From a virus: a stretch of DNA of 54,567 bases. The position numbers were made by a program, and so were the translations under genes. The notes beneath the pieces were generated by a model, which saw only the letters and a list, made by a program, of their open reading frames with translations, made no database searches and was not told the DNA's origin. Shown here piece by piece: positions 1 through 54,567 of the stretch (position 1 is the first letter of the stretch; the number at the start of each line of letters is the position of its first letter). The stretch lies in IMG/VR virus record IMGVR_UViG_3300048762_000248, positions 1 through 54,567 of that record; one strand, 5' to 3'.

Positions 1-220
1 AATTGTTAACAGAATGGTATAAATTGGAAAATTTGCTGAGACTATTCCTGACCGAGATCGCAGCGGCTACGCCGCTCACTAGACTTGACGAACAAAGCTT
101 GAGTGGTAAAATAAAATGATGATACCTTTAACTCCAGATAACCCGGTAGCTCTTTGGATTGCGATTGTGTGTTTGCTGGTGACGATGTTGAGGACGCAAA
201 AATGAATCGTAGAATGTTTC

Positions 221-505
221 TTGGTGCATTGGCCGGAATACCAATCAGCTAAAGGATGCGGATTAAGCAAAAATATCGAATTCATGCGCTTCACTGAAGG
301 GCGCACAGAGCCGTTGCTATGCTTTATGCGAGCATTGAAAAGAGTATGTATGGATGGACATTTTATAGAGAAGTGCAGTTGTGGTGCGGTAATAAGACAA
401 TGCCGGTGTATGTGTCCCGACAAAAAAGTCATCATTACGCCGAACGGCTGTGATGTGTGCAAGGCAAAGAAAGGTAACGTAGATAACAATGCCGTGGCAA
501 AGTAA
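221..505 (+). CDS. small Cys-rich hypothetical protein
   Basis: 94-aa ORF in a co-directional block of short early-type genes; clustered Cys pairs (CSCG...CRCMC...CDVCK) suggest a zinc ribbon; no family recognised. Confidence 0.35.
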   Translation: MVHWPEYQSAKGCGLSKNIEFMRFTEGRTEPLLCFMRALKRVCMDGHFIEKCSCGAVIRQCRCMCPDKKVIITPNGCDVCKAKKGNVDNNAVAK

Positions 506-737
506 TGAGCCGATTATAAAAGAATATCCAACTGAGTTTCCTTGTGTCATCTGTGAAACAAAATTAACTCGTGTGTTTACAGAATTGTACGAACAAGGTT
601 GGAAACCGGAGCCACGATTTGTTCAAAGTTATAGATGTTCAAACTGCAACCATGTTGAACACAATCCATGCATTTCTAACCGCCCGGACCAAGAGTGGAC
701 ACTAAAATATGACAAACCCAGAGATGAGTCTATCTAA
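489..737 (+). CDS. small zinc-finger-like hypothetical protein
   Basis: 82-aa ORF, CVICETK...CSNCNH Cys/His pairs; tightly packed with neighbours. Confidence 0.35.
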   Translation: MPWQSNEPIIKEYPTEFPCVICETKLTRVFTELYEQGWKPEPRFVQSYRCSNCNHVEHNPCISNRPDQEWTLKYDKPRDESI

Positions 738-939
738 CACCATTGCAGCGCAAGAGAAAGCTCTTCACTATTGGCGGCAGAAAGCGGACCTGGACTATGT
801 TCAGATACAGCGCATGTGCAACGCATTGGAAGCTGCTCGTACATTCATTGTAGTGCATGGCGGTGATGCTGCGATTCTGGATGAAATTGATGATGCTGTG
901 GCGTGTGTAGAATTCATGCCGCCGAAGGTATTTTTATGA
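709..939 (+). CDS. hypothetical protein
   Basis: 76-aa ORF, same-strand block, start overlaps previous stop. Confidence 0.3.
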   Translation: MTNPEMSLSNTIAAQEKALHYWRQKADLDYVQIQRMCNALEAARTFIVVHGGDAAILDEIDDAVACVEFMPPKVFL

Positions 940-1376
940 TAGAACAATGTTGTGAACGTGATAACGACTACGATGGCAACTGTGATATTCATTCAGCAAA
1001 AGGTGTGTTGCGCCTGCCGGTCGAACCCGAATTAAATTTGAAATTCAAACCTAGTGATGTCGATCTATCTAATCACTTATGCAGCACATTTGGTAAATGT
1101 GAAGTTGAGACTGCCGCTGTGCATCTTATCGAATATCTTTGTGATAGCGCCGAGAATGATTGGTCATTCACATTCTCCGGGTTGTGGAGCTATTACTACA
1201 ACCACCAATTGAACAGCGACGAAATGCTTTTTGGATTGTTAGGGCCGTGGTTTGATGACGGGCCGATGTTCATTCAAGAAGACGGGTTTTTAATTGTAAA
1301 TTGGGGCAATGGACTTCAAATTACTGGAGCATTTTTGAAGCGTATAGCAAAGCATGTCAAAAAGGAACCTATCTAG
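903..1376 (+). CDS. hypothetical protein
   Basis: 157-aa ORF with plausible globular composition; no motif recognised. Confidence 0.4.
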   Translation: MCRIHAAEGIFMIEQCCERDNDYDGNCDIHSAKGVLRLPVEPELNLKFKPSDVDLSNHLCSTFGKCEVETAAVHLIEYLCDSAENDWSFTFSGLWSYYYNHQLNSDEMLFGLLGPWFDDGPMFIQEDGFLIVNWGNGLQITGAFLKRIAKHVKKEPI

Positions 1377-1572
1377 GTTTAATACCTCTTTGAGTGAAAT
1401 ACTTTTTGCGTGCTGTGAGGGCAGTTGCCGCAGATTCTTTTTCGCTTGGATTCGTCATACTTCGCATAATGGTTTCAGCTTGGGAAATATGACCGGCTGA
1501 GAGACACACAGAGAATTTGCCCCACAAAGTTGGTTCTGCCGTTTCAACAACAAATTGTGCGAATGTTTTCAT
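1369..1572 (-). CDS. hypothetical small protein
   Basis: minus-strand ORF; ATG (MKTFAQ...) at 1572 chosen over the 1695 upstream extension; TATAAATA-like box on minus strand 1590..1583. Confidence 0.25.
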   Translation of the reverse strand: MKTFAQFVVETAEPTLWGKFSVCLSAGHISQAETIMRSMTNPSEKESAATALTARKKYFTQRGIKPR

Positions 1573-1636
1573 TACATGGATATTTATATTTACACATACG
1601 AAGTTGACAGAACAAAGAACCGTGGGATACTGAATT

Positions 1637-1834
1637 ATGGCACATCGAGTTGTTATTTTGGAGCAAACTCCAACCAAAGAAGTTCGACTTATCAACCATA
1701 TTGAAGAAGATTGGCCGGTTGCACGTGATTTTCACGACGCTATGTGTAAAGAAATTTGTAAAAGAGGCGGAACAATTCTGTACAGCGCCACTTTCGAGTA
1801 TGTTCCAGAAATGTTAGCTTCTGAAGAATGGTAG
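1637..1834 (+). CDS. hypothetical protein
   Basis: 65-aa ORF; TTGACA-16-GATACT promoter-like sequence 1604..1632 upstream. Confidence 0.35.
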   Translation: MAHRVVILEQTPTKEVRLINHIEEDWPVARDFHDAMCKEICKRGGTILYSATFEYVPEMLASEEW

Positions 1835-1835
1835 A

Positions 1836-2021
1836 ATGAGAAAAACAGAAAAAAACAGGACATACAAGCAACGAAAAGTTGAGAAAACGGCGAAGAAACT
1901 TGAAAAGCGGGTCGCCGGATGCAATTGTTACCTGCGTGAGCACGGCGATGAAGCACTTGAGAAGCAATATCACGATCCATTTTGTGGAGTGTGGCTCATC
2001 GGAGCAATGAAAGGTAGATGA
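1836..2021 (+). CDS. hypothetical basic protein
   Basis: 61-aa Lys/Arg-rich ORF immediately after previous stop. Confidence 0.3.
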   Translation: MRKTEKNRTYKQRKVEKTAKKLEKRVAGCNCYLREHGDEALEKQYHDPFCGVWLIGAMKGR

Positions 2022-2257
2022 AAAAGAAATTGAAGGATTTACCGGAATGGACAAGCCTGAAATCCGGGGCGATGCGACATCGTGACGGCAAATGGTATGC
2101 TAGTCTGTATGCAGACGGTTGGTTTTTCTACCATTTTATTATGATAAAAGAAGGCGTTAGTAAAGATTCGTATTCTAAAACATGTAGTGCGCCGGATGGA
2201 CATATTGGTCCGTTCAAATCGTTTGAAGATGGGTTAAAGACATGGAAAAATACATGA
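2018..2257 (+). CDS. hypothetical protein
   Basis: 79-aa ORF, 4-nt overlap with upstream gene (coupled). Confidence 0.35.
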   Translation: MKKKLKDLPEWTSLKSGAMRHRDGKWYASLYADGWFFYHFIMIKEGVSKDSYSKTCSAPDGHIGPFKSFEDGLKTWKNT

Positions 2258-2521
2258 ATTACAGCATTCGAATTACCGGAACCCACCGGAAGCCAACCCC
2301 AGAGATTTGCTTTTCTGCACAGAAAAAGAAGCGAAAGACCTTGGATGGAGCATTGTAAGTCAGGAAGAGTCACCAAACATAATCATTTGGAACGTGCGGT
2401 ATGTAGGAAAAGAGCAAGTAATAGAAGTATCTGAAGAAATAGTGAGGCAAATCAATGAATACCGAAGAACTTAAGAAAGACTTACAAGCTTTGTGTGCCT
2501 CTCAAAAACTTGGGGATTTCC

Positions 2522-2900
2522 GATGATAACACGTGAACAATTGCTTGAAGAATGCGAGAAAGATGCTGCACCAAAAAATAGGTGTTCACGTTGTGGCGGC
2601 ACCGGAATGATTTCTATTGGCGGTGGCTGCATGGGATATGATGATGAAGTCTGTCCAAAATGTCATGGCGATCCGAATTGTCTTTCCCTAAAAGAAGTAT
2701 TGGAAGGCGCACGCAACGATGTCCATAAGTTTAATTCCACCGTCATGCGAAAAGAATACTTTGAAGACGATGGTCACGGTGAATCTGGTTGTCATGGAAT
2801 TTCGCCGCCATTGATGTGTAATCGATGCGGTGCATCTTTGTGTACTGAAGAATGGCATGATTGTGATCGAGAATATGAATGGCAGCGGGCACACGGATAG
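2522..2900 (+). CDS. Cys-rich protein with DnaJ-type CxxCxGxG zinc-finger motif
   Basis: CSRCGGTG and CPKCHGD motifs; N-terminus (ITREQLLEE) paralogous to ORF 4188..4460; start moved to ATG at 2522 by analogy with paralog. Confidence 0.45.
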
Positions 2901-2944
2901 ATACGAAAGAGTAAGATTAAAGTGTAAGCAACGAAACATTCCAC

Positions 2945-3355
2945 TTGTTAGAATCCACTATAAAGATTATGCCACTTGCACCATTGATAGATTGCTCAGT
3001 TAAGCAAGTCCTGATTTGGCGACAAGATTTGTCATGCCGAAAAGGGAAGCAAAATGCACAGATGTGCCACGCATCAATTATGTTTTTAGTACAAAATGCG
3101 TTGGATGGCAATTCTATTTCTTCACTTGAAAGAAAGTGGATTGTTGGTGGGATGACTAAAATCTGTGTGCGAGTGGATTCAGAACAAGAATTGCTTGATG
3201 TTTATCAGAAAGCTCTTGATGCTAATTTGGAAGTGCATCTTATTACCGATGCCGGTCTCACTGAGTTCAAGGAACCTACACGTACCTGTATAGCAATTGG
3301 TCCAGATCGAGTCGAAAAAATCGATAAGATTACGGGAGAGTTAAAACTACTATGA
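2945..3355 (+). CDS. peptidyl-tRNA hydrolase, PTH2 family
   Basis: KQVLIWRQDLSCRKGKQNAQMCHAS matches the PTH2 signature (K.VLVVR.DL.MGKGK.AAQC.HA); ends ...LITDAGLTEF...IAIGP like PTH2 C-terminus. Confidence 0.55.
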   Translation: MLESTIKIMPLAPLIDCSVKQVLIWRQDLSCRKGKQNAQMCHASIMFLVQNALDGNSISSLERKWIVGGMTKICVRVDSEQELLDVYQKALDANLEVHLITDAGLTEFKEPTRTCIAIGPDRVEKIDKITGELKLL

Positions 3356-3705
3356 CGAAGAACCCAATTAAACCAAAGAAACCAAAAAAACCGACTAAGC
3401 CAACCAAACCAATGAAAGCTTCGCTGGCAACGTCGCCCGAAGAAGATAATTCAATCAAGTTAGATCGCACCGGCATGAAGATTGCCGAAGTGATGAATTG
3501 CGTCGAGAACGAAATTCGCAGAGCCGTATCACTGCATGGTCCGATGAAGTCCCTTCATGAAGGATATGCTGTTATACTAGAAGAAATGGATGAATTGTGG
3601 GATGAAGTGAAGTTGAAGGCAAAGTTACGAGATCCAGAAAACATCAGGGAAGAAGCAATTCAGATTGCAGCGATGGCGGCACGACTGGTCGTGGACCTTT
3701 TATGA
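3352..3705 (+). CDS. MazG-like nucleotide pyrophosphohydrolase domain protein (tentative)
   Basis: all-alpha composition with HEGYAVILEEMDELWDEVK resembling the EExxE/D metal-binding helix of MazG/HisE-type NTP-PPases; Pro/Lys-rich N-terminus. Confidence 0.35.
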   Translation: MTKNPIKPKKPKKPTKPTKPMKASLATSPEEDNSIKLDRTGMKIAEVMNCVENEIRRAVSLHGPMKSLHEGYAVILEEMDELWDEVKLKAKLRDPENIREEAIQIAAMAARLVVDLL

Positions 3706-4177
3706 AATTCGACATCGAAATCAATGCCATGAAGGTGCGCTCCAAGGCTTCGTCATATGTTCCAGCATCGACAATATCCGGCGTCATGGAATCGGTGTCC
3801 GCACTACCCTGCTTTTGCGCCGGGGTGAGGTTGACGGCTGGCGCTCGTATAAAGCCTCTGTAGACGCTTTGGTAGCGATGGGGTCCGACAACATCACTTC
3901 CTGGCCTGTAGGCGCTCCTGACGGCTCTAGGACGCAATACACGCCATCTAGGATCGGTCTGGCGTCCATCCGATTGGGTTTGAAGTGGAATGCGAAGCTC
4001 TGCCACGGTCATGCTTGGTCGGGTGGAGTATACGATTATCATGGAAATATTCTTCGCATAACCGATTATGTCACAAAGCATGATCCAAATCTTGATTATG
4101 TTCGTCAACTTGTGGTTTTTCAGGATGGAACGGTTGCATATAGTTGGATTAGACCTGGGGCGTTATGCATGAAATAG
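3665..4177 (+). CDS. hypothetical protein (frame uncertain)
   Basis: 170-aa ORF crossing a local GC-rich patch (about 3780..3990) where a 154-aa ORF on the opposite strand is equally open; cannot decide strand from sequence alone. Confidence 0.2.
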   Translation: MQRWRHDWSWTFYEIRHRNQCHEGALQGFVICSSIDNIRRHGIGVRTTLLLRRGEVDGWRSYKASVDALVAMGSDNITSWPVGAPDGSRTQYTPSRIGLASIRLGLKWNAKLCHGHAWSGGVYDYHGNILRITDYVTKHDPNLDYVRQLVVFQDGTVAYSWIRPGALCMK

Positions 4178-4187
4178 AAAGGGAAAT

Positions 4188-4460
4188 ATGGCTGTAACAC
4201 GTGAACAATTATTGGAAGAATCTCTAAAAGATGGGTCATCTATGGTGGATTCTGGAAGCGGCCCCAAGGTAAGTATGTACTCTTTGCAAGATGGTCAGAG
4301 AGTTCGTAATGTCAGAACTGGAAAAGAAGGTACGGTTGGACCGCAAAGCCAATTTTTTCATGAAGACGGGCCGGTGCGAGTTGCATATGATGGGTATGAT
4401 TTATCGCGGTCGAGGAGAAAAAGCATGTATCTTCGCTGGTGTTGGACCGAATGGACTTGA
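4188..4460 (+). CDS. hypothetical protein, paralog of 2522..2900 N-terminus
   Basis: MAVTREQLLEE... N-terminus nearly identical to MITREQLLEE of upstream gene. Confidence 0.4.
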   Translation: MAVTREQLLEESLKDGSSMVDSGSGPKVSMYSLQDGQRVRNVRTGKEGTVGPQSQFFHEDGPVRVAYDGYDLSRSRRKSMYLRWCWTEWT

Positions 4461-4746
4461 ATGTCTACGTTTCGGTTCGATGCACGAATCAATTCAATGG
4501 GGTAAACATAAGATGAGATCCAAGAGAGAGCCATTCGAACCTTGGGCAGTGTTGGACCACGATACGGTCATCAAAATGAAACACGAATACGAAATCCAAT
4601 CCAACGCTGCTGGTTATCAATGGCAATGTACGAAGTGCAGCAAAGTGTATCCGTATCCCGATGAAATTGACATCAGCGAATGCCCTGGCGCTCCATGTCT
4701 GTGTGCTTACAATCAAGTGCCTAATGTCTGTCCGTTGCATTCATAA
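4291..4746 (+). CDS. Cys-rich hypothetical protein (start uncertain)
   Basis: 151-aa ORF overlapping previous gene in another frame; in-frame ATGs at 4480 and 4513 would remove the overlap; C-terminal CTKCSK...CPGAPCLC Cys cluster. Confidence 0.3.
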   Translation: MVREFVMSELEKKVRLDRKANFFMKTGRCELHMMGMIYRGRGEKACIFAGVGPNGLECLRFGSMHESIQWGKHKMRSKREPFEPWAVLDHDTVIKMKHEYEIQSNAAGYQWQCTKCSKVYPYPDEIDISECPGAPCLCAYNQVPNVCPLHS

Positions 4747-4751
4747 ATATT

Positions 4752-4964
4752 GTGGCGATGAAACAAGCTCGTCTTAAATGTGGTCTGACGGTGGCTGGAA
4801 AATTTGTTCCGAAGGGAACAATTCTAGAAGTATTAGATTTGGCCGACGAAAGAGTACAAGAAACTTGGCCAGTTATTAGGGAAAAAACTGGATTGATTGC
4901 TGTGCAATTTTCTCATTTGTCATTTCCTACCTTCGTTCATGTCAATGAAATCGAATTTCTTTAA
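4752..4964 (+). CDS. hypothetical protein
   Basis: 70-aa ORF directly after previous stop. Confidence 0.35.
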   Translation: MAMKQARLKCGLTVAGKFVPKGTILEVLDLADERVQETWPVIREKTGLIAVQFSHLSFPTFVHVNEIEFL

Positions 4965-5109
4965 AAATTTAACTTCCTTATTTTGCTCGGGTGGTCTAAC
5001 CTAACATCCTGCTTTGTGTTTGCGATGTAATATCAAAAATTGGCACCATTATTTAAAGTATGGGTATCAAATAGATTTTCGGTGTATAGATAAGTAAGAT
5101 GAGGCTCTA

Positions 5110-5298
5110 GTGTTTCTACAATTCTTGATAAATTTTATTATCGTGTCTGTAATTTGGTTCGTTTGGTACAAAAAGCGAACATTCCTCCAGCAAAAGAAAA
5201 TTGACGACATGGCGAAACAAATTACCAAACTAACCGCACAGTTACAAGCATCTGGCGTAGCACTAGATAAATCAGAACAAAAAACAACAGGAGAATAA
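5110..5298 (+). CDS. small membrane protein with N-terminal TM helix and coiled-coil tail
   Basis: FLQFLINFIIVSVIWFVWY hydrophobic segment then charged helical region; GGAG RBS for next gene at its end. Confidence 0.4.
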   Translation: MFLQFLINFIIVSVIWFVWYKKRTFLQQKKIDDMAKQITKLTAQLQASGVALDKSEQKTTGE

Positions 5299-5299
5299 A

Positions 5300-5572
5300 A
5301 TGGCATTAGATTTTACAGTACTTAACGCAACAATCGCAGCACTAACAGCACAGGTAACAGCAACAGTAGGCGTTGAAGACAGTGCATCTGTTCTTATCGG
5401 CGGATTCTCTGCCGCAGTCGCAAAAGCCGTCGCCGATGCTCTTGCAGCAAACGAAGTAACCAATCAAGCAACCCTTCAGGCTGTCAACGATGCAATCGCT
5501 GGCGTAACAACTCAGTTCACAGACTCAGCAGCAAAGTTGGGCACAGCAGTAGCCGCAAACCCAGTTCAGTAG
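5300..5572 (+). CDS. Ala/Thr-rich small protein
   Basis: 90-aa ORF, GGAG RBS 8 nt upstream, strongly biased A/T/V composition. Confidence 0.45.
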   Translation: MALDFTVLNATIAALTAQVTATVGVEDSASVLIGGFSAAVAKAVADALAANEVTNQATLQAVNDAIAGVTTQFTDSAAKLGTAVAANPVQ

Positions 5573-5595
5573 TTCCCAAAAATGCAAAATGTGCG

Positions 5596-5622
5596 TGTTC
5601 TTTTTACGGACACGCACACCGG
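5596..5622. terminator. hairpin GTGCGTGT-N11-ACACGCAC between convergent genes
   Basis: perfect 8-bp stem; T-run follows on the minus strand (ATTTTGCATTTTT), located between + gene ending 5572 and - gene ending 5657. Confidence 0.4.
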
Positions 5623-5656
5623 CGAGGTTTATCGAAGTCTTCAAGCACCAATTGGA

Positions 5657-5872
5657 TCATTTCATGAAGTGCTTCCCAAGCTTCATACTCTGTTTTGCCA
5701 TGAGCACAAATATGCGTACCGGTGACACGCAAAACAATGTCACCATCTTCATCCCGTAAATCTTCAATATTAGGCATTGTCGATGGGCCAGCGTAACTCC
5801 GTATACTGGATTCGTTCTCGTGTTTAGAGGACTTGTGCGGCGCTGTTGAGAAGAGAACGAATTCCCATCCAT
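5657..5872 (-). CDS. hypothetical protein
   Basis: 71-aa ORF; weak. Confidence 0.25.
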   Translation of the reverse strand: MDGNSFSSQQRRTSPLNTRTNPVYGVTLAHRQCLILKIYGMKMVTLFCVSPVRIFVLMAKQSMKLGKHFMK

Positions 5873-6128
5873 CTTGGACCGGCGATGTAAGAGCGTAAAA
5901 TCATACTGGCGGAAAATCCCTTTCGTACCAGGGTTTGAAAATCTGCTCTGTTTTTTTGCAATGAGATTTCATCCCGGCTGGCGGTCTTTGTGAATTGAAT
6001 CCGATGCCGCCGTTTGTACCATCATCAAATGTGGTGTGTTCGCAATCGTCACACAGCGGTGATCCACGTGTCAATCACAGTCCACATGATAATGTTGAGT
6101 GTATTCATTTCAAATCAAATCTTCCTGT

Positions 6129-6566
6129 TTATTCACCCATACCATTGTTAAAATCCGGTTCCGGTGTCCCGTCCCAACCTTCGGCATCGGCGTAGCACGA
6201 TTCACATGCAAAGGATTGCTTTTTCTTTTTTGTGGTGACCGGGCAAGTATTGTTGTCGTAGCCTCTATCATCGCCATATTTGCAGCCATGAATTACGCAG
6301 CAGTGCTCTGTGTGAACGTCTTTTTCCGAATCCGGGCCGGGAGTGAACATGCGAACCGGAAGAGCGATACTTTTGATGACTTCCAAATCATGTCGTGAAA
6401 GCGCTAACGATTGAACAGTGCCAAGAGGATTCCTATAAAGGATGGCGCTGCCATCGGGCATCAGGCGCATGACGCTCCATGGACCGATTTCAATAAGCTT
6501 TTCGCCGCCTGAGTTGTGGACCATCGTCTGGCGCATATCAGATAAAACATGTTCCTTGAGTGTCAT
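6129..6566 (-). CDS. Cys-rich hypothetical protein
   Basis: 145-aa ORF with HCCVIHGCKYG and CESCY Cys clusters. Confidence 0.4.
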   Translation of the reverse strand: MTLKEHVLSDMRQTMVHNSGGEKLIEIGPWSVMRLMPDGSAILYRNPLGTVQSLALSRHDLEVIKSIALPVRMFTPGPDSEKDVHTEHCCVIHGCKYGDDRGYDNNTCPVTTKKKKQSFACESCYADAEGWDGTPEPDFNNGMGE

Positions 6567-6772
6567 GCGGGGAATTCCTTTTCGAGTTTAGCGACTCTTT
6601 CGTACACCACAACACGAAAGCAGCAAAGGGCTTGAACTCTGGCGGTTTCGCTGCTCATTCCCAAGTTTATCAACGATGTACAGATGGTATCGACCTCTTC
6701 TTTTTGGGAGTCGGTCATGGTGTAGATCGTCTGCCAAGCGATGTACTCTTCGTGCGTAAGCGTCTTCATCAA
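6563..6772 (-). CDS. hypothetical protein
   Basis: 69-aa ORF whose stop overlaps downstream start (coupled). Confidence 0.35.
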   Translation of the reverse strand: MMKTLTHEEYIAWQTIYTMTDSQKEEVDTICTSLINLGMSSETARVQALCCFRVVVYERVAKLEKEFPA

Positions 6773-7070
6773 TTTTTAGGATAGCACGGTTGATGTATCA
6801 ATGTCAAGCACTAAATATTTGACGCTTTCATCGATTCATGATAAAAATGAAAGCAGAGTGATGGACTCGTGGTTGGCCGTTTCGTGGTTCATCGCTGTTT
6901 GGATTTTAGAAACGTCCACGCCAGTTCATCGGCTTTTTATGGGTGTTCTAATGTTGCCGGATGAAATGGTGCTTACCAACAGGGAAGATTAGGAGCATAC
7001 CATATATGCTTTGAAAAAGTTTCTCAAATATTTGAGAAAAGTTAAAATTGATGCTTGTTTAAAAATGAAT

Positions 7071-7117
7071 AGAGCCGAAACCTCCTTCGCTACCGGGTTT
7101 CGGCTCTTTGAATTTTG
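7071..7117 (+). terminator. rho-independent terminator
   Basis: AGAGCCGAAACC-loop-GGTTTCGGCTCT followed by TTTGAATTTTG. Confidence 0.55.
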
Positions 7118-7136
7118 TGCCTAAATATTGGTATGA
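7108..7136 (+). promoter_or_regulatory. sigma70-like promoter TTGAAT-18-TATGAT
   Basis: immediately upstream of AAGGAAGGG RBS and ATG 7159. Confidence 0.35.
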
Positions 7137-7158
7137 TCAAGTGTCAAGGAAGGGTATT

Positions 7159-7815
7159 ATGAACATAGATGCAAAGACATATCGACTACCAGATAATAAA
7201 ATTTTTAAAGATACTTATGAGAAAACGCTTATTATTTTACACTTCACTGCTGGATCTACAGTTGAAGGAGCTTTCAACGGTTGGATGCAACAGAGCATTC
7301 AAATCGGCACACCCTATATAATCGATACGGATGGCACAATTTATCAAATATTTGATGATAAATTTTGGGCCTACAACTTGGGCTGCACCGGACCAAAGGC
7401 TCAAAATCACAAACACGATAAGCGCAGTGTAGCAATCGAGACCGTCAACATGGGTCCGTTGAAACTGATAGGTGACATGCTTTGCTCCTGGCCGAACAAC
7501 TACAAGCAAAAATTTTGCATGTTGAGTGAGACGGACAGATATGTCAAAGCAACTTATCGTGGATTTGATTACTTCGCTGCATTCCCGGAGGTTCAGAAAG
7601 TAGCCATTGTTGAATTAGTAAAGAAGATTTCAAATGATTTCAACATTCCAATTGTGTTGCCGCCTGCTGAAAAATTGACTGTGTTCGATATGGATTTCTA
7701 TGATACTTGGAAAGGTGTGGCGTCACATCAAAATATGAGAAGTGATAAAACCGATGCGGGACCTGCATTTCCTTGGGAACTTCTTGAAAATAAAGAAATT
7801 ACAAATATCACCTAA
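7159..7815 (+). CDS. N-acetylmuramoyl-L-alanine amidase (Amidase_2/PGRP, T7-lysozyme-like) candidate endolysin
   Basis: LIILHFTAGS..., VAIETVNMGP and HQNMRSDKTDAGPAFPW resemble the three conserved blocks of Amidase_2; ATG at 7159 preferred over TTG 7108. Confidence 0.55.
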   Translation: MNIDAKTYRLPDNKIFKDTYEKTLIILHFTAGSTVEGAFNGWMQQSIQIGTPYIIDTDGTIYQIFDDKFWAYNLGCTGPKAQNHKHDKRSVAIETVNMGPLKLIGDMLCSWPNNYKQKFCMLSETDRYVKATYRGFDYFAAFPEVQKVAIVELVKKISNDFNIPIVLPPAEKLTVFDMDFYDTWKGVASHQNMRSDKTDAGPAFPWELLENKEITNIT

Positions 7816-7831
7816 ACAAAACCGACGCCTT

Positions 7832-7839
7832 GTATAAAT
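7832..7839 (+). promoter_or_regulatory. TATAAATA (T4 late-promoter-like box)
   Basis: exact TATAAATA 6 nt before ATG 7846. Confidence 0.3.
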
Positions 7840-7845
7840 ACTTGC

Positions 7846-8586
7846 ATGAAAGAAACAAGCAAAATTTATTATTGTTACAAGGCGACGAATAAACACAATG
7901 GGAAAGTTTACATTGGGTTTGCCGCCGATCCACATACAAGATGGCGTGATCACAAATATATTGCTGAAAAAGGCAAGGGTTATATTTTTCATGCTGCCAT
8001 TCGAAAGCATGGTTGGGATGCTTTTGAATTTGAAGTGATATGTGGTGGTAAAGATAAACGAATAATGTTGGAGCATGTTGAACCGGCTCTTATTGATCAA
8101 TATCAAAGTCTGGTATCTCAAAATGGGTATAACATATCTCGTGGCGGCGAACGAATGCATTTTGTAAAGGGTGATGAAAAAGCCCGAGGGTTGGCTATTT
8201 CACGAGCAAAGAAAGGCCGACCAAATGGACTAAAAGGGAAACAGTTTACAGAAGAACATCGACGCCATATGTCTGAAGGTAAAAAAGGTATTGTGTTTTC
8301 AGATACACATATACAAAATCTTTCGTTGTCGCATAAAGGACAAGTACCTTGGTGTAAAGGAAAACATCTTTCGGAAGAAACAAGAAAAAAGATTGGGCAA
8401 AGCTCGATTGGTGTACCAAGAGCGGCACAACGATGGATGGTTACTTATCCAGACGGACATATTGAAGAAATATTTAACATGGCTGTATTTTGTAGACAAC
8501 ATGGATTGAATAGAGGAAATATGTCAACTGTTGCCAAAGGCAAAGTGCCGCACCACAAAGGTTATACATGCCAAAAGGTTCTTTAA
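7846..8586 (+). CDS. GIY-YIG homing endonuclease with NUMOD3-like repeats
   Basis: IYYCYKATNKHNGKVYIGFAADPHTRWRDH GIY-YIG core, R/E catalytic region, then repeated S.E.R.K.S...KG DNA-binding motifs. Confidence 0.8.
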   Translation: MKETSKIYYCYKATNKHNGKVYIGFAADPHTRWRDHKYIAEKGKGYIFHAAIRKHGWDAFEFEVICGGKDKRIMLEHVEPALIDQYQSLVSQNGYNISRGGERMHFVKGDEKARGLAISRAKKGRPNGLKGKQFTEEHRRHMSEGKKGIVFSDTHIQNLSLSHKGQVPWCKGKHLSEETRKKIGQSSIGVPRAAQRWMVTYPDGHIEEIFNMAVFCRQHGLNRGNMSTVAKGKVPHHKGYTCQKVL

Positions 8587-8735
8587 TCTTTATGGTCTCG
8601 CCAACGAGGAAGGCGGCAAAGACCGCAACAATATTTTTTCGGCTGGAATTTGCCATCTTTTCTTTTTTTCAATCCATCCCAGGCAACGGATTTCGATCCA
8701 CATCTTGAACAGGGTTTTTAAACATTATTTCTCCT

Positions 8736-8972
8736 CTAAAGCGTCACGCAGCCAGCGTTCGGCGTCAAGTTCATCCGATTGTTGTTTTGATAATCCGGTG
8801 TGACCATTTCGATGTTGCCAATGCGCTCTGTAGCGCCTGAATCTCGATACATTGCACACCGTCGCCATTTCTCATCACAGCCTTTCATGACGGAAAAAAG
8901 ATACTCTCCATCGTCAGTGTAAAGGTCAACACGGTCTTTGATTGTGAGTTTCATAGTTCGTCTGCTTTCCAA
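8736..8972 (-). CDS. hypothetical protein
   Basis: 78-aa ORF. Confidence 0.3.
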   Translation of the reverse strand: MESRRTMKLTIKDRVDLYTDDGEYLFSVMKGCDEKWRRCAMYRDSGATERIGNIEMVTPDYQNNNRMNLTPNAGCVTL

Positions 8973-9226
8973 GTGAGCAATCCTTTTGCGTCAAGTGCGG
9001 AAGCAATGGAATTATATTCGCCCGCTGCGCCACTCAATTTCAAAATCCATAATGGAAGCCCGTCATCTATGTCGTTCGGCGGCAATTTTCCAGTTGGAAC
9101 TACAAGAAACTTATGTTCGCCATGGTACAGCCGGGACCACAGTTCGTATTCGCCACGAAGGTATATTGCGGTCGCTGCACTCACGAGCATTTTTTCCCAC
9201 TGTGTTGTTGTGTCCATTTTACTCAT
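8951..9226 (-). CDS. hypothetical protein
   Basis: start placed at ATG 9226 which forms an ATGA overlap with the stop of the upstream PEP-CTERM gene. Confidence 0.3.
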   Translation of the reverse strand: MSKMDTTTQWEKMLVSAATAIYLRGEYELWSRLYHGEHKFLVVPTGKLPPNDIDDGLPLWILKLSGAAGEYNSIASALDAKGLLTWKADEL

Positions 9227-10461
9227 GGTTTCGATCCTTTTTTCTTTTTCAGAATTACAAGTATAAGCCCTGCGCCAAGTAACCAAATTGAATTCGGTTC
9301 GGGTGTAATTGTTGGCGGTGTTGGTGGCGTTATGTCGCAACACAATGGCGGTGGCGGAAGTTCACAGCACGGCGGTGTCACGGGTGGCGTCACAGGTGGC
9401 GTTGGTGGTGCTGGCGGCACAGGTGGCGTTGGTGGCACTGGTGGCGGCACAGGTGGCGTTGGTGGCACTGGCGGCGTCACAGGTGGCGTTGGTGGTGCTG
9501 GCGGCACAGGTGGCGTTGGTGGCACTGGTGGCGTCACAGGTGGCGTTGGTGGCACTGGTGGCGTCACAGGTGGCGTTGGTGGTGCTGGCGGCGTTACAGG
9601 TGGCGTCACAGGTGGCACTGGTGGTGTTGGTGGCGTTGGTGGCGTTGGTGGCACTGGTGGCATTGGTGGTACTGGTGGAGTCACAGGTGGCGGTGTCGTC
9701 GGTGTCACTGGACCAATTGGCGGAAATGGAACGAACGGAGGTATCGGATTGACAATGAACGGTGGCCCAACTGGTAACATTAGTAACGGAGGAAACGACC
9801 AAATCGGACCAGGACCAGGACCAATACTGCCCGTTAAGACAATAAACGGAGAAAATATGTCAGGTTGTAATGATCCAGGTGTTTGAGATGGCACCATTTC
9901 AATCGGAACCGGAATACCGGGAGGCGATACGTCAACGGTTTCCGTTGGAGGAAGATCAAACTCTTGTTCGGTTGGTTCATTTGGCTGAGTTGGCTCTTCA
10001 GGTGTTTTGGAAACACGATTGCCGCAACGAGCACGCACGGTATTTCTTCCATCGGATAAAAGTTGCTCACCAGCTTTGACTAGAAGTAATCTTTTTGTCC
10101 AGAATACCTTGTCACCGATACGATACGAGATGTAAGCCTTGGTGTCTTCTTTATTGGCGAAGGGCTTCAATTGCCGAATATTAATTCCCGCATAATGCGC
10201 CCGGACAACCGGATCTGAAACTTTCTGCGATGCGTCTTTGGCACTGTGGACTCCACCGGGTACAATAGAGTATGGATAGATCTTTGGTGAAACCGGATCG
10301 GTCATTGAAGTAGTCTTAGTTGCCCATAAAATCTTTTGAGACGCTTCGTGCTGCGGAGCGCACAGAAAAACAACGGCTAACGAAACAATCGGTATTGCAG
10401 TCAGCGCAAAAATCCTTAGCAGATTTTTGTGCCAATGCGTTCTGTGTTTTCGGCGCACCAT
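9223..10461 (-). CDS. PEP-CTERM-anchored secreted protein with long (PTPPV)n proline/threonine repeat
   Basis: N-terminal signal/anchor (LLRIFALTAIPIVSLAVVFLCA), globular region, about 110-aa TPPVPP repeat, C-terminus TPEPNSIWLLGAGLILVILKKKKGSKP (PEP + hydrophobic helix + basic tail). Confidence 0.6.
   Translation of the reverse strand: MVRRKHRTHWHKNLLRIFALTAIPIVSLAVVFLCAPQHEASQKILWATKTTSMTDPVSPKIYPYSIVPGGVHSAKDASQKVSDPVVRAHYAGINIRQLKPFANKEDTKAYISYRIGDKVFWTKRLLLVKAGEQLLSDGRNTVRARCGNRVSKTPEEPTQPNEPTEQEFDLPPTETVDVSPPGIPVPIEMVPSQTPGSLQPDIFSPFIVLTGSIGPGPGPIWSFPPLLMLPVGPPFIVNPIPPFVPFPPIGPVTPTTPPPVTPPVPPMPPVPPTPPTPPTPPVPPVTPPVTPPAPPTPPVTPPVPPTPPVTPPVPPTPPVPPAPPTPPVTPPVPPTPPVPPPVPPTPPVPPAPPTPPVTPPVTPPCCELPPPPLCCDITPPTPPTITPEPNSIWLLGAGLILVILKKKKGSKP
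9375..9710. repeat. tandem 30-nt (and shorter) GGTGGCGTCACAGGTGGCGTTGGTGGCACT-type repeats
   Basis: many near-identical 30-nt units visible directly; encode the TPPVPPTPPV repeat on the minus strand. Confidence 0.7.
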
Positions 10462-10466
10462 GATAT

Positions 10467-11003
10467 TTACTTCTTCGCAATCTGAGTAGTTGGAACCTTT
10501 GTGAAACCGGGTATTGGCACTTCTTCACAGGTCTTATCATTGCCGTCGTCGCCAATGGAAACCTTGAAGCAGCGAACTTCGGGCCGCTTTGTCTTCGGAT
10601 CGATTTTGCCGCAATCGACGGTGTAGCGGTATTCAATGTCCCACGGATCGGACATCATGATGCCAACAGAGATGAACTCCAGACGATTCTTGCGTGGGAC
10701 AGTGATGCTTTTATAACCCTCTGTAAAGTGTTTGTGGAGCTTGCCATCCGGCGATTGAAACATGTAATCGGTGGCAAACTCTTCCGCCAAATAGACTACA
10801 AACTTCGCTGCCAAATATGACGAATCGTAGAGGCGACTGTCCTTCAGCTTTTTGCAGAGAGTGATGAAATGCCAGAGGTCTCGACCATTACCAGAAGGGT
10901 AACCATCTGAATGCCTGTAGGCAATGGCTCCAACATATGCTTTACCAGTTTTTGGATCGATGTTGCTGGAGTCGATAAAATGCGTTGTAGATCGTGTGCT
11001 CAT
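10467..11003 (-). CDS. hypothetical protein
   Basis: 178-aa ORF immediately upstream of and co-directional with the PT-repeat PEP-CTERM gene. Confidence 0.45.
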   Translation of the reverse strand: MSTRSTTHFIDSSNIDPKTGKAYVGAIAYRHSDGYPSGNGRDLWHFITLCKKLKDSRLYDSSYLAAKFVVYLAEEFATDYMFQSPDGKLHKHFTEGYKSITVPRKNRLEFISVGIMMSDPWDIEYRYTVDCGKIDPKTKRPEVRCFKVSIGDDGNDKTCEEVPIPGFTKVPTTQIAKK

Positions 11004-11069
11004 AAAACCATGTTAGCACGATACATACATTAATGTCAAGAAGAAGATAAAATGAACAAAAATAAAGAC

Positions 11070-11345
11070 TTACCTACCGAAATTCTTCGTTTTAATCCAT
11101 GCAATCCATTTTTGAACATCCGGGTGAGCCTTCAATTTTTCGATGGTATTGTAATCTCGTTCCAATTCTTTTTCAGTGAACAGGGCGTGCATTTGATCGT
11201 GGCACGGGCGGCAGAGTGGCGTCTTGGTATTGCGTTCTTCGGACGTGGTTTCACGCTTTATTTTTCTATTATGTCGCATCCGTGGGATCAAATGATGTCC
11301 GGTGGTTTTGCATTTCTCTCGTTCACAAAGTTGGCATGTGCTCAT
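11070..11345 (-). CDS. small HNH-like nuclease (tentative)
   Basis: CQLCEREKC...GHHLIPRMRHN...CRPCHDQMH fits C..C...HH...N...C..CH..H; start taken at internal ATG abutting the upstream ORF stop. Confidence 0.4.
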   Translation of the reverse strand: MSTCQLCEREKCKTTGHHLIPRMRHNRKIKRETTSEERNTKTPLCRPCHDQMHALFTEKELERDYNTIEKLKAHPDVQKWIAWIKTKNFGR

Positions 11346-11346
11346 T

Positions 11347-11739
11347 TTATCTTGCTCCACAGTGACAATCGTTTGGAGGCTTGGCACCGTTCTTTTTTCC
11401 ACACCAAGGACAGACCTGACTTTCGGTGGTGCTTCGTACTTTCGGTCTTGCAAGAAACATATCTTTAGATGATGGTGCGATCTTGCAATGCTCGCACCAA
11501 CAATTTCCATCAACAAATGTCAAGGGATAAAAACAACTACAGCAATGGAGAACCATGCCGTTCATGCCGCCTGTCTCTATCATCTGCACTGGCATAACAT
11601 ATTCTACTGGAATATAATTTGTTGGAATGTATGTGCCAGTAAATGTTATTGGTGGATACGAAAATTCAAATTGTGGCGTTGCTTTCGATTCTGGCGCTTC
11701 GGTTCTGCAAAGCTCCAGCATTTCTTCAAGGTCAATCAT
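11347..11739 (-). CDS. Cys-rich hypothetical protein
   Basis: 130-aa ORF with CCSC, CWCEHC, CPWCG, CHCG clusters. Confidence 0.35.
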   Translation of the reverse strand: MIDLEEMLELCRTEAPESKATPQFEFSYPPITFTGTYIPTNYIPVEYVMPVQMIETGGMNGMVLHCCSCFYPLTFVDGNCWCEHCKIAPSSKDMFLARPKVRSTTESQVCPWCGKKNGAKPPNDCHCGAR

Positions 11740-11745
11740 GTGTTA

Positions 11746-12249
11746 CTACATTAGAAATTTCGGTTTTGGTTGTGTATCCAATATTTCTTTGTACAAAATT
11801 TGTTTACCGCTGTCCGTAAGTTTGTTGTAACCAGGATGTTTTGGATGAGAAGTAAACACATTATCTGGCGCAAGATATTCCATATGTCCTTTACGCCGTA
11901 AATTTTCACAATTGATGATAACAAGCGTACTGCTTGCGGCTTCGGAGATTGGATCTGTTGCTTCGAATTCAAGACCAAGTTTGTTGGCAACACGGAACAC
12001 AAGTTCAAAAATAAGATTCCGTGCAATTTCATCACTTTCATGACCGATGACAAGGGTTGCCAATGTATTGAATGCATCATCAGGAAGCAATTGGACAACC
12101 GTCTCCATGATACGTCCAGATTCATTACTACTGATGCGAATCAAGATTTCTCCAATCACTTCCATAACAGCTTTCGCAGCTACTTTACGAAGCTCTTCTG
12201 TTACGGCTGTTATGGTTATTCCAGGAGGTAAATTCATGTTAGTCGGCAC
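11746..12249 (-). CDS. hypothetical protein
   Basis: 167-aa ORF. Confidence 0.4.
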   Translation of the reverse strand: MPTNMNLPPGITITAVTEELRKVAAKAVMEVIGEILIRISSNESGRIMETVVQLLPDDAFNTLATLVIGHESDEIARNLIFELVFRVANKLGLEFEATDPISEAASSTLVIINCENLRRKGHMEYLAPDNVFTSHPKHPGYNKLTDSGKQILYKEILDTQPKPKFLM

Positions 12250-12892
12250 CTAATTTATATAGTTCAAAATCTTCATCTTCCATTTCCATAGAAGTGTCGC
12301 ATCCTGGACATAAAGGAAACCCAAGTTTCAGACTCTTGCGTGAGGCGGTAACTGTGTAATCACCGGCTTTTGCGACTTCGATGAGACGGCAAGATTTATC
12401 ACCATCACGAAATTTGGAACAATGAAGTTTGAAGCTCTTCTTACCAGTTGCTCGTTCTTTTTGAGTCTTTTCCGGGATCTTCAATGGTGAGTTGGGATAG
12501 TCGCCCAATTCTTCGGCCATCTTCTCACAGAAGGCAAGCAATTCGTCACCGGGCATGGCATGAATGGCTTTTCCTTCCAGCCCAACGCTAATCATGGCTT
12601 CTTTGAATTGTGGACCATGCTTGGCTGAATCATCGAGGGCGGAATGAAGTAATTCGTGGGCGAGGACACCAAGTGTTTCGACTGTGCTTTTAATAATAGG
12701 AGAAATGAAAATCTGTCGGCTTCCGTCAGCGCAACATGTAGAACTGAAACATTGTCCAAGTGTTTTTTTAGGATTTGTTGAAGGAAATCCACAAGATACC
12801 TTGATTTCAGGAATATGCAGTTTGTTGCGTTCAAATAGTGGTCTGAATTTTTCGACCGCATTCAATAAATATTTTTCACGTTCTGTTAGCAT
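12239..12892 (-). CDS. HExxH zinc-metallopeptidase-like protein with C-terminal zinc ribbon (SprT/WLM-like, tentative)
   Basis: LAHELLHSAL HExxH motif followed by CSKF...CPGCD ribbon. Confidence 0.45.
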   Translation of the reverse strand: MLTEREKYLLNAVEKFRPLFERNKLHIPEIKVSCGFPSTNPKKTLGQCFSSTCCADGSRQIFISPIIKSTVETLGVLAHELLHSALDDSAKHGPQFKEAMISVGLEGKAIHAMPGDELLAFCEKMAEELGDYPNSPLKIPEKTQKERATGKKSFKLHCSKFRDGDKSCRLIEVAKAGDYTVTASRKSLKLGFPLCPGCDTSMEMEDEDFELYKLGAD

Positions 12893-13099
12893 AATTTCAT
12901 TATATCACAATTTTCGTGCTAAATAGAAACGGCTGCATGTGAATGTCTAGTTCGCATACAGCCTAAACAAAGCACTTTGGAGAGCGCAATGTCTGACGAT
13001 AATTTATCATCGAAATTTTATGAAGGGAAGCCGTGCCGGAAGTGATGTGTCATGTACTCAAAGGAACCAAAATTATTGATTATCGTAAATCTCATAAAA

Positions 13100-13336
13100 T
13101 TATTCAATAGGACACCACTTTGCTTTTTGCGAAGGTGGATTGTTTCTGACATCCGAATTTTCGAGCAAATCTAATAAACCTTGAACGATTATTTTTGACA
13201 TTGGATCGGCGGATGAGTTTTTCAAGACTACCCGAAGTGCCATCACAAAGGCAAAGGCATTGTCACCTCTTATAAACACGCCCGGCCAATCTCCTTCAAA
13301 TTCAAGCACACCAGTTTCGGCTCTTTGTTGTTCCAT
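13100..13336 (-). CDS. hypothetical protein
   Basis: 78-aa ORF. Confidence 0.3.
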   Translation of the reverse strand: MEQQRAETGVLEFEGDWPGVFIRGDNAFAFVMALRVVLKNSSADPMSKIIVQGLLDLLENSDVRNNPPSQKAKWCPIE

Positions 13337-13606
13337 CTAAATACCCCTATGATATTTGGTTATGAAGAAAGTCAAGATTACGCACAGCTTCCCGGCTTCG
13401 ATAAGCTGACGCCAGAGCAACAAAAATACGTTCACGAAGAATACGAACGTGCCTACAATAAATCAAAGCATCTTGGTATAAAAGTTGCAATGGGCAAAGG
13501 TTGTCAAACTGCCAAGGTCGCTTTAGAACAATTCCAAGAAGAGAAAAAGGTGAAGCAGCAACCTACGCCGCCGTCTATTTTTTCTGGTCTGGAGAATTGT
13601 CAGTAA
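13325..13606 (+). CDS. hypothetical protein
   Basis: 93-aa ORF. Confidence 0.35.
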   Translation: MLFHLNTPMIFGYEESQDYAQLPGFDKLTPEQQKYVHEEYERAYNKSKHLGIKVAMGKGCQTAKVALEQFQEEKKVKQQPTPPSIFSGLENCQ

Positions 13607-13747
13607 AACTTCCTTCAACTGTAATTGTCCATGTAGGCGACAGGCTCATCGCATTTTTTATACACACTAACAACTCTTCATCAGTCTCAGCAGTGCATTG
13701 TCCCGCACCGTTTAGTGTAAAATGTGGTCTTATTTTATAGATCATTC

Positions 13748-14518
13748 TCACTGAGCTACCTCATCTTCATCCAAGCCAAACTTTTTGAAATCAAACGGCA
13801 CAGTTTTAGCTTTACCACTTTTGATATCATCGGCCATGCCAGTTAGTTCTTCGATGAATGCTTTGTTCTCTTTCGGTCCACCGTGAAACGAAATGTCGTA
13901 GTAGATGCAATCTAGAAATTCCAATAGTGAACAGGTAATAGTCGCTGGCGGCAGTATGTCATCCATTTTGTTAAAGTTTGAATCAAACTGAATAAGAGGA
14001 TCAATTTTTACTGTCGCATTGACAAGTTCGTTCATTGGTGTGTAAGAGATTCCATAGCTCTGTCCGCTCTTTGCTGTACCACTGAAGTGCCACCAGATGC
14101 CTTCAAAACTCGCAAAGACAAGCCACCAATTTTTGTGAAACTCTCCGAAGGCTTTCACAACCACTTCCACAATGGGATCTTCTTCACCTTCATGCACTGG
14201 AACCAATGTGCAATATTCGTCTAGGACAAATTCGCTGGCTTCAATAAATGGTTCACGTGGAATTTTTGCTGCGGCATGAAATTCATGGATCGGAGCGCAC
14301 CAGGAATAAAGTGCGATGAAATTCATGAGCGGAACATCCGCTTCAACAGCGTTAAAAACATCACCAAGGGTTACGTCGGGTTCAATTTCGACACGGGTGC
14401 GGAGGTTGATGATGTTGCCAGTTGGGTGCGGATTCGGATCGGGAACGTATTCTTGTTTTTCACCATCCCAATCGAATGCAACGAGACCGTTTTTTGTGAA
14501 TCGAATAAAATCTGACAT
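13748..14518 (-). CDS. hypothetical protein
   Basis: 256-aa ORF, Trp/Phe-rich, no motif recognised. Confidence 0.45.
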   Translation of the reverse strand: MSDFIRFTKNGLVAFDWDGEKQEYVPDPNPHPTGNIINLRTRVEIEPDVTLGDVFNAVEADVPLMNFIALYSWCAPIHEFHAAAKIPREPFIEASEFVLDEYCTLVPVHEGEEDPIVEVVVKAFGEFHKNWWLVFASFEGIWWHFSGTAKSGQSYGISYTPMNELVNATVKIDPLIQFDSNFNKMDDILPPATITCSLLEFLDCIYYDISFHGGPKENKAFIEELTGMADDIKSGKAKTVPFDFKKFGLDEDEVAQ

Positions 14519-14877
14519 TTATTTAAGCATACCATATCCAGAAAAAATGTCAAATTGAATTTATATACCTGTTGCGTTCTCGATGAAAGTTTGCTATCCT
14601 AAGCTGTATGGACGTGAAAGTTAAATTCACATTTTGGCGCAATTTTTCTTGGCCGCATCGAGGCGATCTGGTTTGCGTTCATGTGATTGGACCAATGAAT
14701 TTCAAATCGGCTTTCGTTGCGAATTCAAACCACGAACGTTTACAAAGTCAGTTGCCGCTAAACATCCAAGTCAAAATGGAGCTTGACAAAAATGCAGAAT
14801 TGTGCAATGATAGATATTATCGTGGAATATTGTTGTAGCAAAGTGTGATGCCGGGTTCGAGATTGACCCGTAAATAA

Positions 14878-14957
14878 GCGCCGTTCGTCAAGTTTGGTCT
14901 AAGACATCAGGCCGCAACCCTGAAATTTCGGGGGTTCAAATCCCTCACGGCGCTCCA
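14878..14957 (+). tRNA. tRNA, anticodon GCA (Cys) by hand folding, CCA encoded
   Basis: acceptor GCGCCGT/ACGGCGC perfect 7 bp, anticodon stem TCAGG/CCTGA with loop CCGCAAC, T-arm GGGGG-TTCAAAT-CCCTC, ends TCCA; D-arm weak and position 33 is C (atypical); the antisense translation gives the REGFEPP signature in the overlapping ORF. Confidence 0.6.
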
Positions 14958-15648
14958 TCTTCTTTCTTCTACTTAATCTTCCGTTTCCCATATTACGAGA
15001 TCCAAATGTAGATGTTTGCGAGTGACAATTGGGGCAAAGAAATCTTAAATTTTCAAGTCTGTTATTGCGGCAGTTTCCGTCTTTGTGGTCAACTTGCAAT
15101 ATTAATATTTGATGATTCCATTCTGCTCCGACACCACAAGATGAACATGTATAGGAAACTCCAAGAATTATCATTGCTCTTTTTAAATATTTGGAATGTA
15201 CTTCTGCATATTTTTCTAAGATTTTTTCATTTATTCTTACTGTACTTAAATGACATTTAGTGCTGCAATACATTTTTGCCCAAGGGTTAATTGGAAGATT
15301 ACAAACAACACAAAGTTTTTGTTCATTTTTCCGACGATTTGAAAATTTTTCTTTTTGAATTTGACTTTTTGGATTGGCAGCATAATATTTTTTTGATGCG
15401 ATTTCTTTTTGAATTTCGCTCCAATTATTTCGTACACGATGCTTGTTTGAGAAACTGGCAGCGCACGACTGATTACAAAATTTTTTTTGTCTTGTATCGG
15501 CAATTGCATGTTTACCGTCTTTGATTTTAATTATTTGATTACATTGACGACAAATATTTGGATTGGCATAATATTTTTCTAATGCTCGTTGCTTTTGGAG
15601 CGGATTGATTTTCCATGCTCCTAATCGACCAGCTTCGCTATGTGTCAT
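14899..15648 (-). CDS. HNH homing endonuclease
   Basis: VDHKDGNCRNNRLENLRFLCPNCHSQ HNH motif plus N-terminal Cys-rich region; 3' end runs 59 nt antisense through the tRNA. Confidence 0.7.
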   Translation of the reverse strand: MTHSEAGRLGAWKINPLQKQRALEKYYANPNICRQCNQIIKIKDGKHAIADTRQKKFCNQSCAASFSNKHRVRNNWSEIQKEIASKKYYAANPKSQIQKEKFSNRRKNEQKLCVVCNLPINPWAKMYCSTKCHLSTVRINEKILEKYAEVHSKYLKRAMIILGVSYTCSSCGVGAEWNHQILILQVDHKDGNCRNNRLENLRFLCPNCHSQTSTFGSRNMGNGRLSRRKKMERREGFEPPKFQGCGLMS

Positions 15649-15667
15649 ACTTGAAATCCTCTAACGG

Positions 15668-15675
15668 TATTTATA
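15668..15675 (-). promoter_or_regulatory. T4 late-promoter-like TATAAATA box
   Basis: minus-strand TATAAATA, then 19 nt containing GAGGA RBS, then ATG 15648 of the HNH gene. Confidence 0.45.
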
Positions 15676-15681
15676 CACCAT

Positions 15682-16017
15682 TTGTTTCAAGTCCCACACC
15701 ATGCTATAATACTCTTAATGGGCAACCATATCAAAGGTCTGTTGGCAGGCGAAAAGTTCAACGGCAAACACAGCACGGTAATCCCGGACGCTGTAATCGC
15801 CATTGAAGCGGCGAAGGTATGTCAATATGTCAGTAAAATCGCTCTCGGTTTTATTAAGCCAATTCGTCCATCACAACGCCATCTTAAATTCACAAATACG
15901 ACTGGCTGCTTAAAAATGCAAGTCCGTGGTATCAACGCAGTCCAAATCATTTGGGTTTACACTACAGAGCCAGATAAAGTCATAGCAGAAATTACAAAGA
16001 AATGGAACCTACGATGA
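15682..16017 (+). CDS. hypothetical protein
   Basis: 111-aa ORF, TATAAT at 15706 upstream of an internal ATG 15721. Confidence 0.3.
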   Translation: MFQVPHHAIILLMGNHIKGLLAGEKFNGKHSTVIPDAVIAIEAAKVCQYVSKIALGFIKPIRPSQRHLKFTNTTGCLKMQVRGINAVQIIWVYTTEPDKVIAEITKKWNLR

Positions 16018-16041
16018 ATAAAAAAGTTTACATAGTACTTC

Positions 16042-16389
16042 TTGAAGGCGGTGGCGATATCTAGACCAGGAGACATTCGACTGGATTTGTTCAGACGATA
16101 TGGGTCAGCCGGAATGCGTGATGAATCGTCCTGGATTGACCAACTTGTACCGGCTTCGCAAGTGGCGAAGATGAAAGTGGAGCACGCAGAAACCTTTAAA
16201 AAGGGTTGGTGTAGTAATGAAGAATTTGGTGGTCTCGATTTAACCCGTGGTTCTTGGGACAATGACCGTGCCATCGCAGCGTGTCCAGCGGACGGCTACG
16301 ATACCTATTCCAGCGTCAAGGAAGCCCTACAAGCGATTAAGAAGCAGGGCGACGAACTGGAAGATGAATATAATGGATGCATGTACTGA
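16042..16389 (+). CDS. hypothetical acidic protein
   Basis: 115-aa ORF. Confidence 0.35.
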   Translation: MKAVAISRPGDIRLDLFRRYGSAGMRDESSWIDQLVPASQVAKMKVEHAETFKKGWCSNEEFGGLDLTRGSWDNDRAIAACPADGYDTYSSVKEALQAIKKQGDELEDEYNGCMY

Positions 16390-16427
16390 AGGGCTTGAAT
16401 GCCATGTTTGAATTTTTTACGACTAGA

Positions 16428-16706
16428 TCAAGCTGGAGTGTTGGTTTTTCCAGCCCAAAGTGCGTCTCTTTGAGATGCAACGCTTTGATTTGTTGACTTT
16501 TTCCCCGCTTCGCATTGCCAGCACGGAAGGTCGAAAACTTTACTGGTTCCTTTAATGTCGATGTGAACATTTCCAGTTCCACGACACATATTGCATTTTG
16601 GCGTTCTGGGTTTTCTGACTTTCTTTATTGGGTCAGGAACGGGATTTGGTTTTTCGTCGTCTTCCTTGATGAATGCTTTGAAAGTCATGATTGTATTTAC
16701 ATACAC
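16428..16706 (-). CDS. small protein with DnaJ-type CxxCxGxG zinc finger
   Basis: CNMCRGTGNV...CWQCEAG. Confidence 0.4.
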   Translation of the reverse strand: MYVNTIMTFKAFIKEDDEKPNPVPDPIKKVRKPRTPKCNMCRGTGNVHIDIKGTSKVFDLPCWQCEAGKKSTNQSVASQRDALWAGKTNTPA

Positions 16707-16736
16707 AGTGGTTTGGTGATTTTATTTGATTTTATT

Positions 16737-17939
16737 TCACTCATTAACCATTACCTTTTCAAAACGGTATCCACGTTTTGTTGATCGGTTTTGTTTCATT
16801 GCAATTCTTGCTGTTGCTTCATCCATTTTATGAAATTCACAGAATTCTTTGAGATTAACAATACTTTGTTCTTCTCCTGTTGGAAGTGTCACAGTATAAG
16901 TAAATTTACGAGTGGCTTGACTAATTTTTTGTTTTGTCTCTTTTGATAAGTGAGTATTGGTTTTTTGGTTAGCCAATTCTTGACGCCGCTTTGGTGTCCA
17001 TGATGCGCTAACTGATGCTGCTAGTTTTTGTTTGGTTTCTTTAGAAACGCTTTTTCCATGTATGTCCGTTGCAAATCGGCATTTAAATCCTTTGTGAGAT
17101 TGTCGTTGTCCTATTGCGGTCATACGAAGTGTGCCTTGACTCAAATTGTGGTCTCGTGCAAATGCTGAAAGATTAGTGACTGTTAGTTCTTCTCCGTTTG
17201 GAGTGGTCACAATGTATGTTATACTTCGATGCTCTGCCGTCCATGTATTTGGCTTTCCGGTGTTCCAAGAAGGTAATCCTTTTTTAGCAACTGACATTTT
17301 TTGTCGGGTTTCTTCGGACATGTTACGAAGTCGATCTAACATTTTTTGTCTATTATCCGTCCATTGGTCTATTGACATTTGACGACATTGTTCTCGCTGC
17401 TCGTCGGTTACCATTGCTTTTGTGGTTTCAGACATTTTGCGTTTGGCTTCGACTGTGTGGTGTTTGCCTTTCATTGGAGCAATACCGCCGTTAGTGTAAT
17501 ATGCTCTAACACCTTCGCTTATTGTATGACGAACTTCAGGATCGGACATTCTCTCTTTTGTATGTTCTGAGATGAGTTTCTTTTCTTCTTTGGTTTTAGG
17601 GCGGAAACGACCATCTTTAATTCCATAAGCGGAATTCCAATTGGCACCTGTTAATTCTCGTTTGAGATTATAACCATGTTCAGTTACATGACTCTTGTGT
17701 TGTCGAATCAATTCAGGTTCGACATATTTTAACATGTCGAGTTTATTTTTTCCACAACAGATTATTTCAAATGAAAAATTTTCAACACCATGTTTCCGAA
17801 TTGCTTCATGGACCGCATAACCCCGCTTATGAGCGGCATCACGGCGGTGTTCCCGCCAGCGTTGTTGTGGATCGGTAGCAAATCCCACATACTTTTTCCC
17901 ATTAACATGATTAGTGATAAGATAGCAAGAATAGACCAT
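16737..17939 (-). CDS. GIY-YIG homing endonuclease with NUMOD3-like repeats
   Basis: VYSCYLITNHVNGKKYVGFATDPQQRWREH GIY-YIG core and at least five S.ET.QK.S.A.KG repeats. Confidence 0.8.
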   Translation of the reverse strand: MVYSCYLITNHVNGKKYVGFATDPQQRWREHRRDAAHKRGYAVHEAIRKHGVENFSFEIICCGKNKLDMLKYVEPELIRQHKSHVTEHGYNLKRELTGANWNSAYGIKDGRFRPKTKEEKKLISEHTKERMSDPEVRHTISEGVRAYYTNGGIAPMKGKHHTVEAKRKMSETTKAMVTDEQREQCRQMSIDQWTDNRQKMLDRLRNMSEETRQKMSVAKKGLPSWNTGKPNTWTAEHRSITYIVTTPNGEELTVTNLSAFARDHNLSQGTLRMTAIGQRQSHKGFKCRFATDIHGKSVSKETKQKLAASVSASWTPKRRQELANQKTNTHLSKETKQKISQATRKFTYTVTLPTGEEQSIVNLKEFCEFHKMDEATARIAMKQNRSTKRGYRFEKVMVNE

Positions 17940-19126
17940 GACTCTATATATGATGGCATGGGTTTGTAATTTGTCAAGAATCCAAATAATTCATGCAACT
18001 TAAAGATAATAGGATGTAAAAACGGTAAGAGCCACCAAAATGGAACGAAAGCATATCCTTGTTGCACACGAATTTTTGTCATAAGCTCTAACTCCATGAA
18101 ACTAAGGGAGATATCAGTGCAAACGCTAGGCGCACCTTGTAATCTTTGTGAAGGTCTAAATGCAGCGAAGTGTCCAACTGGAGTGTAATTTACAGAAACG
18201 TTTGTACAGGCGCATGTGCTGATCTTGTTCAAAAAATCATTTGGTTTTCCATTTGAATAATATTGGATGTCAAACTCAGCCGGATAAATCCAGAAACGAC
18301 CAGCCCAACCTTGCATGATTTCTGGTGCAGCGTAGAATTTGAATGCTCGAATAATGTTGTCTACATTAACAGCTTCGTCTTCGCTCTCTGGAGTAAACCG
18401 AAAATTAAAAGTGAATGTCCGAAATGTAATTCCATTGAAGATTACTTCTTGGTGATTGTTGATGACTAATCGACTAGCGAGACTAGCCGCATCTTTTAAA
18501 TTCATATCAGTGAAGCTATTTGCCCAATCACCAACATGCTTAATTGCAGACATACCGCCTGATGTGAATAAGTCTTTTAAAGATCCGCCCTTGATTAAAT
18601 CAACAGTTTCTTTTGCCATGCCAAGTTCTGTCTCTGACCAATTTGCTGCGTAAGAAGCTGTAATTTCTGGCGGCATATACAAAACAATGGTGGTTGCCAC
18701 ACGATTGGTTGGTCTGTGCATTTGTGCTATGACACTTTGATTTGCTGAGTTTCCATTTTTGCCGTTTGTTGAATTTCCATTCGGATCTCCATTTGGATCT
18801 TTCGGTGTTCCGTCCGCATTCCATTCATTTGTCATAGTGTTTATATTAATGGCGGATTGATTCCATTCTGGACCAAGTTGTGACATTGGTCTATTCTGCG
18901 AAGGGCCTACAAACGAACCATTTGGACCAACACCTGGACCGCTGGTAGTATATTGTGTATTATAAGATTCGTTAATATGAAAAACAATGTAATGATCTTT
19001 TCCTGCGACGGATGCGCCTAAGTCCAATGGGTATATAAAATTGGCATAAGCATACTTATTAGTGTCAAGGTCGCCTAATGGTTGGCTTATACCTTGAGTT
19101 TGACCGGGCGTCTGTGTGTCTGGCAT
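17762..19126 (-). CDS. putative virion structural protein (family not recognised)
   Basis: 454-aa ORF with Asn/Gly/Thr-rich N-terminal region, beta-rich composition; last 59 codons overlap the HEG start and are unusually hydrophobic. Confidence 0.45.
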   Translation of the reverse strand: MPDTQTPGQTQGISQPLGDLDTNKYAYANFIYPLDLGASVAGKDHYIVFHINESYNTQYTTSGPGVGPNGSFVGPSQNRPMSQLGPEWNQSAININTMTNEWNADGTPKDPNGDPNGNSTNGKNGNSANQSVIAQMHRPTNRVATTIVLYMPPEITASYAANWSETELGMAKETVDLIKGGSLKDLFTSGGMSAIKHVGDWANSFTDMNLKDAASLASRLVINNHQEVIFNGITFRTFTFNFRFTPESEDEAVNVDNIIRAFKFYAAPEIMQGWAGRFWIYPAEFDIQYYSNGKPNDFLNKISTCACTNVSVNYTPVGHFAAFRPSQRLQGAPSVCTDISLSFMELELMTKIRVQQGYAFVPFWWLLPFLHPIIFKLHELFGFLTNYKPMPSYIESWSILAILSLIMLMGKSMWDLLPIHNNAGGNTAVMPLISGVMRSMKQFGNMVLKIFHLK

Positions 19127-19650
19127 CGTACTTATTATTTAGTTCCCTAAATACAAATGTGAATACTCAAGAGCAAGTTCAAGAAATCTCCGAAAAGAAA
19201 AATCGTCCACGCTGGCATGGAACCAGGAAGGGATTTTTTAATCCAAAAAATCCGGCTAAGTATGAAGGTAGAGTGGATAAAATCATATATCGCTCAAAAC
19301 TAGAATTGAGGATTATGAAGTACTTGGACAATCACCCTGATGTTTTGAAATGGTCGTCGGAAGAGTTAACCATTCCTTATATCAAGCCAACTGATGGCAA
19401 GATTCATCGATATTTTGTTGATTTCAAGGCCACGCTTAAACACAAAGATGGAATAATTCGAACTACTTTACTTGAGTCGAAATGGTCAACTGCTACGGTA
19501 CCACCCAAGGTTCCAAAGAAGCGGACTAAGCGCTATATGCGGGAATGCTACGATTGGATTATAAATTCTGCAAAATGGGAAGCAGCACAAAAGCTTTGCA
19601 AAAAGAACGATTGGGACTGGATGATCCTTACTGAGAAACACGCACTCTAA
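19078..19650 (+). CDS. PD-(D/E)xK restriction-endonuclease-fold protein (tentative)
   Basis: YFVDFKAT...RTTLLESK fits D-x(n)-E-x-K; sits between divergent structural genes. Confidence 0.4.
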   Translation: MVGLYLEFDRASVCLASYLLFSSLNTNVNTQEQVQEISEKKNRPRWHGTRKGFFNPKNPAKYEGRVDKIIYRSKLELRIMKYLDNHPDVLKWSSEELTIPYIKPTDGKIHRYFVDFKATLKHKDGIIRTTLLESKWSTATVPPKVPKKRTKRYMRECYDWIINSAKWEAAQKLCKKNDWDWMILTEKHAL

Positions 19651-21023
19651 TGCCAATACGAAATTTAGATGAATCGGAAATAAAACGAATTGCCGCCAAA
19701 TATATTCATGATGTCGAATCTAAGACTATTCCCAACATTAGAGAATTGATTGAAAACGCTATCAGAAAGGCATCGCCGGAGCGCCAATTAGATCAACAAG
19801 ATGTTCATACTGTTATTTCTCAACTGGTTAAAAAATCTAAAATTGATGACCAAGTTATAATTCAAGAAGCCAAAAAACAAGTCGATCATGCAGCCTTAGA
19901 AGACTTGAAACATCAGATTCAAAGCAACGCCAGACAACTCAAACATAAAATCAGTGATGATGAAGTAGATCTTATCATTAGAACATCAAAACTTACTCCA
20001 AATAAGTCAATTCTACAAATCCGAAAGGCGGTTCAACAATATTTTTCATCGGGCAGGCCGCTTGAATACATTCCACCAACCGAATTACAAAAGATGATTC
20101 GGGACGAATTACAGAAGGTTGGCCCGGTTGATGAACGTGATGTGAGGGCGATCTTAGAAAAATACATAGAAGGTGCTGACCCGGACAAGCCTCTTGATGT
20201 TGCTGAAATGCAGCGTATCATTAAGGGGCAAATGGAAGGCAGAAAAGCTAGTCCACAAACTATTGTAAAATCGGAACAGAAGGGGCAAGGACCGGCAAAA
20301 TCTCAAACCAGCCGGATTGCAACACCAAAAGAAAAAGAAGAACAAAAACTTGGAAAAGATACAAAAAATGATGTTAAAGCAGGTGCATGGGTACCACCGA
20401 AAGACCCAACAAATCTCACATTCTTTGAAAAAATTCGTTTTAAATTGCGTCGATATGGAATCAAATCGTTATCTCGTGGCGCACGCAATTGGCTCACCGA
20501 TGAAGTGACAACACTGAGTAAAAGCCAAATAAACCGAAAGAAATTATTGCAAGAAGGCGAGACCGTTGCGGAAGCCATGATCGGCAAGATGTTTATGTAC
20601 TTTTACAATGCGAAGACTAAGGATGTTTTGCCATATTGGGATAAATTTCCCTTAGTGATCTGCATAGAGTTATACAATGATGGTTGGCTTGGGTTAAACT
20701 TACATTATTTGGATTATCGTCTTCGGATGAAGTTGTTTGATAAACTACTCCAATATGCGAATGATAAATCATTAGACAAGATTACAAAATTGAGATTATC
20801 TTATGGTTTGTTGAAAAGTGTAGCCAAGTTTCCAGAAGTGCGGCCTACAATTAAACGGTATTTGGCGTCATATGTAAAGAGTGAGTTATTGCCTATAGAC
20901 GCTATCGATTGGGAAATCGCACTTTTTCTTCCTGTTTCTCAATTTCAGAAAGAACGACGGGAAACTGTTTGGGAGAAAAGCAGAGCCAAAATTGAATATT
21001 TGAAGCGGTTCAGAAGAAAATAA
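19650..21023 (+). CDS. hypothetical highly charged Lys-rich protein (virion module)
   Basis: 457-aa ORF, stop/start overlap with upstream gene. Confidence 0.45.
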   Translation: MPIRNLDESEIKRIAAKYIHDVESKTIPNIRELIENAIRKASPERQLDQQDVHTVISQLVKKSKIDDQVIIQEAKKQVDHAALEDLKHQIQSNARQLKHKISDDEVDLIIRTSKLTPNKSILQIRKAVQQYFSSGRPLEYIPPTELQKMIRDELQKVGPVDERDVRAILEKYIEGADPDKPLDVAEMQRIIKGQMEGRKASPQTIVKSEQKGQGPAKSQTSRIATPKEKEEQKLGKDTKNDVKAGAWVPPKDPTNLTFFEKIRFKLRRYGIKSLSRGARNWLTDEVTTLSKSQINRKKLLQEGETVAEAMIGKMFMYFYNAKTKDVLPYWDKFPLVICIELYNDGWLGLNLHYLDYRLRMKLFDKLLQYANDKSLDKITKLRLSYGLLKSVAKFPEVRPTIKRYLASYVKSELLPIDAIDWEIALFLPVSQFQKERRETVWEKSRAKIEYLKRFRRK

Positions 21024-21114
21024 TTATGAAAGGTCCAAAACCATTAACAACCGAGGAATTCATTAGACGTTCTAAATTGATTCATGGGTTTCAATGCTTA
21101 TTGAGAGGTTCAAC

Positions 21115-21879
21115 ATGTCATTAAATGTCAACCAATTTCTAGCACAGGTGTCCGCTGCCCAAGGATTTGCAAAACAAAATCGATATGATGTGTTGATTCC
21201 GGCAGAACTGCTTGGCAAAAATTCAACTGCAATTTTCAAAGCTATTACAGTAGCGTACAAAACACTGGACAAACCCATCAATACATCGGACTGGATGACG
21301 GATTTTTTTGATGCCGATTTAAATGCTCAGGCGCTTCGACTTACTGCTTTCTGTGAAAAAAGCGAATTACCGTCGTATCAATTTCAACTTGAGACTGTTC
21401 GTCATTATGGGCCAACGTTCAAGATTCCACATATGCCGGAATATCAAGATACCACTATGACATTCATGTGCGGATCGGACATGTTGGAACGCTATTTCTT
21501 CGATGCTTGGATGTATTTGGTTATGGACCCAATCAGCAACGACTTTAATTACAAAAATGAGTATGCCGCAGAAATTGAAATTTTGCAATACAAGGAATCT
21601 GCGGAATATCAAAATGTGGATCTTACAGCAGCCGGGGCCAACTACACAGTTTATTGTAACTACTATACCAAATTGATTGATGCTTTCCCAATTGCCATCA
21701 ATGTTCAAGATATTGGTTATGACACGAACAACAGTATTCAGAAAGTTTCGGTCACATTTTCATATAAGTTCGCCGTTCCATATCTTGGAAAGGGGTCTAC
21801 TACAGGCACTTCGATTCGTGGCAATCAAGCTGCTTTTCAGGATACTGTTTCACTCAGGCCACCGCCGCCACCACTGTAA
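21115..21879 (+). CDS. putative tail tube-like structural protein (low confidence)
   Basis: GAGAGG RBS before ATG 21115; beta-rich, position before chaperone-like and giant tail protein genes; weak resemblance of termini to myovirus tube proteins. Confidence 0.4.
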   Translation: MSLNVNQFLAQVSAAQGFAKQNRYDVLIPAELLGKNSTAIFKAITVAYKTLDKPINTSDWMTDFFDADLNAQALRLTAFCEKSELPSYQFQLETVRHYGPTFKIPHMPEYQDTTMTFMCGSDMLERYFFDAWMYLVMDPISNDFNYKNEYAAEIEILQYKESAEYQNVDLTAAGANYTVYCNYYTKLIDAFPIAINVQDIGYDTNNSIQKVSVTFSYKFAVPYLGKGSTTGTSIRGNQAAFQDTVSLRPPPPPL

Positions 21880-21916
21880 TACATAACCACGTTCTTTATA
21901 CTGACTATATAAAGAC

Positions 21917-22651
21917 ATGCCCCTTCCAAATTTAGAAAAGATGGTGCCGACTTTTCCGGTGACCATTCCTTCCACTCAGCAAATAGTAACCTTTAGACCA
22001 TTTCTGGTCAAAGAAGAAAAAATTCTGTTGATCGCACTCGAAGCCAATGACGAAAAGGCTATGCTTGATGCTGTCATCCAAGTAGTCATGGCGTGCGCCA
22101 TCGGGCCGCTAAAGGTAGAGACACTTGCCAATTTCGATCTAGAGTACATTTTCTTACAACTTCGAGCACGTTCAATCAATGAAGTTATTGAACTCGCATA
22201 CAAATGTCACAATCAAGTTGCTAAAAATGAAGGTTCTCTAGGTTCTTGTGATAATATTGTCAAATTGAAAATTAACTTTGACGAAATCAAAGTGCAATTC
22301 AATCCAAACCACAAAAAGCAAATTTTTCTGACGGAAACGATGGGTGTCAATATGCGATACCCAAATTTAAAGACAGAGAATTTTAAGGGTAAAGACAAAG
22401 GCATCACAGAAATTCTCCAACAGGTGGCGACATGTATTGAGTCAGTATTTGATAGTACATCAGTTTATACCAACTTTACTACCAAAGAAATTTCTGAATG
22501 GATCGAGAAATTGACACAAATTCAATTTCTAAAAATTCAAGAATTTTTCGATACGATGCCGGTCTTAGCGCACGATGCTTTATTTCATTGCCCAAAATGT
22601 GACTATCAAGAAACTATTCACATTGAAGGTCTGGCAAGTTTTTTCGTCTAG
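21917..22651 (+). CDS. structural/assembly protein with C-terminal zinc ribbon
   Basis: 244-aa ORF ending CPKCDYQETIH. Confidence 0.45.
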   Translation: MPLPNLEKMVPTFPVTIPSTQQIVTFRPFLVKEEKILLIALEANDEKAMLDAVIQVVMACAIGPLKVETLANFDLEYIFLQLRARSINEVIELAYKCHNQVAKNEGSLGSCDNIVKLKINFDEIKVQFNPNHKKQIFLTETMGVNMRYPNLKTENFKGKDKGITEILQQVATCIESVFDSTSVYTNFTTKEISEWIEKLTQIQFLKIQEFFDTMPVLAHDALFHCPKCDYQETIHIEGLASFFV

Positions 22652-22888
22652 GTCTCGGTCACACTTCCCTGAGTATGATGTTTCTTATAAACTTTAACCT
22701 TTCATTTCATCATCATTACTCATTGACTGAGATAGAAATGCTAATGCCATGGGAACGGGATGTTTATGTGAAACTTGTGACGGAATATATTGAAGTCGAG
22801 AACGAACGCATCGCAACAGAGAACAGAAACAAAGCAAACAAACAACATTAAGGAACTTCGGACTAAATACTTTAATGGAGGGTAAGTT

Positions 22889-23242
22889 ATGCCGATGCCG
22901 ATCCAATCAAGTGATGTTCTGAGTTGGATCAAAAGCAACCAATTGATATTGGGGCTTTTGCTGTCAGCAATCGTTATTACGATGCCGGAAAAACTACCGC
23001 ATTGGAGAGAATTTCCAGAGTGGTTGTGGGAATGGACACGTGATGCGTCGAAGACATTTATGAACTTCCGTCATTCTGGTGTTCCCGTTTCTGATGTAAC
23101 ACACTTGCAGCATGAAGCCTTAACTCTTGAAGTTCAAAAAGATGTTGGTGTTCAAAAAGTAGAATCAGAAGAAGCTCTTGAAGTTAAAAAAGTAGAATCA
23201 AAAAAAGCTATTCAAAAAGTAGCACAACTTTTGAACGAGTAA
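22889..23242 (+). CDS. small membrane protein with repeated VQK/VES motifs
   Basis: LILGLLLSAIVITM TM segment; C-terminal repeats KVESEEALEVKKVESKKAIQKV. Confidence 0.35.
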   Translation: MPMPIQSSDVLSWIKSNQLILGLLLSAIVITMPEKLPHWREFPEWLWEWTRDASKTFMNFRHSGVPVSDVTHLQHEALTLEVQKDVGVQKVESEEALEVKKVESKKAIQKVAQLLNE

Positions 23243-23248
23243 AGTTAA

Positions 23249-26200
23249 ATGTCATTTGATCCAAAAAAAACAGTTGATGTAAGCACGATGGCTTTGGTTG
23301 ACAAAGAAGGATTGATTGACGACCTTGCGAAGCGTTTGAAACAGGAAATTAAAAATTCTGTTGTGGATTCTATTACCGCTGCACACGAAGAAATTGCAGA
23401 TATTCTTAAAGATGCTCAAAGTCAAACTGGTGGCAATTCAAATGCAGGTTCATCCACGGGAACCGGCAAGCGTGCGTCTTTTTCATCTCAAGGCAGAACA
23501 AGATCGTCGTCATCAAACAAAGATTTTGAGCAGTCTTTAAAAGATGAAGATGCCGCAGGCAAGGTAATCAAAAAACTTGATGTGGAAGTAAACAAACAAA
23601 TTAAAGAAAATCAGAAAAAGTCCATTGGAAAGCATCTTACTTCTAGAAAAATTGGAGAAAATTTAAATCAGGTTGCCGGTAGATTTCAATCGGAATCTAG
23701 CGATGAATTAGAAAATACTATAAAGGAACTTGACGAAACTTTAGAGGGAATTAAAATTGCCGATCTTGGAGAGAAAGGCAAAAAACTTACTGAATCAACA
23801 ATAAACCTACAGAAAGCAGTTATTGATGAATCGAGAAAAAGAAAAACTATACTTGGTAAAATGGGAGGTTTGTTAGAAGAAGAAGGTATCAATGCCGCCA
23901 GTATCATCACCGGAATTTTAGGTGACTCTCCAATGATGGGTTTGCTGACAAAGGCCACGTTGGAAGTCTTCAAACATTTCAAAGAAAAAGCGAAGAAAAA
24001 GCGAGCAGAAAAATTAAAATTCGGAAATGTTCAGGAGCAAATTCCCCGCCCAGAAACTCCAAATGAAGCCCCACAAAATCCAAAACATGATATAAAAAGT
24101 GTTCATGATGCACTTCTTAAACAACCACCAGGAGTGCGTCAAAAAAGCTTGGATGATCTTTTGCAAAAAGGACAGATCACACAAGATGAATATGACAATG
24201 AATCAAAATTTTTGTTTTCGCCTGAACAATACAATGCTCCACCACCCATAACTAAGGCTGAAGAACATAATTATGATTTCAAGCAGAACCTTCCGCCTGA
24301 TGTTACTTCGCCTACGCCAGTTGAACCCGAAGAAGCACCTTGGAATTACGATAGACCGCCACGGGAGTTTGACGATATTGCCAATGAATTAAGTCAACAG
24401 TCCAAAGGACAAGGACGTGCGTGGGATAAAAAACAGGCCGACGAACGATTTGATGACTCACAAAAAGCAAATCTACGTAAGAAAAAAGAAGAATTAGAAG
24501 AAGCTAAAAAAAATCTGGAGTCTGTGTCTAAACAACCAGATGCCGATGTAGAAGCTGGAGAAGGTCTTTTTAATTCTCCGGTTGCTAATGCCAAATTGGT
24601 AATAAAACAATTGGAAGAAAGAGTTGCGGATCTTGAAAAATTGATTAAGGACGCAGCCGAAAAGAAAAATACTCAAGAAGAAACAGCACGTGCGGCTGCA
24701 AGATATGCTGAAGGGGGAACGCCAGAAAGAGTAACACAAGAAAGTGTGCCTGGAATTGGAGATTTGTTTGCGTCAGAGCAGGTATCATCGAACGTTAGAA
24801 TGATGCCTACATTTGACGAGCAGAAAAAGAACAGGGAAGCTGAATTTGGGCAGGCTCGTACTCATGTAATACCACAGATGGCTGCACGGCCAGAACTTGT
24901 AAGAGCGGAAGAATCCGAAGAAGTCATCCCGCATCTTCAACCAGAGTTGGTGAAAGAAGAAAAACCAGATGAAGGAAATGGCTTAGATAATGTTGTTTCA
25001 ATCCTTAAAGGTGAGAAAAAAACTGAAGAAGATGAGAGTAAGAAACTTGATGTTTTCAGTTGGCGCAATCGTAAAAACAGATTGAATCCATTTTTTATTT
25101 TGGAGAAACATTCTAGTGACATGTTGGTTGAATTGAAAGCTATTAAAGCTTTGTTAACAAAACAACTTGAAGAAACTGATGAAGCGGCTGACGCTGCGGA
25201 GCGGGCTACTAAAGAAAAAGGTGCTGAAGGAGCAGGAGAAAGTGGAGGTCTTGGAGGCATAGCTGGACTGCTTAAGAAAATGCAAGGCGGCACCCTGAAA
25301 GGGATGCTGATGGATATGTTTATTGAGCAACTTGGAACGCAAGGTCTTTTAGCGGGCGGCAAACTTGCAGTGAAAAAAGTTGCTAAAATGTTCGGTAAAA
25401 AAGCTATAGAAAAAGTTGCGGAAACTGCTGCGGAAGATGTTGCGGAAGATGTTGCGGTTGATGCAGCGGCAGCGGCAACGGAAGCAGCGGTTCCTGTAGC
25501 GGTTGATGCGGCGGCTACCGCAGCGGCCACGGCTGGCGCAACAGCGGCAGGTACGGCGGGAGCGGCAACGGCAGGTACGGTAGCAGCAGGTACGGCGGCA
25601 ACAGCGGCAGGTACGGCAGGTGCGGCAACGGCAGCAGGTACAGCGGCAACAGCGGCAGGTACGGCAGGTGCGGCGGCAGGAGGGTTAGGCATTGGCGCTG
25701 CTGCTATTCCTGTCGCTGTTGGAGTAGCACTTGCTGGTGGTATTGCTGCCACTGCAAGGGCAACTGGTGCAGATAAGGCAATGGCTGGAGGAAACAATAA
25801 TGTTGTTCCTGGTGTAACCATAGACGATTGGACTCACTTTTTAGTTGATGCATTAAAGGACAATGGTGTAGATGTTTCACGCCGTTGGTATGATGTGAGC
25901 TATGCTAAGTGGTCAAATTCGGTCTTAGACGCAAGGGATGCAATGAATAAAAAGACCGGTAGTAAACAATGGTTTCAAGACTGGCTTATAAAAAACCATC
26001 CTGATGCGGCTAAAAAAATATGGGGAGATGTAGTAAAAAAACAAGAAACAACGTCACCAACTCCAGCTACAGCAGGAGCAATGACGGGTGGCGAAACCAC
26101 TGGCGGCGTTGCTGGTACAGCACCGGAAAAAGTTGGTGGTGGCGCACCTGTTAGCGGTTTAGCACCAGGAGCAGCAGGAGCAGGAGGAACATCAGACATT

Positions 26201-26884
26201 TCTGGTATGCATGTTTCGGACGCTGGCTTGGAAGAACTTAAAAGTAGTGAAGGACTAAAGAAAGAAATTTCTCCTGATGCACAAGGAAAATCATCTATTG
26301 GTTATGGACACGATTTGCTTCCTGGAGAAGAAGAAAAATATAAGAGTGGAATTTCCGAAGCAGAAGCTACTGAGTTACTTAAAAAAGATGTTGCTGAAAG
26401 ATATGAAAGTTTAGTAAAGAAAGGTGTTAAAGTTCCACTCAAACAGGATCAATTTGATGCGCTCACATCAATGGCTTATAATGTAGGACATGTACCACAA
26501 TCCGTTCTTACTAAAATCAATGCTGGAGATATGGCCGGTGCTGCGACGGCAATACAGAAATTTGGAAATAAGGTCAATCCAGAATTGATATCTCGTCGTC
26601 AAAAGGAAAGTACATTATTTGCTGGAAATGCGCCATCGGCTGCTACTGGAGTACTGTTAGCCGAAAATGTGTCGCCTACTGCCGATCAGGGAGTACGTTT
26701 AACCAAAGCTTCAACAGAACAAAAAGATTTGCAAAGAAGTGCGGAAAATACACCAGTCGGAAATATTAACACAGTGATTGCACCATCAACGGTCGCAAAT
26801 AATACCACGGTTCAAGATACGAAAGCGTTAAATTCAGAGCCAACTTATCAACGAGTAATGAATGCACAATATGCAACTGTATGA
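23249..26884 (+). CDS. giant tail/ejection protein (tape-measure or internal-virion-protein-like) with C-terminal GH24 lysozyme domain
   Basis: 1211 aa, long coiled-coil/charged region, Ala/Gly/Thr-rich hydrophobic stretch (aa about 735-850), then EGLKKEISPDAQGKSSIGYGH...DQFDALTSMAYNVG phage-lysozyme (T4-lysozyme-like E...D...T) motif. Confidence 0.7.
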   Translation: MSFDPKKTVDVSTMALVDKEGLIDDLAKRLKQEIKNSVVDSITAAHEEIADILKDAQSQTGGNSNAGSSTGTGKRASFSSQGRTRSSSSNKDFEQSLKDEDAAGKVIKKLDVEVNKQIKENQKKSIGKHLTSRKIGENLNQVAGRFQSESSDELENTIKELDETLEGIKIADLGEKGKKLTESTINLQKAVIDESRKRKTILGKMGGLLEEEGINAASIITGILGDSPMMGLLTKATLEVFKHFKEKAKKKRAEKLKFGNVQEQIPRPETPNEAPQNPKHDIKSVHDALLKQPPGVRQKSLDDLLQKGQITQDEYDNESKFLFSPEQYNAPPPITKAEEHNYDFKQNLPPDVTSPTPVEPEEAPWNYDRPPREFDDIANELSQQSKGQGRAWDKKQADERFDDSQKANLRKKKEELEEAKKNLESVSKQPDADVEAGEGLFNSPVANAKLVIKQLEERVADLEKLIKDAAEKKNTQEETARAAARYAEGGTPERVTQESVPGIGDLFASEQVSSNVRMMPTFDEQKKNREAEFGQARTHVIPQMAARPELVRAEESEEVIPHLQPELVKEEKPDEGNGLDNVVSILKGEKKTEEDESKKLDVFSWRNRKNRLNPFFILEKHSSDMLVELKAIKALLTKQLEETDEAADAAERATKEKGAEGAGESGGLGGIAGLLKKMQGGTLKGMLMDMFIEQLGTQGLLAGGKLAVKKVAKMFGKKAIEKVAETAAEDVAEDVAVDAAAAATEAAVPVAVDAAATAAATAGATAAGTAGAATAGTVAAGTAATAAGTAGAATAAGTAATAAGTAGAAAGGLGIGAAAIPVAVGVALAGGIAATARATGADKAMAGGNNNVVPGVTIDDWTHFLVDALKDNGVDVSRRWYDVSYAKWSNSVLDARDAMNKKTGSKQWFQDWLIKNHPDAAKKIWGDVVKKQETTSPTPATAGAMTGGETTGGVAGTAPEKVGGGAPVSGLAPGAAGAGGTSDISGMHVSDAGLEELKSSEGLKKEISPDAQGKSSIGYGHDLLPGEEEKYKSGISEAEATELLKKDVAERYESLVKKGVKVPLKQDQFDALTSMAYNVGHVPQSVLTKINAGDMAGAATAIQKFGNKVNPELISRRQKESTLFAGNAPSAATGVLLAENVSPTADQGVRLTKASTEQKDLQRSAENTPVGNINTVIAPSTVANNTTVQDTKALNSEPTYQRVMNAQYATV
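25440..25690. repeat. tandem GCn-rich repeats (GCAACAGCGGCAGGTACGGCAGGTGCG-type)
   Basis: visible 24-30-nt near-repeats encoding (AAGTAGAAT)n within the giant protein. Confidence 0.5.
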
Positions 26885-26889
26885 AACAT

Positions 26890-27156
26890 TTAATCATCAT
26901 ATGCCCATTCGAGATGATGTGTGCGTTGAAACTCTTTTTCTACAATATGCTTGATGCTGGCAAGCGTCGATGTGGGTTTTTTGATAAGCGTTTTTTCCGG
27001 GCCAATAAAGCCACGGAATAATAGATTGTCACCAAAACCAATTTGTTCGACAATACCGCATTGCGATATCCATGTTGGGTTGTCGCCGGGATCTTCACAG
27101 CGTGTCCATTGGACGAATGTATCGGGATCACCAAGTTTCATGATCCTATCGTACAC
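26890..27156 (-). CDS. hypothetical protein
   Basis: 88-aa ORF. Confidence 0.3.
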   Translation of the reverse strand: MYDRIMKLGDPDTFVQWTRCEDPGDNPTWISQCGIVEQIGFGDNLLFRGFIGPEKTLIKKPTSTLASIKHIVEKEFQRTHHLEWAYDD

Positions 27157-27171
27157 CCAATTGAAAAGTTG

Positions 27172-27657
27172 TCAACTTCGTTTTTTCCGATAGTCTCCAA
27201 CGACTTCTAGTTCCCGGCGCATCACTTCGGTGAGAGCATCCTGCTCAGAAAGCCCCTTTTTGGCCATTAGGAGCTTCACAGCTTCGTTTCTGGTGGCTCG
27301 GATGGCATTACCCTTGGTTGTGGTGTCCTGATAGCTCAGAACGGCTGTATTGTCCATTAGGGCGTTGATCCATTCTTCCAGATCGTACTTGGTTGGAAGG
27401 CTTTGTGCTTCAAAATCGATTAGGCCGCATTCGGAGCATGAAAACGACACCTGTAGTTCAGAAGAGTCGTGAACACAGCACCCCTGCGTTACTTTTAGAT
27501 GGATTTTGAGCGTGCCTGTGCATGGAACTGGTGGATCAATAAATGATGCTTGAGCACCGGGACTATTGACCCAAGGCCAATCTGAGCGCATGGCGAGACG
27601 GCGGATTTTTTTCTTTTTTCCGTACTTTTCGTAGGCAATAATGTTGGTACACTTCAT
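27172..27657 (-). CDS. hypothetical protein
   Basis: 161-aa ORF, Cys pairs CTGT...CCVH...CSEC. Confidence 0.4.
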   Translation of the reverse strand: MKCTNIIAYEKYGKKKKIRRLAMRSDWPWVNSPGAQASFIDPPVPCTGTLKIHLKVTQGCCVHDSSELQVSFSCSECGLIDFEAQSLPTKYDLEEWINALMDNTAVLSYQDTTTKGNAIRATRNEAVKLLMAKKGLSEQDALTEVMRRELEVVGDYRKKRS

Positions 27658-27762
27658 GATTCAAGTATACCATACACTAACGGCGCTATATATTTTAACG
27701 GAACAATGCAGTAATTATGATACCGCATTGTTCCTTAACATAGCACTACTGGAGGTAGCGCA

Positions 27763-28275
27763 ATGTCTGAATATCATTTAGCGTCAAACAAATACGAAGG
27801 TAAACCTTGTGTAAAATGTACCAAGACACTTAGATATACGAAGAATAAGAAGTGTGTTGAGTGCCGAGTTGCAAGTGCTCAATCATGGGTGAAAGCAAAT
27901 CCAGAACGTAAACGCAAAAATACTCAAAATTGGTATAGAGTGAATTTGGAACAGCAGCGGGAATACAATAAACAACGTAATAAAGATCCTAAGATAAAGC
28001 GTAGTAAGAAAAACTCAGACCTGAAGCGCAAATATGGAATAACGACTCAAGACTTCGACAAATTATGGTTCCTACAAAAAGGATTGTGTGCTATCTGTAA
28101 TATTCCTATGTTAATGTATGGCAAAGAAAACGATAGTGTGTGTATCGATCACAACCACACAACGGGCAAAATTCGTGGTCTCTTATGTTCTCAACATAAC
28201 CGGGCTATTGGATTGCTTCAAGATAATACAACATATCTTCGCAACGCAATTGCATACTTAGAAACCGTTGAATAG
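27763..28275 (+). CDS. HNH homing endonuclease (endonuclease VII-like)
   Basis: GGAGG RBS; CAICNIP...CIDHNHTTGKIRGLLCSQHNRAIG motif; N-terminal CVKC...CVEC zinc finger. Confidence 0.75.
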   Translation: MSEYHLASNKYEGKPCVKCTKTLRYTKNKKCVECRVASAQSWVKANPERKRKNTQNWYRVNLEQQREYNKQRNKDPKIKRSKKNSDLKRKYGITTQDFDKLWFLQKGLCAICNIPMLMYGKENDSVCIDHNHTTGKIRGLLCSQHNRAIGLLQDNTTYLRNAIAYLETVE

Positions 28276-28456
28276 CTATTTCGTTGGTTTGGGAACGGCG
28301 ATGTATTCGTACCGGGCCGATGAACGCTTCTTCATTGTTGTGATAGCAGCTTTAGCTTCGACATCTGTATCATAATTATTGATGATTCTTACATTTCCAT
28401 GAATGTCAATTGCCCGGACTTGATACTGATAGATTTCCATATCTGTATTTAGAATC

Positions 28457-28500
28457 GGAAAAGCGGACCCACTCGAAAGTGAAGATCCGCTTTTCTTTTC
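28457..28500. terminator. bidirectional hairpin terminator
   Basis: GGAAAAGCGGA-loop-TCCGCTTTTCTTTTC; T-runs on both strands; lies between convergent HNH and gene-32-like genes. Confidence 0.5.
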
Positions 28501-28509
28501 GGCTGTTAC

Positions 28510-29487
28510 TTAGTTTTGTTCTGCGTTTGCGGCGAGCTTTGCAAAGTAGTCTTCTTCATCGTCTGATGGTGCAACTACTGCTGCTTTTGGTGCTGGTGTT
28601 GCGGCTTTCTCGGCGGGCTTAGTCTTTGGCTTTGCCTTCGGCTTTACAACTGGCATATCGCCGTCGTCTTCATCTAACGGTGGCTTTTCGTCGTTAGCTT
28701 CCGTTTCTGCTACCGGAGCTTCTTCCGATACTACACCACCTGTTACTAAATCAAAGCGTTTCTTTAAGTCGTCAAAACTCTTGAAGTGCTTTGGATCTAG
28801 GATTTCTTCGAGCGAGAACAACAGACCTTCAATTTCCGCTCTACGATCTTCGTCACCAAGTATCGACGGATTGTCAAAGCTTGATTTATCGTAGTTTGGA
28901 AATCCGTCAACACGGGTAACACGCAATTTGAAATTTGCGCCTTCTTCCATGTCAAACGGATCAACTGGAGCCATATCAGGAAATTCATCTGGCGGGGCAA
29001 TTTGATCTTTGATTTTTTCGAAGATCTTCTTGCCGTACTTGTAGAGGAATACCTTACCGTTGTTTTCCGAATGCTTCGGATCGTTGACCACCAAGATGTT
29101 GGAAATGTAATTCAGCTTGCGCTTGCGGCTGGAAGCTAGTTTTTTCTTTGCTTCGTTGCCAGTGTTCCACAACTCTGTGTTAGCCTTGCATACAGGACAG
29201 TTTTGTTCAATTGACGTTGGGCAAGAATCTATAAACCATTTGCCAGTAGGCCCTTGAAATCCATGACTCCAAAGTTGAACAAATGGAAATCCTTCTTCCG
29301 GCTTGGCACAAAGAAAACGGATAACTGCGGAACCGGAACCGGCCTTGTCTACTTCGGGCTTCCAATATCTTTCATCATCTTGTCTTTGGGAACTCTTAGG
29401 AGAGGACATCTCTTGGATTTTTGAGCGAAGAGAAGCCAAATATTGGGTGCGTGATGCTTTACTACGTGTTATGTTTGTATTTGTCAT
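28510..29487 (-). CDS. single-stranded DNA-binding protein, T4 gp32 family
   Basis: GSAVIRFLCAKPEE, PFVQLWSHGF, GKWFIDSC, NYISNILVVNDPKHSENNGKVFLYKYGKKIFEKI, EGANFKLRVTRVDGFPNYDKSSF align block-for-block with T4 gp32; acidic C-terminal tail. Confidence 0.8.
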   Translation of the reverse strand: MTNTNITRSKASRTQYLASLRSKIQEMSSPKSSQRQDDERYWKPEVDKAGSGSAVIRFLCAKPEEGFPFVQLWSHGFQGPTGKWFIDSCPTSIEQNCPVCKANTELWNTGNEAKKKLASSRKRKLNYISNILVVNDPKHSENNGKVFLYKYGKKIFEKIKDQIAPPDEFPDMAPVDPFDMEEGANFKLRVTRVDGFPNYDKSSFDNPSILGDEDRRAEIEGLLFSLEEILDPKHFKSFDDLKKRFDLVTGGVVSEEAPVAETEANDEKPPLDEDDGDMPVVKPKAKPKTKPAEKAATPAPKAAVVAPSDDEEDYFAKLAANAEQN

Positions 29488-29576
29488 ATGCGTTGTGTAT
29501 CTCTTATATTGTTTTTATGGTATTCCATCCTTTCTGCACGTCATTTCGGCGTGCTTTCATGATTTAAGACCAACCA

Positions 29577-29584
29577 TATTTATA
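29577..29584 (-). promoter_or_regulatory. T4 late-promoter-like TATAAATA box
   Basis: exact TATAAATA on minus strand about 90 nt upstream of gene-32-like ATG. Confidence 0.35.
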
Positions 29585-29642
29585 CTCTATCATCGATCTG
29601 AAATCTGTCAAGTTTTACTGTTTTGCCAGCTTGTTAAACAGA

Positions 29643-30326
29643 TCATCTATCGCTCGTTTCTTGGCTGTCATACGAGTAGTTTTTGGTGTCATAGTGAGTA
29701 ACTCCCATTTCAATTTCACTCACGGCATGTTGAATGGCTGCACTCAGATCCGCAATATTGATATTTAGCCGTTCGAGGAAAGGACGATATTTGAGAGTCT
29801 TGTTTTTTACAAGCATCCAATTTCTATCATCAGAAAGTTTTTCGTCCATCTTTGGAATGAAGTTAAGACACAAATCGAGAATCACAAAGGATTCCAAAGA
29901 TAGGTCGCCACGCATGTGTGCTTTAAGAATCTCTGGGTGTTCATGCTCATTGCATCTGAAGAGATTGTTGAAACTACTTTCTTCTTCGAGAAGATGTTGA
30001 ATTTCGTTGATGATGTTGTAAGTGAGAGATTGGACCCGGCCTTGCCACCGAAGGTAAACATTATCTGCATCACCGCCAAAAAGTGTGCCTACCCACACAC
30101 GCTTTTTTGCTTCAATGAGATTGGACACTATGAAATTTTCGAGTTCTTCTTTCGTGGGGAATTTGTGGGCCAGTCGTTCATACCTGTACTTCTCGTCCTG
30201 GCGCTTTTTATCGTAGGTTTCTTGTTTGATTGGAACACTACCTTTGTATTTGAAATAATCATAATTGTTTGAGAAGAAGTGATTGTTAAGTGCGAGAAAG
30301 AGATGGCAAACATTAAAGCCGGTCAT
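29643..30326 (-). CDS. helicase loader, T4 gp59 family
   Basis: FIVSNLIEAKKRVWVG...YLRWQGRVQSL and SFVILDLCLNFIPKMDE resemble gp59 blocks; directly upstream of gp32 homolog as in T4. Confidence 0.6.
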   Translation of the reverse strand: MTGFNVCHLFLALNNHFFSNNYDYFKYKGSVPIKQETYDKKRQDEKYRYERLAHKFPTKEELENFIVSNLIEAKKRVWVGTLFGGDADNVYLRWQGRVQSLTYNIINEIQHLLEEESSFNNLFRCNEHEHPEILKAHMRGDLSLESFVILDLCLNFIPKMDEKLSDDRNWMLVKNKTLKYRPFLERLNINIADLSAAIQHAVSEIEMGVTHYDTKNYSYDSQETSDR

Positions 30327-30365
30327 GTGGGTTAGATGTTGAAATTATTAAATCCTTTATTTTCA

Positions 30366-30695
30366 TCAAAATGGAAGACGATTTCGTCTCAAAATCATGT
30401 GCCGGTCCTGCCATTCCCTTCCCATTTTTTCTTTTATTGTTGGACTAAGATAAGATGCGGCAAGATCCGGCTCGATCTTACGGCGATCAGCTATGATTAA
30501 CACGGCATCTACGTATCCAAGTCTTGATGTTTTGCACCCGTGTTCGGCTTCTCGTTCATCTGCTTTCTTATCATTCTCTCTGATAAGAGCTTCGACTTCG
30601 GCGCAGAATCGGGTACAATTTTCTATATGAAGAGCATCTTGCGGTAGTTGTTGTCTGACTGCCATGGTTCCGCTCCACTTTGTATTTAGGAGCAC
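30366..30695 (-). CDS. hypothetical protein
   Basis: 109-aa ORF upstream of gp59-like gene. Confidence 0.35.
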   Translation of the reverse strand: MLLNTKWSGTMAVRQQLPQDALHIENCTRFCAEVEALIRENDKKADEREAEHGCKTSRLGYVDAVLIIADRRKIEPDLAASYLSPTIKEKMGREWQDRHMILRRNRLPF

Positions 30696-30821
30696 AATAC
30701 TATTTAACCATGAAAATTAGATTTGTCAAGCAGGTAAGATTTTGTTACATCGATTGGCAATAACCAAGATCTTTCGCCATAACAGCTTCACCAGCATTGA
30801 TGGGTGGTTGATTTGGGTTTT

Positions 30822-31091
30822 TCATATGTATCGTAGTCCCATGTCCATGTTGTTGTCGATGGCGAGTTGTTTGACCAGCTTCGCCAGATTGACAGCATCT
30901 TCATTGCGAAGATCGTGCCGGGACTCAGCGTAGCCCATCTGCGCCTTAAGCATTGCGCTCCAGAAAGCCTGTTGGAGTGTGCGGTGTTCGCTGCGAACCG
31001 TATCCAGAATTGCGATGGCAATTTCTCGCTGATTGCCGCCGTTCAATTCGTCCAAGATAGTCTGTATGGCTTCTTTCACTTTGGTGTTCAT
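30822..31091 (-). CDS. hypothetical protein
   Basis: 89-aa helical ORF. Confidence 0.35.
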   Translation of the reverse strand: MNTKVKEAIQTILDELNGGNQREIAIAILDTVRSEHRTLQQAFWSAMLKAQMGYAESRHDLRNEDAVNLAKLVKQLAIDNNMDMGLRYI

Positions 31092-31097
31092 GATTTC

Positions 31098-31412
31098 CTA
31101 TCTACGGCGGCGGCTGCGAATCCCCAAAAAGCTAAGAAAAATGCGACCAACTTTGCGTTGAATGCCGCCGTAGGTTGCACCGCAAAAACAGCAGCAATCG
31201 GAATATTTGAGTTTGCCTCCGCATTGCGTGCAAAAAGACGAGTCAAAAACGAGTTGAATTCCACACCACTTACAGAAATTGTTGGTCACTGGGTTTCTTC
31301 TTTCTTTTGAGCAGCGCCCCAACCTTTCGCCCATGCTCTTATTTAGAGTTTGAATGACCAAAGTAGGGATTGTCGAAGAAACTAACTCCGGCTTTGTAGT
31401 CTTCAACGCCAC
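31098..31412 (-). CDS. zinc-ribbon hypothetical protein (start uncertain)
   Basis: CKWCG...CTQCGG...CCCFCG Cys pairs. Confidence 0.25.
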   Translation of the reverse strand: MALKTTKPELVSSTIPTLVIQTLNKSMGERLGRCSKERRNPVTNNFCKWCGIQLVFDSSFCTQCGGKLKYSDCCCFCGATYGGIQRKVGRIFLSFLGIRSRRRR

Positions 31413-31433
31413 GCTCGTAAGCTTCGCAGTGCT

Positions 31434-31817
31434 TCATACCTTCACTCCCTTGCGTTCGTACTGATCTTTCAGGACTTGGTAAGCGCTTTGCACGGCGAGA
31501 AATTTTTCGTTGTCGCCATGCGGTTCGCCGTTGCGCTCTTCGGGATAAAACTCGGCTACCAGTTTGCGCCATGCCGTTTTGATTTCGGCCCACTGATCGG
31601 AACCGATTCGTGCGCTCCAGCCAACCGGAAGCGTGTCGCCAAACAGAATGAACAGCGGAGATTTTTTTCCGACTCGCTCTTTGGCTTCGTCCAGGCTCAT
31701 CGTGAATCGGAACGCAGAGCGCCACTGATGAGCGTTGCCAAAACCTTCCACTTCGGGATCGTAGGTTCGATAGCCGTCGAGGAAATTCCGTTTCGGTTTG
31801 GTAGATTTCGTTCTCAT
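31434..31817 (-). CDS. hypothetical protein with degenerate J-domain-like segment
   Basis: KLVAEFYPEERNGEPHGDNEKFLAVQSAYQVLKD resembles DnaJ J-domain helix II-III but HPD is replaced by HGD. Confidence 0.3.
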   Translation of the reverse strand: MRTKSTKPKRNFLDGYRTYDPEVEGFGNAHQWRSAFRFTMSLDEAKERVGKKSPLFILFGDTLPVGWSARIGSDQWAEIKTAWRKLVAEFYPEERNGEPHGDNEKFLAVQSAYQVLKDQYERKGVKV

Positions 31818-32180
31818 AATCCTATTCTCTCACAATTGCGTCAGGAAGTCAATAGATACATCTTATTTGTTGTCCCAAAACAACTCTCTGATGGTGTGGC
31901 AGTGAAAGACGGGCTGGCCGATGTACCAGGGCGTTTGTGGATCGTCTTCGTCTTCAAAGTAGCGGTTTCCGAATTTTTCGTCTCCAAAGATTTCCATACG
32001 GTTCTCCTAAAGTCGCACATCCGTCAAGATGCGTCGAATGTTTTCCGATGCGGTTTCCCGGCCTTGAAGGGTTTCCAGGCGAACCATGTCTCGATAGAGC
32101 CGGTCTTTGACCGCACAAATTTCTTGGTATTTCGTTGGCGGTTGCTCTTTCTTTTTGGGCCAGAAACGCATTTGATTCTC

Positions 32181-32402
32181 CTAGTCGTTGCGAAGTTTGA
32201 AAAGCTCGATCTCTCCACGGATGAATTCCCGGCTGCGAAGAACTTCCGCCGCCAGCGCTTTGACTTCTTCCGGCGACAAGTGGTCTACACCAAATCCGTA
32301 GACCACGATGTCTTTTAATTTTGCGTCTGAGATTTTAAGCATTTTAGCACACGCTTCTAAAATTATTTTGCAAAGCGACCATTTGTGAAAGTCGGTATTC
32401 AT
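32181..32402 (-). CDS. hypothetical protein
   Basis: 73-aa ORF. Confidence 0.25.
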   Translation of the reverse strand: MNTDFHKWSLCKIILEACAKMLKISDAKLKDIVVYGFGVDHLSPEEVKALAAEVLRSREFIRGEIELFKLRND

Positions 32403-32622
32403 CTCTTCGCAACTTCCGAATCGCTTTTGCCAGCGCCTTCGCCTTAATCTCTTCCGGCGACATCAATTTGGCCATTTTACCGGCCTCCAGCAATCTGGAC
32501 TTCAAAAGGCTGCTCGTGGCAGGGCAGAGAAAGACATGAGAGGTGCTTGCAATAGCGGCGGGTTCTCCACGCCATACATGAGCAACCCCAATGGCGATGC
32601 TCCATGTTCTGAGACACGACAT
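32344..32622 (-). CDS. hypothetical protein
   Basis: 92-aa ORF overlapping neighbours; start uncertain. Confidence 0.25.
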   Translation of the reverse strand: MSCLRTWSIAIGVAHVWRGEPAAIASTSHVFLCPATSSLLKSRLLEAGKMAKLMSPEEIKAKALAKAIRKLRRDEYRLSQMVALQNNFRSVC

Positions 32623-32734
32623 AAACCCGGTCGCTGGTTTCGGAGTGAATCTCGAACCGATTGGTCCAACCTCTCAAATCAGGTAGCTTTTGCGAGTCGG
32701 ATGGGATGTGAAGGATCATTCCGTTGTTTTTCAT
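32477..32734 (-). CDS. SWIM zinc-finger protein
   Basis: WGCSCMAWRTRRYCKHL matches CxCxnCxH SWIM signature. Confidence 0.4.
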   Translation of the reverse strand: MKNNGMILHIPSDSQKLPDLRGWTNRFEIHSETSDRVYVVSQNMEHRHWGCSCMAWRTRRYCKHLSCLSLPCHEQPFEVQIAGGR

Positions 32735-32895
32735 AATCTAAGCATACCAAATTTAGGCTTCGTTTGTCAATAGATGCATCTATTTTATTTTGATGGCGTT
32801 TCTGATGACTTTCGGACAGTCCCTACCGCATATTACCAGGACTGCGCTTGCGATGCGCTGGAGGGCTTCCTAACGCCAGGAATGGGTGTTTTAAA

Positions 32896-32972
32896 TGGAG
32901 CCGCCAGCCAGGATTGAACTGGCATCTTATCAGTACCGATGATAAATCCTACCACATTTGAACGATAGCGGC
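32896..32972 (-). tRNA. tRNA (anticodon GGU, Thr, if 7-nt loop TCGGTAC), CCA encoded
   Basis: acceptor GCCGCTA/TGGCGGC (one G-U), D-stem GTTC/GGAT, anticodon stem TATCA/TGATA, T-arm GCCAG-TTCAATC-CTGGC, TCCA end; position 33 is C so anticodon assignment is tentative. Confidence 0.6.
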
Positions 32973-33047
32973 TGGAGCCGATTCTGGGATTTGAACCCAA
33001 ATCTCATCTTTACGAGAGATGTATCTTACCATTGGAACGAAATCGGC
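32973..33047 (-). tRNA. tRNA-Thr (anticodon CGU), CCA encoded
   Basis: acceptor GCCGATT/AATCGGC perfect, anticodon stem CATCT/AGATG with loop CTCGTAA (U33, CGT, A37), T-arm TTGGG-TTCAAAT-CCCAG, discriminator U + CCA; its CCA abuts the 5' end of the next tRNA with no spacer. Confidence 0.7.
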
Positions 33048-33124
33048 AGAAAAGGAATTGGACGGCTTTATGCCGTCTTGGTAGTTGACGTGCTGGTGAG
33101 GGTGATAAGCATTTTTTCAGAGAG

Positions 33125-33149
33125 GGCCGGTTTCCCGGCCCTTTTGGGA
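33125..33149 (+). terminator. GC-rich hairpin GGGCCGG-TTTC-CCGGCCC followed by TTTT
   Basis: perfect 7-bp GC stem and T-run on plus strand; no convincing plus-strand gene upstream, so function uncertain. Confidence 0.4.
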
Positions 33150-33298
33150 GTTCTTTAACAAAGTTCTCCGACTTCGTGACAGCCTAAGCCGCCATTGCAT
33201 AACTGTTATAGTTAGCGTTTAATGTTCTTCCTTTGTTTCGGGTAGAAAGAACCCGATAAGCCCCGCTTTCACCGCTTTTCTTCAATCGAATTCCTGTT

Positions 33299-33403
33299 GT
33301 GCCCCACCGGAATGCTTTAGAAGCCCATCCCCTGGAAGATTATCTGGGATTCCAGGAACTTCTCATCTAAAGCATTCGGGTGGAGCACTAGGGACTTGAA
33401 CCC
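33299..33403 (-). ncRNA. tRNA-like T-arm (GGGTTCAAGTCCC) fused to a 25-bp imperfect hairpin with nested 7-bp stem
   Basis: minus-strand RNA ...AAGGGTTCAAGTCCCTA-GTGCTCCACCCGAATGCTTTAGATG...CATCTAAAGCATTCCGGTGGGGCAC; no canonical acceptor/anticodon arms could be folded. Confidence 0.35.
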
Positions 33404-33452
33404 TTATCTTGAAGACGCTCATTAGGCATCGACATATTGCTTACTCTCTATT

Positions 33453-33460
33453 TATAGCAT
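33453..33460 (-). promoter_or_regulatory. T4 late-promoter-like TATAAATA box upstream of tRNA region
   Basis: minus-strand TATAAATAGAGAGTAAGC... about 50 nt upstream of the tRNA-like element and 400 nt upstream of the tRNA pair. Confidence 0.4.
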
Positions 33461-33473
33461 GTGGTTCACACAA

Positions 33474-34111
33474 TGTCAAGTATAGATATTTTCATGATAA
33501 AGACCCTTGTCGTAGATTGGAATTCTTTGGATGAGTTGAAGAAGCTCTTAAATCAGGTAAAGAGTCGTTATTGCGAACTAGCCAAAGGCGGGCGTCCGTC
33601 AAGACGAGAGCATAATCGACAGATTTTTGATGCTTGCACTACAATACTAAACACTGACATCTCTGCTCTTTATTCAGATCTTCAATTAGATCCGTTGCCA
33701 ATTTATTATGTGTATGCCCATTTGGACGGCAGTAAAAAAGTTGCTGTAGGATTTCATGGCTTGACGACCTTTGCCGCCACGCTTGGAATGACATATCGTC
33801 CCTTTTATATCGGCAAGGGAACTGGAGACCGTTGCTACGACATAAGCAGAAACGAAACACATCGTAAAGTAGGTCAAAAATTAATGAAGCTCGGTAAAAC
33901 ACCAATTGTGCATAAAGTGAAAGAAGGATTATCGGAAAGTGAAGCCTTGCAACTTGAAGCCAAACTTATAGATGTGTTCGGATTACTTCCCCAATCTGGA
34001 TATTTGAGCAACCTTGATGAAGGATACAATCCCACCCAAAGACGCCAGTTATATTTAGAGTCTTTTTTGGTATTGAGAGATATCAATAGAGCAATGTACG
34101 CCGCTACTTAA
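33474..34111 (+). CDS. GIY-YIG homing endonuclease
   Basis: IYYVYAHLDGSKKVAVGFHG...RPFYIGKGTGDRCYDISRNETHRK GIY-YIG core; ATG 33474 preferred over GTG 33461. Confidence 0.6.
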
Positions 34112-34722
34112 AAACTGAAAACGTAGCCCACGCTTGAAGTTGTGTACCACGGGAACGACATCACTTTGTTCAACATCTCTTGAACCCAAATTGAATTGTG
34201 CCGGTTGATGTGAATAGCGATGCCGCCAGCCACGCCAAGATAGAGTCGGTTTTCTAAGAACTGGCTGTATGTGGCTTTGGATGGACCTCCGTTATCGTGG
34301 AGCCTTTTTAGGCGTTCATTGCCGGTCAAGGTTGTGTTGCCGATCATAGGATTGGTGTAAAATGTCACCTTGTCCCAATCGCCGCCCTTCTTGACAATAA
34401 CATTTTTCAAAAGATTGAAGTTCTTCATAATGCCTAAAGTTACAGTATGTGCTCCGTATTTTGTATGGAAGAATCCGTGGGAGCCGCCATTTTCGTAGGT
34501 GTAGGCAAATGTGACTTCATCACCAAACGGATCTTTATTGAGAAAATCGAATGTATGACCGATGCCGATATTCAAGTTAACACGGGGCAGGTTTCCTGGA
34601 CGGACAAAATCAGAACCGCCCATTACGAATACATCCATGCTGGTGCTGGCAGGTGCAACCATCGTAAATTGAGCGAAGGCAATGCTGGAAAGAAAAAGCA
34701 GTGTGAAAAGTAGTTTTCTCAT
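34108..34722 (-). CDS. outer-membrane beta-barrel protein, Lom/OmpX/Ail-like (8-strand class by size)
   Basis: signal peptide MRKLLFTLLFLSSIAFA-QF, alternating hydrophobic pattern, C-terminal aromatic ...VGYVFSF typical of BAM-inserted barrels, 204 aa. Confidence 0.5.
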   Translation of the reverse strand: MRKLLFTLLFLSSIAFAQFTMVAPASTSMDVFVMGGSDFVRPGNLPRVNLNIGIGHTFDFLNKDPFGDEVTFAYTYENGGSHGFFHTKYGAHTVTLGIMKNFNLLKNVIVKKGGDWDKVTFYTNPMIGNTTLTGNERLKRLHDNGGPSKATYSQFLENRLYLGVAGGIAIHINRHNSIWVQEMLNKVMSFPWYTTSSVGYVFSF

Positions 34723-34769
34723 ACCTTCAGTATATCACTTTTTGGTGGTGCTTTCTATTATTGAATAAA

Positions 34770-34777
34770 TATAAATA
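34770..34777 (+). promoter_or_regulatory. TATAAATA box 5 nt before ATG 34783
   Basis: exact TATAAATA then TTTTT then ATG. Confidence 0.3.
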
Positions 34778-34782
34778 TTTTT

Positions 34783-35262
34783 ATGGCTACAAAACAATGT
34801 GTAAAATGCACTCAACTTAAGAGATTAGACTGTCAATTTATTGATGCGTGTCCGCACCGCATCGAGACTGTACTGAATACCAGAATCAATGGTGTGGACA
34901 AAGCAATCTCTGATTTGGATAGAGTAATGACTTTAGCAATTGAAGAGTTGGAAAAACGATTCAACGAAAATACTGAGTCTATTCAACAATCTACTATCCT
35001 AAAAGCCGAAGTGATCGAAAAAAGACTTGAGTCCATGAACGAATTTCGCAACGCATTGTCTGACCAATCCAAGACTTTTTATACGATGCCGCAACACGAA
35101 ATATTCGCAAAAATGATTGAAGCCGATCTTAGAATCTTGAGAGAAGCCAGAGCCGAACAAGCGGGCATGGCAAAGCAATCATCGGTTATGTGGGCGTTTG
35201 CTTGCTCTGGTATCGCTGCGGTTTGCTCTATCGTCGCTATGATTCTGCACTTTGTGAAGTAG
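34783..35262 (+). CDS. coiled-coil protein with C-terminal transmembrane anchor
   Basis: N-terminal CVKC...C...C zinc knuckle, long helical region, C-terminal VMWAFACSGIAAVCSIVAMILHF. Confidence 0.4.
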   Translation: MATKQCVKCTQLKRLDCQFIDACPHRIETVLNTRINGVDKAISDLDRVMTLAIEELEKRFNENTESIQQSTILKAEVIEKRLESMNEFRNALSDQSKTFYTMPQHEIFAKMIEADLRILREARAEQAGMAKQSSVMWAFACSGIAAVCSIVAMILHFVK

Positions 35263-35264
35263 TT

Positions 35265-36269
35265 TCATATCGTTGATCCGATCAGCTTCATCGTAAGATT
35301 GTGAATGGCTTCATGGTCAGGTTCATCCGGCAACGGAGAAGTCTTAAGCGCTTCTTTCGCTTCAGCAAATAGATCGTCAGCTAATTTTTTCCCATCTTCT
35401 TGTGATAATGCTCCTGTGCGAATGGAGTAGAGAAAATCTGCGTCAATTCCTTTGCGATAAACCTTAAGACCTTCTTCCGGTTGACGTAAAAATTCAACAC
35501 ACATCTTCATCAAACGAATGCAATGAAATAAGAATTTTGTGTCGAATCCATATTGCTCTCGAAGAGCTTTTCTTTTCGCACCCATGCGCCCGGTAATCGG
35601 TCCATCTTTGATGCGCTTGGACTCTTCTTTGGAATGGCTGCGGAGAGCGATGAGAGCATTCAAGTAGCCCTCATCGTACTCTATCGGCCCGTACACATGG
35701 ATGCACGAAACCAATTCGGGTGCGGTCATATCGTAGATCGAAATTTTTTTGTCACGAACGTCTCGTTGAAACTTGATCTGATCGTCAGCCCATTCTTGAA
35801 ATCTTTGATGACCGGCCTTCAGGAGCTTGTTCGGTTCTTCGGCGTCGTTGAACACGCCGCCCATTTTCTGGAGTTGGGCGTGTGCGTATCCGCTGAATGT
35901 GTGGCAGACATTTTTTGAGTTGAAGATGTTGCGATTTTTTAGAAGCAATTCACCTTGCGGCGTCATGACTTCATAATGCTGCGGGTCCAGCCACAAAAGT
36001 GGAATGGCGTTGGGATTCATGTTTTCCAATAATCCCATGAACTTCTTTAGCTCAAAGTAGCGATGTTCAACCAAACCCTTTACTGGATCTTCGTAGACAT
36101 CATCTTTGGTTCCGGCATTACCCCAATTATCGAGACCAAGATACACATCTGGAGAAGCGATAACAATGCTCATGTAATCAAAATCTGAAGTTGGAGTTGC
36201 CGTTCCATAGGAATGGCTTCCAATCACTCCAGTAAGGATTGTGGTATCTTTTTCATCGGGTTTTGCCAT
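35265..36269 (-). CDS. nucleotidyltransferase, Pol-beta superfamily
   Basis: GVIGSHSYGTATPTSDFDYM = hG[GS]-x9-13-DhD NTase motif; about 200-aa helical C-terminal domain. Confidence 0.5.
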   Translation of the reverse strand: MAKPDEKDTTILTGVIGSHSYGTATPTSDFDYMSIVIASPDVYLGLDNWGNAGTKDDVYEDPVKGLVEHRYFELKKFMGLLENMNPNAIPLLWLDPQHYEVMTPQGELLLKNRNIFNSKNVCHTFSGYAHAQLQKMGGVFNDAEEPNKLLKAGHQRFQEWADDQIKFQRDVRDKKISIYDMTAPELVSCIHVYGPIEYDEGYLNALIALRSHSKEESKRIKDGPITGRMGAKRKALREQYGFDTKFLFHCIRLMKMCVEFLRQPEEGLKVYRKGIDADFLYSIRTGALSQEDGKKLADDLFAEAKEALKTSPLPDEPDHEAIHNLTMKLIGSTI

Positions 36270-36321
36270 AAATTATATAATAACACAGATACAATCTAGT
36301 TGTCAACAGTTCAGACTAAAT

Positions 36322-36948
36322 ATGGTTGTGCTGACCACAATAAAAATCGCTAATTTACGTTCTCTTTATACCACAGGGCTTTCTATTGCAAAATTACATA
36401 AACTAACTGGATATAGTGCCATAACAATAAGCAAATATGTGAAAGACATTATAAGGAAAACTGATGACGAAAGAATTTCCATTGTATATAAAGCTACTGG
36501 AAATATCTATCGTACTGCGCCTATATGTGGAGTATCTCACTCCACAGTTTTCCGAGCACTTCAAAGGACCGCCACACCAATTCTCCGCAAAAAGGAAAAG
36601 AAGAGTTGGCGGCGTCTGTATCATTCATTACGAGCACGGGTTTCAAAATCACAATGGCGAAAAATAATTTTAGAAAGGGATAATTTTCAATGTACATTAT
36701 GTCATAAATTATCTAATATTGTTCATCATAGAATTCCTTTAGCACAGCTACGTGATGATGTTTTACATGAATATCCAGCGATAGACCCGTTTCGTTCATT
36801 TGAGGAACTGCGTAAATTTACTGATCTTGTAATGGATCGACACGCAATAGAAGACGGTCGTGTTCTGTGTCGAGAGTGTCATGAGACAACTCACAAAAAT
36901 CTAACCACCCAGGCCAAATATTATAAACAGGCAATTTTATCTGTTTAG
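36322..36948 (+). CDS. HNH homing endonuclease
   Basis: CTLCHKLSNIVHHRIPLAQLRDD...VLCRECHETTH; helix-turn-helix-like N-terminal region; start moved to ATG 36322 to avoid overlap. Confidence 0.6.
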   Translation: MVVLTTIKIANLRSLYTTGLSIAKLHKLTGYSAITISKYVKDIIRKTDDERISIVYKATGNIYRTAPICGVSHSTVFRALQRTATPILRKKEKKSWRRLYHSLRARVSKSQWRKIILERDNFQCTLCHKLSNIVHHRIPLAQLRDDVLHEYPAIDPFRSFEELRKFTDLVMDRHAIEDGRVLCRECHETTHKNLTTQAKYYKQAILSV

Positions 36949-37357
36949 CATAAGTAAGACACTGATGGGTACCTCCTTTTTTTATTCCATTCCATAAAGC
37001 CAATATCGCATTGGCATGATTTGACATCCACATATTTCTTACATGGTACTTATGCGTTGCGAAGCCGCCCTCAGACACAATCACAACATCTTCAGCCAAG
37101 TTGAGTAACTGTGAATATTCTTCCTGTGCTTCCTTCGGCCAAACATTAGCTTGTCCCACAAAAGGCACAGCCGCAATAAACGGAATTTTATTGTTTACTG
37201 CTGCATGAGCGAGAGCTTGATCCCAACCAATTGCCATACCAGAAATAATCTTGTCCGGTTTGTAGCCGGGAAGTAATTGAGTGGCGTAACGAATCAGTTT
37301 GGCTTTGTTTTCGTATCCGACTACTTCTAATCGGTGTCCAGTGCCAGCGTAGATCAT
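36818..37357 (-). CDS. YpsA-like SLOG-domain protein (DUF1273 family)
   Basis: ISGMAIGWDQALAHAAV, IAAVPFVGQANVW...EEYSQLLNLAEDVV, RNMWMSNHANAILALWN align with B. subtilis YpsA blocks ISGQAGVEQWAAEVV / AILTPF...EKYHSIMAKADFV / NQLMVDHSDACLLLYD. Confidence 0.55.
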   Translation of the reverse strand: MIYAGTGHRLEVVGYENKAKLIRYATQLLPGYKPDKIISGMAIGWDQALAHAAVNNKIPFIAAVPFVGQANVWPKEAQEEYSQLLNLAEDVVIVSEGGFATHKYHVRNMWMSNHANAILALWNGIKKGGTHQCLTYAKQIKLPVYNIWPGWLDFCELSHDTLDTEHDRLLLRVDPLQDQ

Positions 37358-37644
37358 TTCGTTGTTATCAACTCAACCGCATCGTGATTGTGAAAAATAA
37401 GTTTTAAGTGTTTCCGTATTCTTCGCATCAAATACGGACCTTTTGGTATGACACAATGACAGCCGGTACAAATATACACAGTCATGATTTCTTGGCAGCT
37501 TCCACTTCTTCGGCAGTTACTCGATACAGCTTTCCGTTGAATAGGACCATTGAAGATTTGCGTTTGATAATCTCCGCAATGGTGACTTTACTTACTGCTG
37601 GCGGTTTTTGTTCCACGAAGGCATCAAAGGCATCTGATAGTTTG

Positions 37645-37944
37645 TCAAAAATGTTTTTCATTCGACCTCACAGTTGGACTCCAACCGTCGAATGCAAACC
37701 GGCCAATCATTGTTTGCTTTTCAAAGCTCTTCGATAGATTGTAGACTTCCATCACCTTCTGCATATTCGGGCCGTGATGTTCTTCTGCTTTTTGTGACAC
37801 GCTTTCGTTGGGCATTACAAAGCAAGGGTAATCCTCCCAATCAAACGTATCGCAAACCACGACGACATGAGTAGCACCCATTTGTACGCCACGCTCAAAC
37901 CATTCTTTTAAATCTCTTATTGACGTTGCCATTTCACTCCTCAC
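37645..37944 (-). CDS. hypothetical protein
   Basis: 99-aa ORF between the two SLOG paralogs. Confidence 0.35.
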   Translation of the reverse strand: MRSEMATSIRDLKEWFERGVQMGATHVVVVCDTFDWEDYPCFVMPNESVSQKAEEHHGPNMQKVMEVYNLSKSFEKQTMIGRFAFDGWSPTVRSNEKHF

Positions 37945-38511
37945 TTAGAGCCATCATAGACTCTCGAAAAATCTCGTAATTAACATCGTTGTTAAAGTCT
38001 TCCCAAAACGGCCATAGCTGATAGATGCGTCGGTCCTTGTCTTCGGCATATTCCAATGTGCGTCTAAGAATGCCGTTAGTGCTTTGCATCACTTCTATAA
38101 TTGGGTCTGAAGAATCATCATTGTCTTTCCAATTTTTCCAAAGCATTAGTACACCATCAGAATGGTTGATAATCCATTTGTCTCGTTCGACAAATTTTAT
38201 TCCAGAAAAGCTACCAGACGAAACGATTTCAACTCCCATCGCTTGCCGCATAACGAATGGTAAAGCTCTTGTGACTTTTCTGTCCACACCTTCTGTTGCC
38301 CTTCAAATGGCACGGCAGCGATGAGCGGCAATTTGAGTTCAATTGCTGCCAACGCTAGAGCTTGTTCAAACCCCAATCCCATACCGGATACAATTTCTGT
38401 TGCGCCAAGTTTCTCTAGAGTTTCAACAGCGAAACATGTCAGCTTCGCCAATGTGTCATTGTCGTATCCGCCTAGTTCGTTCGGCCTGTGCCCAAACCCG
38501 GAGAGTACCAT
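37934..38511 (-). pseudogene. second YpsA-like SLOG paralog, split by a frameshift into two overlapping ORFs (38197..38511 and 37934..38287)
   Basis: N-half ETLEKLGATEIVSGMGLGFEQALALAAIELKLPLIAAVPFEGQQKVW and C-half VERDKWIINHSDGVLMLWKN match consecutive YpsA blocks but lie in different frames. Confidence 0.4.
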
Positions 38512-38532
38512 TCAACTTTTATTATAGCACGC

Positions 38533-39573
38533 CTAGCGAGACTTGCGTGGTTCGGGCGACGGTTGATGTGCGCTACCCGATTTCAGATATTCGTGGATGA
38601 ATTTGAGTTCTTTTTTGTTGGCGACTTTTTTGTGCTGTGTGGTCGGAATGGCGAGAATGTCGGGTACATCACGATAATAGATGGTATGAATTTCTCCATC
38701 TTTCAGACCGTAATAAGGGCCTTGATATTCGTAGTGGTGAATGACCCGGTAGACTTCATCCGGCTTGTGCCATGCGTAGGTGCATACGTACCAGATCGGG
38801 CGTGGAGTCGGTTCATGTCCATGAACGCAGACGGCTGGCCTGTCGTCATAGCGTTGAAAGTAGCCCTTCTTATCCTTGTCTTCCGGCAATGGTGGGATCT
38901 TGAAATGAACGCATCCACAATCGGTATTGCGATCCTTCAGAACTTCAAGATTGAACCAAGTGTCGTCGTGCCAATGAATCGATGTAACCGGAGATTTCGG
39001 AAAAGACCAACGGCGAGGTTCGCCTTCACAAAGAATACCACTTTCAGGATGAATGTACAGCCCAGTGTAAGGAAGTTCCCACCATCGTGTTCTGCTACTC
39101 CAACGAGTTTGATAGGGCTTGTCATCATACATCATGATGTCTTTGGCTACGGCCCAACCAAGATGTTCCATGACCTGATAACCAGTGTCAGAACGGACAT
39201 CCACAAAGGCGCAGATTTCGCTGTAGACATCGTTCCAGGGACGGCCTACATTCTTACGGAGAAAGCGGTACAGCGGTTTGGTATTTTCATTCCGGCGTTT
39301 GTAAAATCGGCCATGTCCTTCCTGGCGATGACGGGCAGATGAAAGGAACATGGCACCATCTTCGTAAGTATAGTCTACGCCGTTGATGATGGACGGGTCT
39401 TCCCACCCATCACAAATTTCCAGCATATGGGAACGGAAATCTTCAAAGGATGTGTGATGCCGATGATTGTTTTGAAAAAATTTGGGATTGACTTTCAAGC
39501 GAGTCTTTTGAGACCGCTCCGAAGAGTTACCCCGTTGTCGTTCGAATAGTACCTTGTCGATGTCTTGACGCAT
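38533..39573 (-). CDS. hypothetical protein
   Basis: 346-aa Trp/His/Tyr-rich ORF. Confidence 0.45.
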   Translation of the reverse strand: MRQDIDKVLFERQRGNSSERSQKTRLKVNPKFFQNNHRHHTSFEDFRSHMLEICDGWEDPSIINGVDYTYEDGAMFLSSARHRQEGHGRFYKRRNENTKPLYRFLRKNVGRPWNDVYSEICAFVDVRSDTGYQVMEHLGWAVAKDIMMYDDKPYQTRWSSRTRWWELPYTGLYIHPESGILCEGEPRRWSFPKSPVTSIHWHDDTWFNLEVLKDRNTDCGCVHFKIPPLPEDKDKKGYFQRYDDRPAVCVHGHEPTPRPIWYVCTYAWHKPDEVYRVIHHYEYQGPYYGLKDGEIHTIYYRDVPDILAIPTTQHKKVANKKELKFIHEYLKSGSAHQPSPEPRKSR

Positions 39574-39665
39574 TTTATAGCCCTCAATTTGCTATCTTAA
39601 TAGTCATGACAACCTCCGGGTAAAAATTCTTTTAATTTGATGTAATATCCCATAATGACTTATAT

Positions 39666-40001
39666 TTAGTGATCCGGCGAAAACGGAACGCCGCCACGTG
39701 AACCAAGCTTTCGGATTGGGTCAACTTCATCACGGATTGGTAGGAACGGTTTTGGCATCTTGCCGAATAAATCTTTGTACGGTGATAAGTGTTTGAGCAC
39801 CACAGGATCGCCATTCAAATCGTTGTTCTCCAGGTCCACTACATCGCACGGGATATTCCAATCCGACAACGCAACAGCCGTGTAGCGGGCCGTCTCAAAA
39901 TTGTCGGTCTTGGTGCTCTCCGCAATCGTTCCATCGTTGAGATTTCTCACTCCATATTTCATCGTAACTCCAGTGTAACACATGTTCGGCTTGCTTGTCA
40001 A
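39666..40001 (-). CDS. hypothetical protein
   Basis: 111-aa ORF. Confidence 0.35.
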   Translation of the reverse strand: MTSKPNMCYTGVTMKYGVRNLNDGTIAESTKTDNFETARYTAVALSDWNIPCDVVDLENNDLNGDPVVLKHLSPYKDLFGKMPKPFLPIRDEVDPIRKLGSRGGVPFSPDH

Positions 40002-40068
40002 ATTAAAGGACCACTAACAGGTCATCAGTCAATCCTTGAATCACCGTAGGCGTTGATACCGGCCTTTG

Positions 40069-40302
40069 CTAGCACTCCAGCGAACGCACGAAAGTAGAAT
40101 TGGCAGGGCGAACGGTGATCCAAGCGAAGCCGCACACGCCATCGTCTACGACCCACGCTCTTTTCACGGGCGAAGAATCGTTCAGCAGATTGGTGTGCTC
40201 TACTACCGCCATCGGCATGGGCACGGAAGCGAGACCGGCCTGAAGGCCAGCAATTCGGGCTTCGTTGAAAAGAATTTGAAATTCCTGATCCTGTTTGGTC
40301 AT
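40069..40302 (-). CDS. hypothetical protein
   Basis: 77-aa ORF. Confidence 0.3.
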   Translation of the reverse strand: MTKQDQEFQILFNEARIAGLQAGLASVPMPMAVVEHTNLLNDSSPVKRAWVVDDGVCGFAWITVRPANSTFVRSLEC

Positions 40303-40374
40303 GATTTATAGTACCACAATCGAAAGCAGGATGTCAATAGATGTATCAAAATACCCTAAAATCAGGCATATGCG

Positions 40375-40809
40375 TCATGGTCTGATTACTCCTGAATGTG
40401 GAGATCCATTTACATTCGTGGTGTAACCTTCTTGTTGCTTTTCGGTAATGAATGTGTTGAAAATATTAAGCGCTTCTTTGTAACTGACGGCGATTTTCGT
40501 TTTTGTTCCTTCTGTCATATGTTTGTTGCGCTTGCCGTAAGAAAAGTTGACGTAATAGGCATCTGTGTACTTCGATTCCTTTACGATGGCGAGTGTGTAC
40601 ACCTTGTCACTATTTTTGACCGGGTTGGTGTAATAGAGTTTGATGGTTTTAACGCTTTCAATTTCACTGCTCGATGTCATCGGAGAAATTTTTGGTGCTG
40701 GTTCCGGCGCATCATTTAGCGCCAGCATGAGCATCTTCTCACGGAAGGTTTCAAAGTCTTCTTTTTTGGGAGTGGCGGATTTACTTATCTTCTGAAATTT
40801 TTTTAACAT
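40375..40809 (-). CDS. hypothetical protein
   Basis: 144-aa ORF. Confidence 0.4.
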   Translation of the reverse strand: MLKKFQKISKSATPKKEDFETFREKMLMLALNDAPEPAPKISPMTSSSEIESVKTIKLYYTNPVKNSDKVYTLAIVKESKYTDAYYVNFSYGKRNKHMTEGTKTKIAVSYKEALNIFNTFITEKQQEGYTTNVNGSPHSGVIRP

Positions 40810-40925
40810 ACGCTTTTTCTTTGGAGATGTAATACGTCCATAAGGTAAAATCGTTTATCCATTCGTGACCGTTCCATCTACTTGCCACACAACAACTCCA
40901 TTATAACAAAAGCAATCTTAAACAA

Positions 40926-41468
40926 TCAAGATGTGTATAACAACTCAAGAAGAACCTGACCATGGCACACATAGTGATTTTGCAAATTTTTGGATACACA
41001 CCAGCATCCTAATCGTTTGCCTTTTAATTCCTTCAATTTCTCCAATAAATCCGGGCGTGAGAAAATGTATGCTCGATACTTCTCAATCGCATCTTCCCGT
41101 GTGGCGACTTGGAATTCAGCCGCCGTGTTGTCTAGATGGCTGTAAGGATTTCCAAACTGGCTTCCACGACCAATGTAGACATTGCGCTCGTTCTGTCCGC
41201 ACCACTCACGAACACGTTGCGCTATTGTGTCCTTTGTTGTTTCCTTAGCGATGTTGACCAGGACCGTCTCTTCGCCAAAGATTTCTTCTAAAGTGCTACG
41301 ACTCCCAATGAGATCAGAAGCCATGTGATGATTGCTCCAGGAATAAACAGTTCGCCACCGATGATGCCCAACAGTATCATTTGCAGTGAGAAAATTGATG
41401 TGGCCGGATCGAGCGGTGTGATTGCAGGGACGCTGGCGTGTAATGTTGGAAGCCAGTGAAACAGGCAA
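40926..41468 (-). CDS. DUF4326-like domain protein (start uncertain)
   Basis: VYIGRGSQFGNPYSH...REDAIEKYRAYI...LKGKRLGCWCVSKNLQNHYVCHGQVL fits the DUF4326 pattern (GNPF/Y ... CWC ... CH); N-terminal 47 codons overlap another ORF. Confidence 0.45.
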   Translation of the reverse strand: MPVSLASNITRQRPCNHTARSGHINFLTANDTVGHHRWRTVYSWSNHHMASDLIGSRSTLEEIFGEETVLVNIAKETTKDTIAQRVREWCGQNERNVYIGRGSQFGNPYSHLDNTAAEFQVATREDAIEKYRAYIFSRPDLLEKLKELKGKRLGCWCVSKNLQNHYVCHGQVLLELLYTS

Positions 41469-41557
41469 TATCTTGCTGCGAGACTACCGACTAGTAAGTT
41501 GACCAACAGCGTAATCAAACAACCGCTCCCGCTACAACCGCAGCATCTCGTTTTCAT
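41288..41557 (-). CDS. possible small membrane protein (alternative frame to DUF4326 N-terminus)
   Basis: two hydrophobic segments; overlaps 40926..41468; only one of the two readings can be real over 41288..41468. Confidence 0.2.
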   Translation of the reverse strand: MKTRCCGCSGSGCLITLLVNLLVGSLAARYCLFHWLPTLHASVPAITPLDPATSIFSLQMILLGIIGGELFIPGAIITWLLISLGVVAL

Positions 41558-41566
41558 GTTGTGCTC

Positions 41567-42148
41567 CTATACTCCTTGATATTCGAAAAGTCTGTCAAGC
41601 TCCCACCACATTGGCATTGTGTCAATGTTCGATGCGTACAACGCTGCACGAAACTCTGGATATTCCTGTTTGTACATTTCGTAAAATTTAGTATCGGGTT
41701 TTCTTTTTGCTGCTCTGCCGTTTGCAATCCGATCCGCTAGCTTGACAACAATGGCAAGTTCAAGAGCGGCGATCTTCGGATAGGTCTTGATGTTTCTTTC
41801 CTTGCGATTCTTTCCAGGCTCCGCAGTGACCGCTTCAATGATCTGGTTTAGGTAACCAGGAAAATCGAGTTTGAACTGTTCCCGCTGTTCTTGTCTGGTG
41901 AGAACATCTTCCAGAACATCATGCAGCCATGCAGCCGCACGTAGGATCGATGAAATGTGATTGAATTCAATTAGGATGGATTCGACATCTTCAAGATGCG
42001 TGGTGTATGGTACGCCATTACCATACTCTTGACCTTCATGTTTCTTGGTGGCGTAGCGGCGGGCACGAGCAACAAGCTCAACACCTTCGGATATTGCCTT
42101 GATGTTCATCCGTTCGCTAATGCGCTGGTCGAGTTCTGCTCGTAGCAT
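41567..42148 (-). CDS. HD-domain small alarmone hydrolase (SpoT/Mesh1-type (p)ppGpp hydrolase)
   Basis: YATKKHEGQEYGNGVPYTTHLEDVESIL ... AAWLHDVLED matches the RelA/SpoT HD hydrolase blocks (H.GQ.R.SGEPYI.HP ... AALLHDV.EDT); 193 aa, single domain. Confidence 0.6.
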   Translation of the reverse strand: MLRAELDQRISERMNIKAISEGVELVARARRYATKKHEGQEYGNGVPYTTHLEDVESILIEFNHISSILRAAAWLHDVLEDVLTRQEQREQFKLDFPGYLNQIIEAVTAEPGKNRKERNIKTYPKIAALELAIVVKLADRIANGRAAKRKPDTKFYEMYKQEYPEFRAALYASNIDTMPMWWELDRLFEYQGV

Positions 42149-42195
42149 GATCTATCCTAAAGACCATTATAGCACACAATTCGACTCAAGTACAT

Positions 42196-42840
42196 CTATT
42201 TTCTAGCGAAGCGCTTTTTGCCGATGACCACCAAGAATAAGCCGGTGCCAGTTAAAATCATTGAGAACGGTTCGGGAGTCGTTTGGTCGTTTTGTGGGGT
42301 TACAACAAAATAGATTCCTTCAACGAGGGCAAAACAAGGTTGCGGGCCGCAGTTACCAGGAAACGTTTCATAAAGTTGATCCGCAAAAGGTGTTGGACCT
42401 GTTCCCCCATATTCAAGATTGATTTCAGTACCACTTAGGCCATTCACATCAAACAGTAAGCCAGCAGTGCCATTGACCAATTGTAGATTGTTATCTAACT
42501 GATTATCGTAAGTGAACAATCCATCTGTGGATGTGCCCGTAAATCCGACACGATTATCAATGGTAGTAGTGCCAGAAATACCATAGCTGTTGTTAACATA
42601 ATTTCCGTCAAAGCTGGTAATGTTCCAGACATTTGGAGTACCAGAATAAACGGTTGTTAAAGTTCCGCTGCCAAAGATAGCGCCAGGATTGACGCCAGGA
42701 TTGAGATCGCAAGAACCAGAATCACTGTTAGAGAGATCACAAGAACTGATAGCCCATTGGTAAGTATCTGCCATAACAGACATAACAGACATAACAGATA
42801 CGAAAAAAAGAACAACAAACAAAATTGATAGACGTTTCAT
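42196..42840 (-). CDS. PEP-CTERM-anchored secreted protein 1
   Basis: signal peptide MKRLSILFVVLFFVSVMSVMSVMA, N/T/G/S-rich mature part, C-terminus TPEPFSMILTGTGLFLVVIGKKRFARK. Confidence 0.65.
   Translation of the reverse strand: MKRLSILFVVLFFVSVMSVMSVMADTYQWAISSCDLSNSDSGSCDLNPGVNPGAIFGSGTLTTVYSGTPNVWNITSFDGNYVNNSYGISGTTTIDNRVGFTGTSTDGLFTYDNQLDNNLQLVNGTAGLLFDVNGLSGTEINLEYGGTGPTPFADQLYETFPGNCGPQPCFALVEGIYFVVTPQNDQTTPEPFSMILTGTGLFLVVIGKKRFARK
42772..42798. repeat. 3 x 9-nt tandem repeat CATAACAGA
   Basis: direct observation; encodes SVMSVMSVM inside the signal peptide of PEP-CTERM protein 1. Confidence 0.6.
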
Positions 42841-42857
42841 TTTTCAATCCTCTCCAA

Positions 42858-42903
42858 TTTCATCAACCGGAGAGCGTCAGTTCACCACTTCAGAACTGAC
42901 GCT
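42858..42903 (-). promoter_or_regulatory. conserved motif TCTCCGGTTGATGAAA plus perfect 11-bp inverted repeat AGCGTCAGTTC-N9-GAACTGACGCT upstream of PEP-CTERM gene 1
   Basis: motif shared with 44457..44473; IR not followed by T-run on either strand. Confidence 0.4.
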
Positions 42904-42914
42904 AGTGTATACTT

Positions 42915-43499
42915 CTACTTAGCGAAGCGCTTTTTGCCGAAGATGCTGAGACCGAGCAGGCCGGTTCCCAACAGAAGCATGGAGGCCGGTTCGGGAGCCG
43001 TGCCATCATTGCCACCTTGCACCACATTGGCAGTAAAATTAATCTGAGCGCTTGGATTGCCTTGTGGAACGTCGGTGATACATGTATCACCTACATTGCA
43101 ATCACCAGTTACACCATACCCTGCTGCGGTGGCGTACCATGCGATATTATAATTCACACCACCAGAATTACTGAACGAAAGTCCATTTTCAGTGAAATAT
43201 GGAGAATTATTGGTGAACGCATTGTCGTTCGATGCAAAGGCACCAGGATTAAGCAATGTCATCGGTCCAAGATCGGTAACTCCCAGGTAAAGATCGCTGC
43301 CCGTGATACCGACGATAGTGTTTGTTGTTGAATCGACATCGAAAACGCCGCCACCGAATAGTGCTCCGACCGGATTGACGGCATTGGCAGTGGCAAAATC
43401 AAATGAGTAGTAGAGTGTATTGGCTTGAGCGACTGTTCCGCCCAAAAATAATGCGACCACTGCAATGAGCGGAAGCAGGTACAGCCGTTTTGTGTTCAT
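42915..43499 (-). CDS. PEP-CTERM-anchored secreted protein 2
   Basis: signal peptide MNTKRLYLLPLIAVVALFLGGTVAQA, C-terminus APEPASMLLLGTGLLGLSIFGKKRFAK; paralogous tail to protein 1. Confidence 0.65.
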   Translation of the reverse strand: MNTKRLYLLPLIAVVALFLGGTVAQANTLYYSFDFATANAVNPVGALFGGGVFDVDSTTNTIVGITGSDLYLGVTDLGPMTLLNPGAFASNDNAFTNNSPYFTENGLSFSNSGGVNYNIAWYATAAGYGVTGDCNVGDTCITDVPQGNPSAQINFTANVVQGGNDGTAPEPASMLLLGTGLLGLSIFGKKRFAK

Positions 43500-43545
43500 A
43501 AAATCCTTTTTTTGGTTAAACTACTGGTTTCGGTTATGCGCCGGT

Positions 43546-43575
43546 CTGAAATGACAGTTCAATCTGTCATTTCAG
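43546..43575 (-). promoter_or_regulatory. perfect 12-bp inverted repeat CTGAAATGACAG-N6-CTGTCATTTCAG upstream of PEP-CTERM gene 2
   Basis: direct observation; no flanking T-run, so operator or RNA structure rather than intrinsic terminator. Confidence 0.4.
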
Positions 43576-43593
43576 AGTTGTCAGCGCAAGTAA

Positions 43594-44361
43594 TTACGCC
43601 TTGCTGCGAAGGAACTTCTTGCTCATGCTGCCCAAGAAAACCAAAGCCGAGCCAAGCATCGACATCGTACCCGGTTCAGGAGTCTGACTTCCTTGGTTAC
43701 CTACAGACCCAAGAAAGACTTGAGGATAATCGTTGCAACCTGCAACGACGGCATCACAAACATTGGATTGAGATCCAGCCACAGGAACAAGCAACTTATA
43801 ATTGGTATCATACGCAAGTTCTGCTGCTATTGTAGATGTAACCGAAGCTTTGAGCATGTGTGTAATCCACCAAGTGTTGGCAGTAGTGAGATCTGTTGAA
43901 ACACCTGACTCCGTAAATGTTCCTGGTTTGGTGAGATCCCAAATGGCTCCATTGTAATTGGCATTTGGATCTGAAGAAGCATCCATTTGGTTATACAGCC
44001 AAACTTGTTCGGTTAAGTTTTGAAGAGAAACACCTGTGCCATCTTCAAACGTGACACCACCAACTATGGGATCGACATTGGCGGTCCAAGTTTCGCCCGA
44101 CACAATTTCAAATTCCGGCGTAATGCAAGGAACTGTGAAGAGCACTCCATTGACGGTTAAGTTGTATTCACCAGCATAAACGGTTACGCCAAGTAAGGAA
44201 TCGTATAGTGTGCCAACTTGACCGGAACCTGTGGTAACAGGGCCGTTAAAGGTTACATTGACTGGACTTGCCCCTGCGACCAGCGAGAACGCCAGAAGCA
44301 AAAAAGCGAGCGTGAAAATGCTTGTAATTTTGTTCATAATATTTGGATTCTCCAAATCCAT
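43594..44361 (-). CDS. PEP-CTERM-anchored secreted protein 3
   Basis: likely start MNKITSIFTLAFLLLAFSLVAGA (ATG 44337); C-terminus TPEPGTMSMLGSALVFLGSMSKKFLRSKA. Confidence 0.6.
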   Translation of the reverse strand: MDLENPNIMNKITSIFTLAFLLLAFSLVAGASPVNVTFNGPVTTGSGQVGTLYDSLLGVTVYAGEYNLTVNGVLFTVPCITPEFEIVSGETWTANVDPIVGGVTFEDGTGVSLQNLTEQVWLYNQMDASSDPNANYNGAIWDLTKPGTFTESGVSTDLTTANTWWITHMLKASVTSTIAAELAYDTNYKLLVPVAGSQSNVCDAVVAGCNDYPQVFLGSVGNQGSQTPEPGTMSMLGSALVFLGSMSKKFLRSKA

Positions 44362-44456
44362 TTTTCTCTCTTCGCTAGATTTTCTCTGGCGAAATCAACT
44401 TCCAGCTTCCAGAATAGCACAGTAAAGTGCCAAATGCAAACTGCAAACTTTTCCGA

Positions 44457-44515
44457 TTTTCATCAACCGGAGAAAGGTACTGCTTCAATCTTTTAGGTTA
44501 GCACAGAAATGTGCT
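44457..44515 (-). promoter_or_regulatory. second copy of TCTCCGGTTGATGAAA motif and 6-bp palindrome AGCACA-N4-TGTGCT upstream of PEP-CTERM gene 3
   Basis: 16/16-nt identity with motif at 42858..42873. Confidence 0.35.
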
Positions 44516-44550
44516 GATGACAACATTCAATATATATCACGAGCTAAATT

Positions 44551-45117
44551 TTAGCTTTCGTGAAAAATGTAGTCCACTTTAAATCGAAGTTCTTTCAGCG
44601 TTTTATCGTTCAAAATTGTTCGATCAAACGTGGCTCCGTCCAGCCCAATTTCAGTCAAATGCCCCGGAATACCTACGGATGCAACGCCGGGACGTTCCAC
44701 AAACCAGACTTCGCCGCCAGCTTCATGAATGGCATCTATTTCAACTGGGAGTCGAACATCCGAGACTACGACAAATTCATTTTCGGCCATTCGAGTTTTA
44801 AGAATGTTCACCCAATAATTTGGATCTTGAGAACACCGGTATTCGGTTCCAAACCACTGCAAGAGAACTCGGATTCCAGATGGAGTTGGTTTTTCGTAAA
44901 TCATTGATTGAAACGAAGAAATCACCAAATCATATCCAGGTTCCGCAACAGAAAACATCCGTTGCAATGCTAGTTGAAGAAATTCAGAACACTCATCTCG
45001 AATCGCATCCGCAACGGCAATTTTTTTGTAACCGTAGTTGTCTCCAATATAATCGGCCACTACGTCTTTTCCAGAACCACTCTTTCCAGCCAATCCAATT
45101 ATTTTAGAAACCATCAC
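44551..45117 (-). CDS. deoxynucleoside monophosphate kinase (T4 gp1-like)
   Basis: IGLAGKSGSGKDVVADYI P-loop N-terminus similar to T4 gp1 MKLIFLSGVKRSGKDTTADFI. Confidence 0.6.
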   Translation of the reverse strand: MMVSKIIGLAGKSGSGKDVVADYIGDNYGYKKIAVADAIRDECSEFLQLALQRMFSVAEPGYDLVISSFQSMIYEKPTPSGIRVLLQWFGTEYRCSQDPNYWVNILKTRMAENEFVVVSDVRLPVEIDAIHEAGGEVWFVERPGVASVGIPGHLTEIGLDGATFDRTILNDKTLKELRFKVDYIFHES

Positions 45118-45151
45118 TCATAATTAGACCACAGATTAGATATTTGTCAAG

Positions 45152-45562
45152 TTAGACGATATGTGTCGATTTATATTGGTATTGAAAAGTCTTCTTGTAA
45201 TGACGCTCTACCATTTCAAGCATGATTGGTTTGCGGACATGGTTAAATGTGTGAATGCGAACACCGTCTTTCGGCCAGACATTGTTTGCTTCCATCCATA
45301 GCAGAATATCATAACCCGTTTTTTCTTTGCAGTTCTCTGTCATCTTCAACGGGTCGCCATGTTCTTCATCAAACTTGAAGTAAGCAATGTAGTGCTCGTC
45401 TGCAAGATCGTGATCAAGAGATGCAAATTCTACTGTGCCAGTTTTGAGAATTTCAATGGCTTCATCATAGGTGTATGCCCATGTCCAATGAAGGCCGCAC
45501 TGTTCAAATGATGGTGGTTTGCGGTCAGGATCATCATCTACCCAAAGGTCTGTTGCAATCAT
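45152..45562 (-). CDS. hypothetical protein (receiver-like N-terminus, very tentative)
   Basis: MIATDLWVDDDP start reminiscent of REC-domain acidic pocket; 136 aa. Confidence 0.3.
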   Translation of the reverse strand: MIATDLWVDDDPDRKPPSFEQCGLHWTWAYTYDEAIEILKTGTVEFASLDHDLADEHYIAYFKFDEEHGDPLKMTENCKEKTGYDILLWMEANNVWPKDGVRIHTFNHVRKPIMLEMVERHYKKTFQYQYKSTHIV

Positions 45563-45966
45563 AGAGGTCGTCCTTGATCCTCCGTTTGCGCCTGTTGAAC
45601 TGATTTCAGCTTTGTCGGGTCGTATGGTGGAAAGACGAACGTGGCTCTACAAATTTGACATTTACCATCTTTGTAATAGGCATCCCACATATCGCCTGTT
45701 TCTTCGCCGTCGCCATGAAGTTTAAAAACCACGCCCGGAAATTGTTTGGACATGTCAGAGCATTCTTGGTCGTGGTCGTACCACTTTACCGAATCTCCAG
45801 TGATGATTGTACCAACTGTTATGCCGCCATGAACGTCAAGATCTTCGATATCGAAGAGAGATTCGTCACCCGGAAATTCCATTATGCTATCGAGCGCATT
45901 TTTTACAACTTGCAGATCGGCAGTGCCTTCATGAATGGTCAATGTAAAATTTGTGTAGTATCCCAT
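45559..45966 (-). CDS. hypothetical protein
   Basis: 135-aa ORF, 4-nt overlap with downstream gene. Confidence 0.35.
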   Translation of the reverse strand: MGYYTNFTLTIHEGTADLQVVKNALDSIMEFPGDESLFDIEDLDVHGGITVGTIITGDSVKWYDHDQECSDMSKQFPGVVFKLHGDGEETGDMWDAYYKDGKCQICRATFVFPPYDPTKLKSVQQAQTEDQGRPL

Positions 45967-45971
45967 TTTAA

Positions 45972-46178
45972 TTACTCCTTAGATTTGAATGATACTGGAC
46001 CATTTTTATCGTCCGAATTTGGTGACGGAATAGCGAGAATCTTTCCATATGCACGCCACCATGCAATATTGTCTTCACAAGCAAATAGCTTGCTAACGAG
46101 TTGTTCGGCTGCACTTCCAGTGGCTAGATCTTGTGAACCATCATCATAAACGATTTGAATTCTTACCGCTTTCTTCAT
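45972..46178 (-). CDS. hypothetical protein
   Basis: 68-aa ORF. Confidence 0.3.
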   Translation of the reverse strand: MKKAVRIQIVYDDGSQDLATGSAAEQLVSKLFACEDNIAWWRAYGKILAIPSPNSDDKNGPVSFKSKE

Positions 46179-46195
46179 ATCTTATTTTACCAAAT

Positions 46196-46870
46196 TTATT
46201 GCTTGGACGCAAAAAGGTCAATAGTTTCTTTTAGCTGATTGATGTATTTATTTCTGTCTTCCACAAAAATCTTCACACTAAAATCTTCTTCGCCAGCCAT
46301 AAAGATAACGATTTGTTCAGCCTTCATTCCAGTTCGCTCTTCCAGCATCAACGAGTAGCCGGTAGTTTGGAGAAAGTAAGACTTGATCCAATCTTTCTTT
46401 TTTGCTTTCGTGGCTCCCTTAAAATCAACCACTGACAAAACACCATCATATTCTGCAATACAGTCACAACGTCCAGCGACTTTGAGTTCATCTGAATACA
46501 AAGCTATTTCTTGTGCAACGATATTGTCAACTTTAGAAAGGACTCGCTTCATACGATTGAACATGATGCGAACCCGACTTTTTGGATCTTCAGGAAAGGA
46601 TACCGTCTCGTTTTTTAAGTATGCTTCTAGAACTGAATGTAAATCGGTTCCACGATTGCTGGCACATTCGGAAATTTTTTCTGCTTTTTCTTGTCCAATT
46701 CGTTTTCTCCATTTATCTAGAGCATCTTTGCTAAGAATGCTCAAAACTGTAGTAATAGAAGGATAAACGAGGCCAGTCGGAGTCGTATAGAACCTGCTTC
46801 CATCGTCATTGGTTACTGACGTGAGTTCTGGAAGTTGTACAGTGAGCGGGATGTGATTGAAACTTTTCAA
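46196..46870 (-). CDS. PD-(D/E)xK nuclease (RecB/lambda-Exo-like fold)
   Basis: GRCDCIAEYDGVLSVVDFKGATK gives D...D-x-K core; 224 aa. Confidence 0.5.
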   Translation of the reverse strand: MKSFNHIPLTVQLPELTSVTNDDGSRFYTTPTGLVYPSITTVLSILSKDALDKWRKRIGQEKAEKISECASNRGTDLHSVLEAYLKNETVSFPEDPKSRVRIMFNRMKRVLSKVDNIVAQEIALYSDELKVAGRCDCIAEYDGVLSVVDFKGATKAKKKDWIKSYFLQTTGYSLMLEERTGMKAEQIVIFMAGEEDFSVKIFVEDRNKYINQLKETIDLFASKQ

Positions 46871-47289
46871 AGTTCGTTTGATGCTTCTGCCAACAGAGTA
46901 GCACGAAGATCCGTGTTTCCAAATGCAGGAAGTTTTTCTCGAACTGCTTCTAAAATGTTGTTCAGATCCAATTTCTGTACACCATCGATGGCGCTTTGAA
47001 GACTTGTTCGACTAATAATTCCTAATTGGCACGCTCGCAAAACAGCGTGTGTGTAAACGATGTCTTCTTTACATACATCTTTGTATAACATCCAGATTCG
47101 GGAACCATAGATGTTAAGTGTATCTAATGAGAGTAGATGTGCCAGTCCACCAAGGATTGCATCCGGGTCAATAATTGGACCGGTTTTGTACAATTGTGTT
47201 AAAACGGTTATAGCGCCAGGATTTCCTTCCGACAACTTTATCATTGATGATAACGGAGAATCTGTCAATTCAATTCTTTCATTTGGCAT
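46867..47289 (-). CDS. hypothetical protein
   Basis: 140-aa ORF coupled (4-nt overlap) to nuclease gene. Confidence 0.35.
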   Translation of the reverse strand: MPNERIELTDSPLSSMIKLSEGNPGAITVLTQLYKTGPIIDPDAILGGLAHLLSLDTLNIYGSRIWMLYKDVCKEDIVYTHAVLRACQLGIISRTSLQSAIDGVQKLDLNNILEAVREKLPAFGNTDLRATLLAEASNEL

Positions 47290-47336
47290 ACTTTTATTGC
47301 TTTTATTGTATCACAATTTGAGGATCTGTCAAAACC

Positions 47337-47609
47337 TTACTTCAAGTTGTGTTGAAAATTATTTGTAATGAAAACTCCATTTTTGTAGTTATCATCTTTA
47401 TCCCTAAACAACCAATTTTTTCTCTTTGGTGTTTCTGTTGCTTCGGGTTCGGGCGCAGGTTCTTCTCTGGTTTCCAAGCCTCCAAGTATAGACATACGTT
47501 CTTTCAGTTTTTCAAAGGTGACGCCCGGTTGATTATGAATGCCTTCAAAGTGCGACTCGCAGTATGCTGAATCCAGCCAATCAAGACAATAATGACAATA
47601 GTATTCCAT
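47337..47609 (-). CDS. hypothetical protein
   Basis: 90-aa ORF, N-terminal CHYC...C pair. Confidence 0.3.
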   Translation of the reverse strand: MEYYCHYCLDWLDSAYCESHFEGIHNQPGVTFEKLKERMSILGGLETREEPAPEPEATETPKRKNWLFRDKDDNYKNGVFITNNFQHNLK

Positions 47610-47629
47610 AAATATTAATAATTTAAATT

Positions 47630-48409
47630 TTAGGACACTTCAGTTGTCGCTGACAATGAAGCGGAAAAATCCGATTCGGTCTGGTAATGCTGCTGGTTGG
47701 CGACTGTTACAAAGTATGCCGGTGATGCAATTTCAGCAAGAATAAATGATTTACAAATATTACCACGAACGATATCTTCTGGTAAAAACTTTATCATCTC
47801 AAATTCTTTAATTTTTGAAATTACAGACATGAATCTTTCCATACCGCTAGTGTCATATTTACTTTTGTAAAGATCATCCTGTTCGGTATCACCACAAACA
47901 ATCACACGACAATTATTGCCGCATCTAGTTATAACAGTCCGTGCCTCTTTATAGTTCATATTCTGAATTTCATCAATTATTAAAATGCAGTTTTCGAAGG
48001 TGCTGCCACGTAGGAAAGATGTTGAAATGACTTCAAAGACGCCTTTTTGTATTGCAACTTGATACGCATCGCCTCTCTGAAAGAGATCGTTAAGCATTGC
48101 AATATACGGAGATTCATACACAGCCATTTTTTCTTGCAAACGTCCGGGCATGTACCCCATATCCCGGCTTGGTACAGCCGAGCGAATTATGTAGACTTTA
48201 CGATACGGAGAATTTGGATTTAAGACTTCTTTGAGCGCCAAAAAAAGCGAGAGATACGTTTTGCCCGTGCCTGCACACCCGTACAAAAAAAGATTATAAT
48301 CTTCATAATATGAATCAAAACAATCTGATTGGGCATCGGTCATTGGAGCGATTTTCTTTAACCGAAAACTTTGATCCAGGGTTTCATTATTTTTTTTACG
48401 CTTTGCCAT
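47630..48409 (-). CDS. phoH: PhoH-like ATPase
   Basis: LYGCAGTGKTYLSLFLAL Walker A, DEIQN Walker B-like (IIDEIQNM), typical phage PhoH length. Confidence 0.7.
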   Translation of the reverse strand: MAKRKKNNETLDQSFRLKKIAPMTDAQSDCFDSYYEDYNLFLYGCAGTGKTYLSLFLALKEVLNPNSPYRKVYIIRSAVPSRDMGYMPGRLQEKMAVYESPYIAMLNDLFQRGDAYQVAIQKGVFEVISTSFLRGSTFENCILIIDEIQNMNYKEARTVITRCGNNCRVIVCGDTEQDDLYKSKYDTSGMERFMSVISKIKEFEMIKFLPEDIVRGNICKSFILAEIASPAYFVTVANQQHYQTESDFSASLSATTEVS

Positions 48410-48425
48410 TTGTTCTCCTATTTTA

Positions 48426-48701
48426 TCACCTTCCGGCGATTGGTGAAAACTTTTGAGATTTCATTCCGTTTGGATGTGCAGTCTTTACTCTACTTAAAAC
48501 TTCACCCCATGAACTATCCGGTTTCTTAATTCCAAGTCTTATTGAATCGCCTATGGCTGGCATACTAATGACTTGTGTGACACATTCGGTTTGATTACAT
48601 TCTGGACACGGATCTAATTCCGGCAATTTATAGTCTGACATCGGCAATTTTCGTTCAAATAAGAACTCGCATTTATTACATTTAAAGTCATACAGCGGCA
48701 T
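48426..48701 (-). CDS. FmdB-family zinc-ribbon protein
   Basis: MPLYDFKCNKCEF.FE......D....CPEC pattern. Confidence 0.45.
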   Translation of the reverse strand: MPLYDFKCNKCEFLFERKLPMSDYKLPELDPCPECNQTECVTQVISMPAIGDSIRLGIKKPDSSWGEVLSRVKTAHPNGMKSQKFSPIAGR

Positions 48702-48703
48702 TG

Positions 48704-48997
48704 TTATTTTTCTCCTGTCTTATCTAGGTAAGCTAAAAATGGTAAAGTTTTTTCCTGCGGATGAGCTTGTGGAACGGTAGCTTGGTCGGGTAAAGTCCAT
48801 TCAGAGAAAATTCTATTCATCAACTCATCATAGGATTTTCCTGGCATCCAGTATGTTATGCTATCGTCCGCTTGTATTGGAAAAGCGCCTTCAAGACCTA
48901 ACATTGCCGCAACGCCTTCAGCATCTTTTTTATTAAAGAAGAGAAAGGTTCCAGCGAATGATGATGCCTCTAATAATTCTTTGGTGGTCCGTGCCAT
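48704..48997 (-). CDS. hypothetical protein
   Basis: 97-aa ORF. Confidence 0.35.
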   Translation of the reverse strand: MARTTKELLEASSFAGTFLFFNKKDAEGVAAMLGLEGAFPIQADDSITYWMPGKSYDELMNRIFSEWTLPDQATVPQAHPQEKTLPFLAYLDKTGEK

Positions 48998-49007
48998 TCA
49001 AGACTAT

Positions 49008-49499
49008 TTAGCCTTCAGGAGCGTACCATTCCGTAAGCACTACATTTGCTTCAGCTAAGAGAATTCTCACTCGCTCAAAGTCTGGACCATAGCGTGGTGT
49101 CGTCAGCGCCCATTCTTTTTGTCGTTTTCCATCGTAGATAACTTCAATGATTCCGACTTGTATAATTGCCCTACCGCAATCCATACATGGCAGTCCTGGT
49201 AGATACATCTTACAACCTTGTAGTGGTGTTCCCACACGGGCAGCAGCATATATTGCGTTTCTGTCAGCGTGCTCTATCCAGGAATATTTGGCAGGACGTT
49301 CAAGTCGTTCAGGAACATCGTCTCGAATGCCTCTAGGAAAACTATTGTAGCCGGTTGATCGGATGTTGTGATCTGGACCTGTAATGACACACCCTACCTG
49401 CGTATTCGGATCTTTGCTTCTTGTAGAGATCGGCCCTATCATGGCCATAAAATAAGTATTCCAATCAGGTATGGTTCTCATAAAGCCATTAAACCACAA
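49008..49499 (-). CDS. dCMP deaminase
   Basis: HAERNAI-type block (WIEHADRNAIYAA) and PCMDCGRAI zinc-ligand block; annotated start is TTG, first ATG at 49481. Confidence 0.7.
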   Translation of the reverse strand: MWFNGFMRTIPDWNTYFMAMIGPISTRSKDPNTQVGCVITGPDHNIRSTGYNSFPRGIRDDVPERLERPAKYSWIEHADRNAIYAAARVGTPLQGCKMYLPGLPCMDCGRAIIQVGIIEVIYDGKRQKEWALTTPRYGPDFERVRILLAEANVVLTEWYAPEG

Positions 49500-49543
49500 A
49501 TTTTAGATTTGTCAAGCAACTAAATACAGTAATGAGGCATGAC

Positions 49544-49834
49544 ATGACCTACTCACAAGAAATTGGACGAACATTGATCGAAACTATTAATGAATTGTTT
49601 GTTGAAGAGATGGATGACTATCAATCCAGAAAAGCTGCCCGTAAAGCTCATTATGAAAAATATGTAAAAGGATGGAAAAAAGTTCCTTGCAGTGCATGTA
49701 ATGGATCGGGTCGATATGATGATACAGGTAGTCCAAAATGTGGTGCTTGCAGAGGTACTGGAAAAGAACGAATATCGCCGGAACAATATGTAAAACATAA
49801 AATGAAGACGGATTTTCCACGGTATAAAAAATGA
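49544..49834 (+). CDS. small protein with DnaJ-type CxxCxGxG zinc finger
   Basis: CSACNGSGRYDDTGSPKCGACRGTG; N-terminus MTYSQEIGRTLIETINELF paralogous to next gene. Confidence 0.4.
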   Translation: MTYSQEIGRTLIETINELFVEEMDDYQSRKAARKAHYEKYVKGWKKVPCSACNGSGRYDDTGSPKCGACRGTGKERISPEQYVKHKMKTDFPRYKK

Positions 49835-49844
49835 GGATTTTAAT

Positions 49845-50816
49845 ATGAACTACTCGCAAGAAATCGGACAAACACTGGCTGAAACACTCACAGAGTTGTT
49901 TGCCATTGATGATATCCCGCTGAATGAAATCCGTGATCTGAAAACATTGCAAGGTCACATGGACACAGCAAAAGAAAAATACGGTGAAAAACATCCGAGA
50001 TACCAAGCTCTACAAAATCTTCATGCCAAGAAAACAGCTACCGAAGCACGCAAAACCGAAAGAATGGGACGTATTAAAACTCGTCAGGAATTTCATGCAA
50101 AGCGCTATGGCTATACGCCCGTGAAGGGATCAAAGCGTAATCAATGGGTTCATGCTGGAACCGGCCATACTTTGAACTTTGGTGGTGGTCGGTCCTGGTC
50201 GCATATGAAAGCTGGCGGCAAGCGTGCGAAGGGCGGCAATGCCACTCCAATTCGTGCTTTGAGGCAACACCTTGCAAAGCTTCATGAAGAAATCGATTCG
50301 CAGGGCGAACAGTTGCAAGAAATTCGACACTATAATGTGCTTGGAAAATTGGCAAGCCAAGCGTTGTTGGCAAGCGATCCACGGAAGCGTCAAGAGCTTC
50401 AACGAATTCTATCTCTACGTAAACGAAAAATGAATCTTAGATCGGAAGCTGAATCTGCTGGTGGAAAAGCTATTGCACGAGAAAAGGCTGCAAGACAAGC
50501 TGCTGGAAGACCTCCAATGGATTCTGATGATGTTAATTTAATTCTTCGTTCATATAGTCCTGTTGAAAAAGAGCGACATGAATTTCTTAAGAAAGTTTAC
50601 GCACCGGTCAAAGAAGAAGTGGGTCGTCATAAAACCACAAAGAAAGCTGATGATCCAACCTTCAGCAAAGAATGGTCCGGTGTAAGTCGAGCGCCACATT
50701 GTGGCGGATCAGGATGTCCAACATGCGGGACTAAAATGCACCACGAAGGCGGCAGTCATTATTGTCCGTCTTGTGACGATTACAAACACAAACCACAAAA
50801 TTGCAAGTATATGTGA
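49845..50816 (+). CDS. hypothetical basic protein, N-terminal paralog of 49544..49834, C-terminal zinc ribbon
   Basis: MNYSQEIGQTLAETLTELF; ends CGGSGCPTCG...CPSCDD. Confidence 0.45.
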   Translation: MNYSQEIGQTLAETLTELFAIDDIPLNEIRDLKTLQGHMDTAKEKYGEKHPRYQALQNLHAKKTATEARKTERMGRIKTRQEFHAKRYGYTPVKGSKRNQWVHAGTGHTLNFGGGRSWSHMKAGGKRAKGGNATPIRALRQHLAKLHEEIDSQGEQLQEIRHYNVLGKLASQALLASDPRKRQELQRILSLRKRKMNLRSEAESAGGKAIAREKAARQAAGRPPMDSDDVNLILRSYSPVEKERHEFLKKVYAPVKEEVGRHKTTKKADDPTFSKEWSGVSRAPHCGGSGCPTCGTKMHHEGGSHYCPSCDDYKHKPQNCKYM

Positions 50817-50822
50817 TAGAAT

Positions 50823-51216
50823 AATGGTAATGACATTCGAATCTTTTACGAAAGGGTATTTGGCTTACACATTATCTGCTGCAAGCCGCAACGATCTGTT
50901 GCATCATTTTAGGCCCAAATACCAAGTCATTTGTCAGCACGTAACATATAAGTTTCCGGCGAAGAGTACTGATGATCTTCCACCAGCGGCACATGAAGCT
51001 CGTGTGGTTGGGTATGCAGAAGAACCTGGACTTGAAGCGTTGGTTGTCGAAATCAATGGGTCCACAAAAAGACCAGATGGAGGAACTTTTCATATCACTT
51101 TAAGTTTGGATCGGTCACAAGGCAAGAAGCCGGTTCACTCAAACGATCTGGTGAACAAAAAGTTCACACACGTCTCACCTATCACAATTCACTTAGCTCC
51201 CGCATTTCTTCAGTAG
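50823..51216 (+). CDS. 2H-phosphoesterase-like protein (LigT/Acb1-like fold, tentative)
   Basis: two H-x-T-x motifs (QHVTYKF and FHITLSL) about 60 aa apart; ATG 50823 chosen inside longer ORF 50701..51216. Confidence 0.4.
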
Positions 51217-51571
51217 TGAGACGTTTCCACATTTCAGGATCGTATTCTCGAAGGTCTTCTTTTGTTCCACCAAATCCTGAATTATCATCGAAAGGAATTT
51301 CAAATTTTGGATCTAGTAGTTCACGCACAGGGCGAAACACGTCAAAATGTTCTTCGTCGCTTGGATGTTTGATGGTCTCGATAAAGATTTGACCAAATTT
51401 TTCTCGCCAATGAAAGAAACACCCTTCTTTGGTGTTCCAGCGGGCTACAGTGCAATTCCGGCATCTTCCAAGGTAATAGGCCCCATCTTTTAAATCGGCC
51501 TTCTGTAGCAACTTCCTGCCAGTTGTTTCGTCGTATTCTGGTAAGTATTTATTTGGTTGGTTGCCCATCAT
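51182..51571 (-). CDS. hypothetical protein
   Basis: 129-aa Trp-rich ORF; overlaps PDF gene end by 22 nt. Confidence 0.35.
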   Translation of the reverse strand: MMGNQPNKYLPEYDETTGRKLLQKADLKDGAYYLGRCRNCTVARWNTKEGCFFHWREKFGQIFIETIKHPSDEEHFDVFRPVRELLDPKFEIPFDDNSGFGGTKEDLREYDPEMWKRLTTEEMRELSEL

Positions 51572-52076
51572 TTTTTACAATTTTGTACATCTGAGTCGCA
51601 CGCATCACATACAGAATACCCTTCAAATGGTCAAATTCATGTTGGTAGATGCGTGCCTGAAAATCATAAAACACCGTCATGTGCTGATTGCCTTCGGCAT
51701 CCCAATACGTACAGCTAACCTGTGGAAAGCGTTCTACATCACCTTCCACGCCGGGAATGCTTAAGCATCCTTCTCGGGCCACAATTTTCTTGCCTGTTTC
51801 GTTGATGGTATGCGGATTGATAAGAGAGATGTATTCATCTTTCTGCCCTTCTTCCATAATTCGCATCACAAAGATGTTGAGGTTCCGGCCCACTTGCGGA
51901 GCGGCTAGACCCACGCCATTCGGTTTACTCATCAGCGTTTCGATCATATCGGCGCACAATTCTTTAATGTCTTGATTGATACCCGGATTAAAGTCGGCGT
52001 CAACTGACAGGGCTTGAAGAATTTCTGCTTCATCGGCGTTCGTGATTTTGAGTACATTTAGAACCATAAACTTCAT
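51549..52076 (-). CDS. def: peptide deformylase
   Basis: all three PDF motifs: GLAAPQVG (GxGxAAxQ), EGCLSIPG, QHEFDHLKG (HExxH); start may extend to 52115. Confidence 0.7.
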   Translation of the reverse strand: MKFMVLNVLKITNADEAEILQALSVDADFNPGINQDIKELCADMIETLMSKPNGVGLAAPQVGRNLNIFVMRIMEEGQKDEYISLINPHTINETGKKIVAREGCLSIPGVEGDVERFPQVSCTYWDAEGNQHMTVFYDFQARIYQHEFDHLKGILYVMRATQMYKIVKNDGQPTK

Positions 52077-52121
52077 TGTACCAGATTGAAATCCCGTTGT
52101 CAAGGGCAGATGCATCTATTT

Positions 52122-54533
52122 TTAGGAAGACCAAAGTCCAGATCGTTTCGTTGGAGACGATGTAAACCCAAATCCACCTTCGTCAATGGAGCTAAGACCT
52201 CGCATGATGTCATCAGCATCTTTGTATACTTGGCGAGCCTTGGTGATCTGCATTTTTACTTGTGGTTGAGCAAGAATTGTTTCGAGTGCGGTACTAATAT
52301 CAGATGCATCAATTGTCTTATGAGAACCAAGTGCTTTTTTGATATAGATGAAATCATCTTTCTTCGATTCACGATCACGCAACCGCTTGGCAAGTGTTCT
52401 TTCAATTTCACTCGCTTTCTTTGCATCGGTTAATACAAGCTCATGCATGAACTTAAAATGGATTTCATCAGCCACTTTACCAAGAACGTCGCCGGGAGCG
52501 CCGTCCATTAATTCTGCCCACTTAACATAGTCTTCTTCCTGAACGGAAGAGTCAATTGGTAAACCTCTGGTGAGGAATTGTTTGAATAATTTAATGCGTT
52601 CTTCTTTGGTTAACTGACCAACAACATCTACATATTTGAAACGACGCAATATAGCTTCAGGAACAGCTTTGGGGCTATTGGTGAGCGCAACTAAAAACAC
52701 ACCTTCATAACCAATAACACCATCCATCATTTCTTGCATAACGCCTGTCATACGACCACCGTCATACGCAGCGTGAACACCTTCGCCGTAAGTAAAGAGT
52801 CGGTCAAATTCGTCCATTAAAATTCCTACCGGCTTTGTATAACGACTATTACGGCGTAGATCTTTAGCATGGTCATACATGCGCTTAATGTTTTTAACGC
52901 TTTCGTGCATGTACGCTGTTAATAGATCGGCGCACGCCACATTGAATCCAATGATTCGTTTATCAGCACCGATGGCTTTTGCCAACTCAGTTTTCCCGCA
53001 CCCGTAAGGACCAATGAGCATGAGGTTGCTTTTGACATCGCCTCTTGGAGCAGACAGTCGCATGATATTAGGATGCGATGCAACTTTTACAACTTCTTCT
53101 ACATGCTCTTTGGCCTTAACAAAACTGGCACCCACAACATCATCATAATTGATTTTCGGTGCAGGTTGACGTTCTACTTCTAAAGATCCAAGTTGTCCTG
53201 ACCGCCCACAATAAAATTCATTTTCGTCTTTGATATTGCGAGAAAGATTTTTTTGTTCTTCTGTCTTGAGAATGTCGTCCATCGCCTTTTTCAGTTCGAT
53301 GGCTTCTCTAGTCCTAGATGTGGCATAGTCTTCGGTAGTAAGTTCGTACCGATCCATTCCAGCCAATGCTGTAAGTGTTTCCTGAAGATTCAAAAATAAC
53401 TTTGTGCGTGCAACGGCTAGATCGTGATCCATCTTTGTGCGTGGCGCAATATCTTCCGCTGAAGGTCGAATCGACAGGAAATTGATTCGATTATATTGCT
53501 TCACTAATGCATTTGGATCGGAAATTACAAACGGATGATTTTCTCCTTGAACACGAAGATTAGCTTTGTGTACCAATGCATGAAGAGAAGTTACTATTCC
53601 ACCATACACCGATTGAAATTCTTGAATGACTGATAGAATGCCTTTTGTTAATTCATTCGGAGCGTTGATGTATCTCCAGTAAGTCTTATTGGAAATAGAC
53701 ATCAGTATTCCGGCCCAATCTTCAACTTCGCCGTTGTCCAGTAGCTTTGTGGTTTGTGTTTTTCCAGTTGGTTTTCCACGTTTTAGTACGGGAGACACTT
53801 TTTCATAATACTTTGGAAGATTTTCTGACACATCAATGAGTAACTGTGTGAGAACACAGTTGTCGTCTAAAAGCGCAACAGCCGGTCCTGTGTTTTCCTT
53901 TTGTGGAGGTCTCACTCCAAAAAACGACATCATGAGTTGATCTTCAAACATGTCGTTGTCTTGGCTTTGACCCATTGTGCCACCCAAGAACTTCTTCCGC
54001 AATTTTTTATATTCATTGCGAGTTCCTAGATAGATCCCACCAAGCAATTTCTCAAACGCAAGAACAGTATTTTCATACTCATCCATTGCTGCTTGCAACA
54101 AATTGGCTCCGCTTTCTTCAGCCATCATTAGTGATGTGAGATTAGACTTCGAACTATCTAACGCAGGCAATAGTAATTGACTTGAAGTTTCAATAATGCT
54201 CAGGCGATTGTGTGAATCGGAAATGAAGCGGAGAAGAGTTCCCCCAACTTGATTGATGAATTTGAACAAAGACAAATCCTCCAATCCGGCTTTACTTGTC
54301 GGGTCGAATCTGTCCCACAACGGATCAAGAGTGATTCGTGCTTTTTTCAAAACTATGCTGAGTCTGTTTTTAGAGAAACAAACAGCGTCATACAGATCTT
54401 CCAACTCTAACCTGATCGAGCCGTATTTTGCTAAAATTGTTGCGTTGTGTTGATGCAACAATTTCTGTGTTTCGCCTGTCAACAACATATCAAGCGGGTC
54501 GAATGCTTCTTGACTTCCTGTTTTATTACTCAT
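52122..54533 (-). CDS. AAA+ ATPase (classical AAA/FtsH-CDC48-type module) with about 470-aa unknown N-terminal region
   Basis: LIGPYGCGKTELAKAIG Walker A, GILMDEFD Walker B, second region of homology (VFLVALTN...AILRRF). Confidence 0.7.
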   Translation of the reverse strand: MSNKTGSQEAFDPLDMLLTGETQKLLHQHNATILAKYGSIRLELEDLYDAVCFSKNRLSIVLKKARITLDPLWDRFDPTSKAGLEDLSLFKFINQVGGTLLRFISDSHNRLSIIETSSQLLLPALDSSKSNLTSLMMAEESGANLLQAAMDEYENTVLAFEKLLGGIYLGTRNEYKKLRKKFLGGTMGQSQDNDMFEDQLMMSFFGVRPPQKENTGPAVALLDDNCVLTQLLIDVSENLPKYYEKVSPVLKRGKPTGKTQTTKLLDNGEVEDWAGILMSISNKTYWRYINAPNELTKGILSVIQEFQSVYGGIVTSLHALVHKANLRVQGENHPFVISDPNALVKQYNRINFLSIRPSAEDIAPRTKMDHDLAVARTKLFLNLQETLTALAGMDRYELTTEDYATSRTREAIELKKAMDDILKTEEQKNLSRNIKDENEFYCGRSGQLGSLEVERQPAPKINYDDVVGASFVKAKEHVEEVVKVASHPNIMRLSAPRGDVKSNLMLIGPYGCGKTELAKAIGADKRIIGFNVACADLLTAYMHESVKNIKRMYDHAKDLRRNSRYTKPVGILMDEFDRLFTYGEGVHAAYDGGRMTGVMQEMMDGVIGYEGVFLVALTNSPKAVPEAILRRFKYVDVVGQLTKEERIKLFKQFLTRGLPIDSSVQEEDYVKWAELMDGAPGDVLGKVADEIHFKFMHELVLTDAKKASEIERTLAKRLRDRESKKDDFIYIKKALGSHKTIDASDISTALETILAQPQVKMQITKARQVYKDADDIMRGLSSIDEGGFGFTSSPTKRSGLWSS

Positions 54534-54567
54534 TTTTACCTTTTTTTACCAAAGAGAAAAAGCGATC

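Follow-up and report, generated by a model that had tools for sequence, protein, structure and literature searches.

The window analysed here, the whole stretch of 54,567 nucleotides (54.5 kb) of IMG/VR record IMGVR_UViG_3300048762_000248, belonged to a T4-like myovirus, as indicated by a gp32 that matched PF08804 at 1e-45 and was 46-48% identical to cyanomyovirus gp32, by the presence of PhoH and a lysozyme domain, and by PHROG matches to a DNA end protector (gp2-like), a baseplate tail-tube cap (gp48-like), a tail tube, a baseplate hub and a helicase loader (gp59-like). The minus strand from 9223 to 10461 encoded a 412-aa PEP-CTERM protein (hereafter, the target) that consisted, in order, of a basic N-terminus with a transmembrane (TM) helix, a globular domain of ~110 aa, a disordered Pro-rich linker, a stalk, the segment CCELPPPPLCCD and a PEP-CTERM tail. 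An earlier, sequence-only reading of this DNA had described a PEP-CTERM protein in which an N-terminal anchor precedes a folded domain and a long Pro/Thr stalk, and this architecture was borne out. The minus-strand frame assumed in that reading was also retained, as it connects the domain, which has 2292 relatives, with the PEP-CTERM tail that those relatives carry as well. The plus strand does hold a Gly-rich ORF of 257 aa starting with ATG (9113..9886), antisense to the CCN (Pro) codons of the stalk, which could be taken for the true gene, with the minus-strand ORF as the artefact. This is scarcely credible, since the minus frame runs stop-free from the domain to the shared tail and homology secures it at each end; the plus-strand ORF, the mirror image expected from CCN-rich codons, was rejected as a gene.

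The target was located in a tightly packed, co-directional gene string, in line with the small operon that had been proposed. Directly upstream, a 178-aa phage backbone gene (10467..11003, minus strand) stopped 5 nt before the target start codon; it displayed no match in Pfam, NCBIfam or PHROG, and a homolog 62-69% identical lay in synteny on L083, a related phage contig. Downstream, the target stop overlapped the start of a 91-aa ORF, MSKMDTTTQWEK... (8951..9226, minus strand), in the ATGA (9226..9223, minus strand) already pointed out from the sequence, and this ORF ended in a second ATGA overlap (8954..8951) coupling it to a 72-aa ORF (8736..8954, minus strand). The target gene was translationally coupled on both sides. 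No homolog of the 91-aa ORF was found beside bacterial relatives of the target or in L083. A scan of the gene string retrieved no terminator or promoter inside it. Just upstream of the 178-aa gene, a consensus match to a sigma-70-like promoter (TTGACA-18-TAACAT with a TG extension; 11010..11039, minus strand) marks a candidate start of the transcription unit, but promoter-like sites were no more numerous in the region than in shuffled sequence, so that this single site is a mere lead.

Homing endonucleases flanked the variable island holding the target, which also included an Amidase_2 gene, and baseplate genes were found ~7 kb away. The target region was syntenic with an IMG/VR contig (UViG). 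Judging from synteny, the target gene is cargo in a variable slot: it was missing from L083, the closest related phage contig, which kept the flanking genes (the 178-aa gene homolog and the amidase) but carried other cargo between them. No relative of the target was detected in GenBank phages (blastn, tblastn), in IMG/VR (family alignment) or in 650 kb of related phage loci, BFVD and PHROG gave no match, and no record of the exact protein was found. When the upstream 178-aa gene was used to scan IMG/VR and metagenomes, only distant phage relatives came up, none of them with the target or any PEP-CTERM gene.

The PEP-CTERM sorting signal of the target (aa 386-408; 9238..9306, minus strand) comprised TPEP, a TM helix (aa 391-408 in the AlphaFold model) and KKKK, within the tail sequence TPEPNSIWLLGAGLILVILKKKKGSKP. 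The isolated 37-aa tail scored 27.0 bits on TIGR02595 (cut-off 16) and 21.3 bits on PF07589 (cut-off 20.7), while the full-length protein matched neither HMM, presumably on account of its Pro-rich composition; the PEP motif, whose failure to score had been named as a refuting outcome, was hence recovered from the tail but not from the whole protein. NF033554 (floc_PepA) matched the target in the tail only. The model match ended at aa 408 of 412 and left four residues at the C-terminus; fewer than 10 residues follow the signal in 87% of PEP-CTERM proteins, with a median of 3 (Haft 2006, PMC1569441).

Three other PEP-CTERM tails were present in the window, in agreement with the target having been counted as the fourth. 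All were encoded on the minus strand, in genes for 255 aa (43594..44361; tail 17.5 bits on TIGR02595), 194 aa (42915..43499; TIGR02595 19.9 bits in full and 24.1 for the tail; PF07589 26.0 versus the cut-off of 20.7) and 214 aa (42196..42840; tail 16.4 bits on TIGR02595, borderline). All four tails thus exceeded the TIGR02595 cut-off of 16 within 54.5 kb, and four is enough for a working system by Haft's threshold (PMC1569441). The N-terminal parts of the four proteins were unrelated to one another. No relatives of the other three were retrieved from GenBank phages or from IMG/VR, the IMG/VR scan covering two of them. No exosortase-type (EpsH/Xrt) multi-TM ORF was encoded within the window, which is part of the phage genome.

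At its N-terminus the target displayed the basic sequence MVRRKHRTHWHK followed by a hydrophobic helix (aa 1-35; 10357..10461, minus strand), as seen from AlphaFold (helix at aa 8-33), a hydropathy scan and the N-termini of the family. The hydrophobic stretch spanned ~21-26 residues and ended in VVFLC, with no obvious AXA site; the segment is a signal anchor or else a signal peptide that is long or uncleaved. In view of this length and the lack of an evident AXA site, the mature protein may remain bound to the inner membrane and never arrive at the surface. Reading the segment as a lipoprotein signal was rejected, as V-F-L-C, with Leu at -1, departs from the lipobox [LVI][ASTVI][GAS]C; lipobox-like N-termini were found in ~17% of family members, and some relatives had a canonical lipobox. 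Neither the hydropathy scan nor AlphaFold displayed a TM segment between the N-terminal helix and the tail. An N-terminal signal peptide is reported for 97% of PEP-CTERM proteins (PMC1569441), which are expected to have no TM segment between this peptide and the tail.

The globular domain (YPYSIVPGG ... RxRCGNRVS; aa 60-172; 9946..10284, minus strand), delimited by family alignment and AlphaFold, was modelled at pLDDT ~98 with two short helices and seven strands. All nine family-invariant residues (D83, R114, W121, G131, E132, D137, R143, C146 and N148) were kept in the target, and H89 was nearly invariant across the family alignment. No model for the domain was found in Pfam, NCBIfam or PHROG (the full protein and its N-terminal 250 aa were scanned in Pfam and NCBIfam, with tail matches only), and a sequence profile search of the PDB gave nothing at E<=1. 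Modelling of the domain against carbohydrate-binding or adhesin folds had been suggested beforehand; the predicted fold was confident, and the model had no recognisable structural neighbour.

Relatives of the domain comprised 2292 cluster representatives, mostly from Acidobacteriota and Massilia, and occurred in at least 547 genome loci of mainly the same two groups. Phmmer E-values reached down to 4e-33, and 45 relatives at E 1e-13 to 1e-31 conserved the nine invariant residues. Closest identities to the target were 50-54% (5.8 billion clusters; 1.84 billion representatives), with a best value of 54% among ~15 billion proteins. A PEP-CTERM-like tail was carried by 159 of the 194 fetched family members and by at least 63 of the 80 genomic ones; 21 out of 46 passed TIGR02595 as whole proteins, and Massilia members are named "PEP-CTERM sorting domain-containing protein" at NCBI. 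Family members start with a membrane anchor or a lipobox, continue with one domain and a linker of low complexity, and finish with a PEP-CTERM tail; the target fits this architecture and belongs to this unnamed, very large bacterial family of exosortase substrates. The relatives were chromosomal bacterial genes, the closest homologs being surrounded by housekeeping genes, and a neighbour-joining tree nested the phage copy within a Bryobacterales clade. Gene neighbourhood was conserved only within Acidobacteriaceae, where it contained an AMIN-like gene, TadE/TadG-like genes, S41 and M61 peptidases and an adjoining PEP-CTERM gene of which the 255-aa protein of the window is a weak homolog. A conserved operon partner as functional linkage was rejected, as the neighbourhood was not kept across the whole family.

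The N-terminal features also bear on the possibility that the target is a periplasmic or inner-membrane-tethered effector, left unprocessed by exosortase, in which Cys146 and His89 might form an enzyme site acting on wall or EPS precursors. The long N-terminal helix without a clear cleavage site, the recurrence of membrane tethering implied by the lipobox-like N-termini, the invariance or near-invariance of these two residues and the Amidase_2 gene sharing the island would all suit such an effector. The domain nevertheless showed no likeness to any peptidase or transglutaminase fold, and the conservation of the PEP-CTERM tail across the family implies that exosortase processing is probably part of the function, which makes a tethered effector rather unlikely.

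Between the domain and the stalk, a disordered linker (aa 173-250; 9712..9945, minus strand; pLDDT 36-54) included the hydrophobic Pro-rich stretch FSPFIVLTGSIGPGPGPIWSFPPLLMLPVGPPFIVNPIPPFVPFPPIG, and similar stretches were found in two Bryobacter-type homologs (P0068 and L003). The stalk itself (aa 251-364; 9370..9711, minus strand) was made of 114 residues, solely Pro, Thr, Val, Ala and Met (P70, T21, V19, A3, M1), arranged in 34 short XPP/VTPP modules with super-periods of 10 and 29 aa, and is not strictly the (TPPVPP)n of the sequence-only reading. Its DNA consisted of imperfect tandem repeats with periods of 30, 57 and 87 nt. Where perfect 30-nt repeats had been claimed, Tandem Repeats Finder (TRF) obtained 10.9 copies of period 30 with 79% matches and 9% indels, the best period being 87 nt (3.6 copies, 85% matches), and the longest exact self-matches measured 48 nt at lag 30 and 61 nt at lag 87. 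In-register copies at 9375..9710, described before as near-identical, were 60-84% identical, and because the copies are imperfect the recent expansion once suggested for them is indicated only weakly. AlphaFold assigned no regular secondary structure to the stalk (pLDDT 67-78), a prediction that fits an extended or polyproline-II-like chain.

The Cys-rich segment pointed out earlier before the tail was present as CCELPPPPLCCD, two Cys doublets at aa 365-376 (9334..9369, minus strand). Cys amounted to 6 of the 412 residues of the target (1.5%), higher than the 0.4% typical of PEP-CTERM proteins (PMC1569441). Exactly two linker Cys, as a C...C pair or a CC doublet, were found in 22 of 148 family members (~15%).

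The stalk could alternatively belong to a virion protein, either a fibre or a decoration: Pro/Thr-rich spacers are contained in some phage fibres, and the baseplate genes are not distant from the target. Such a role is very improbable, as the two terminal TM helices and the sorting signal target it to the envelope and not to cytoplasmic virion assembly, its relatives are all chromosomal bacterial genes, and neither PHROG nor BFVD holds a match.

GC3 of the target domain was 0.39, like that of phage genes and unlike the donor genomes (GC 0.52-0.69). The target was probably captured long ago from a bacterial lineage, with Acidobacteriota of Bryobacterales type as the probable donor; the age of the capture follows from a best identity to any protein of just 54%. 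Homologs of the flanking phage ORFs were absent next to bacterial family members, so the genes that now surround the target were not acquired along with it. The window also carried a permuted tmRNA, a type described in alpha-proteobacteria, in some beta-proteobacteria and in cyanobacteria; an acidobacterial host does not fit if the tmRNA mirrors that of the host.

Location in an island bounded by homing endonucleases, together with absence from L083 and every other phage dataset searched, would be compatible with a neutral hitch-hiker, a host gene acquired by chance and useless to the phage. This appears improbable for a gene whose composition was ameliorated to phage values, whose ORF and every invariant residue stayed intact in spite of the old capture, and which is translationally coupled to phage genes. 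The three further PEP-CTERM genes in the same window point to a theme rather than an accident.

The target is a further member of the known PEP-CTERM kind in an unusual viral context. With the PEP-CTERM/exosortase (EpsH, Xrt) substrates of Gram-negative bacteria (PMC1569441; TIGR02595, PF07589), it shared the three-part C-terminus of PEP, TM helix and basic cluster, a putative N-terminal export signal, the lack of an internal TM segment, a low-complexity, Thr-rich mature part, the presence of more than two such genes in one genome piece and the four residues left after the model match. It differed from them in its location on a T4-like phage of lytic type, whose 54.5-kb window lacked an exosortase gene, in its higher Cys content, in an N-terminal segment resembling an anchor more than a cleavable signal peptide, and in the failure of the whole protein on HMMs. 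The same domain order, invariant residues and low-complexity linker as in the unnamed YPYSIVPGG...RCGNR family (e.g., WP_027864122.1 from Massilia alkalitolerans) were found in the target, as well as the even-numbered linker Cys of ~15% of members, although as two CC doublets instead of one pair. Identity to this family was at most 54%, and the target was the sole member found on a viral sequence. With 61% Pro, its stalk was the most proline-rich seen, compared with a maximum of 0.43 and a median of 0.23 for whole linkers of the family.

The same presumed exosortase route to the interface between cell surface and EPS is taken by floc and biofilm PEP-CTERM proteins (PepA of Zoogloea and Aquincola, PMC9850573; CrtB-dependent proteins of Nostoc, PMC12188702). 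Their mature parts had no sequence similarity to the target. Among phage proteins, lambda Bor and Lom and T4 Imm and Sp are "moron" surface or superinfection-exclusion proteins. Like the target, they are accessory genes in variable slots and envelope proteins of the infected cell, but they have no homology to the target, and exosortase-type sorting is not known for any of them. Proline-rich rigid spacers are provided by the (EP)n/(KP)n region of TonB and by the Pro/Thr stalks of sortase-anchored LPXTG proteins. The target likewise had a long XPP-type repeat, predicted to be extended, between an attachment point at membrane or wall and the functional domain, with [TVA]PP / VTPP as a distinct repeat unit.

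For the biological role of the target, we infer a "moron"-type accessory gene: with moderate confidence, it is a functional gene of a T4-like myovirus, encoding an old, host-derived exosortase substrate displayed on the infected cell. The intact target and the three further PEP-CTERM genes suggest that the phage gives the infected cell a changed surface. During infection, the protein would enter the membrane via the Sec pathway with both ends cytoplasmic; a host exosortase would then recognise PEP-TM-KKKK, cut at or near PEP and hand the protein to the envelope or the exopolysaccharide layer. The 114-aa Pro/Thr/Val stretch would act as a stiff, polyproline-II-like spacer of ~35 nm (at 3.1 Å per residue), possibly glycosylated, and keep the conserved domain away from its attachment point, while the Cys doublets may form disulfide cross-links. 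The four phage proteins could jointly reshape the infected cell's surface or matrix, most likely for receptor masking against superinfection or for keeping the infected cell embedded in a floc or biofilm. More tentatively, and somewhat less probably than this role for the target, the virus may be a lytic T4-like phage of an exosortase-bearing soil or freshwater host, probably acidobacterial or other, that rebuilds the cell surface and EPS with four host-like PEP-CTERM proteins.

Four PEP-CTERM genes with zero exosortase genes in the window could also compose a decoy, the four substrates flooding the host exosortase, blocking the sorting of host PEP-CTERM proteins and loosening EPS or flocs for the escape of progeny, and floc integrity does depend on PEP-CTERM proteins according to the literature. 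The tail alone would suffice for this purpose, yet the nine invariant residues and a domain predicted at pLDDT ~98 were kept, which points to selection acting on the domain itself, and the N-terminal parts of the four proteins are unrelated. A decoy is accordingly regarded as unlikely, and display of the target on the infected cell is preferred.

PEP-CTERM/exosortase sorting is widespread in environmental Gram-negatives and tied to EPS, flocs and biofilms, with few substrates of known function. No report of a phage-encoded exosortase substrate was found in the literature searched, GenBank phages, PHROGs or IMG/VR. If true, the rebuilding of the cell surface or EPS by the four phage proteins through the host exosortase would represent the first case of a virus exploiting exosortase-dependent protein sorting and offer a first entry point to the function of an uncharacterised family of surface domains with more than 2000 clusters. 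That one phage carries four of these genes implies viral manipulation, by way of the exosortase pathway, of the infected cell's surface or matrix, which would be relevant to the ecology of phages in soil, in sludge flocs and in biofilms (e.g., superinfection exclusion, aggregate retention, matrix turnover). The family is mainly found in the phylum Acidobacteriota, for which very few phages and surface proteins have been characterised, and with its confident, unmatched fold and invariant Cys this large, unnamed domain family merits a Pfam or NCBIfam model.

As judged from sequence comparison, the 412-aa protein encoded at 9223..10461 (minus strand, ATG start) is a new PEP-CTERM protein, the only viral one found so far, within a large unnamed bacterial subfamily. 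Its interest lies in the viral context and in its uncharacterised domain. The full-length protein had no Pfam match and matched NCBIfam by its tail only (12.9 bits). The isolated 37-aa tail scored above the cut-offs of both TIGR02595 (27.0 bits, cut-off 16) and PF07589 (21.3 bits, cut-off 20.7), so that the proposed PEP motif did score. The model match stopped 4 residues short of the C-terminus; a median of 3 residues follows the signal in known PEP-CTERM proteins (Haft et al. 2006, PMC1569441). Exactly four such tails, each in an ORF with a hydrophobic N-terminus, were found by a six-frame pattern scan of the window, in agreement with the earlier count of this protein as the fourth. As isolated tails, the other three also exceeded the TIGR02595 cut-off of 16 (255-aa gene, 43594..44361, 17.5 bits; 194-aa gene, 42915..43499, 24.1 bits; 214-aa gene, 42196..42840, 16.4 bits; all minus strand). 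These three genes were consecutive (42196-44361), with mature parts unrelated to one another, and adjoined a small RelA/SpoT-HD-like gene (41567-42148, minus strand).

The gene belonged to a co-directional string on the minus strand. As the sequence-only reading had described, the 178-aa gene (10467..11003) lay directly upstream and an ATGA overlap (9226..9223) coupled the gene to a downstream ORF. The 178-aa gene ended 5 nt before the start codon, and the downstream ORF was 91 aa long and itself overlapped by a 72-aa ORF through a second ATGA (8954..8951). A promoter/terminator scan displayed a single promoter-like site upstream of the 178-aa gene (11039..11010, minus strand) and no terminator-like site within the string; since sites in this region were not enriched relative to shuffled sequence, the promoter-like site is a lead only. 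A 257-aa Gly-rich ORF on the plus strand (9113..9886) was considered as the real gene, but it only mirrors the CCN codons, while the minus frame, already taken to be the expressed one, was anchored by homologs at either end: relatives of the N-terminal domain number in the thousands, and these end in the same PEP-CTERM signal.

AlphaFold2, run with a 46-sequence alignment, predicted a basic N-terminus followed by a helix (aa 8-33), which may be an uncleaved anchor, a compact domain of two short helices and seven strands (aa 60-172, pLDDT about 98), a disordered region including a hydrophobic Pro-rich stretch (aa 173-260, pLDDT 36-54), a stalk without regular secondary structure (pLDDT 67-78), a low-confidence Cys-rich segment and a C-terminal helix (aa 391-408). 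No transmembrane segment was found in the protein beyond the two terminal helices.

The stalk (aa 251-364, 9370..9711) consisted of P, T, V, A and M only, with 61% Pro over 114 aa, and was the most Pro-rich linker among the members compared (family median 0.23, maximum 0.43). Rather than a strict (TPPVPP)n unit, it was built of 34 short modules, [T/V/A/M]PP or VTPP. Tandem Repeats Finder did recover tandem repeats in the stalk DNA, at a period of 30 nt (10.9 copies, 79% matches, 9% indels) and, with the best score, of 87 nt (3.6 copies, 85%). In-register copies shared 60-84% identity, and exact self-matches reached 48 nt (lag 30) and 61 nt (lag 87). The 30-nt repeats were thus imperfect and not "perfect" as first described, a correction to an observation that was otherwise largely right and whose interpretation broadly stood. 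Some local duplication of recent date is plausible, but the wholesale recent expansion that had been suggested was not demonstrated. ACG accounted for 20 of the 41 Thr codons of the gene, compared with 15% in the window's remaining ORFs, and this one gene supplied about 12% of the ACG codons of the whole window; a phage tRNA-Thr(CGU) (32973-33047) reads this codon.

Searching 5.8 billion clusters yielded 45 relatives (E down to 5e-31), and phmmer against 1.84 billion representatives gave 2292 matches at E<=1e-3, of which 1911 reached E<=1e-10; the highest identity was 54%. The phage protein retained all nine invariant family residues (D83, R114, W121, G131, E132, D137, R143, C146, N148) and the nearly invariant YPYSIVPGG motif. 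Family members shared one layout: after a membrane anchor or lipobox came a single domain, then a linker of low complexity, rich in Gly, Pro or Ser/Thr, and last the PEP-CTERM tail. The tail was seen in 159 of the 194 fetched members and in at least 63 of 80 genome-encoded ones; those without a standard tail were mostly PEN variants or truncations. As whole proteins, 21 of 46 members passed TIGR02595, and Massilia members are named at NCBI "PEP-CTERM sorting domain-containing protein", nothing more specific. Linker Cys of the fetched members came in even numbers. Exactly two were counted in 22 of 148 members, either as a C...C pair about 25 residues apart that flanks a loop rich in Lys and Gly, or side by side as a CC doublet; the phage protein carried two doublets. 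About 17% of members had lipobox-like N-termini; together with the Cys patterns, these suggest sub-types within the family.

Scanning one genome per species yielded at least 547 family loci, the best 80 of which were mostly from Acidobacteriota (Bryobacterales, Terriglobia, Acidoferrales), plus Massilia and Telluria. Housekeeping genes surrounded the closest metagenomic homologs, and no operon partner common to the whole family was found in the bacterial loci compared. Divergently adjacent to the homolog in nine Acidobacteriaceae loci was a PEP-CTERM gene weakly homologous to the 255-aa protein of the window (25-28% identity, E down to 1e-6); genes of this kind were located at L059 6569-7012, L022 2451-2957 and L060 6830-7354, in three bacterial genome loci. 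Relatives of the two adjoining bacterial genes are hence both present in the phage, at a distance of about 33 kb. In a neighbour-joining tree without bootstrap, the phage domain grouped with the fetched member P0047 within a Bryobacterales clade, and a hydrophobic Pro-rich linker style was common to the phage protein and a Bryobacter homolog.

No relatives of the four PEP-CTERM genes were found in GenBank phages or PHROGs, nor in IMG/VR when it was scanned with the family alignment and with the 255- and 194-aa genes, nor in 650 kb of phage loci related through the 178-aa gene. A literature search found no published account of an exosortase substrate encoded by a phage; a PEP-CTERM domain is mentioned in one preprint, for a mobile element of Dehalococcoides. 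At 0.39, the GC3 of the N-terminal domain was like that of phage genes (0.28-0.54); genomes of donor type have a GC of 0.52-0.69. This phage-like GC3, the identity of at most 54% to any known protein, the intact ORF and the intact invariant residues indicate an old capture maintained by selection; a neutral hitch-hiker was considered as the alternative.

The window is, from its gene content, a T4-like myovirus, encoding gp32 (46-48% identity to cyanomyoviruses), PhoH and a lysozyme-bearing 1211-aa protein, with PHROGs matches to a DNA end protector, baseplate tail-tube cap, tail tube, baseplate hub and helicase loader. A related IMG/VR phage contig (L083) was syntenic with 6129..22651 (protein identity 28-85%) except for the contents of a variable slot (window 6800-10461, L083 12800-16200), bounded by the conserved 178-aa and Amidase_2 genes (the latter at window 7108-7815, L083 15283-15786). 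In the window, the slot was occupied by the PEP-CTERM gene, the pair of small coupled ORFs and an endonuclease of the GIY-YIG type; in L083 it held a different cargo, which included a 263-aa exported protein with a signal peptide (13473-14264). This makes the PEP-CTERM gene accessory cargo. Homing-endonuclease-like genes of the window comprised two GIY-YIG/NUMOD3 and at least two HNH genes (7846-8586, plus strand; 11070-11516, 14899-15648 and 16737-17939, minus strand), some of them flanking this accessory island.

No exosortase gene was found in the 54.5-kb window. With basic residues at both ends, the protein would be inserted by Sec with N-terminus and C-terminus inside. A host exosortase would then recognise and cleave the PEP-transmembrane-basic signal and pass the protein on to the envelope or EPS, following the cleavage and transfer model of Haft et al. 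2006 (PMC1569441), a route with experimental support in Nostoc (PMC12188702). An exosortase decoy and an unprocessed periplasmic effector were considered as alternatives to such processing, as was a virion protein. Under the exosortase route, the Pro/Thr/Val stretch, possibly glycosylated, would act as an extended spacer. The polyproline II helix rises 3.1 A per residue, for a predicted length of about 35 nm. The Cys doublets would form disulfides, and the conserved domain would be displayed away from its attachment point. Together with the three other phage PEP-CTERM proteins, the likely outcome would be a re-modelled surface or matrix of the infected cell, possibly for superinfection exclusion or retention in aggregates.

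The window also encoded three tRNAs and a permuted, two-piece tmRNA (32896-33470, minus strand; Rfam RF04321, 56 bits over 33184-33437; ARAGORN tag peptide ANYNSYAMAA), adjoining tRNA-Thr(CGU) and tRNA-Thr(GGU). This phage-borne tmRNA may hint at the host; if host-reflecting, it does not obviously fit Acidobacteriota. The tRNA-Cys(GCA) (14878-14957, plus strand) overlapped the 3' end of the HNH ORF at 14899-15648. In the 1211-aa protein (23249-26884, plus strand), the phage-lysozyme domain is C-terminal (aa 998-1120), and the protein is probably a lysozyme fusion of the gp5-like baseplate or tail type. Its gene sits where GC and AT skew are unusually high, at 24-26 kb of the window. Other minus-strand genes encoded a Cas4-like nuclease (46196-46870), an RlaP-family nucleotidyltransferase (35265-36269) and an 803-aa AAA ATPase (52122-54533).

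Follow-up and report, generated by a model that had tools for sequence, protein, structure and literature searches.

Why would a T4-like phage carry genes whose products end in what looks like a bacterial surface-sorting signal? The window, by which we mean the whole 54,567-nucleotide stretch analyzed (IMG/VR record IMGVR_UViG_3300048762_000248), holds three such genes, tightly packed on the minus strand in the order P3-P2-P1 between genes for a dNMP kinase and an HD phosphohydrolase, the latter with phage family matches. A fourth, P4, lies at a separate locus. The best explanation, to which we assign as a whole a probability of about 0.65, is that P1 through P4 are cargo that a phage provides for the PEP-CTERM/exosortase sorting pathway of bacteria, their genes lying outside the late regions of a lytic, T4-like genome; at least P2 would have come from bacteria, and P4 would form a globular head on a proline-rich stalk. 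Judged by its gene content, which includes gp2, gp48, gp54, gp5-lysozyme, gp32, dNMP kinase and PhoH, the window is assigned to an uncultured T4-like myovirus whose gp32 shares 46-48% identity with cyanomyoviruses.

PEP-CTERM proteins are defined by a near-invariant Pro-Glu-Pro, a transmembrane helix and a basic cluster at the extreme C-terminus (PMC1569441), and their cargo portion is poor in basic residues and enriched in Thr and Ser (Haft 2006, PMC1569441). The four proteins, whose reading frames and C-termini stand as first annotated, share this design: each combines a signal peptide (in P4 possibly an anchor), an N/T/G/S-rich domain with almost no Lys or Arg, and a PEP motif followed by a transmembrane helix and a basic cluster. 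Inspection and hydropathy, together with the N-terminal helix in the AF2 model of P2, indicate a signal peptide and no transmembrane segment ahead of the tail. When six-frame ORFs of at least 50 aa were searched with a C-terminal regular expression (P[ES]P, 12-24 uncharged residues, then a basic cluster), the matches in the window were exactly P1, P2, P3 and P4 (4/309). The mature domains of P1-P3 contain 8-13% Asn, 11-12% Thr, 10-14% Gly and 0-1.5% Lys plus Arg, in agreement both with the cargo profile of Haft 2006 and with the early description of these proteins as N/T/G/S-rich. The profile models were less uniform. At the curated cut-offs (16 bits for TIGR02595, 20.7 bits for PF07589) one protein in four passes: P2 exceeds both (19.9 and 26.0 bits), P1 reaches 11.9 bits against TIGR02595, P3 stays at 12.7 and 16.8 bits, and P4 has no PEP-CTERM HMM match, its weak C-terminal match to XDP1 scoring 12.9 bits against a cut-off of 125. 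The expectation that all four would be recognized by these models was thus borne out for P2, and the assignment of the other three, being below cut-off, rests on architecture, composition and homologues. Short PEP-CTERM models are known to miss members, PF07589 recovering 22% of TIGR02595 matches (PMC1569441). All homologues of P1, P2 and P3 retain such tails.

P2 (42915..43499, minus strand; 194 aa) consists of a signal peptide ending in GGTVAQA|NT, a small beta-barrel domain of about 140 aa and the tail APEPASMLLLGTGLLGLSIFGKKRFAK. By profile and motif it is a predicted full-length member of a large, unnamed cellular family of small beta-barrel PEP-CTERM proteins: a profile search returned 108 representatives at E<=1e-10, nearly all of 160-200 aa and matched over their full length, and P2 agrees both with the profile and with the family motifs PGxFASNDNxF, NGLSF, YNIY and CxxGxxCIT. 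TIGR02595 matches 52 of 60 family members, and 45 of the 60 match floc_PepA weakly. Against the named NCBIfam PEP-CTERM families P2 scores below every cut-off (THxN NF038125, 22.3/85; XDP1 NF041927, 14.3/125; NF038129, 14.8/65; floc_PepA NF033554, 13.9/80), the last value meaning that it is no floc_PepA member. The AF2 model (pLDDT 87) shows a signal helix ahead of a beta-barrel, which a flexible PEP linker joins to a C-terminal helix. Deprived of signal peptide and tag, P2 still matches a protein of an Acidobacteriota MAG at E 3.5e-20, the sole reference-genome relative found in a genome scan that used a 7-sequence alignment as query. In that MAG the P2-like gene is the first of a tandem trio of tagged genes, and 3.1 kb separate it from a gene of the Exosortase_EpsH type (E 2.9e-41); glycosyltransferases, a TPR protein and a FemAB-like protein are encoded at the same locus. 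Another relative (P0012, 50% identity) lies about 1 kb from genes for an exosortase, EpsI and a TPR protein, so that on two cellular contigs P2 relatives are found 1-3 kb from an exosortase gene.

The two neighbors of P2 are less easily placed. P1 (42196..42840, minus; 214 aa) has the signal peptide MKRLSILFVVLFFVSVMSVMSVMA|DT, a mature domain of about 163 aa and the tail TPEPFSMILTGTGLFLVVIGKKRFARK, which is 61% identical to the P2 tail over 36 aa. The signal peptide ends in SVMSVMSVM, encoded by three tandem copies of the 9-nt unit TCTGTTATG (42772..42798, minus), a repeat that had been noticed at the outset. P3 (43594..44361, minus) is a 255-aa ORF with the signal peptide MNKITSIFTLAFLLLAFSLVAGA|SP, a mature domain of about 195 aa and the tail TPEPGTMSMLGSALVFLGSMSKKFLRSKA; its start is more likely the second ATG, at 44337, which has GGAG 12 nt upstream and yields a canonical signal peptide in a predicted protein of 247 aa. 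Two P3 homologues (P0006 and P0007, 33% identity) have PEP-CTERM tails that match PF07589. Pairwise BLASTP among P1, P2 and P3 aligns the tails only. P1 was considered as a P2 paralogue, on an hhalign probability of 97.7% over the full length, and rejected as unproven once removal of the signals left a profile E of 0.05; P3 was likewise rejected as a member of the P2 family, its match being confined to the tag. Structure prediction of the mature domains, proposed early on, succeeded for the P2 barrel and gave nothing usable for P3 (pLDDT 36.7). PDB sequence searches with P1, P3 and the N-terminal domain of P4 returned no match.

P4 (9223..10461, minus; 412 aa) begins with a basic N-terminus and a hydrophobic segment, which may be a signal anchor rather than a cleaved signal peptide, and continues with a domain of about 120 aa, a Pro/Thr-rich stalk of about 170 aa, CC motifs and the tail TPEPNSIWLLGAGLILVILKKKKGSKP. 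The stalk is of TPPVPP type and is encoded by a tandem DNA repeat (9374..9692, minus) with a 30-nt period and about 10.9 copies.

Since these secreted proteins end in a PEP-CTERM tag, the phage probably uses the exosortase pathway of its host for surface proteins of its own. No exosortase turned up by Pfam among the window ORFs scanned or in the 10 kb past the right end, and the window has no credible polytopic ORF, in accordance with what had been reported from the ORF list. The possible pointers to the host are slight. For the phage tmRNA the best match is the betaproteobacterial two-piece type, a weak clue whose 54.2 bits fall short of the gathering score (84); the Acidobacteriota MAG, as the reference-genome relative of P2, is another weak clue. 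Inference from cultured relatives of gp32, the baseplate hub and PhoH (phages of cyanobacteria, Stenotrophomonas, Caulobacter and Variovorax) was rejected, identities of <=48% being uninformative.

Could the tails simply be anchors? T4-type phages have genes for small membrane proteins whose target is the envelope, and P1 through P4 might be periplasmic proteins of the immunity or superinfection-exclusion type, tethered by tails in which the PEP motif is incidental and on which no exosortase acts. The three tails below the curated cut-offs, and the absence of an exosortase from the DNA in view, would fit. Against this, P-E-P stands directly before the helix, and the basic cluster after it, in all four proteins; P2 exceeds both models and belongs to a family tied to cellular exosortase loci; the tails of P3 homologues match PF07589; and the composition is typical of PEP-CTERM cargo. 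We hold plain anchoring to be unlikely.

A related phage fragment (L004) informs a second alternative. It has the same P2-P1 arrangement at 14.5% nucleotide divergence from the window, and its P1 homologue is 77% identical with an identical tail. The initial annotation had regarded related phages that have the genes and lack the tail motif as evidence against its reading; L004 has kept the tags. Between the two phages there is next to no change in the tags, the intergenic region or the P1 signal peptide (the 9-nt repeat has two copies in L004), and divergence is seen in the mature domains, with a dN/dS of 0.92 in the mature part of P2 and 0.125 in the conserved part of P1; part of P1 looks like a swapped allele. 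One could envision that the tag is what matters, abundant tagged cargo saturating the host exosortase, blocking the processing of host PEP-CTERM proteins and loosening the EPS or floc so that progeny escape. Frozen tags on drifting domains, similar tags on four different cargo proteins and the dependence of floc and adhesion phenotypes on PEP-CTERM proteins (PMC9850573, PMC12188702) would all suit such a decoy. On the other hand, the P2 fold is well conserved across a large family, and the purifying selection on the conserved part of P1 implies that the mature domains are not dispensable. We consider it improbable that the proteins act as decoys.

Still less probable, in our estimate, is that the genes are recently captured passengers, decaying without a role in infection. 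The genes have very few relatives, and P2 evolves with a dN/dS near 1 in its mature domain. No phage homologue of P1-P4 was found by tblastn against 50,697 GenBank phages or in PHROGs, none of the locus by blastn, none in PADLOC, and none of P2, the one protein searched by fold, in BFVD; P2 and dNMP kinase queries found no close relative for synteny in IMG/VR, and a metagenome scan with dNMP kinase found relatives of 26-34% identity, with neither synteny nor PEP ORFs. Decay is nevertheless hard to reconcile with ORFs, signal peptides and tags that are intact in two phages 14.5% apart, with a GC content that is now phage-like (45%, versus 55-60% in cellular homologues), and with four such genes at two loci, PEP-CTERM genes being present in other, unrelated phage contigs as well. 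That the region is an assembly artefact or cellular contamination, as the cellular relatives of P2 might suggest, is very improbable, given a second, independent Logan assembly from another dataset that matches the trio and the DNA on either side of it at 100% identity over 12,446 bp and hence argues that the window is no chimera, the tight packing of the trio on one strand between the dNMP kinase and HD phosphohydrolase genes, and the P2-P1 arrangement in the related fragment.

Phage-borne, Sec-exported PEP-CTERM cargo, with an exosortase-bearing diderm host implied, was the core of the initial annotation, and it is supported: the carrier is a T4-like phage assembled twice, P2 is recognized by both models, its relatives lie near exosortases, and L004 has kept the tags.

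The trio is also set apart by its intergenic regions. Hairpin A, between P3 and P2 (43537..43588, minus), has a 13/13-bp stem (43545-43557/43564-43576), a loop of 6 and an extra 7-bp outer stem, and begins a few nt past the P3 stop; hairpin B, between P2 and P1 (42873..42903, minus), has an 11/11-bp stem (42873-42883/42893-42903) with a loop of 9 and begins 11 nt past the P2 stop. Neither has a U-run. The early report of perfect inverted repeats of 11, 12 and 6 bp without T-runs holds for the first, the second being in fact 13 bp long; the third, a 6-bp repeat at 44500-44515, is trivial by itself, with a similar copy 84 nt away. These form two small hairpins of the type GCACWTTWCTGTGCT in the P3 leader (44500-44514 and 44416-44430, within 44416..44515, minus), 2 matches where 0.43 are expected. 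A and B, the long intergenic pair, are genuine features that belong to the trio alone. Counting distinct perfect hairpin repeats with a stem >=10 and a loop of 3-12, the window has three, two of which are A and B, and seven nested entries versus 0.63 in shuffles; the P3-P2 intergenic RNA folds at -28.5 kcal/mol (z = -6.0), and the P2-P1 RNA, with hairpin B and the hairpin C described below, at -27.5 kcal/mol (z = -5.6). Cellular homologues mostly have a hairpin and U-run downstream, and A and B lie 10-12 nt past stop codons as those terminator hairpins do. As intrinsic terminators they have strong stems and no T-run, and they are absent from the terminator scan list. They are best read as cassette-type terminator or 3'-stabilizer hairpins more than as operators, and the proposal that they are operators rather than terminators is unsupported in that form: they are placed like cellular terminators, and the 16-nt motif pairs with the P1 Shine-Dalgarno sequence.

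That motif, TCTCCGGTTGATGAAA, had been reported as identical in the P1 and P3 leaders, and both copies were located (42858-42873 and 44458-44473, minus). They are the only ones in the window, even with 3 mismatches allowed; the rough chance of an exact 16-mer common to two leaders of ~75-190 nt is about 3e-6. Copy 1 is part of hairpin C (42851..42873, minus), in which its 5' half, UCUCCGGUU, pairs with AAUUGGAGA, and the RNA fold buries 5 of the 7 nt of the P1 GGAGAGG Shine-Dalgarno sequence. Copy 2 is in a similar hairpin (44448..44476, minus; UCCGGUU/AAUCGGA) that precedes the start of P3 by some 100 nt, in a leader that as a whole is weakly structured (z -1.4 to -2.3). The motif is best read as a predicted RNA stem-loop that would sequester the P1 ribosome-binding site. 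Alignment with the related phage, suggested at the outset, showed hairpins B and C, motif copy 1 included, to be identical in L004. As a more widely conserved element the 16-mer was rejected: its 29 exact IMG/VR matches are about what chance provides and have unrelated contexts, and the one that comes from a T4-like fragment, the distant L017, is intragenic.

The T4-type late promoter TATAAATA occurs 6 times in the window, versus 1.7 expected, and precedes other genes; none of the six copies is near the trio or P4. In a scan of the locus, counts of sigma-70 promoters and terminators were not above shuffles. To the gene architecture, phage context, P2 family membership, exosortase linkage and sorting-signal conservation observed here, one may add a pathway modeled on PMC1569441 and PMC12188702. 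Transcription of the genes would take place in the course of infection and use no T4-type late promoter; for the trio it would probably start upstream or at weak sigma-70-like sites. Each product would be exported by Sec and its signal peptide cleaved; the C-terminal helix would then tether the protein in the inner membrane, with PEP at the periplasmic face, until the host exosortase recognizes PEP, cuts the tail and lets the mature domain pass to the cell surface or exopolysaccharide layer. What follows is speculative: the surface or matrix of the infected cell might be remodeled, the likeliest outcomes being that receptors or EPS are shielded from further adsorption, or that aggregation changes.

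A broader conjecture, which we offer tentatively and think rather doubtful, is that genes for PEP-CTERM cargo are routine in virulent phages whose bacterial hosts have an exosortase, forming an unrecognized accessory class whose products would, through the host enzyme, either coat the infected cell or matrix, giving exclusion or receptor masking, or jam the exosortase with decoy tags, dissolving floc or biofilm, the trio being a mobile cassette from an exosortase locus. The features of the trio cited for the cassette are the frozen tags, the fast-evolving domains and the private RNA hairpins. The initial annotation could attribute such cargo to no described phage function, and we too found no description in the literature of phages using it. 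The exosortase pathway, widespread among environmental bacteria and those of flocs and biofilms, is still poorly understood in its substrates, chemistry and outer-membrane route. A lytic phage with four substrates and no exosortase in the visible DNA implies that the pathway is active and useful during infection. Compact cargo such as the ~140-aa barrel of P2 could serve as natural probes of it. The findings also suggest a new phage route to altered cell surface, aggregation and superinfection in soils, peat, sludge and blooms, and the tag itself would act as a host-range marker, by which only diderms with an exosortase come into question as hosts of an uncultured phage.

The closest parallel is the cellular PEP-CTERM/exosortase system (EpsH/XrtA; PMC1569441), with which the phage proteins share a signal peptide, a basic-poor, Thr/Ser/Asn/Gly-rich cargo domain, a PEP-helix-basic tail with no other transmembrane segment, and several cargo genes per genome, as well as the place of P2 in the family models and of its relatives beside exosortase genes. 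The differences are a lytic T4-like carrier, no exosortase or EPS locus in view, and three of four tails below threshold. PepA of Zoogloea and Aquincola, a small secreted flocculation protein (PMC9850573), and the CrtB-dependent adhesion proteins of Nostoc punctiforme (PMC12188702) are likewise small, secreted PEP-CTERM proteins of the cell-surface/EPS interface, and the weak floc_PepA matches of the P2 family point the same way. P2 itself differs in falling below the floc_PepA cut-off.

For the hairpins, the analogies are phage ones. PeSLs are stem-loop/promoter cassettes that flank novel ORFs where T4-type genomes are hyperplastic, and RBS-sequestering hairpins occur in T4 gene e and I-TevI; here, too, a strong stem-loop sets off each accessory ORF and one hairpin occludes a Shine-Dalgarno sequence. 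Unlike PeSLs, the trio hairpins are followed by no early-promoter consensus and are confined to the trio, with no genome-wide repeat; unlike the gene e and I-TevI hairpins, that of the P1 RBS contains no late promoter.

Llp of T5 and Cor of phi80 and N15 are phage outer-membrane lipoproteins, sorted by the host, that block receptors. They rely on a lipobox and Lol instead of PEP-CTERM and exosortase, and receptor masking, which they carry out, is a hypothesis here; the idea is common to both: the phage contributes only a protein marked with a sorting signal of its host, whose own machinery takes it to the envelope. SasX, a prophage-encoded LPXTG sortase substrate of Gram-positives, belongs to temperate phages, monoderm hosts and sortase A, in contrast to the virulent T4-like type, implied diderm host and exosortase considered here. 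The principle would nonetheless be the same, namely a mobile element that provides cargo for a C-terminal sorting enzyme encoded by its host.

Three consecutive minus-strand genes, P3 (43594-44361), P2 (42915-43499) and P1 (42196-42840), and a fourth elsewhere in the window, P4 (9223-10461), end in a PEP-CTERM-type tag, that is, a PEP motif, a transmembrane helix and a basic cluster. The genes and tails described in the initial annotation are present, and the trio with P4 is a real, correctly interpreted feature. Among the 309 six-frame ORFs that reach 50 aa, exactly four, P1 to P4, carry a C-terminal PEP followed by an uncharged stretch and a basic cluster. Each also has an N-terminal signal-type segment, ending SVMSVMA/DT in P1, TVAQA/NT in P2 and, if the start is the better placed second ATG at 44337, LVAGA/SP in P3. 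Mature P1 to P3 contain 0-1.5% K+R and 8-14% each of N, T and G; a like compositional bias was described in PEP-CTERM cargo by Haft et al. (PMC1569441). Recognition by PEP-CTERM models, expected of all four proteins, was borne out for P2, which exceeds the curated cut-offs (TIGR02595, 19.9 versus 16; PF07589, 26 versus 20.7), whereas P1 (11.9) and P3 (12.7 and 16.8) remain below them and P4 gives no match. The evidence beyond these thresholds is stronger. The tails of P1 and P2 are 61% identical over 36 residues, the two genes have a 24-nt stretch in common at 96%, and, for each mature domain, every homologue found ends in a PEP-CTERM-type tail. The mature domains have no detectable paralogy among one another. 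An hhalign match of P1 to the P2 family (97.7%) vanished once signal peptide and tag were removed, so kinship is not claimed.

Among the products of the 54.6-kb window, which belongs to a T4-like myovirus, are gp2 (DNA end protector), gp48 and gp54 (tail-tube/baseplate), gp32, a baseplate hub and a gp5-type hub-lysozyme; further genes specify PhoH, a dNMP kinase, peptide deformylase and GIY-YIG homing endonucleases. The octamer of T4 late promoters, TATAAATA, occurs more often than expected (6 versus 1.7) and lies directly upstream of several gene starts, that of gp32 among them. One GIY-YIG/NUMOD3 endonuclease gene (7846-8586, plus strand) has this promoter 6 nt upstream; another (16737-17939, minus strand) overlaps the 3' end of the gp48-like gene (17762-19126). 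Since marker proteins are at most 48% identical to those of any cultured phage, the nearest being cyanomyoviruses and phages of Stenotrophomonas, Caulobacter and Variovorax, the lineage is a deep, uncultured one. The trio locus is authentic phage sequence rather than a chimera; a 79,399-bp Logan contig from SRR35911405, an independent assembly of another sequencing run, is 100.000% identical to positions 42122-54567, a span of 12,446 bp that includes the trio. The GC content is 42.6% in the phage, 45% in the trio and 55-60% in cellular homologues. Accessory minus-strand genes around the trio (41567-42148, 45152-45562 and 51549-52115) encode an HD_4 phosphohydrolase (SpoT/RelA-hydrolase-like), a cREC_REC domain protein and peptide deformylase, and just outside the window (L006 5215-7930) lie genes for two radical-SAM proteins, an IMPDH-like protein and a 792-aa LAGLIDADG protein. 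Elsewhere, a tRNA-Cys(GCA) call (14878-14957, plus strand) overlaps the 3' end of a minus-strand ORF (14899-15648); either call may be in error, or the ORF may need correcting at its start or stop.

The key result is the genomic context of P2's cellular relatives. From 1.84 billion representatives, a profile built from P2 with its two nearest relatives retrieved 1463 proteins at E<=1e-3, of which 108 reached E<=1e-10; almost all have 160-200 aa and match end to end, with the common motifs PGxFASNDNxF, NGLSF, YNIY and CxxGxxCIT. TIGR02595 matched 52 of 60 family members, and P2 falls into no named NCBIfam PEP-CTERM family. The sole relative among 185,579 reference species, at 42% identity, is in an Acidobacteriota MAG (uncultured Terracidiphilus sp.), where an Exosortase_EpsH gene (PF09721, E 2.9e-41) stands 3.1 kb upstream of it; the locus also encodes a FemAB-like protein, an 823-aa TPR protein and two glycosyltransferases. 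The P2-like gene is the first of three consecutive genes for proteins of ~200 aa (L007 9851-12840), each with a signal peptide, a VPEY/VPEG-variant tail and its own terminator hairpin. The tails, with VPEY/VPEG in place of PEP, look like a variant sorting signal, and the second gene product weakly resembles phage P1 (BLASTP E 0.004, sorting signals removed). Another relative (50% identity) lies ~1 kb from an exosortase, EpsI and a TPR protein, and a third (49%) shares a Gram-negative chromosomal contig with RuvC, ArgJ, KsgA, TonB_C and Wzi. As relatives of P2 stand beside exosortase loci, P2 is a phage copy of a cellular substrate family tied to such loci.

The phage itself, as had been noted, has no polytopic exosortase-like ORF in the window; neither an exosortase nor any other credible polytopic protein was found there or in the 10 kb past its right end. 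The source contig is 118.6 kb, so that the search covered part of the phage genome; because T4-like genomes exceed this length, an exosortase may be encoded elsewhere in it. Clues to the host are the Acidobacteriota relative of P2, the high GC (55-60%) of the cellular homologues and a phage-encoded permuted, two-piece tmRNA (33093-33470, minus strand; tag peptide ANYNSYAMAA), which adjoins two tRNA-Thr genes (32896-32972 and 32973-33047, minus strand). The tmRNA scores 56 bits with Rfam RF04321 (gathering score 47); its best clan match is the betaproteobacterial two-piece family, beta_tmRNA (RF01850), at 54.2 bits, short of that family's gathering score of 84. Besides possibly hinting at the host, it is noteworthy as a trans-translation component carried by a phage. 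The clues all indicate diderm lineages, with none being decisive.

The most constrained parts of P1 and P2 are their sorting signals. L004, a 1,076-bp contig of a related phage (run ERR14365156), is 85.5% identical to positions 42179-43314 and keeps the P2-P1 order. From the P2 tag through the intergenic region to the P1 signal peptide, about 200 nt, a single base differs; the SVM repeat is present in three copies in the window and two in L004. The mature domains are far more divergent. The sampled part of P2 has 26 non-synonymous and 9 synonymous changes (dN/dS 0.92), none of them in the tag; loss of the tail motif in a related phage, which would have spoken against the initial annotation, is not seen. 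The first ~70 mature residues of P1 (42560-42770, minus strand) are highly divergent, with indels (dS 1.35, dN 0.45). Sequence on either side is nearly the same in both, and the segment resembles an exchanged allele or a patch under diversification; the remainder of P1 is under purifying selection (dN/dS 0.125). Such constraint fits proteins that need correct sorting and have fast-changing exposed surfaces.

The 16-nt motif, the threefold 9-nt repeat and the two long inverted repeats reported at the trio are all present, the latter with 13 and 11 bp. Hairpin A, between P3 and P2, begins a few nt past the P3 stop and has a 13-bp perfect core and a 7-bp outer stem (-28.5 kcal/mol, z -6.0). Hairpin B (11 bp) begins 11 nt past the P2 stop and is directly followed by hairpin C, a pairing of the 16-nt motif's 5' half with AAUUGGAGA; the joint fold of B and C reaches -27.5 kcal/mol (z -5.6), and C is predicted to mask most of P1's GGAGAGG ribosome-binding site. 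The motif's second copy, located in the leader of P3, folds into a comparable stem-loop whose loop sequence is identical; the P3 leader as a whole has no unusual structure in folding. With 29 IMG/VR matches, about the chance expectation, the motif is not conserved outside this lineage. Hairpins A and B are peculiar to the trio rather than typical of this phage at large. The entire window holds only three distinct perfect hairpin repeats (stem of at least 10, loop 3-12), two of them A and B; the third (54434-54464; 10 bp, loop 11) lies within the 5' part of an 803-aa AAA ATPase gene. Because L004 is identical here, the comparison carries no covariation signal. The hairpins had been regarded as operators or RNA hairpins, not terminators. 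Strong RNA folds they are, and neither A nor B is followed by a U-run; at the trio, consensus scans yielded nothing above chance, and no late promoter is near. Cellular P2-family genes have a strong G+C-rich hairpin 30-50 nt past each stop, mostly with a U-run, and the phage's gene-hairpin-gene-hairpin layout thus mirrors the cellular cassette. In our reading, preferred to the operator alternative, A and B would be terminator-derived or 3'-end-stabilising, and C a putative translational element for P1.

P4 consists of a globular head, a proline-rich stalk of ~170 residues encoded by a 30-nt tandem repeat, and the tag, an arrangement suited to C-terminal anchoring or hand-over of the protein. 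Antisense to the repeat runs a 257-aa Gly-rich ORF (9113-9886, plus strand; GGTGGVGG repeats), probably a by-product of it; the coding strand was judged from operon context and from P4's signal and tag.

The best-supported model for the phage proteins is the published PEP-CTERM pathway, namely Sec export, signal-peptide cleavage, tethering by the C-terminal helix, exosortase cleavage at PEP and transfer to the surface or EPS (PMC1569441, PMC12188702). Sec would export the phage cargo, with cleavage of its signal peptide, and the C-terminal helix would tether it until a host exosortase recognised and cleaved it at PEP and the mature protein passed to the surface or EPS; the phage would thus supply the cargo and the host the enzyme. 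As to what the cargo does, an interesting rival is that the tags are decoys saturating the exosortase. The leading idea is that the cargo might remodel the surface or matrix, through exclusion, masking of receptors or a change in aggregation; T5 Llp and similar phage lipoproteins offer an analogy for an exclusion or receptor-masking role.

We found no paper on PEP-CTERM cargo in tailed phages, and such phage-borne cargo appears to be unreported so far; a 2026 preprint mentions that a Dehalococcoides integrative element carries a PEP-CTERM domain. When IMG/VR was scanned with the tag alignment, 11 loci (10 distinct) emerged that encode ORFs with a signal peptide and PEP-CTERM, none related to the window. 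Two contigs are clearly phage (genes L049 5326-6105 and L053 1747-2406): one, of 132 kb and 35% GC, has its PEP-CTERM gene 2.6 kb from a gp32-type SSB gene, and the other, of 7.5 kb, 1.7 kb from a T4-type large terminase gene. The remaining eight are candidate viral loci. As the two clear phage contigs are unrelated to the window, phage-borne PEP-CTERM cargo recurs in unrelated phages.
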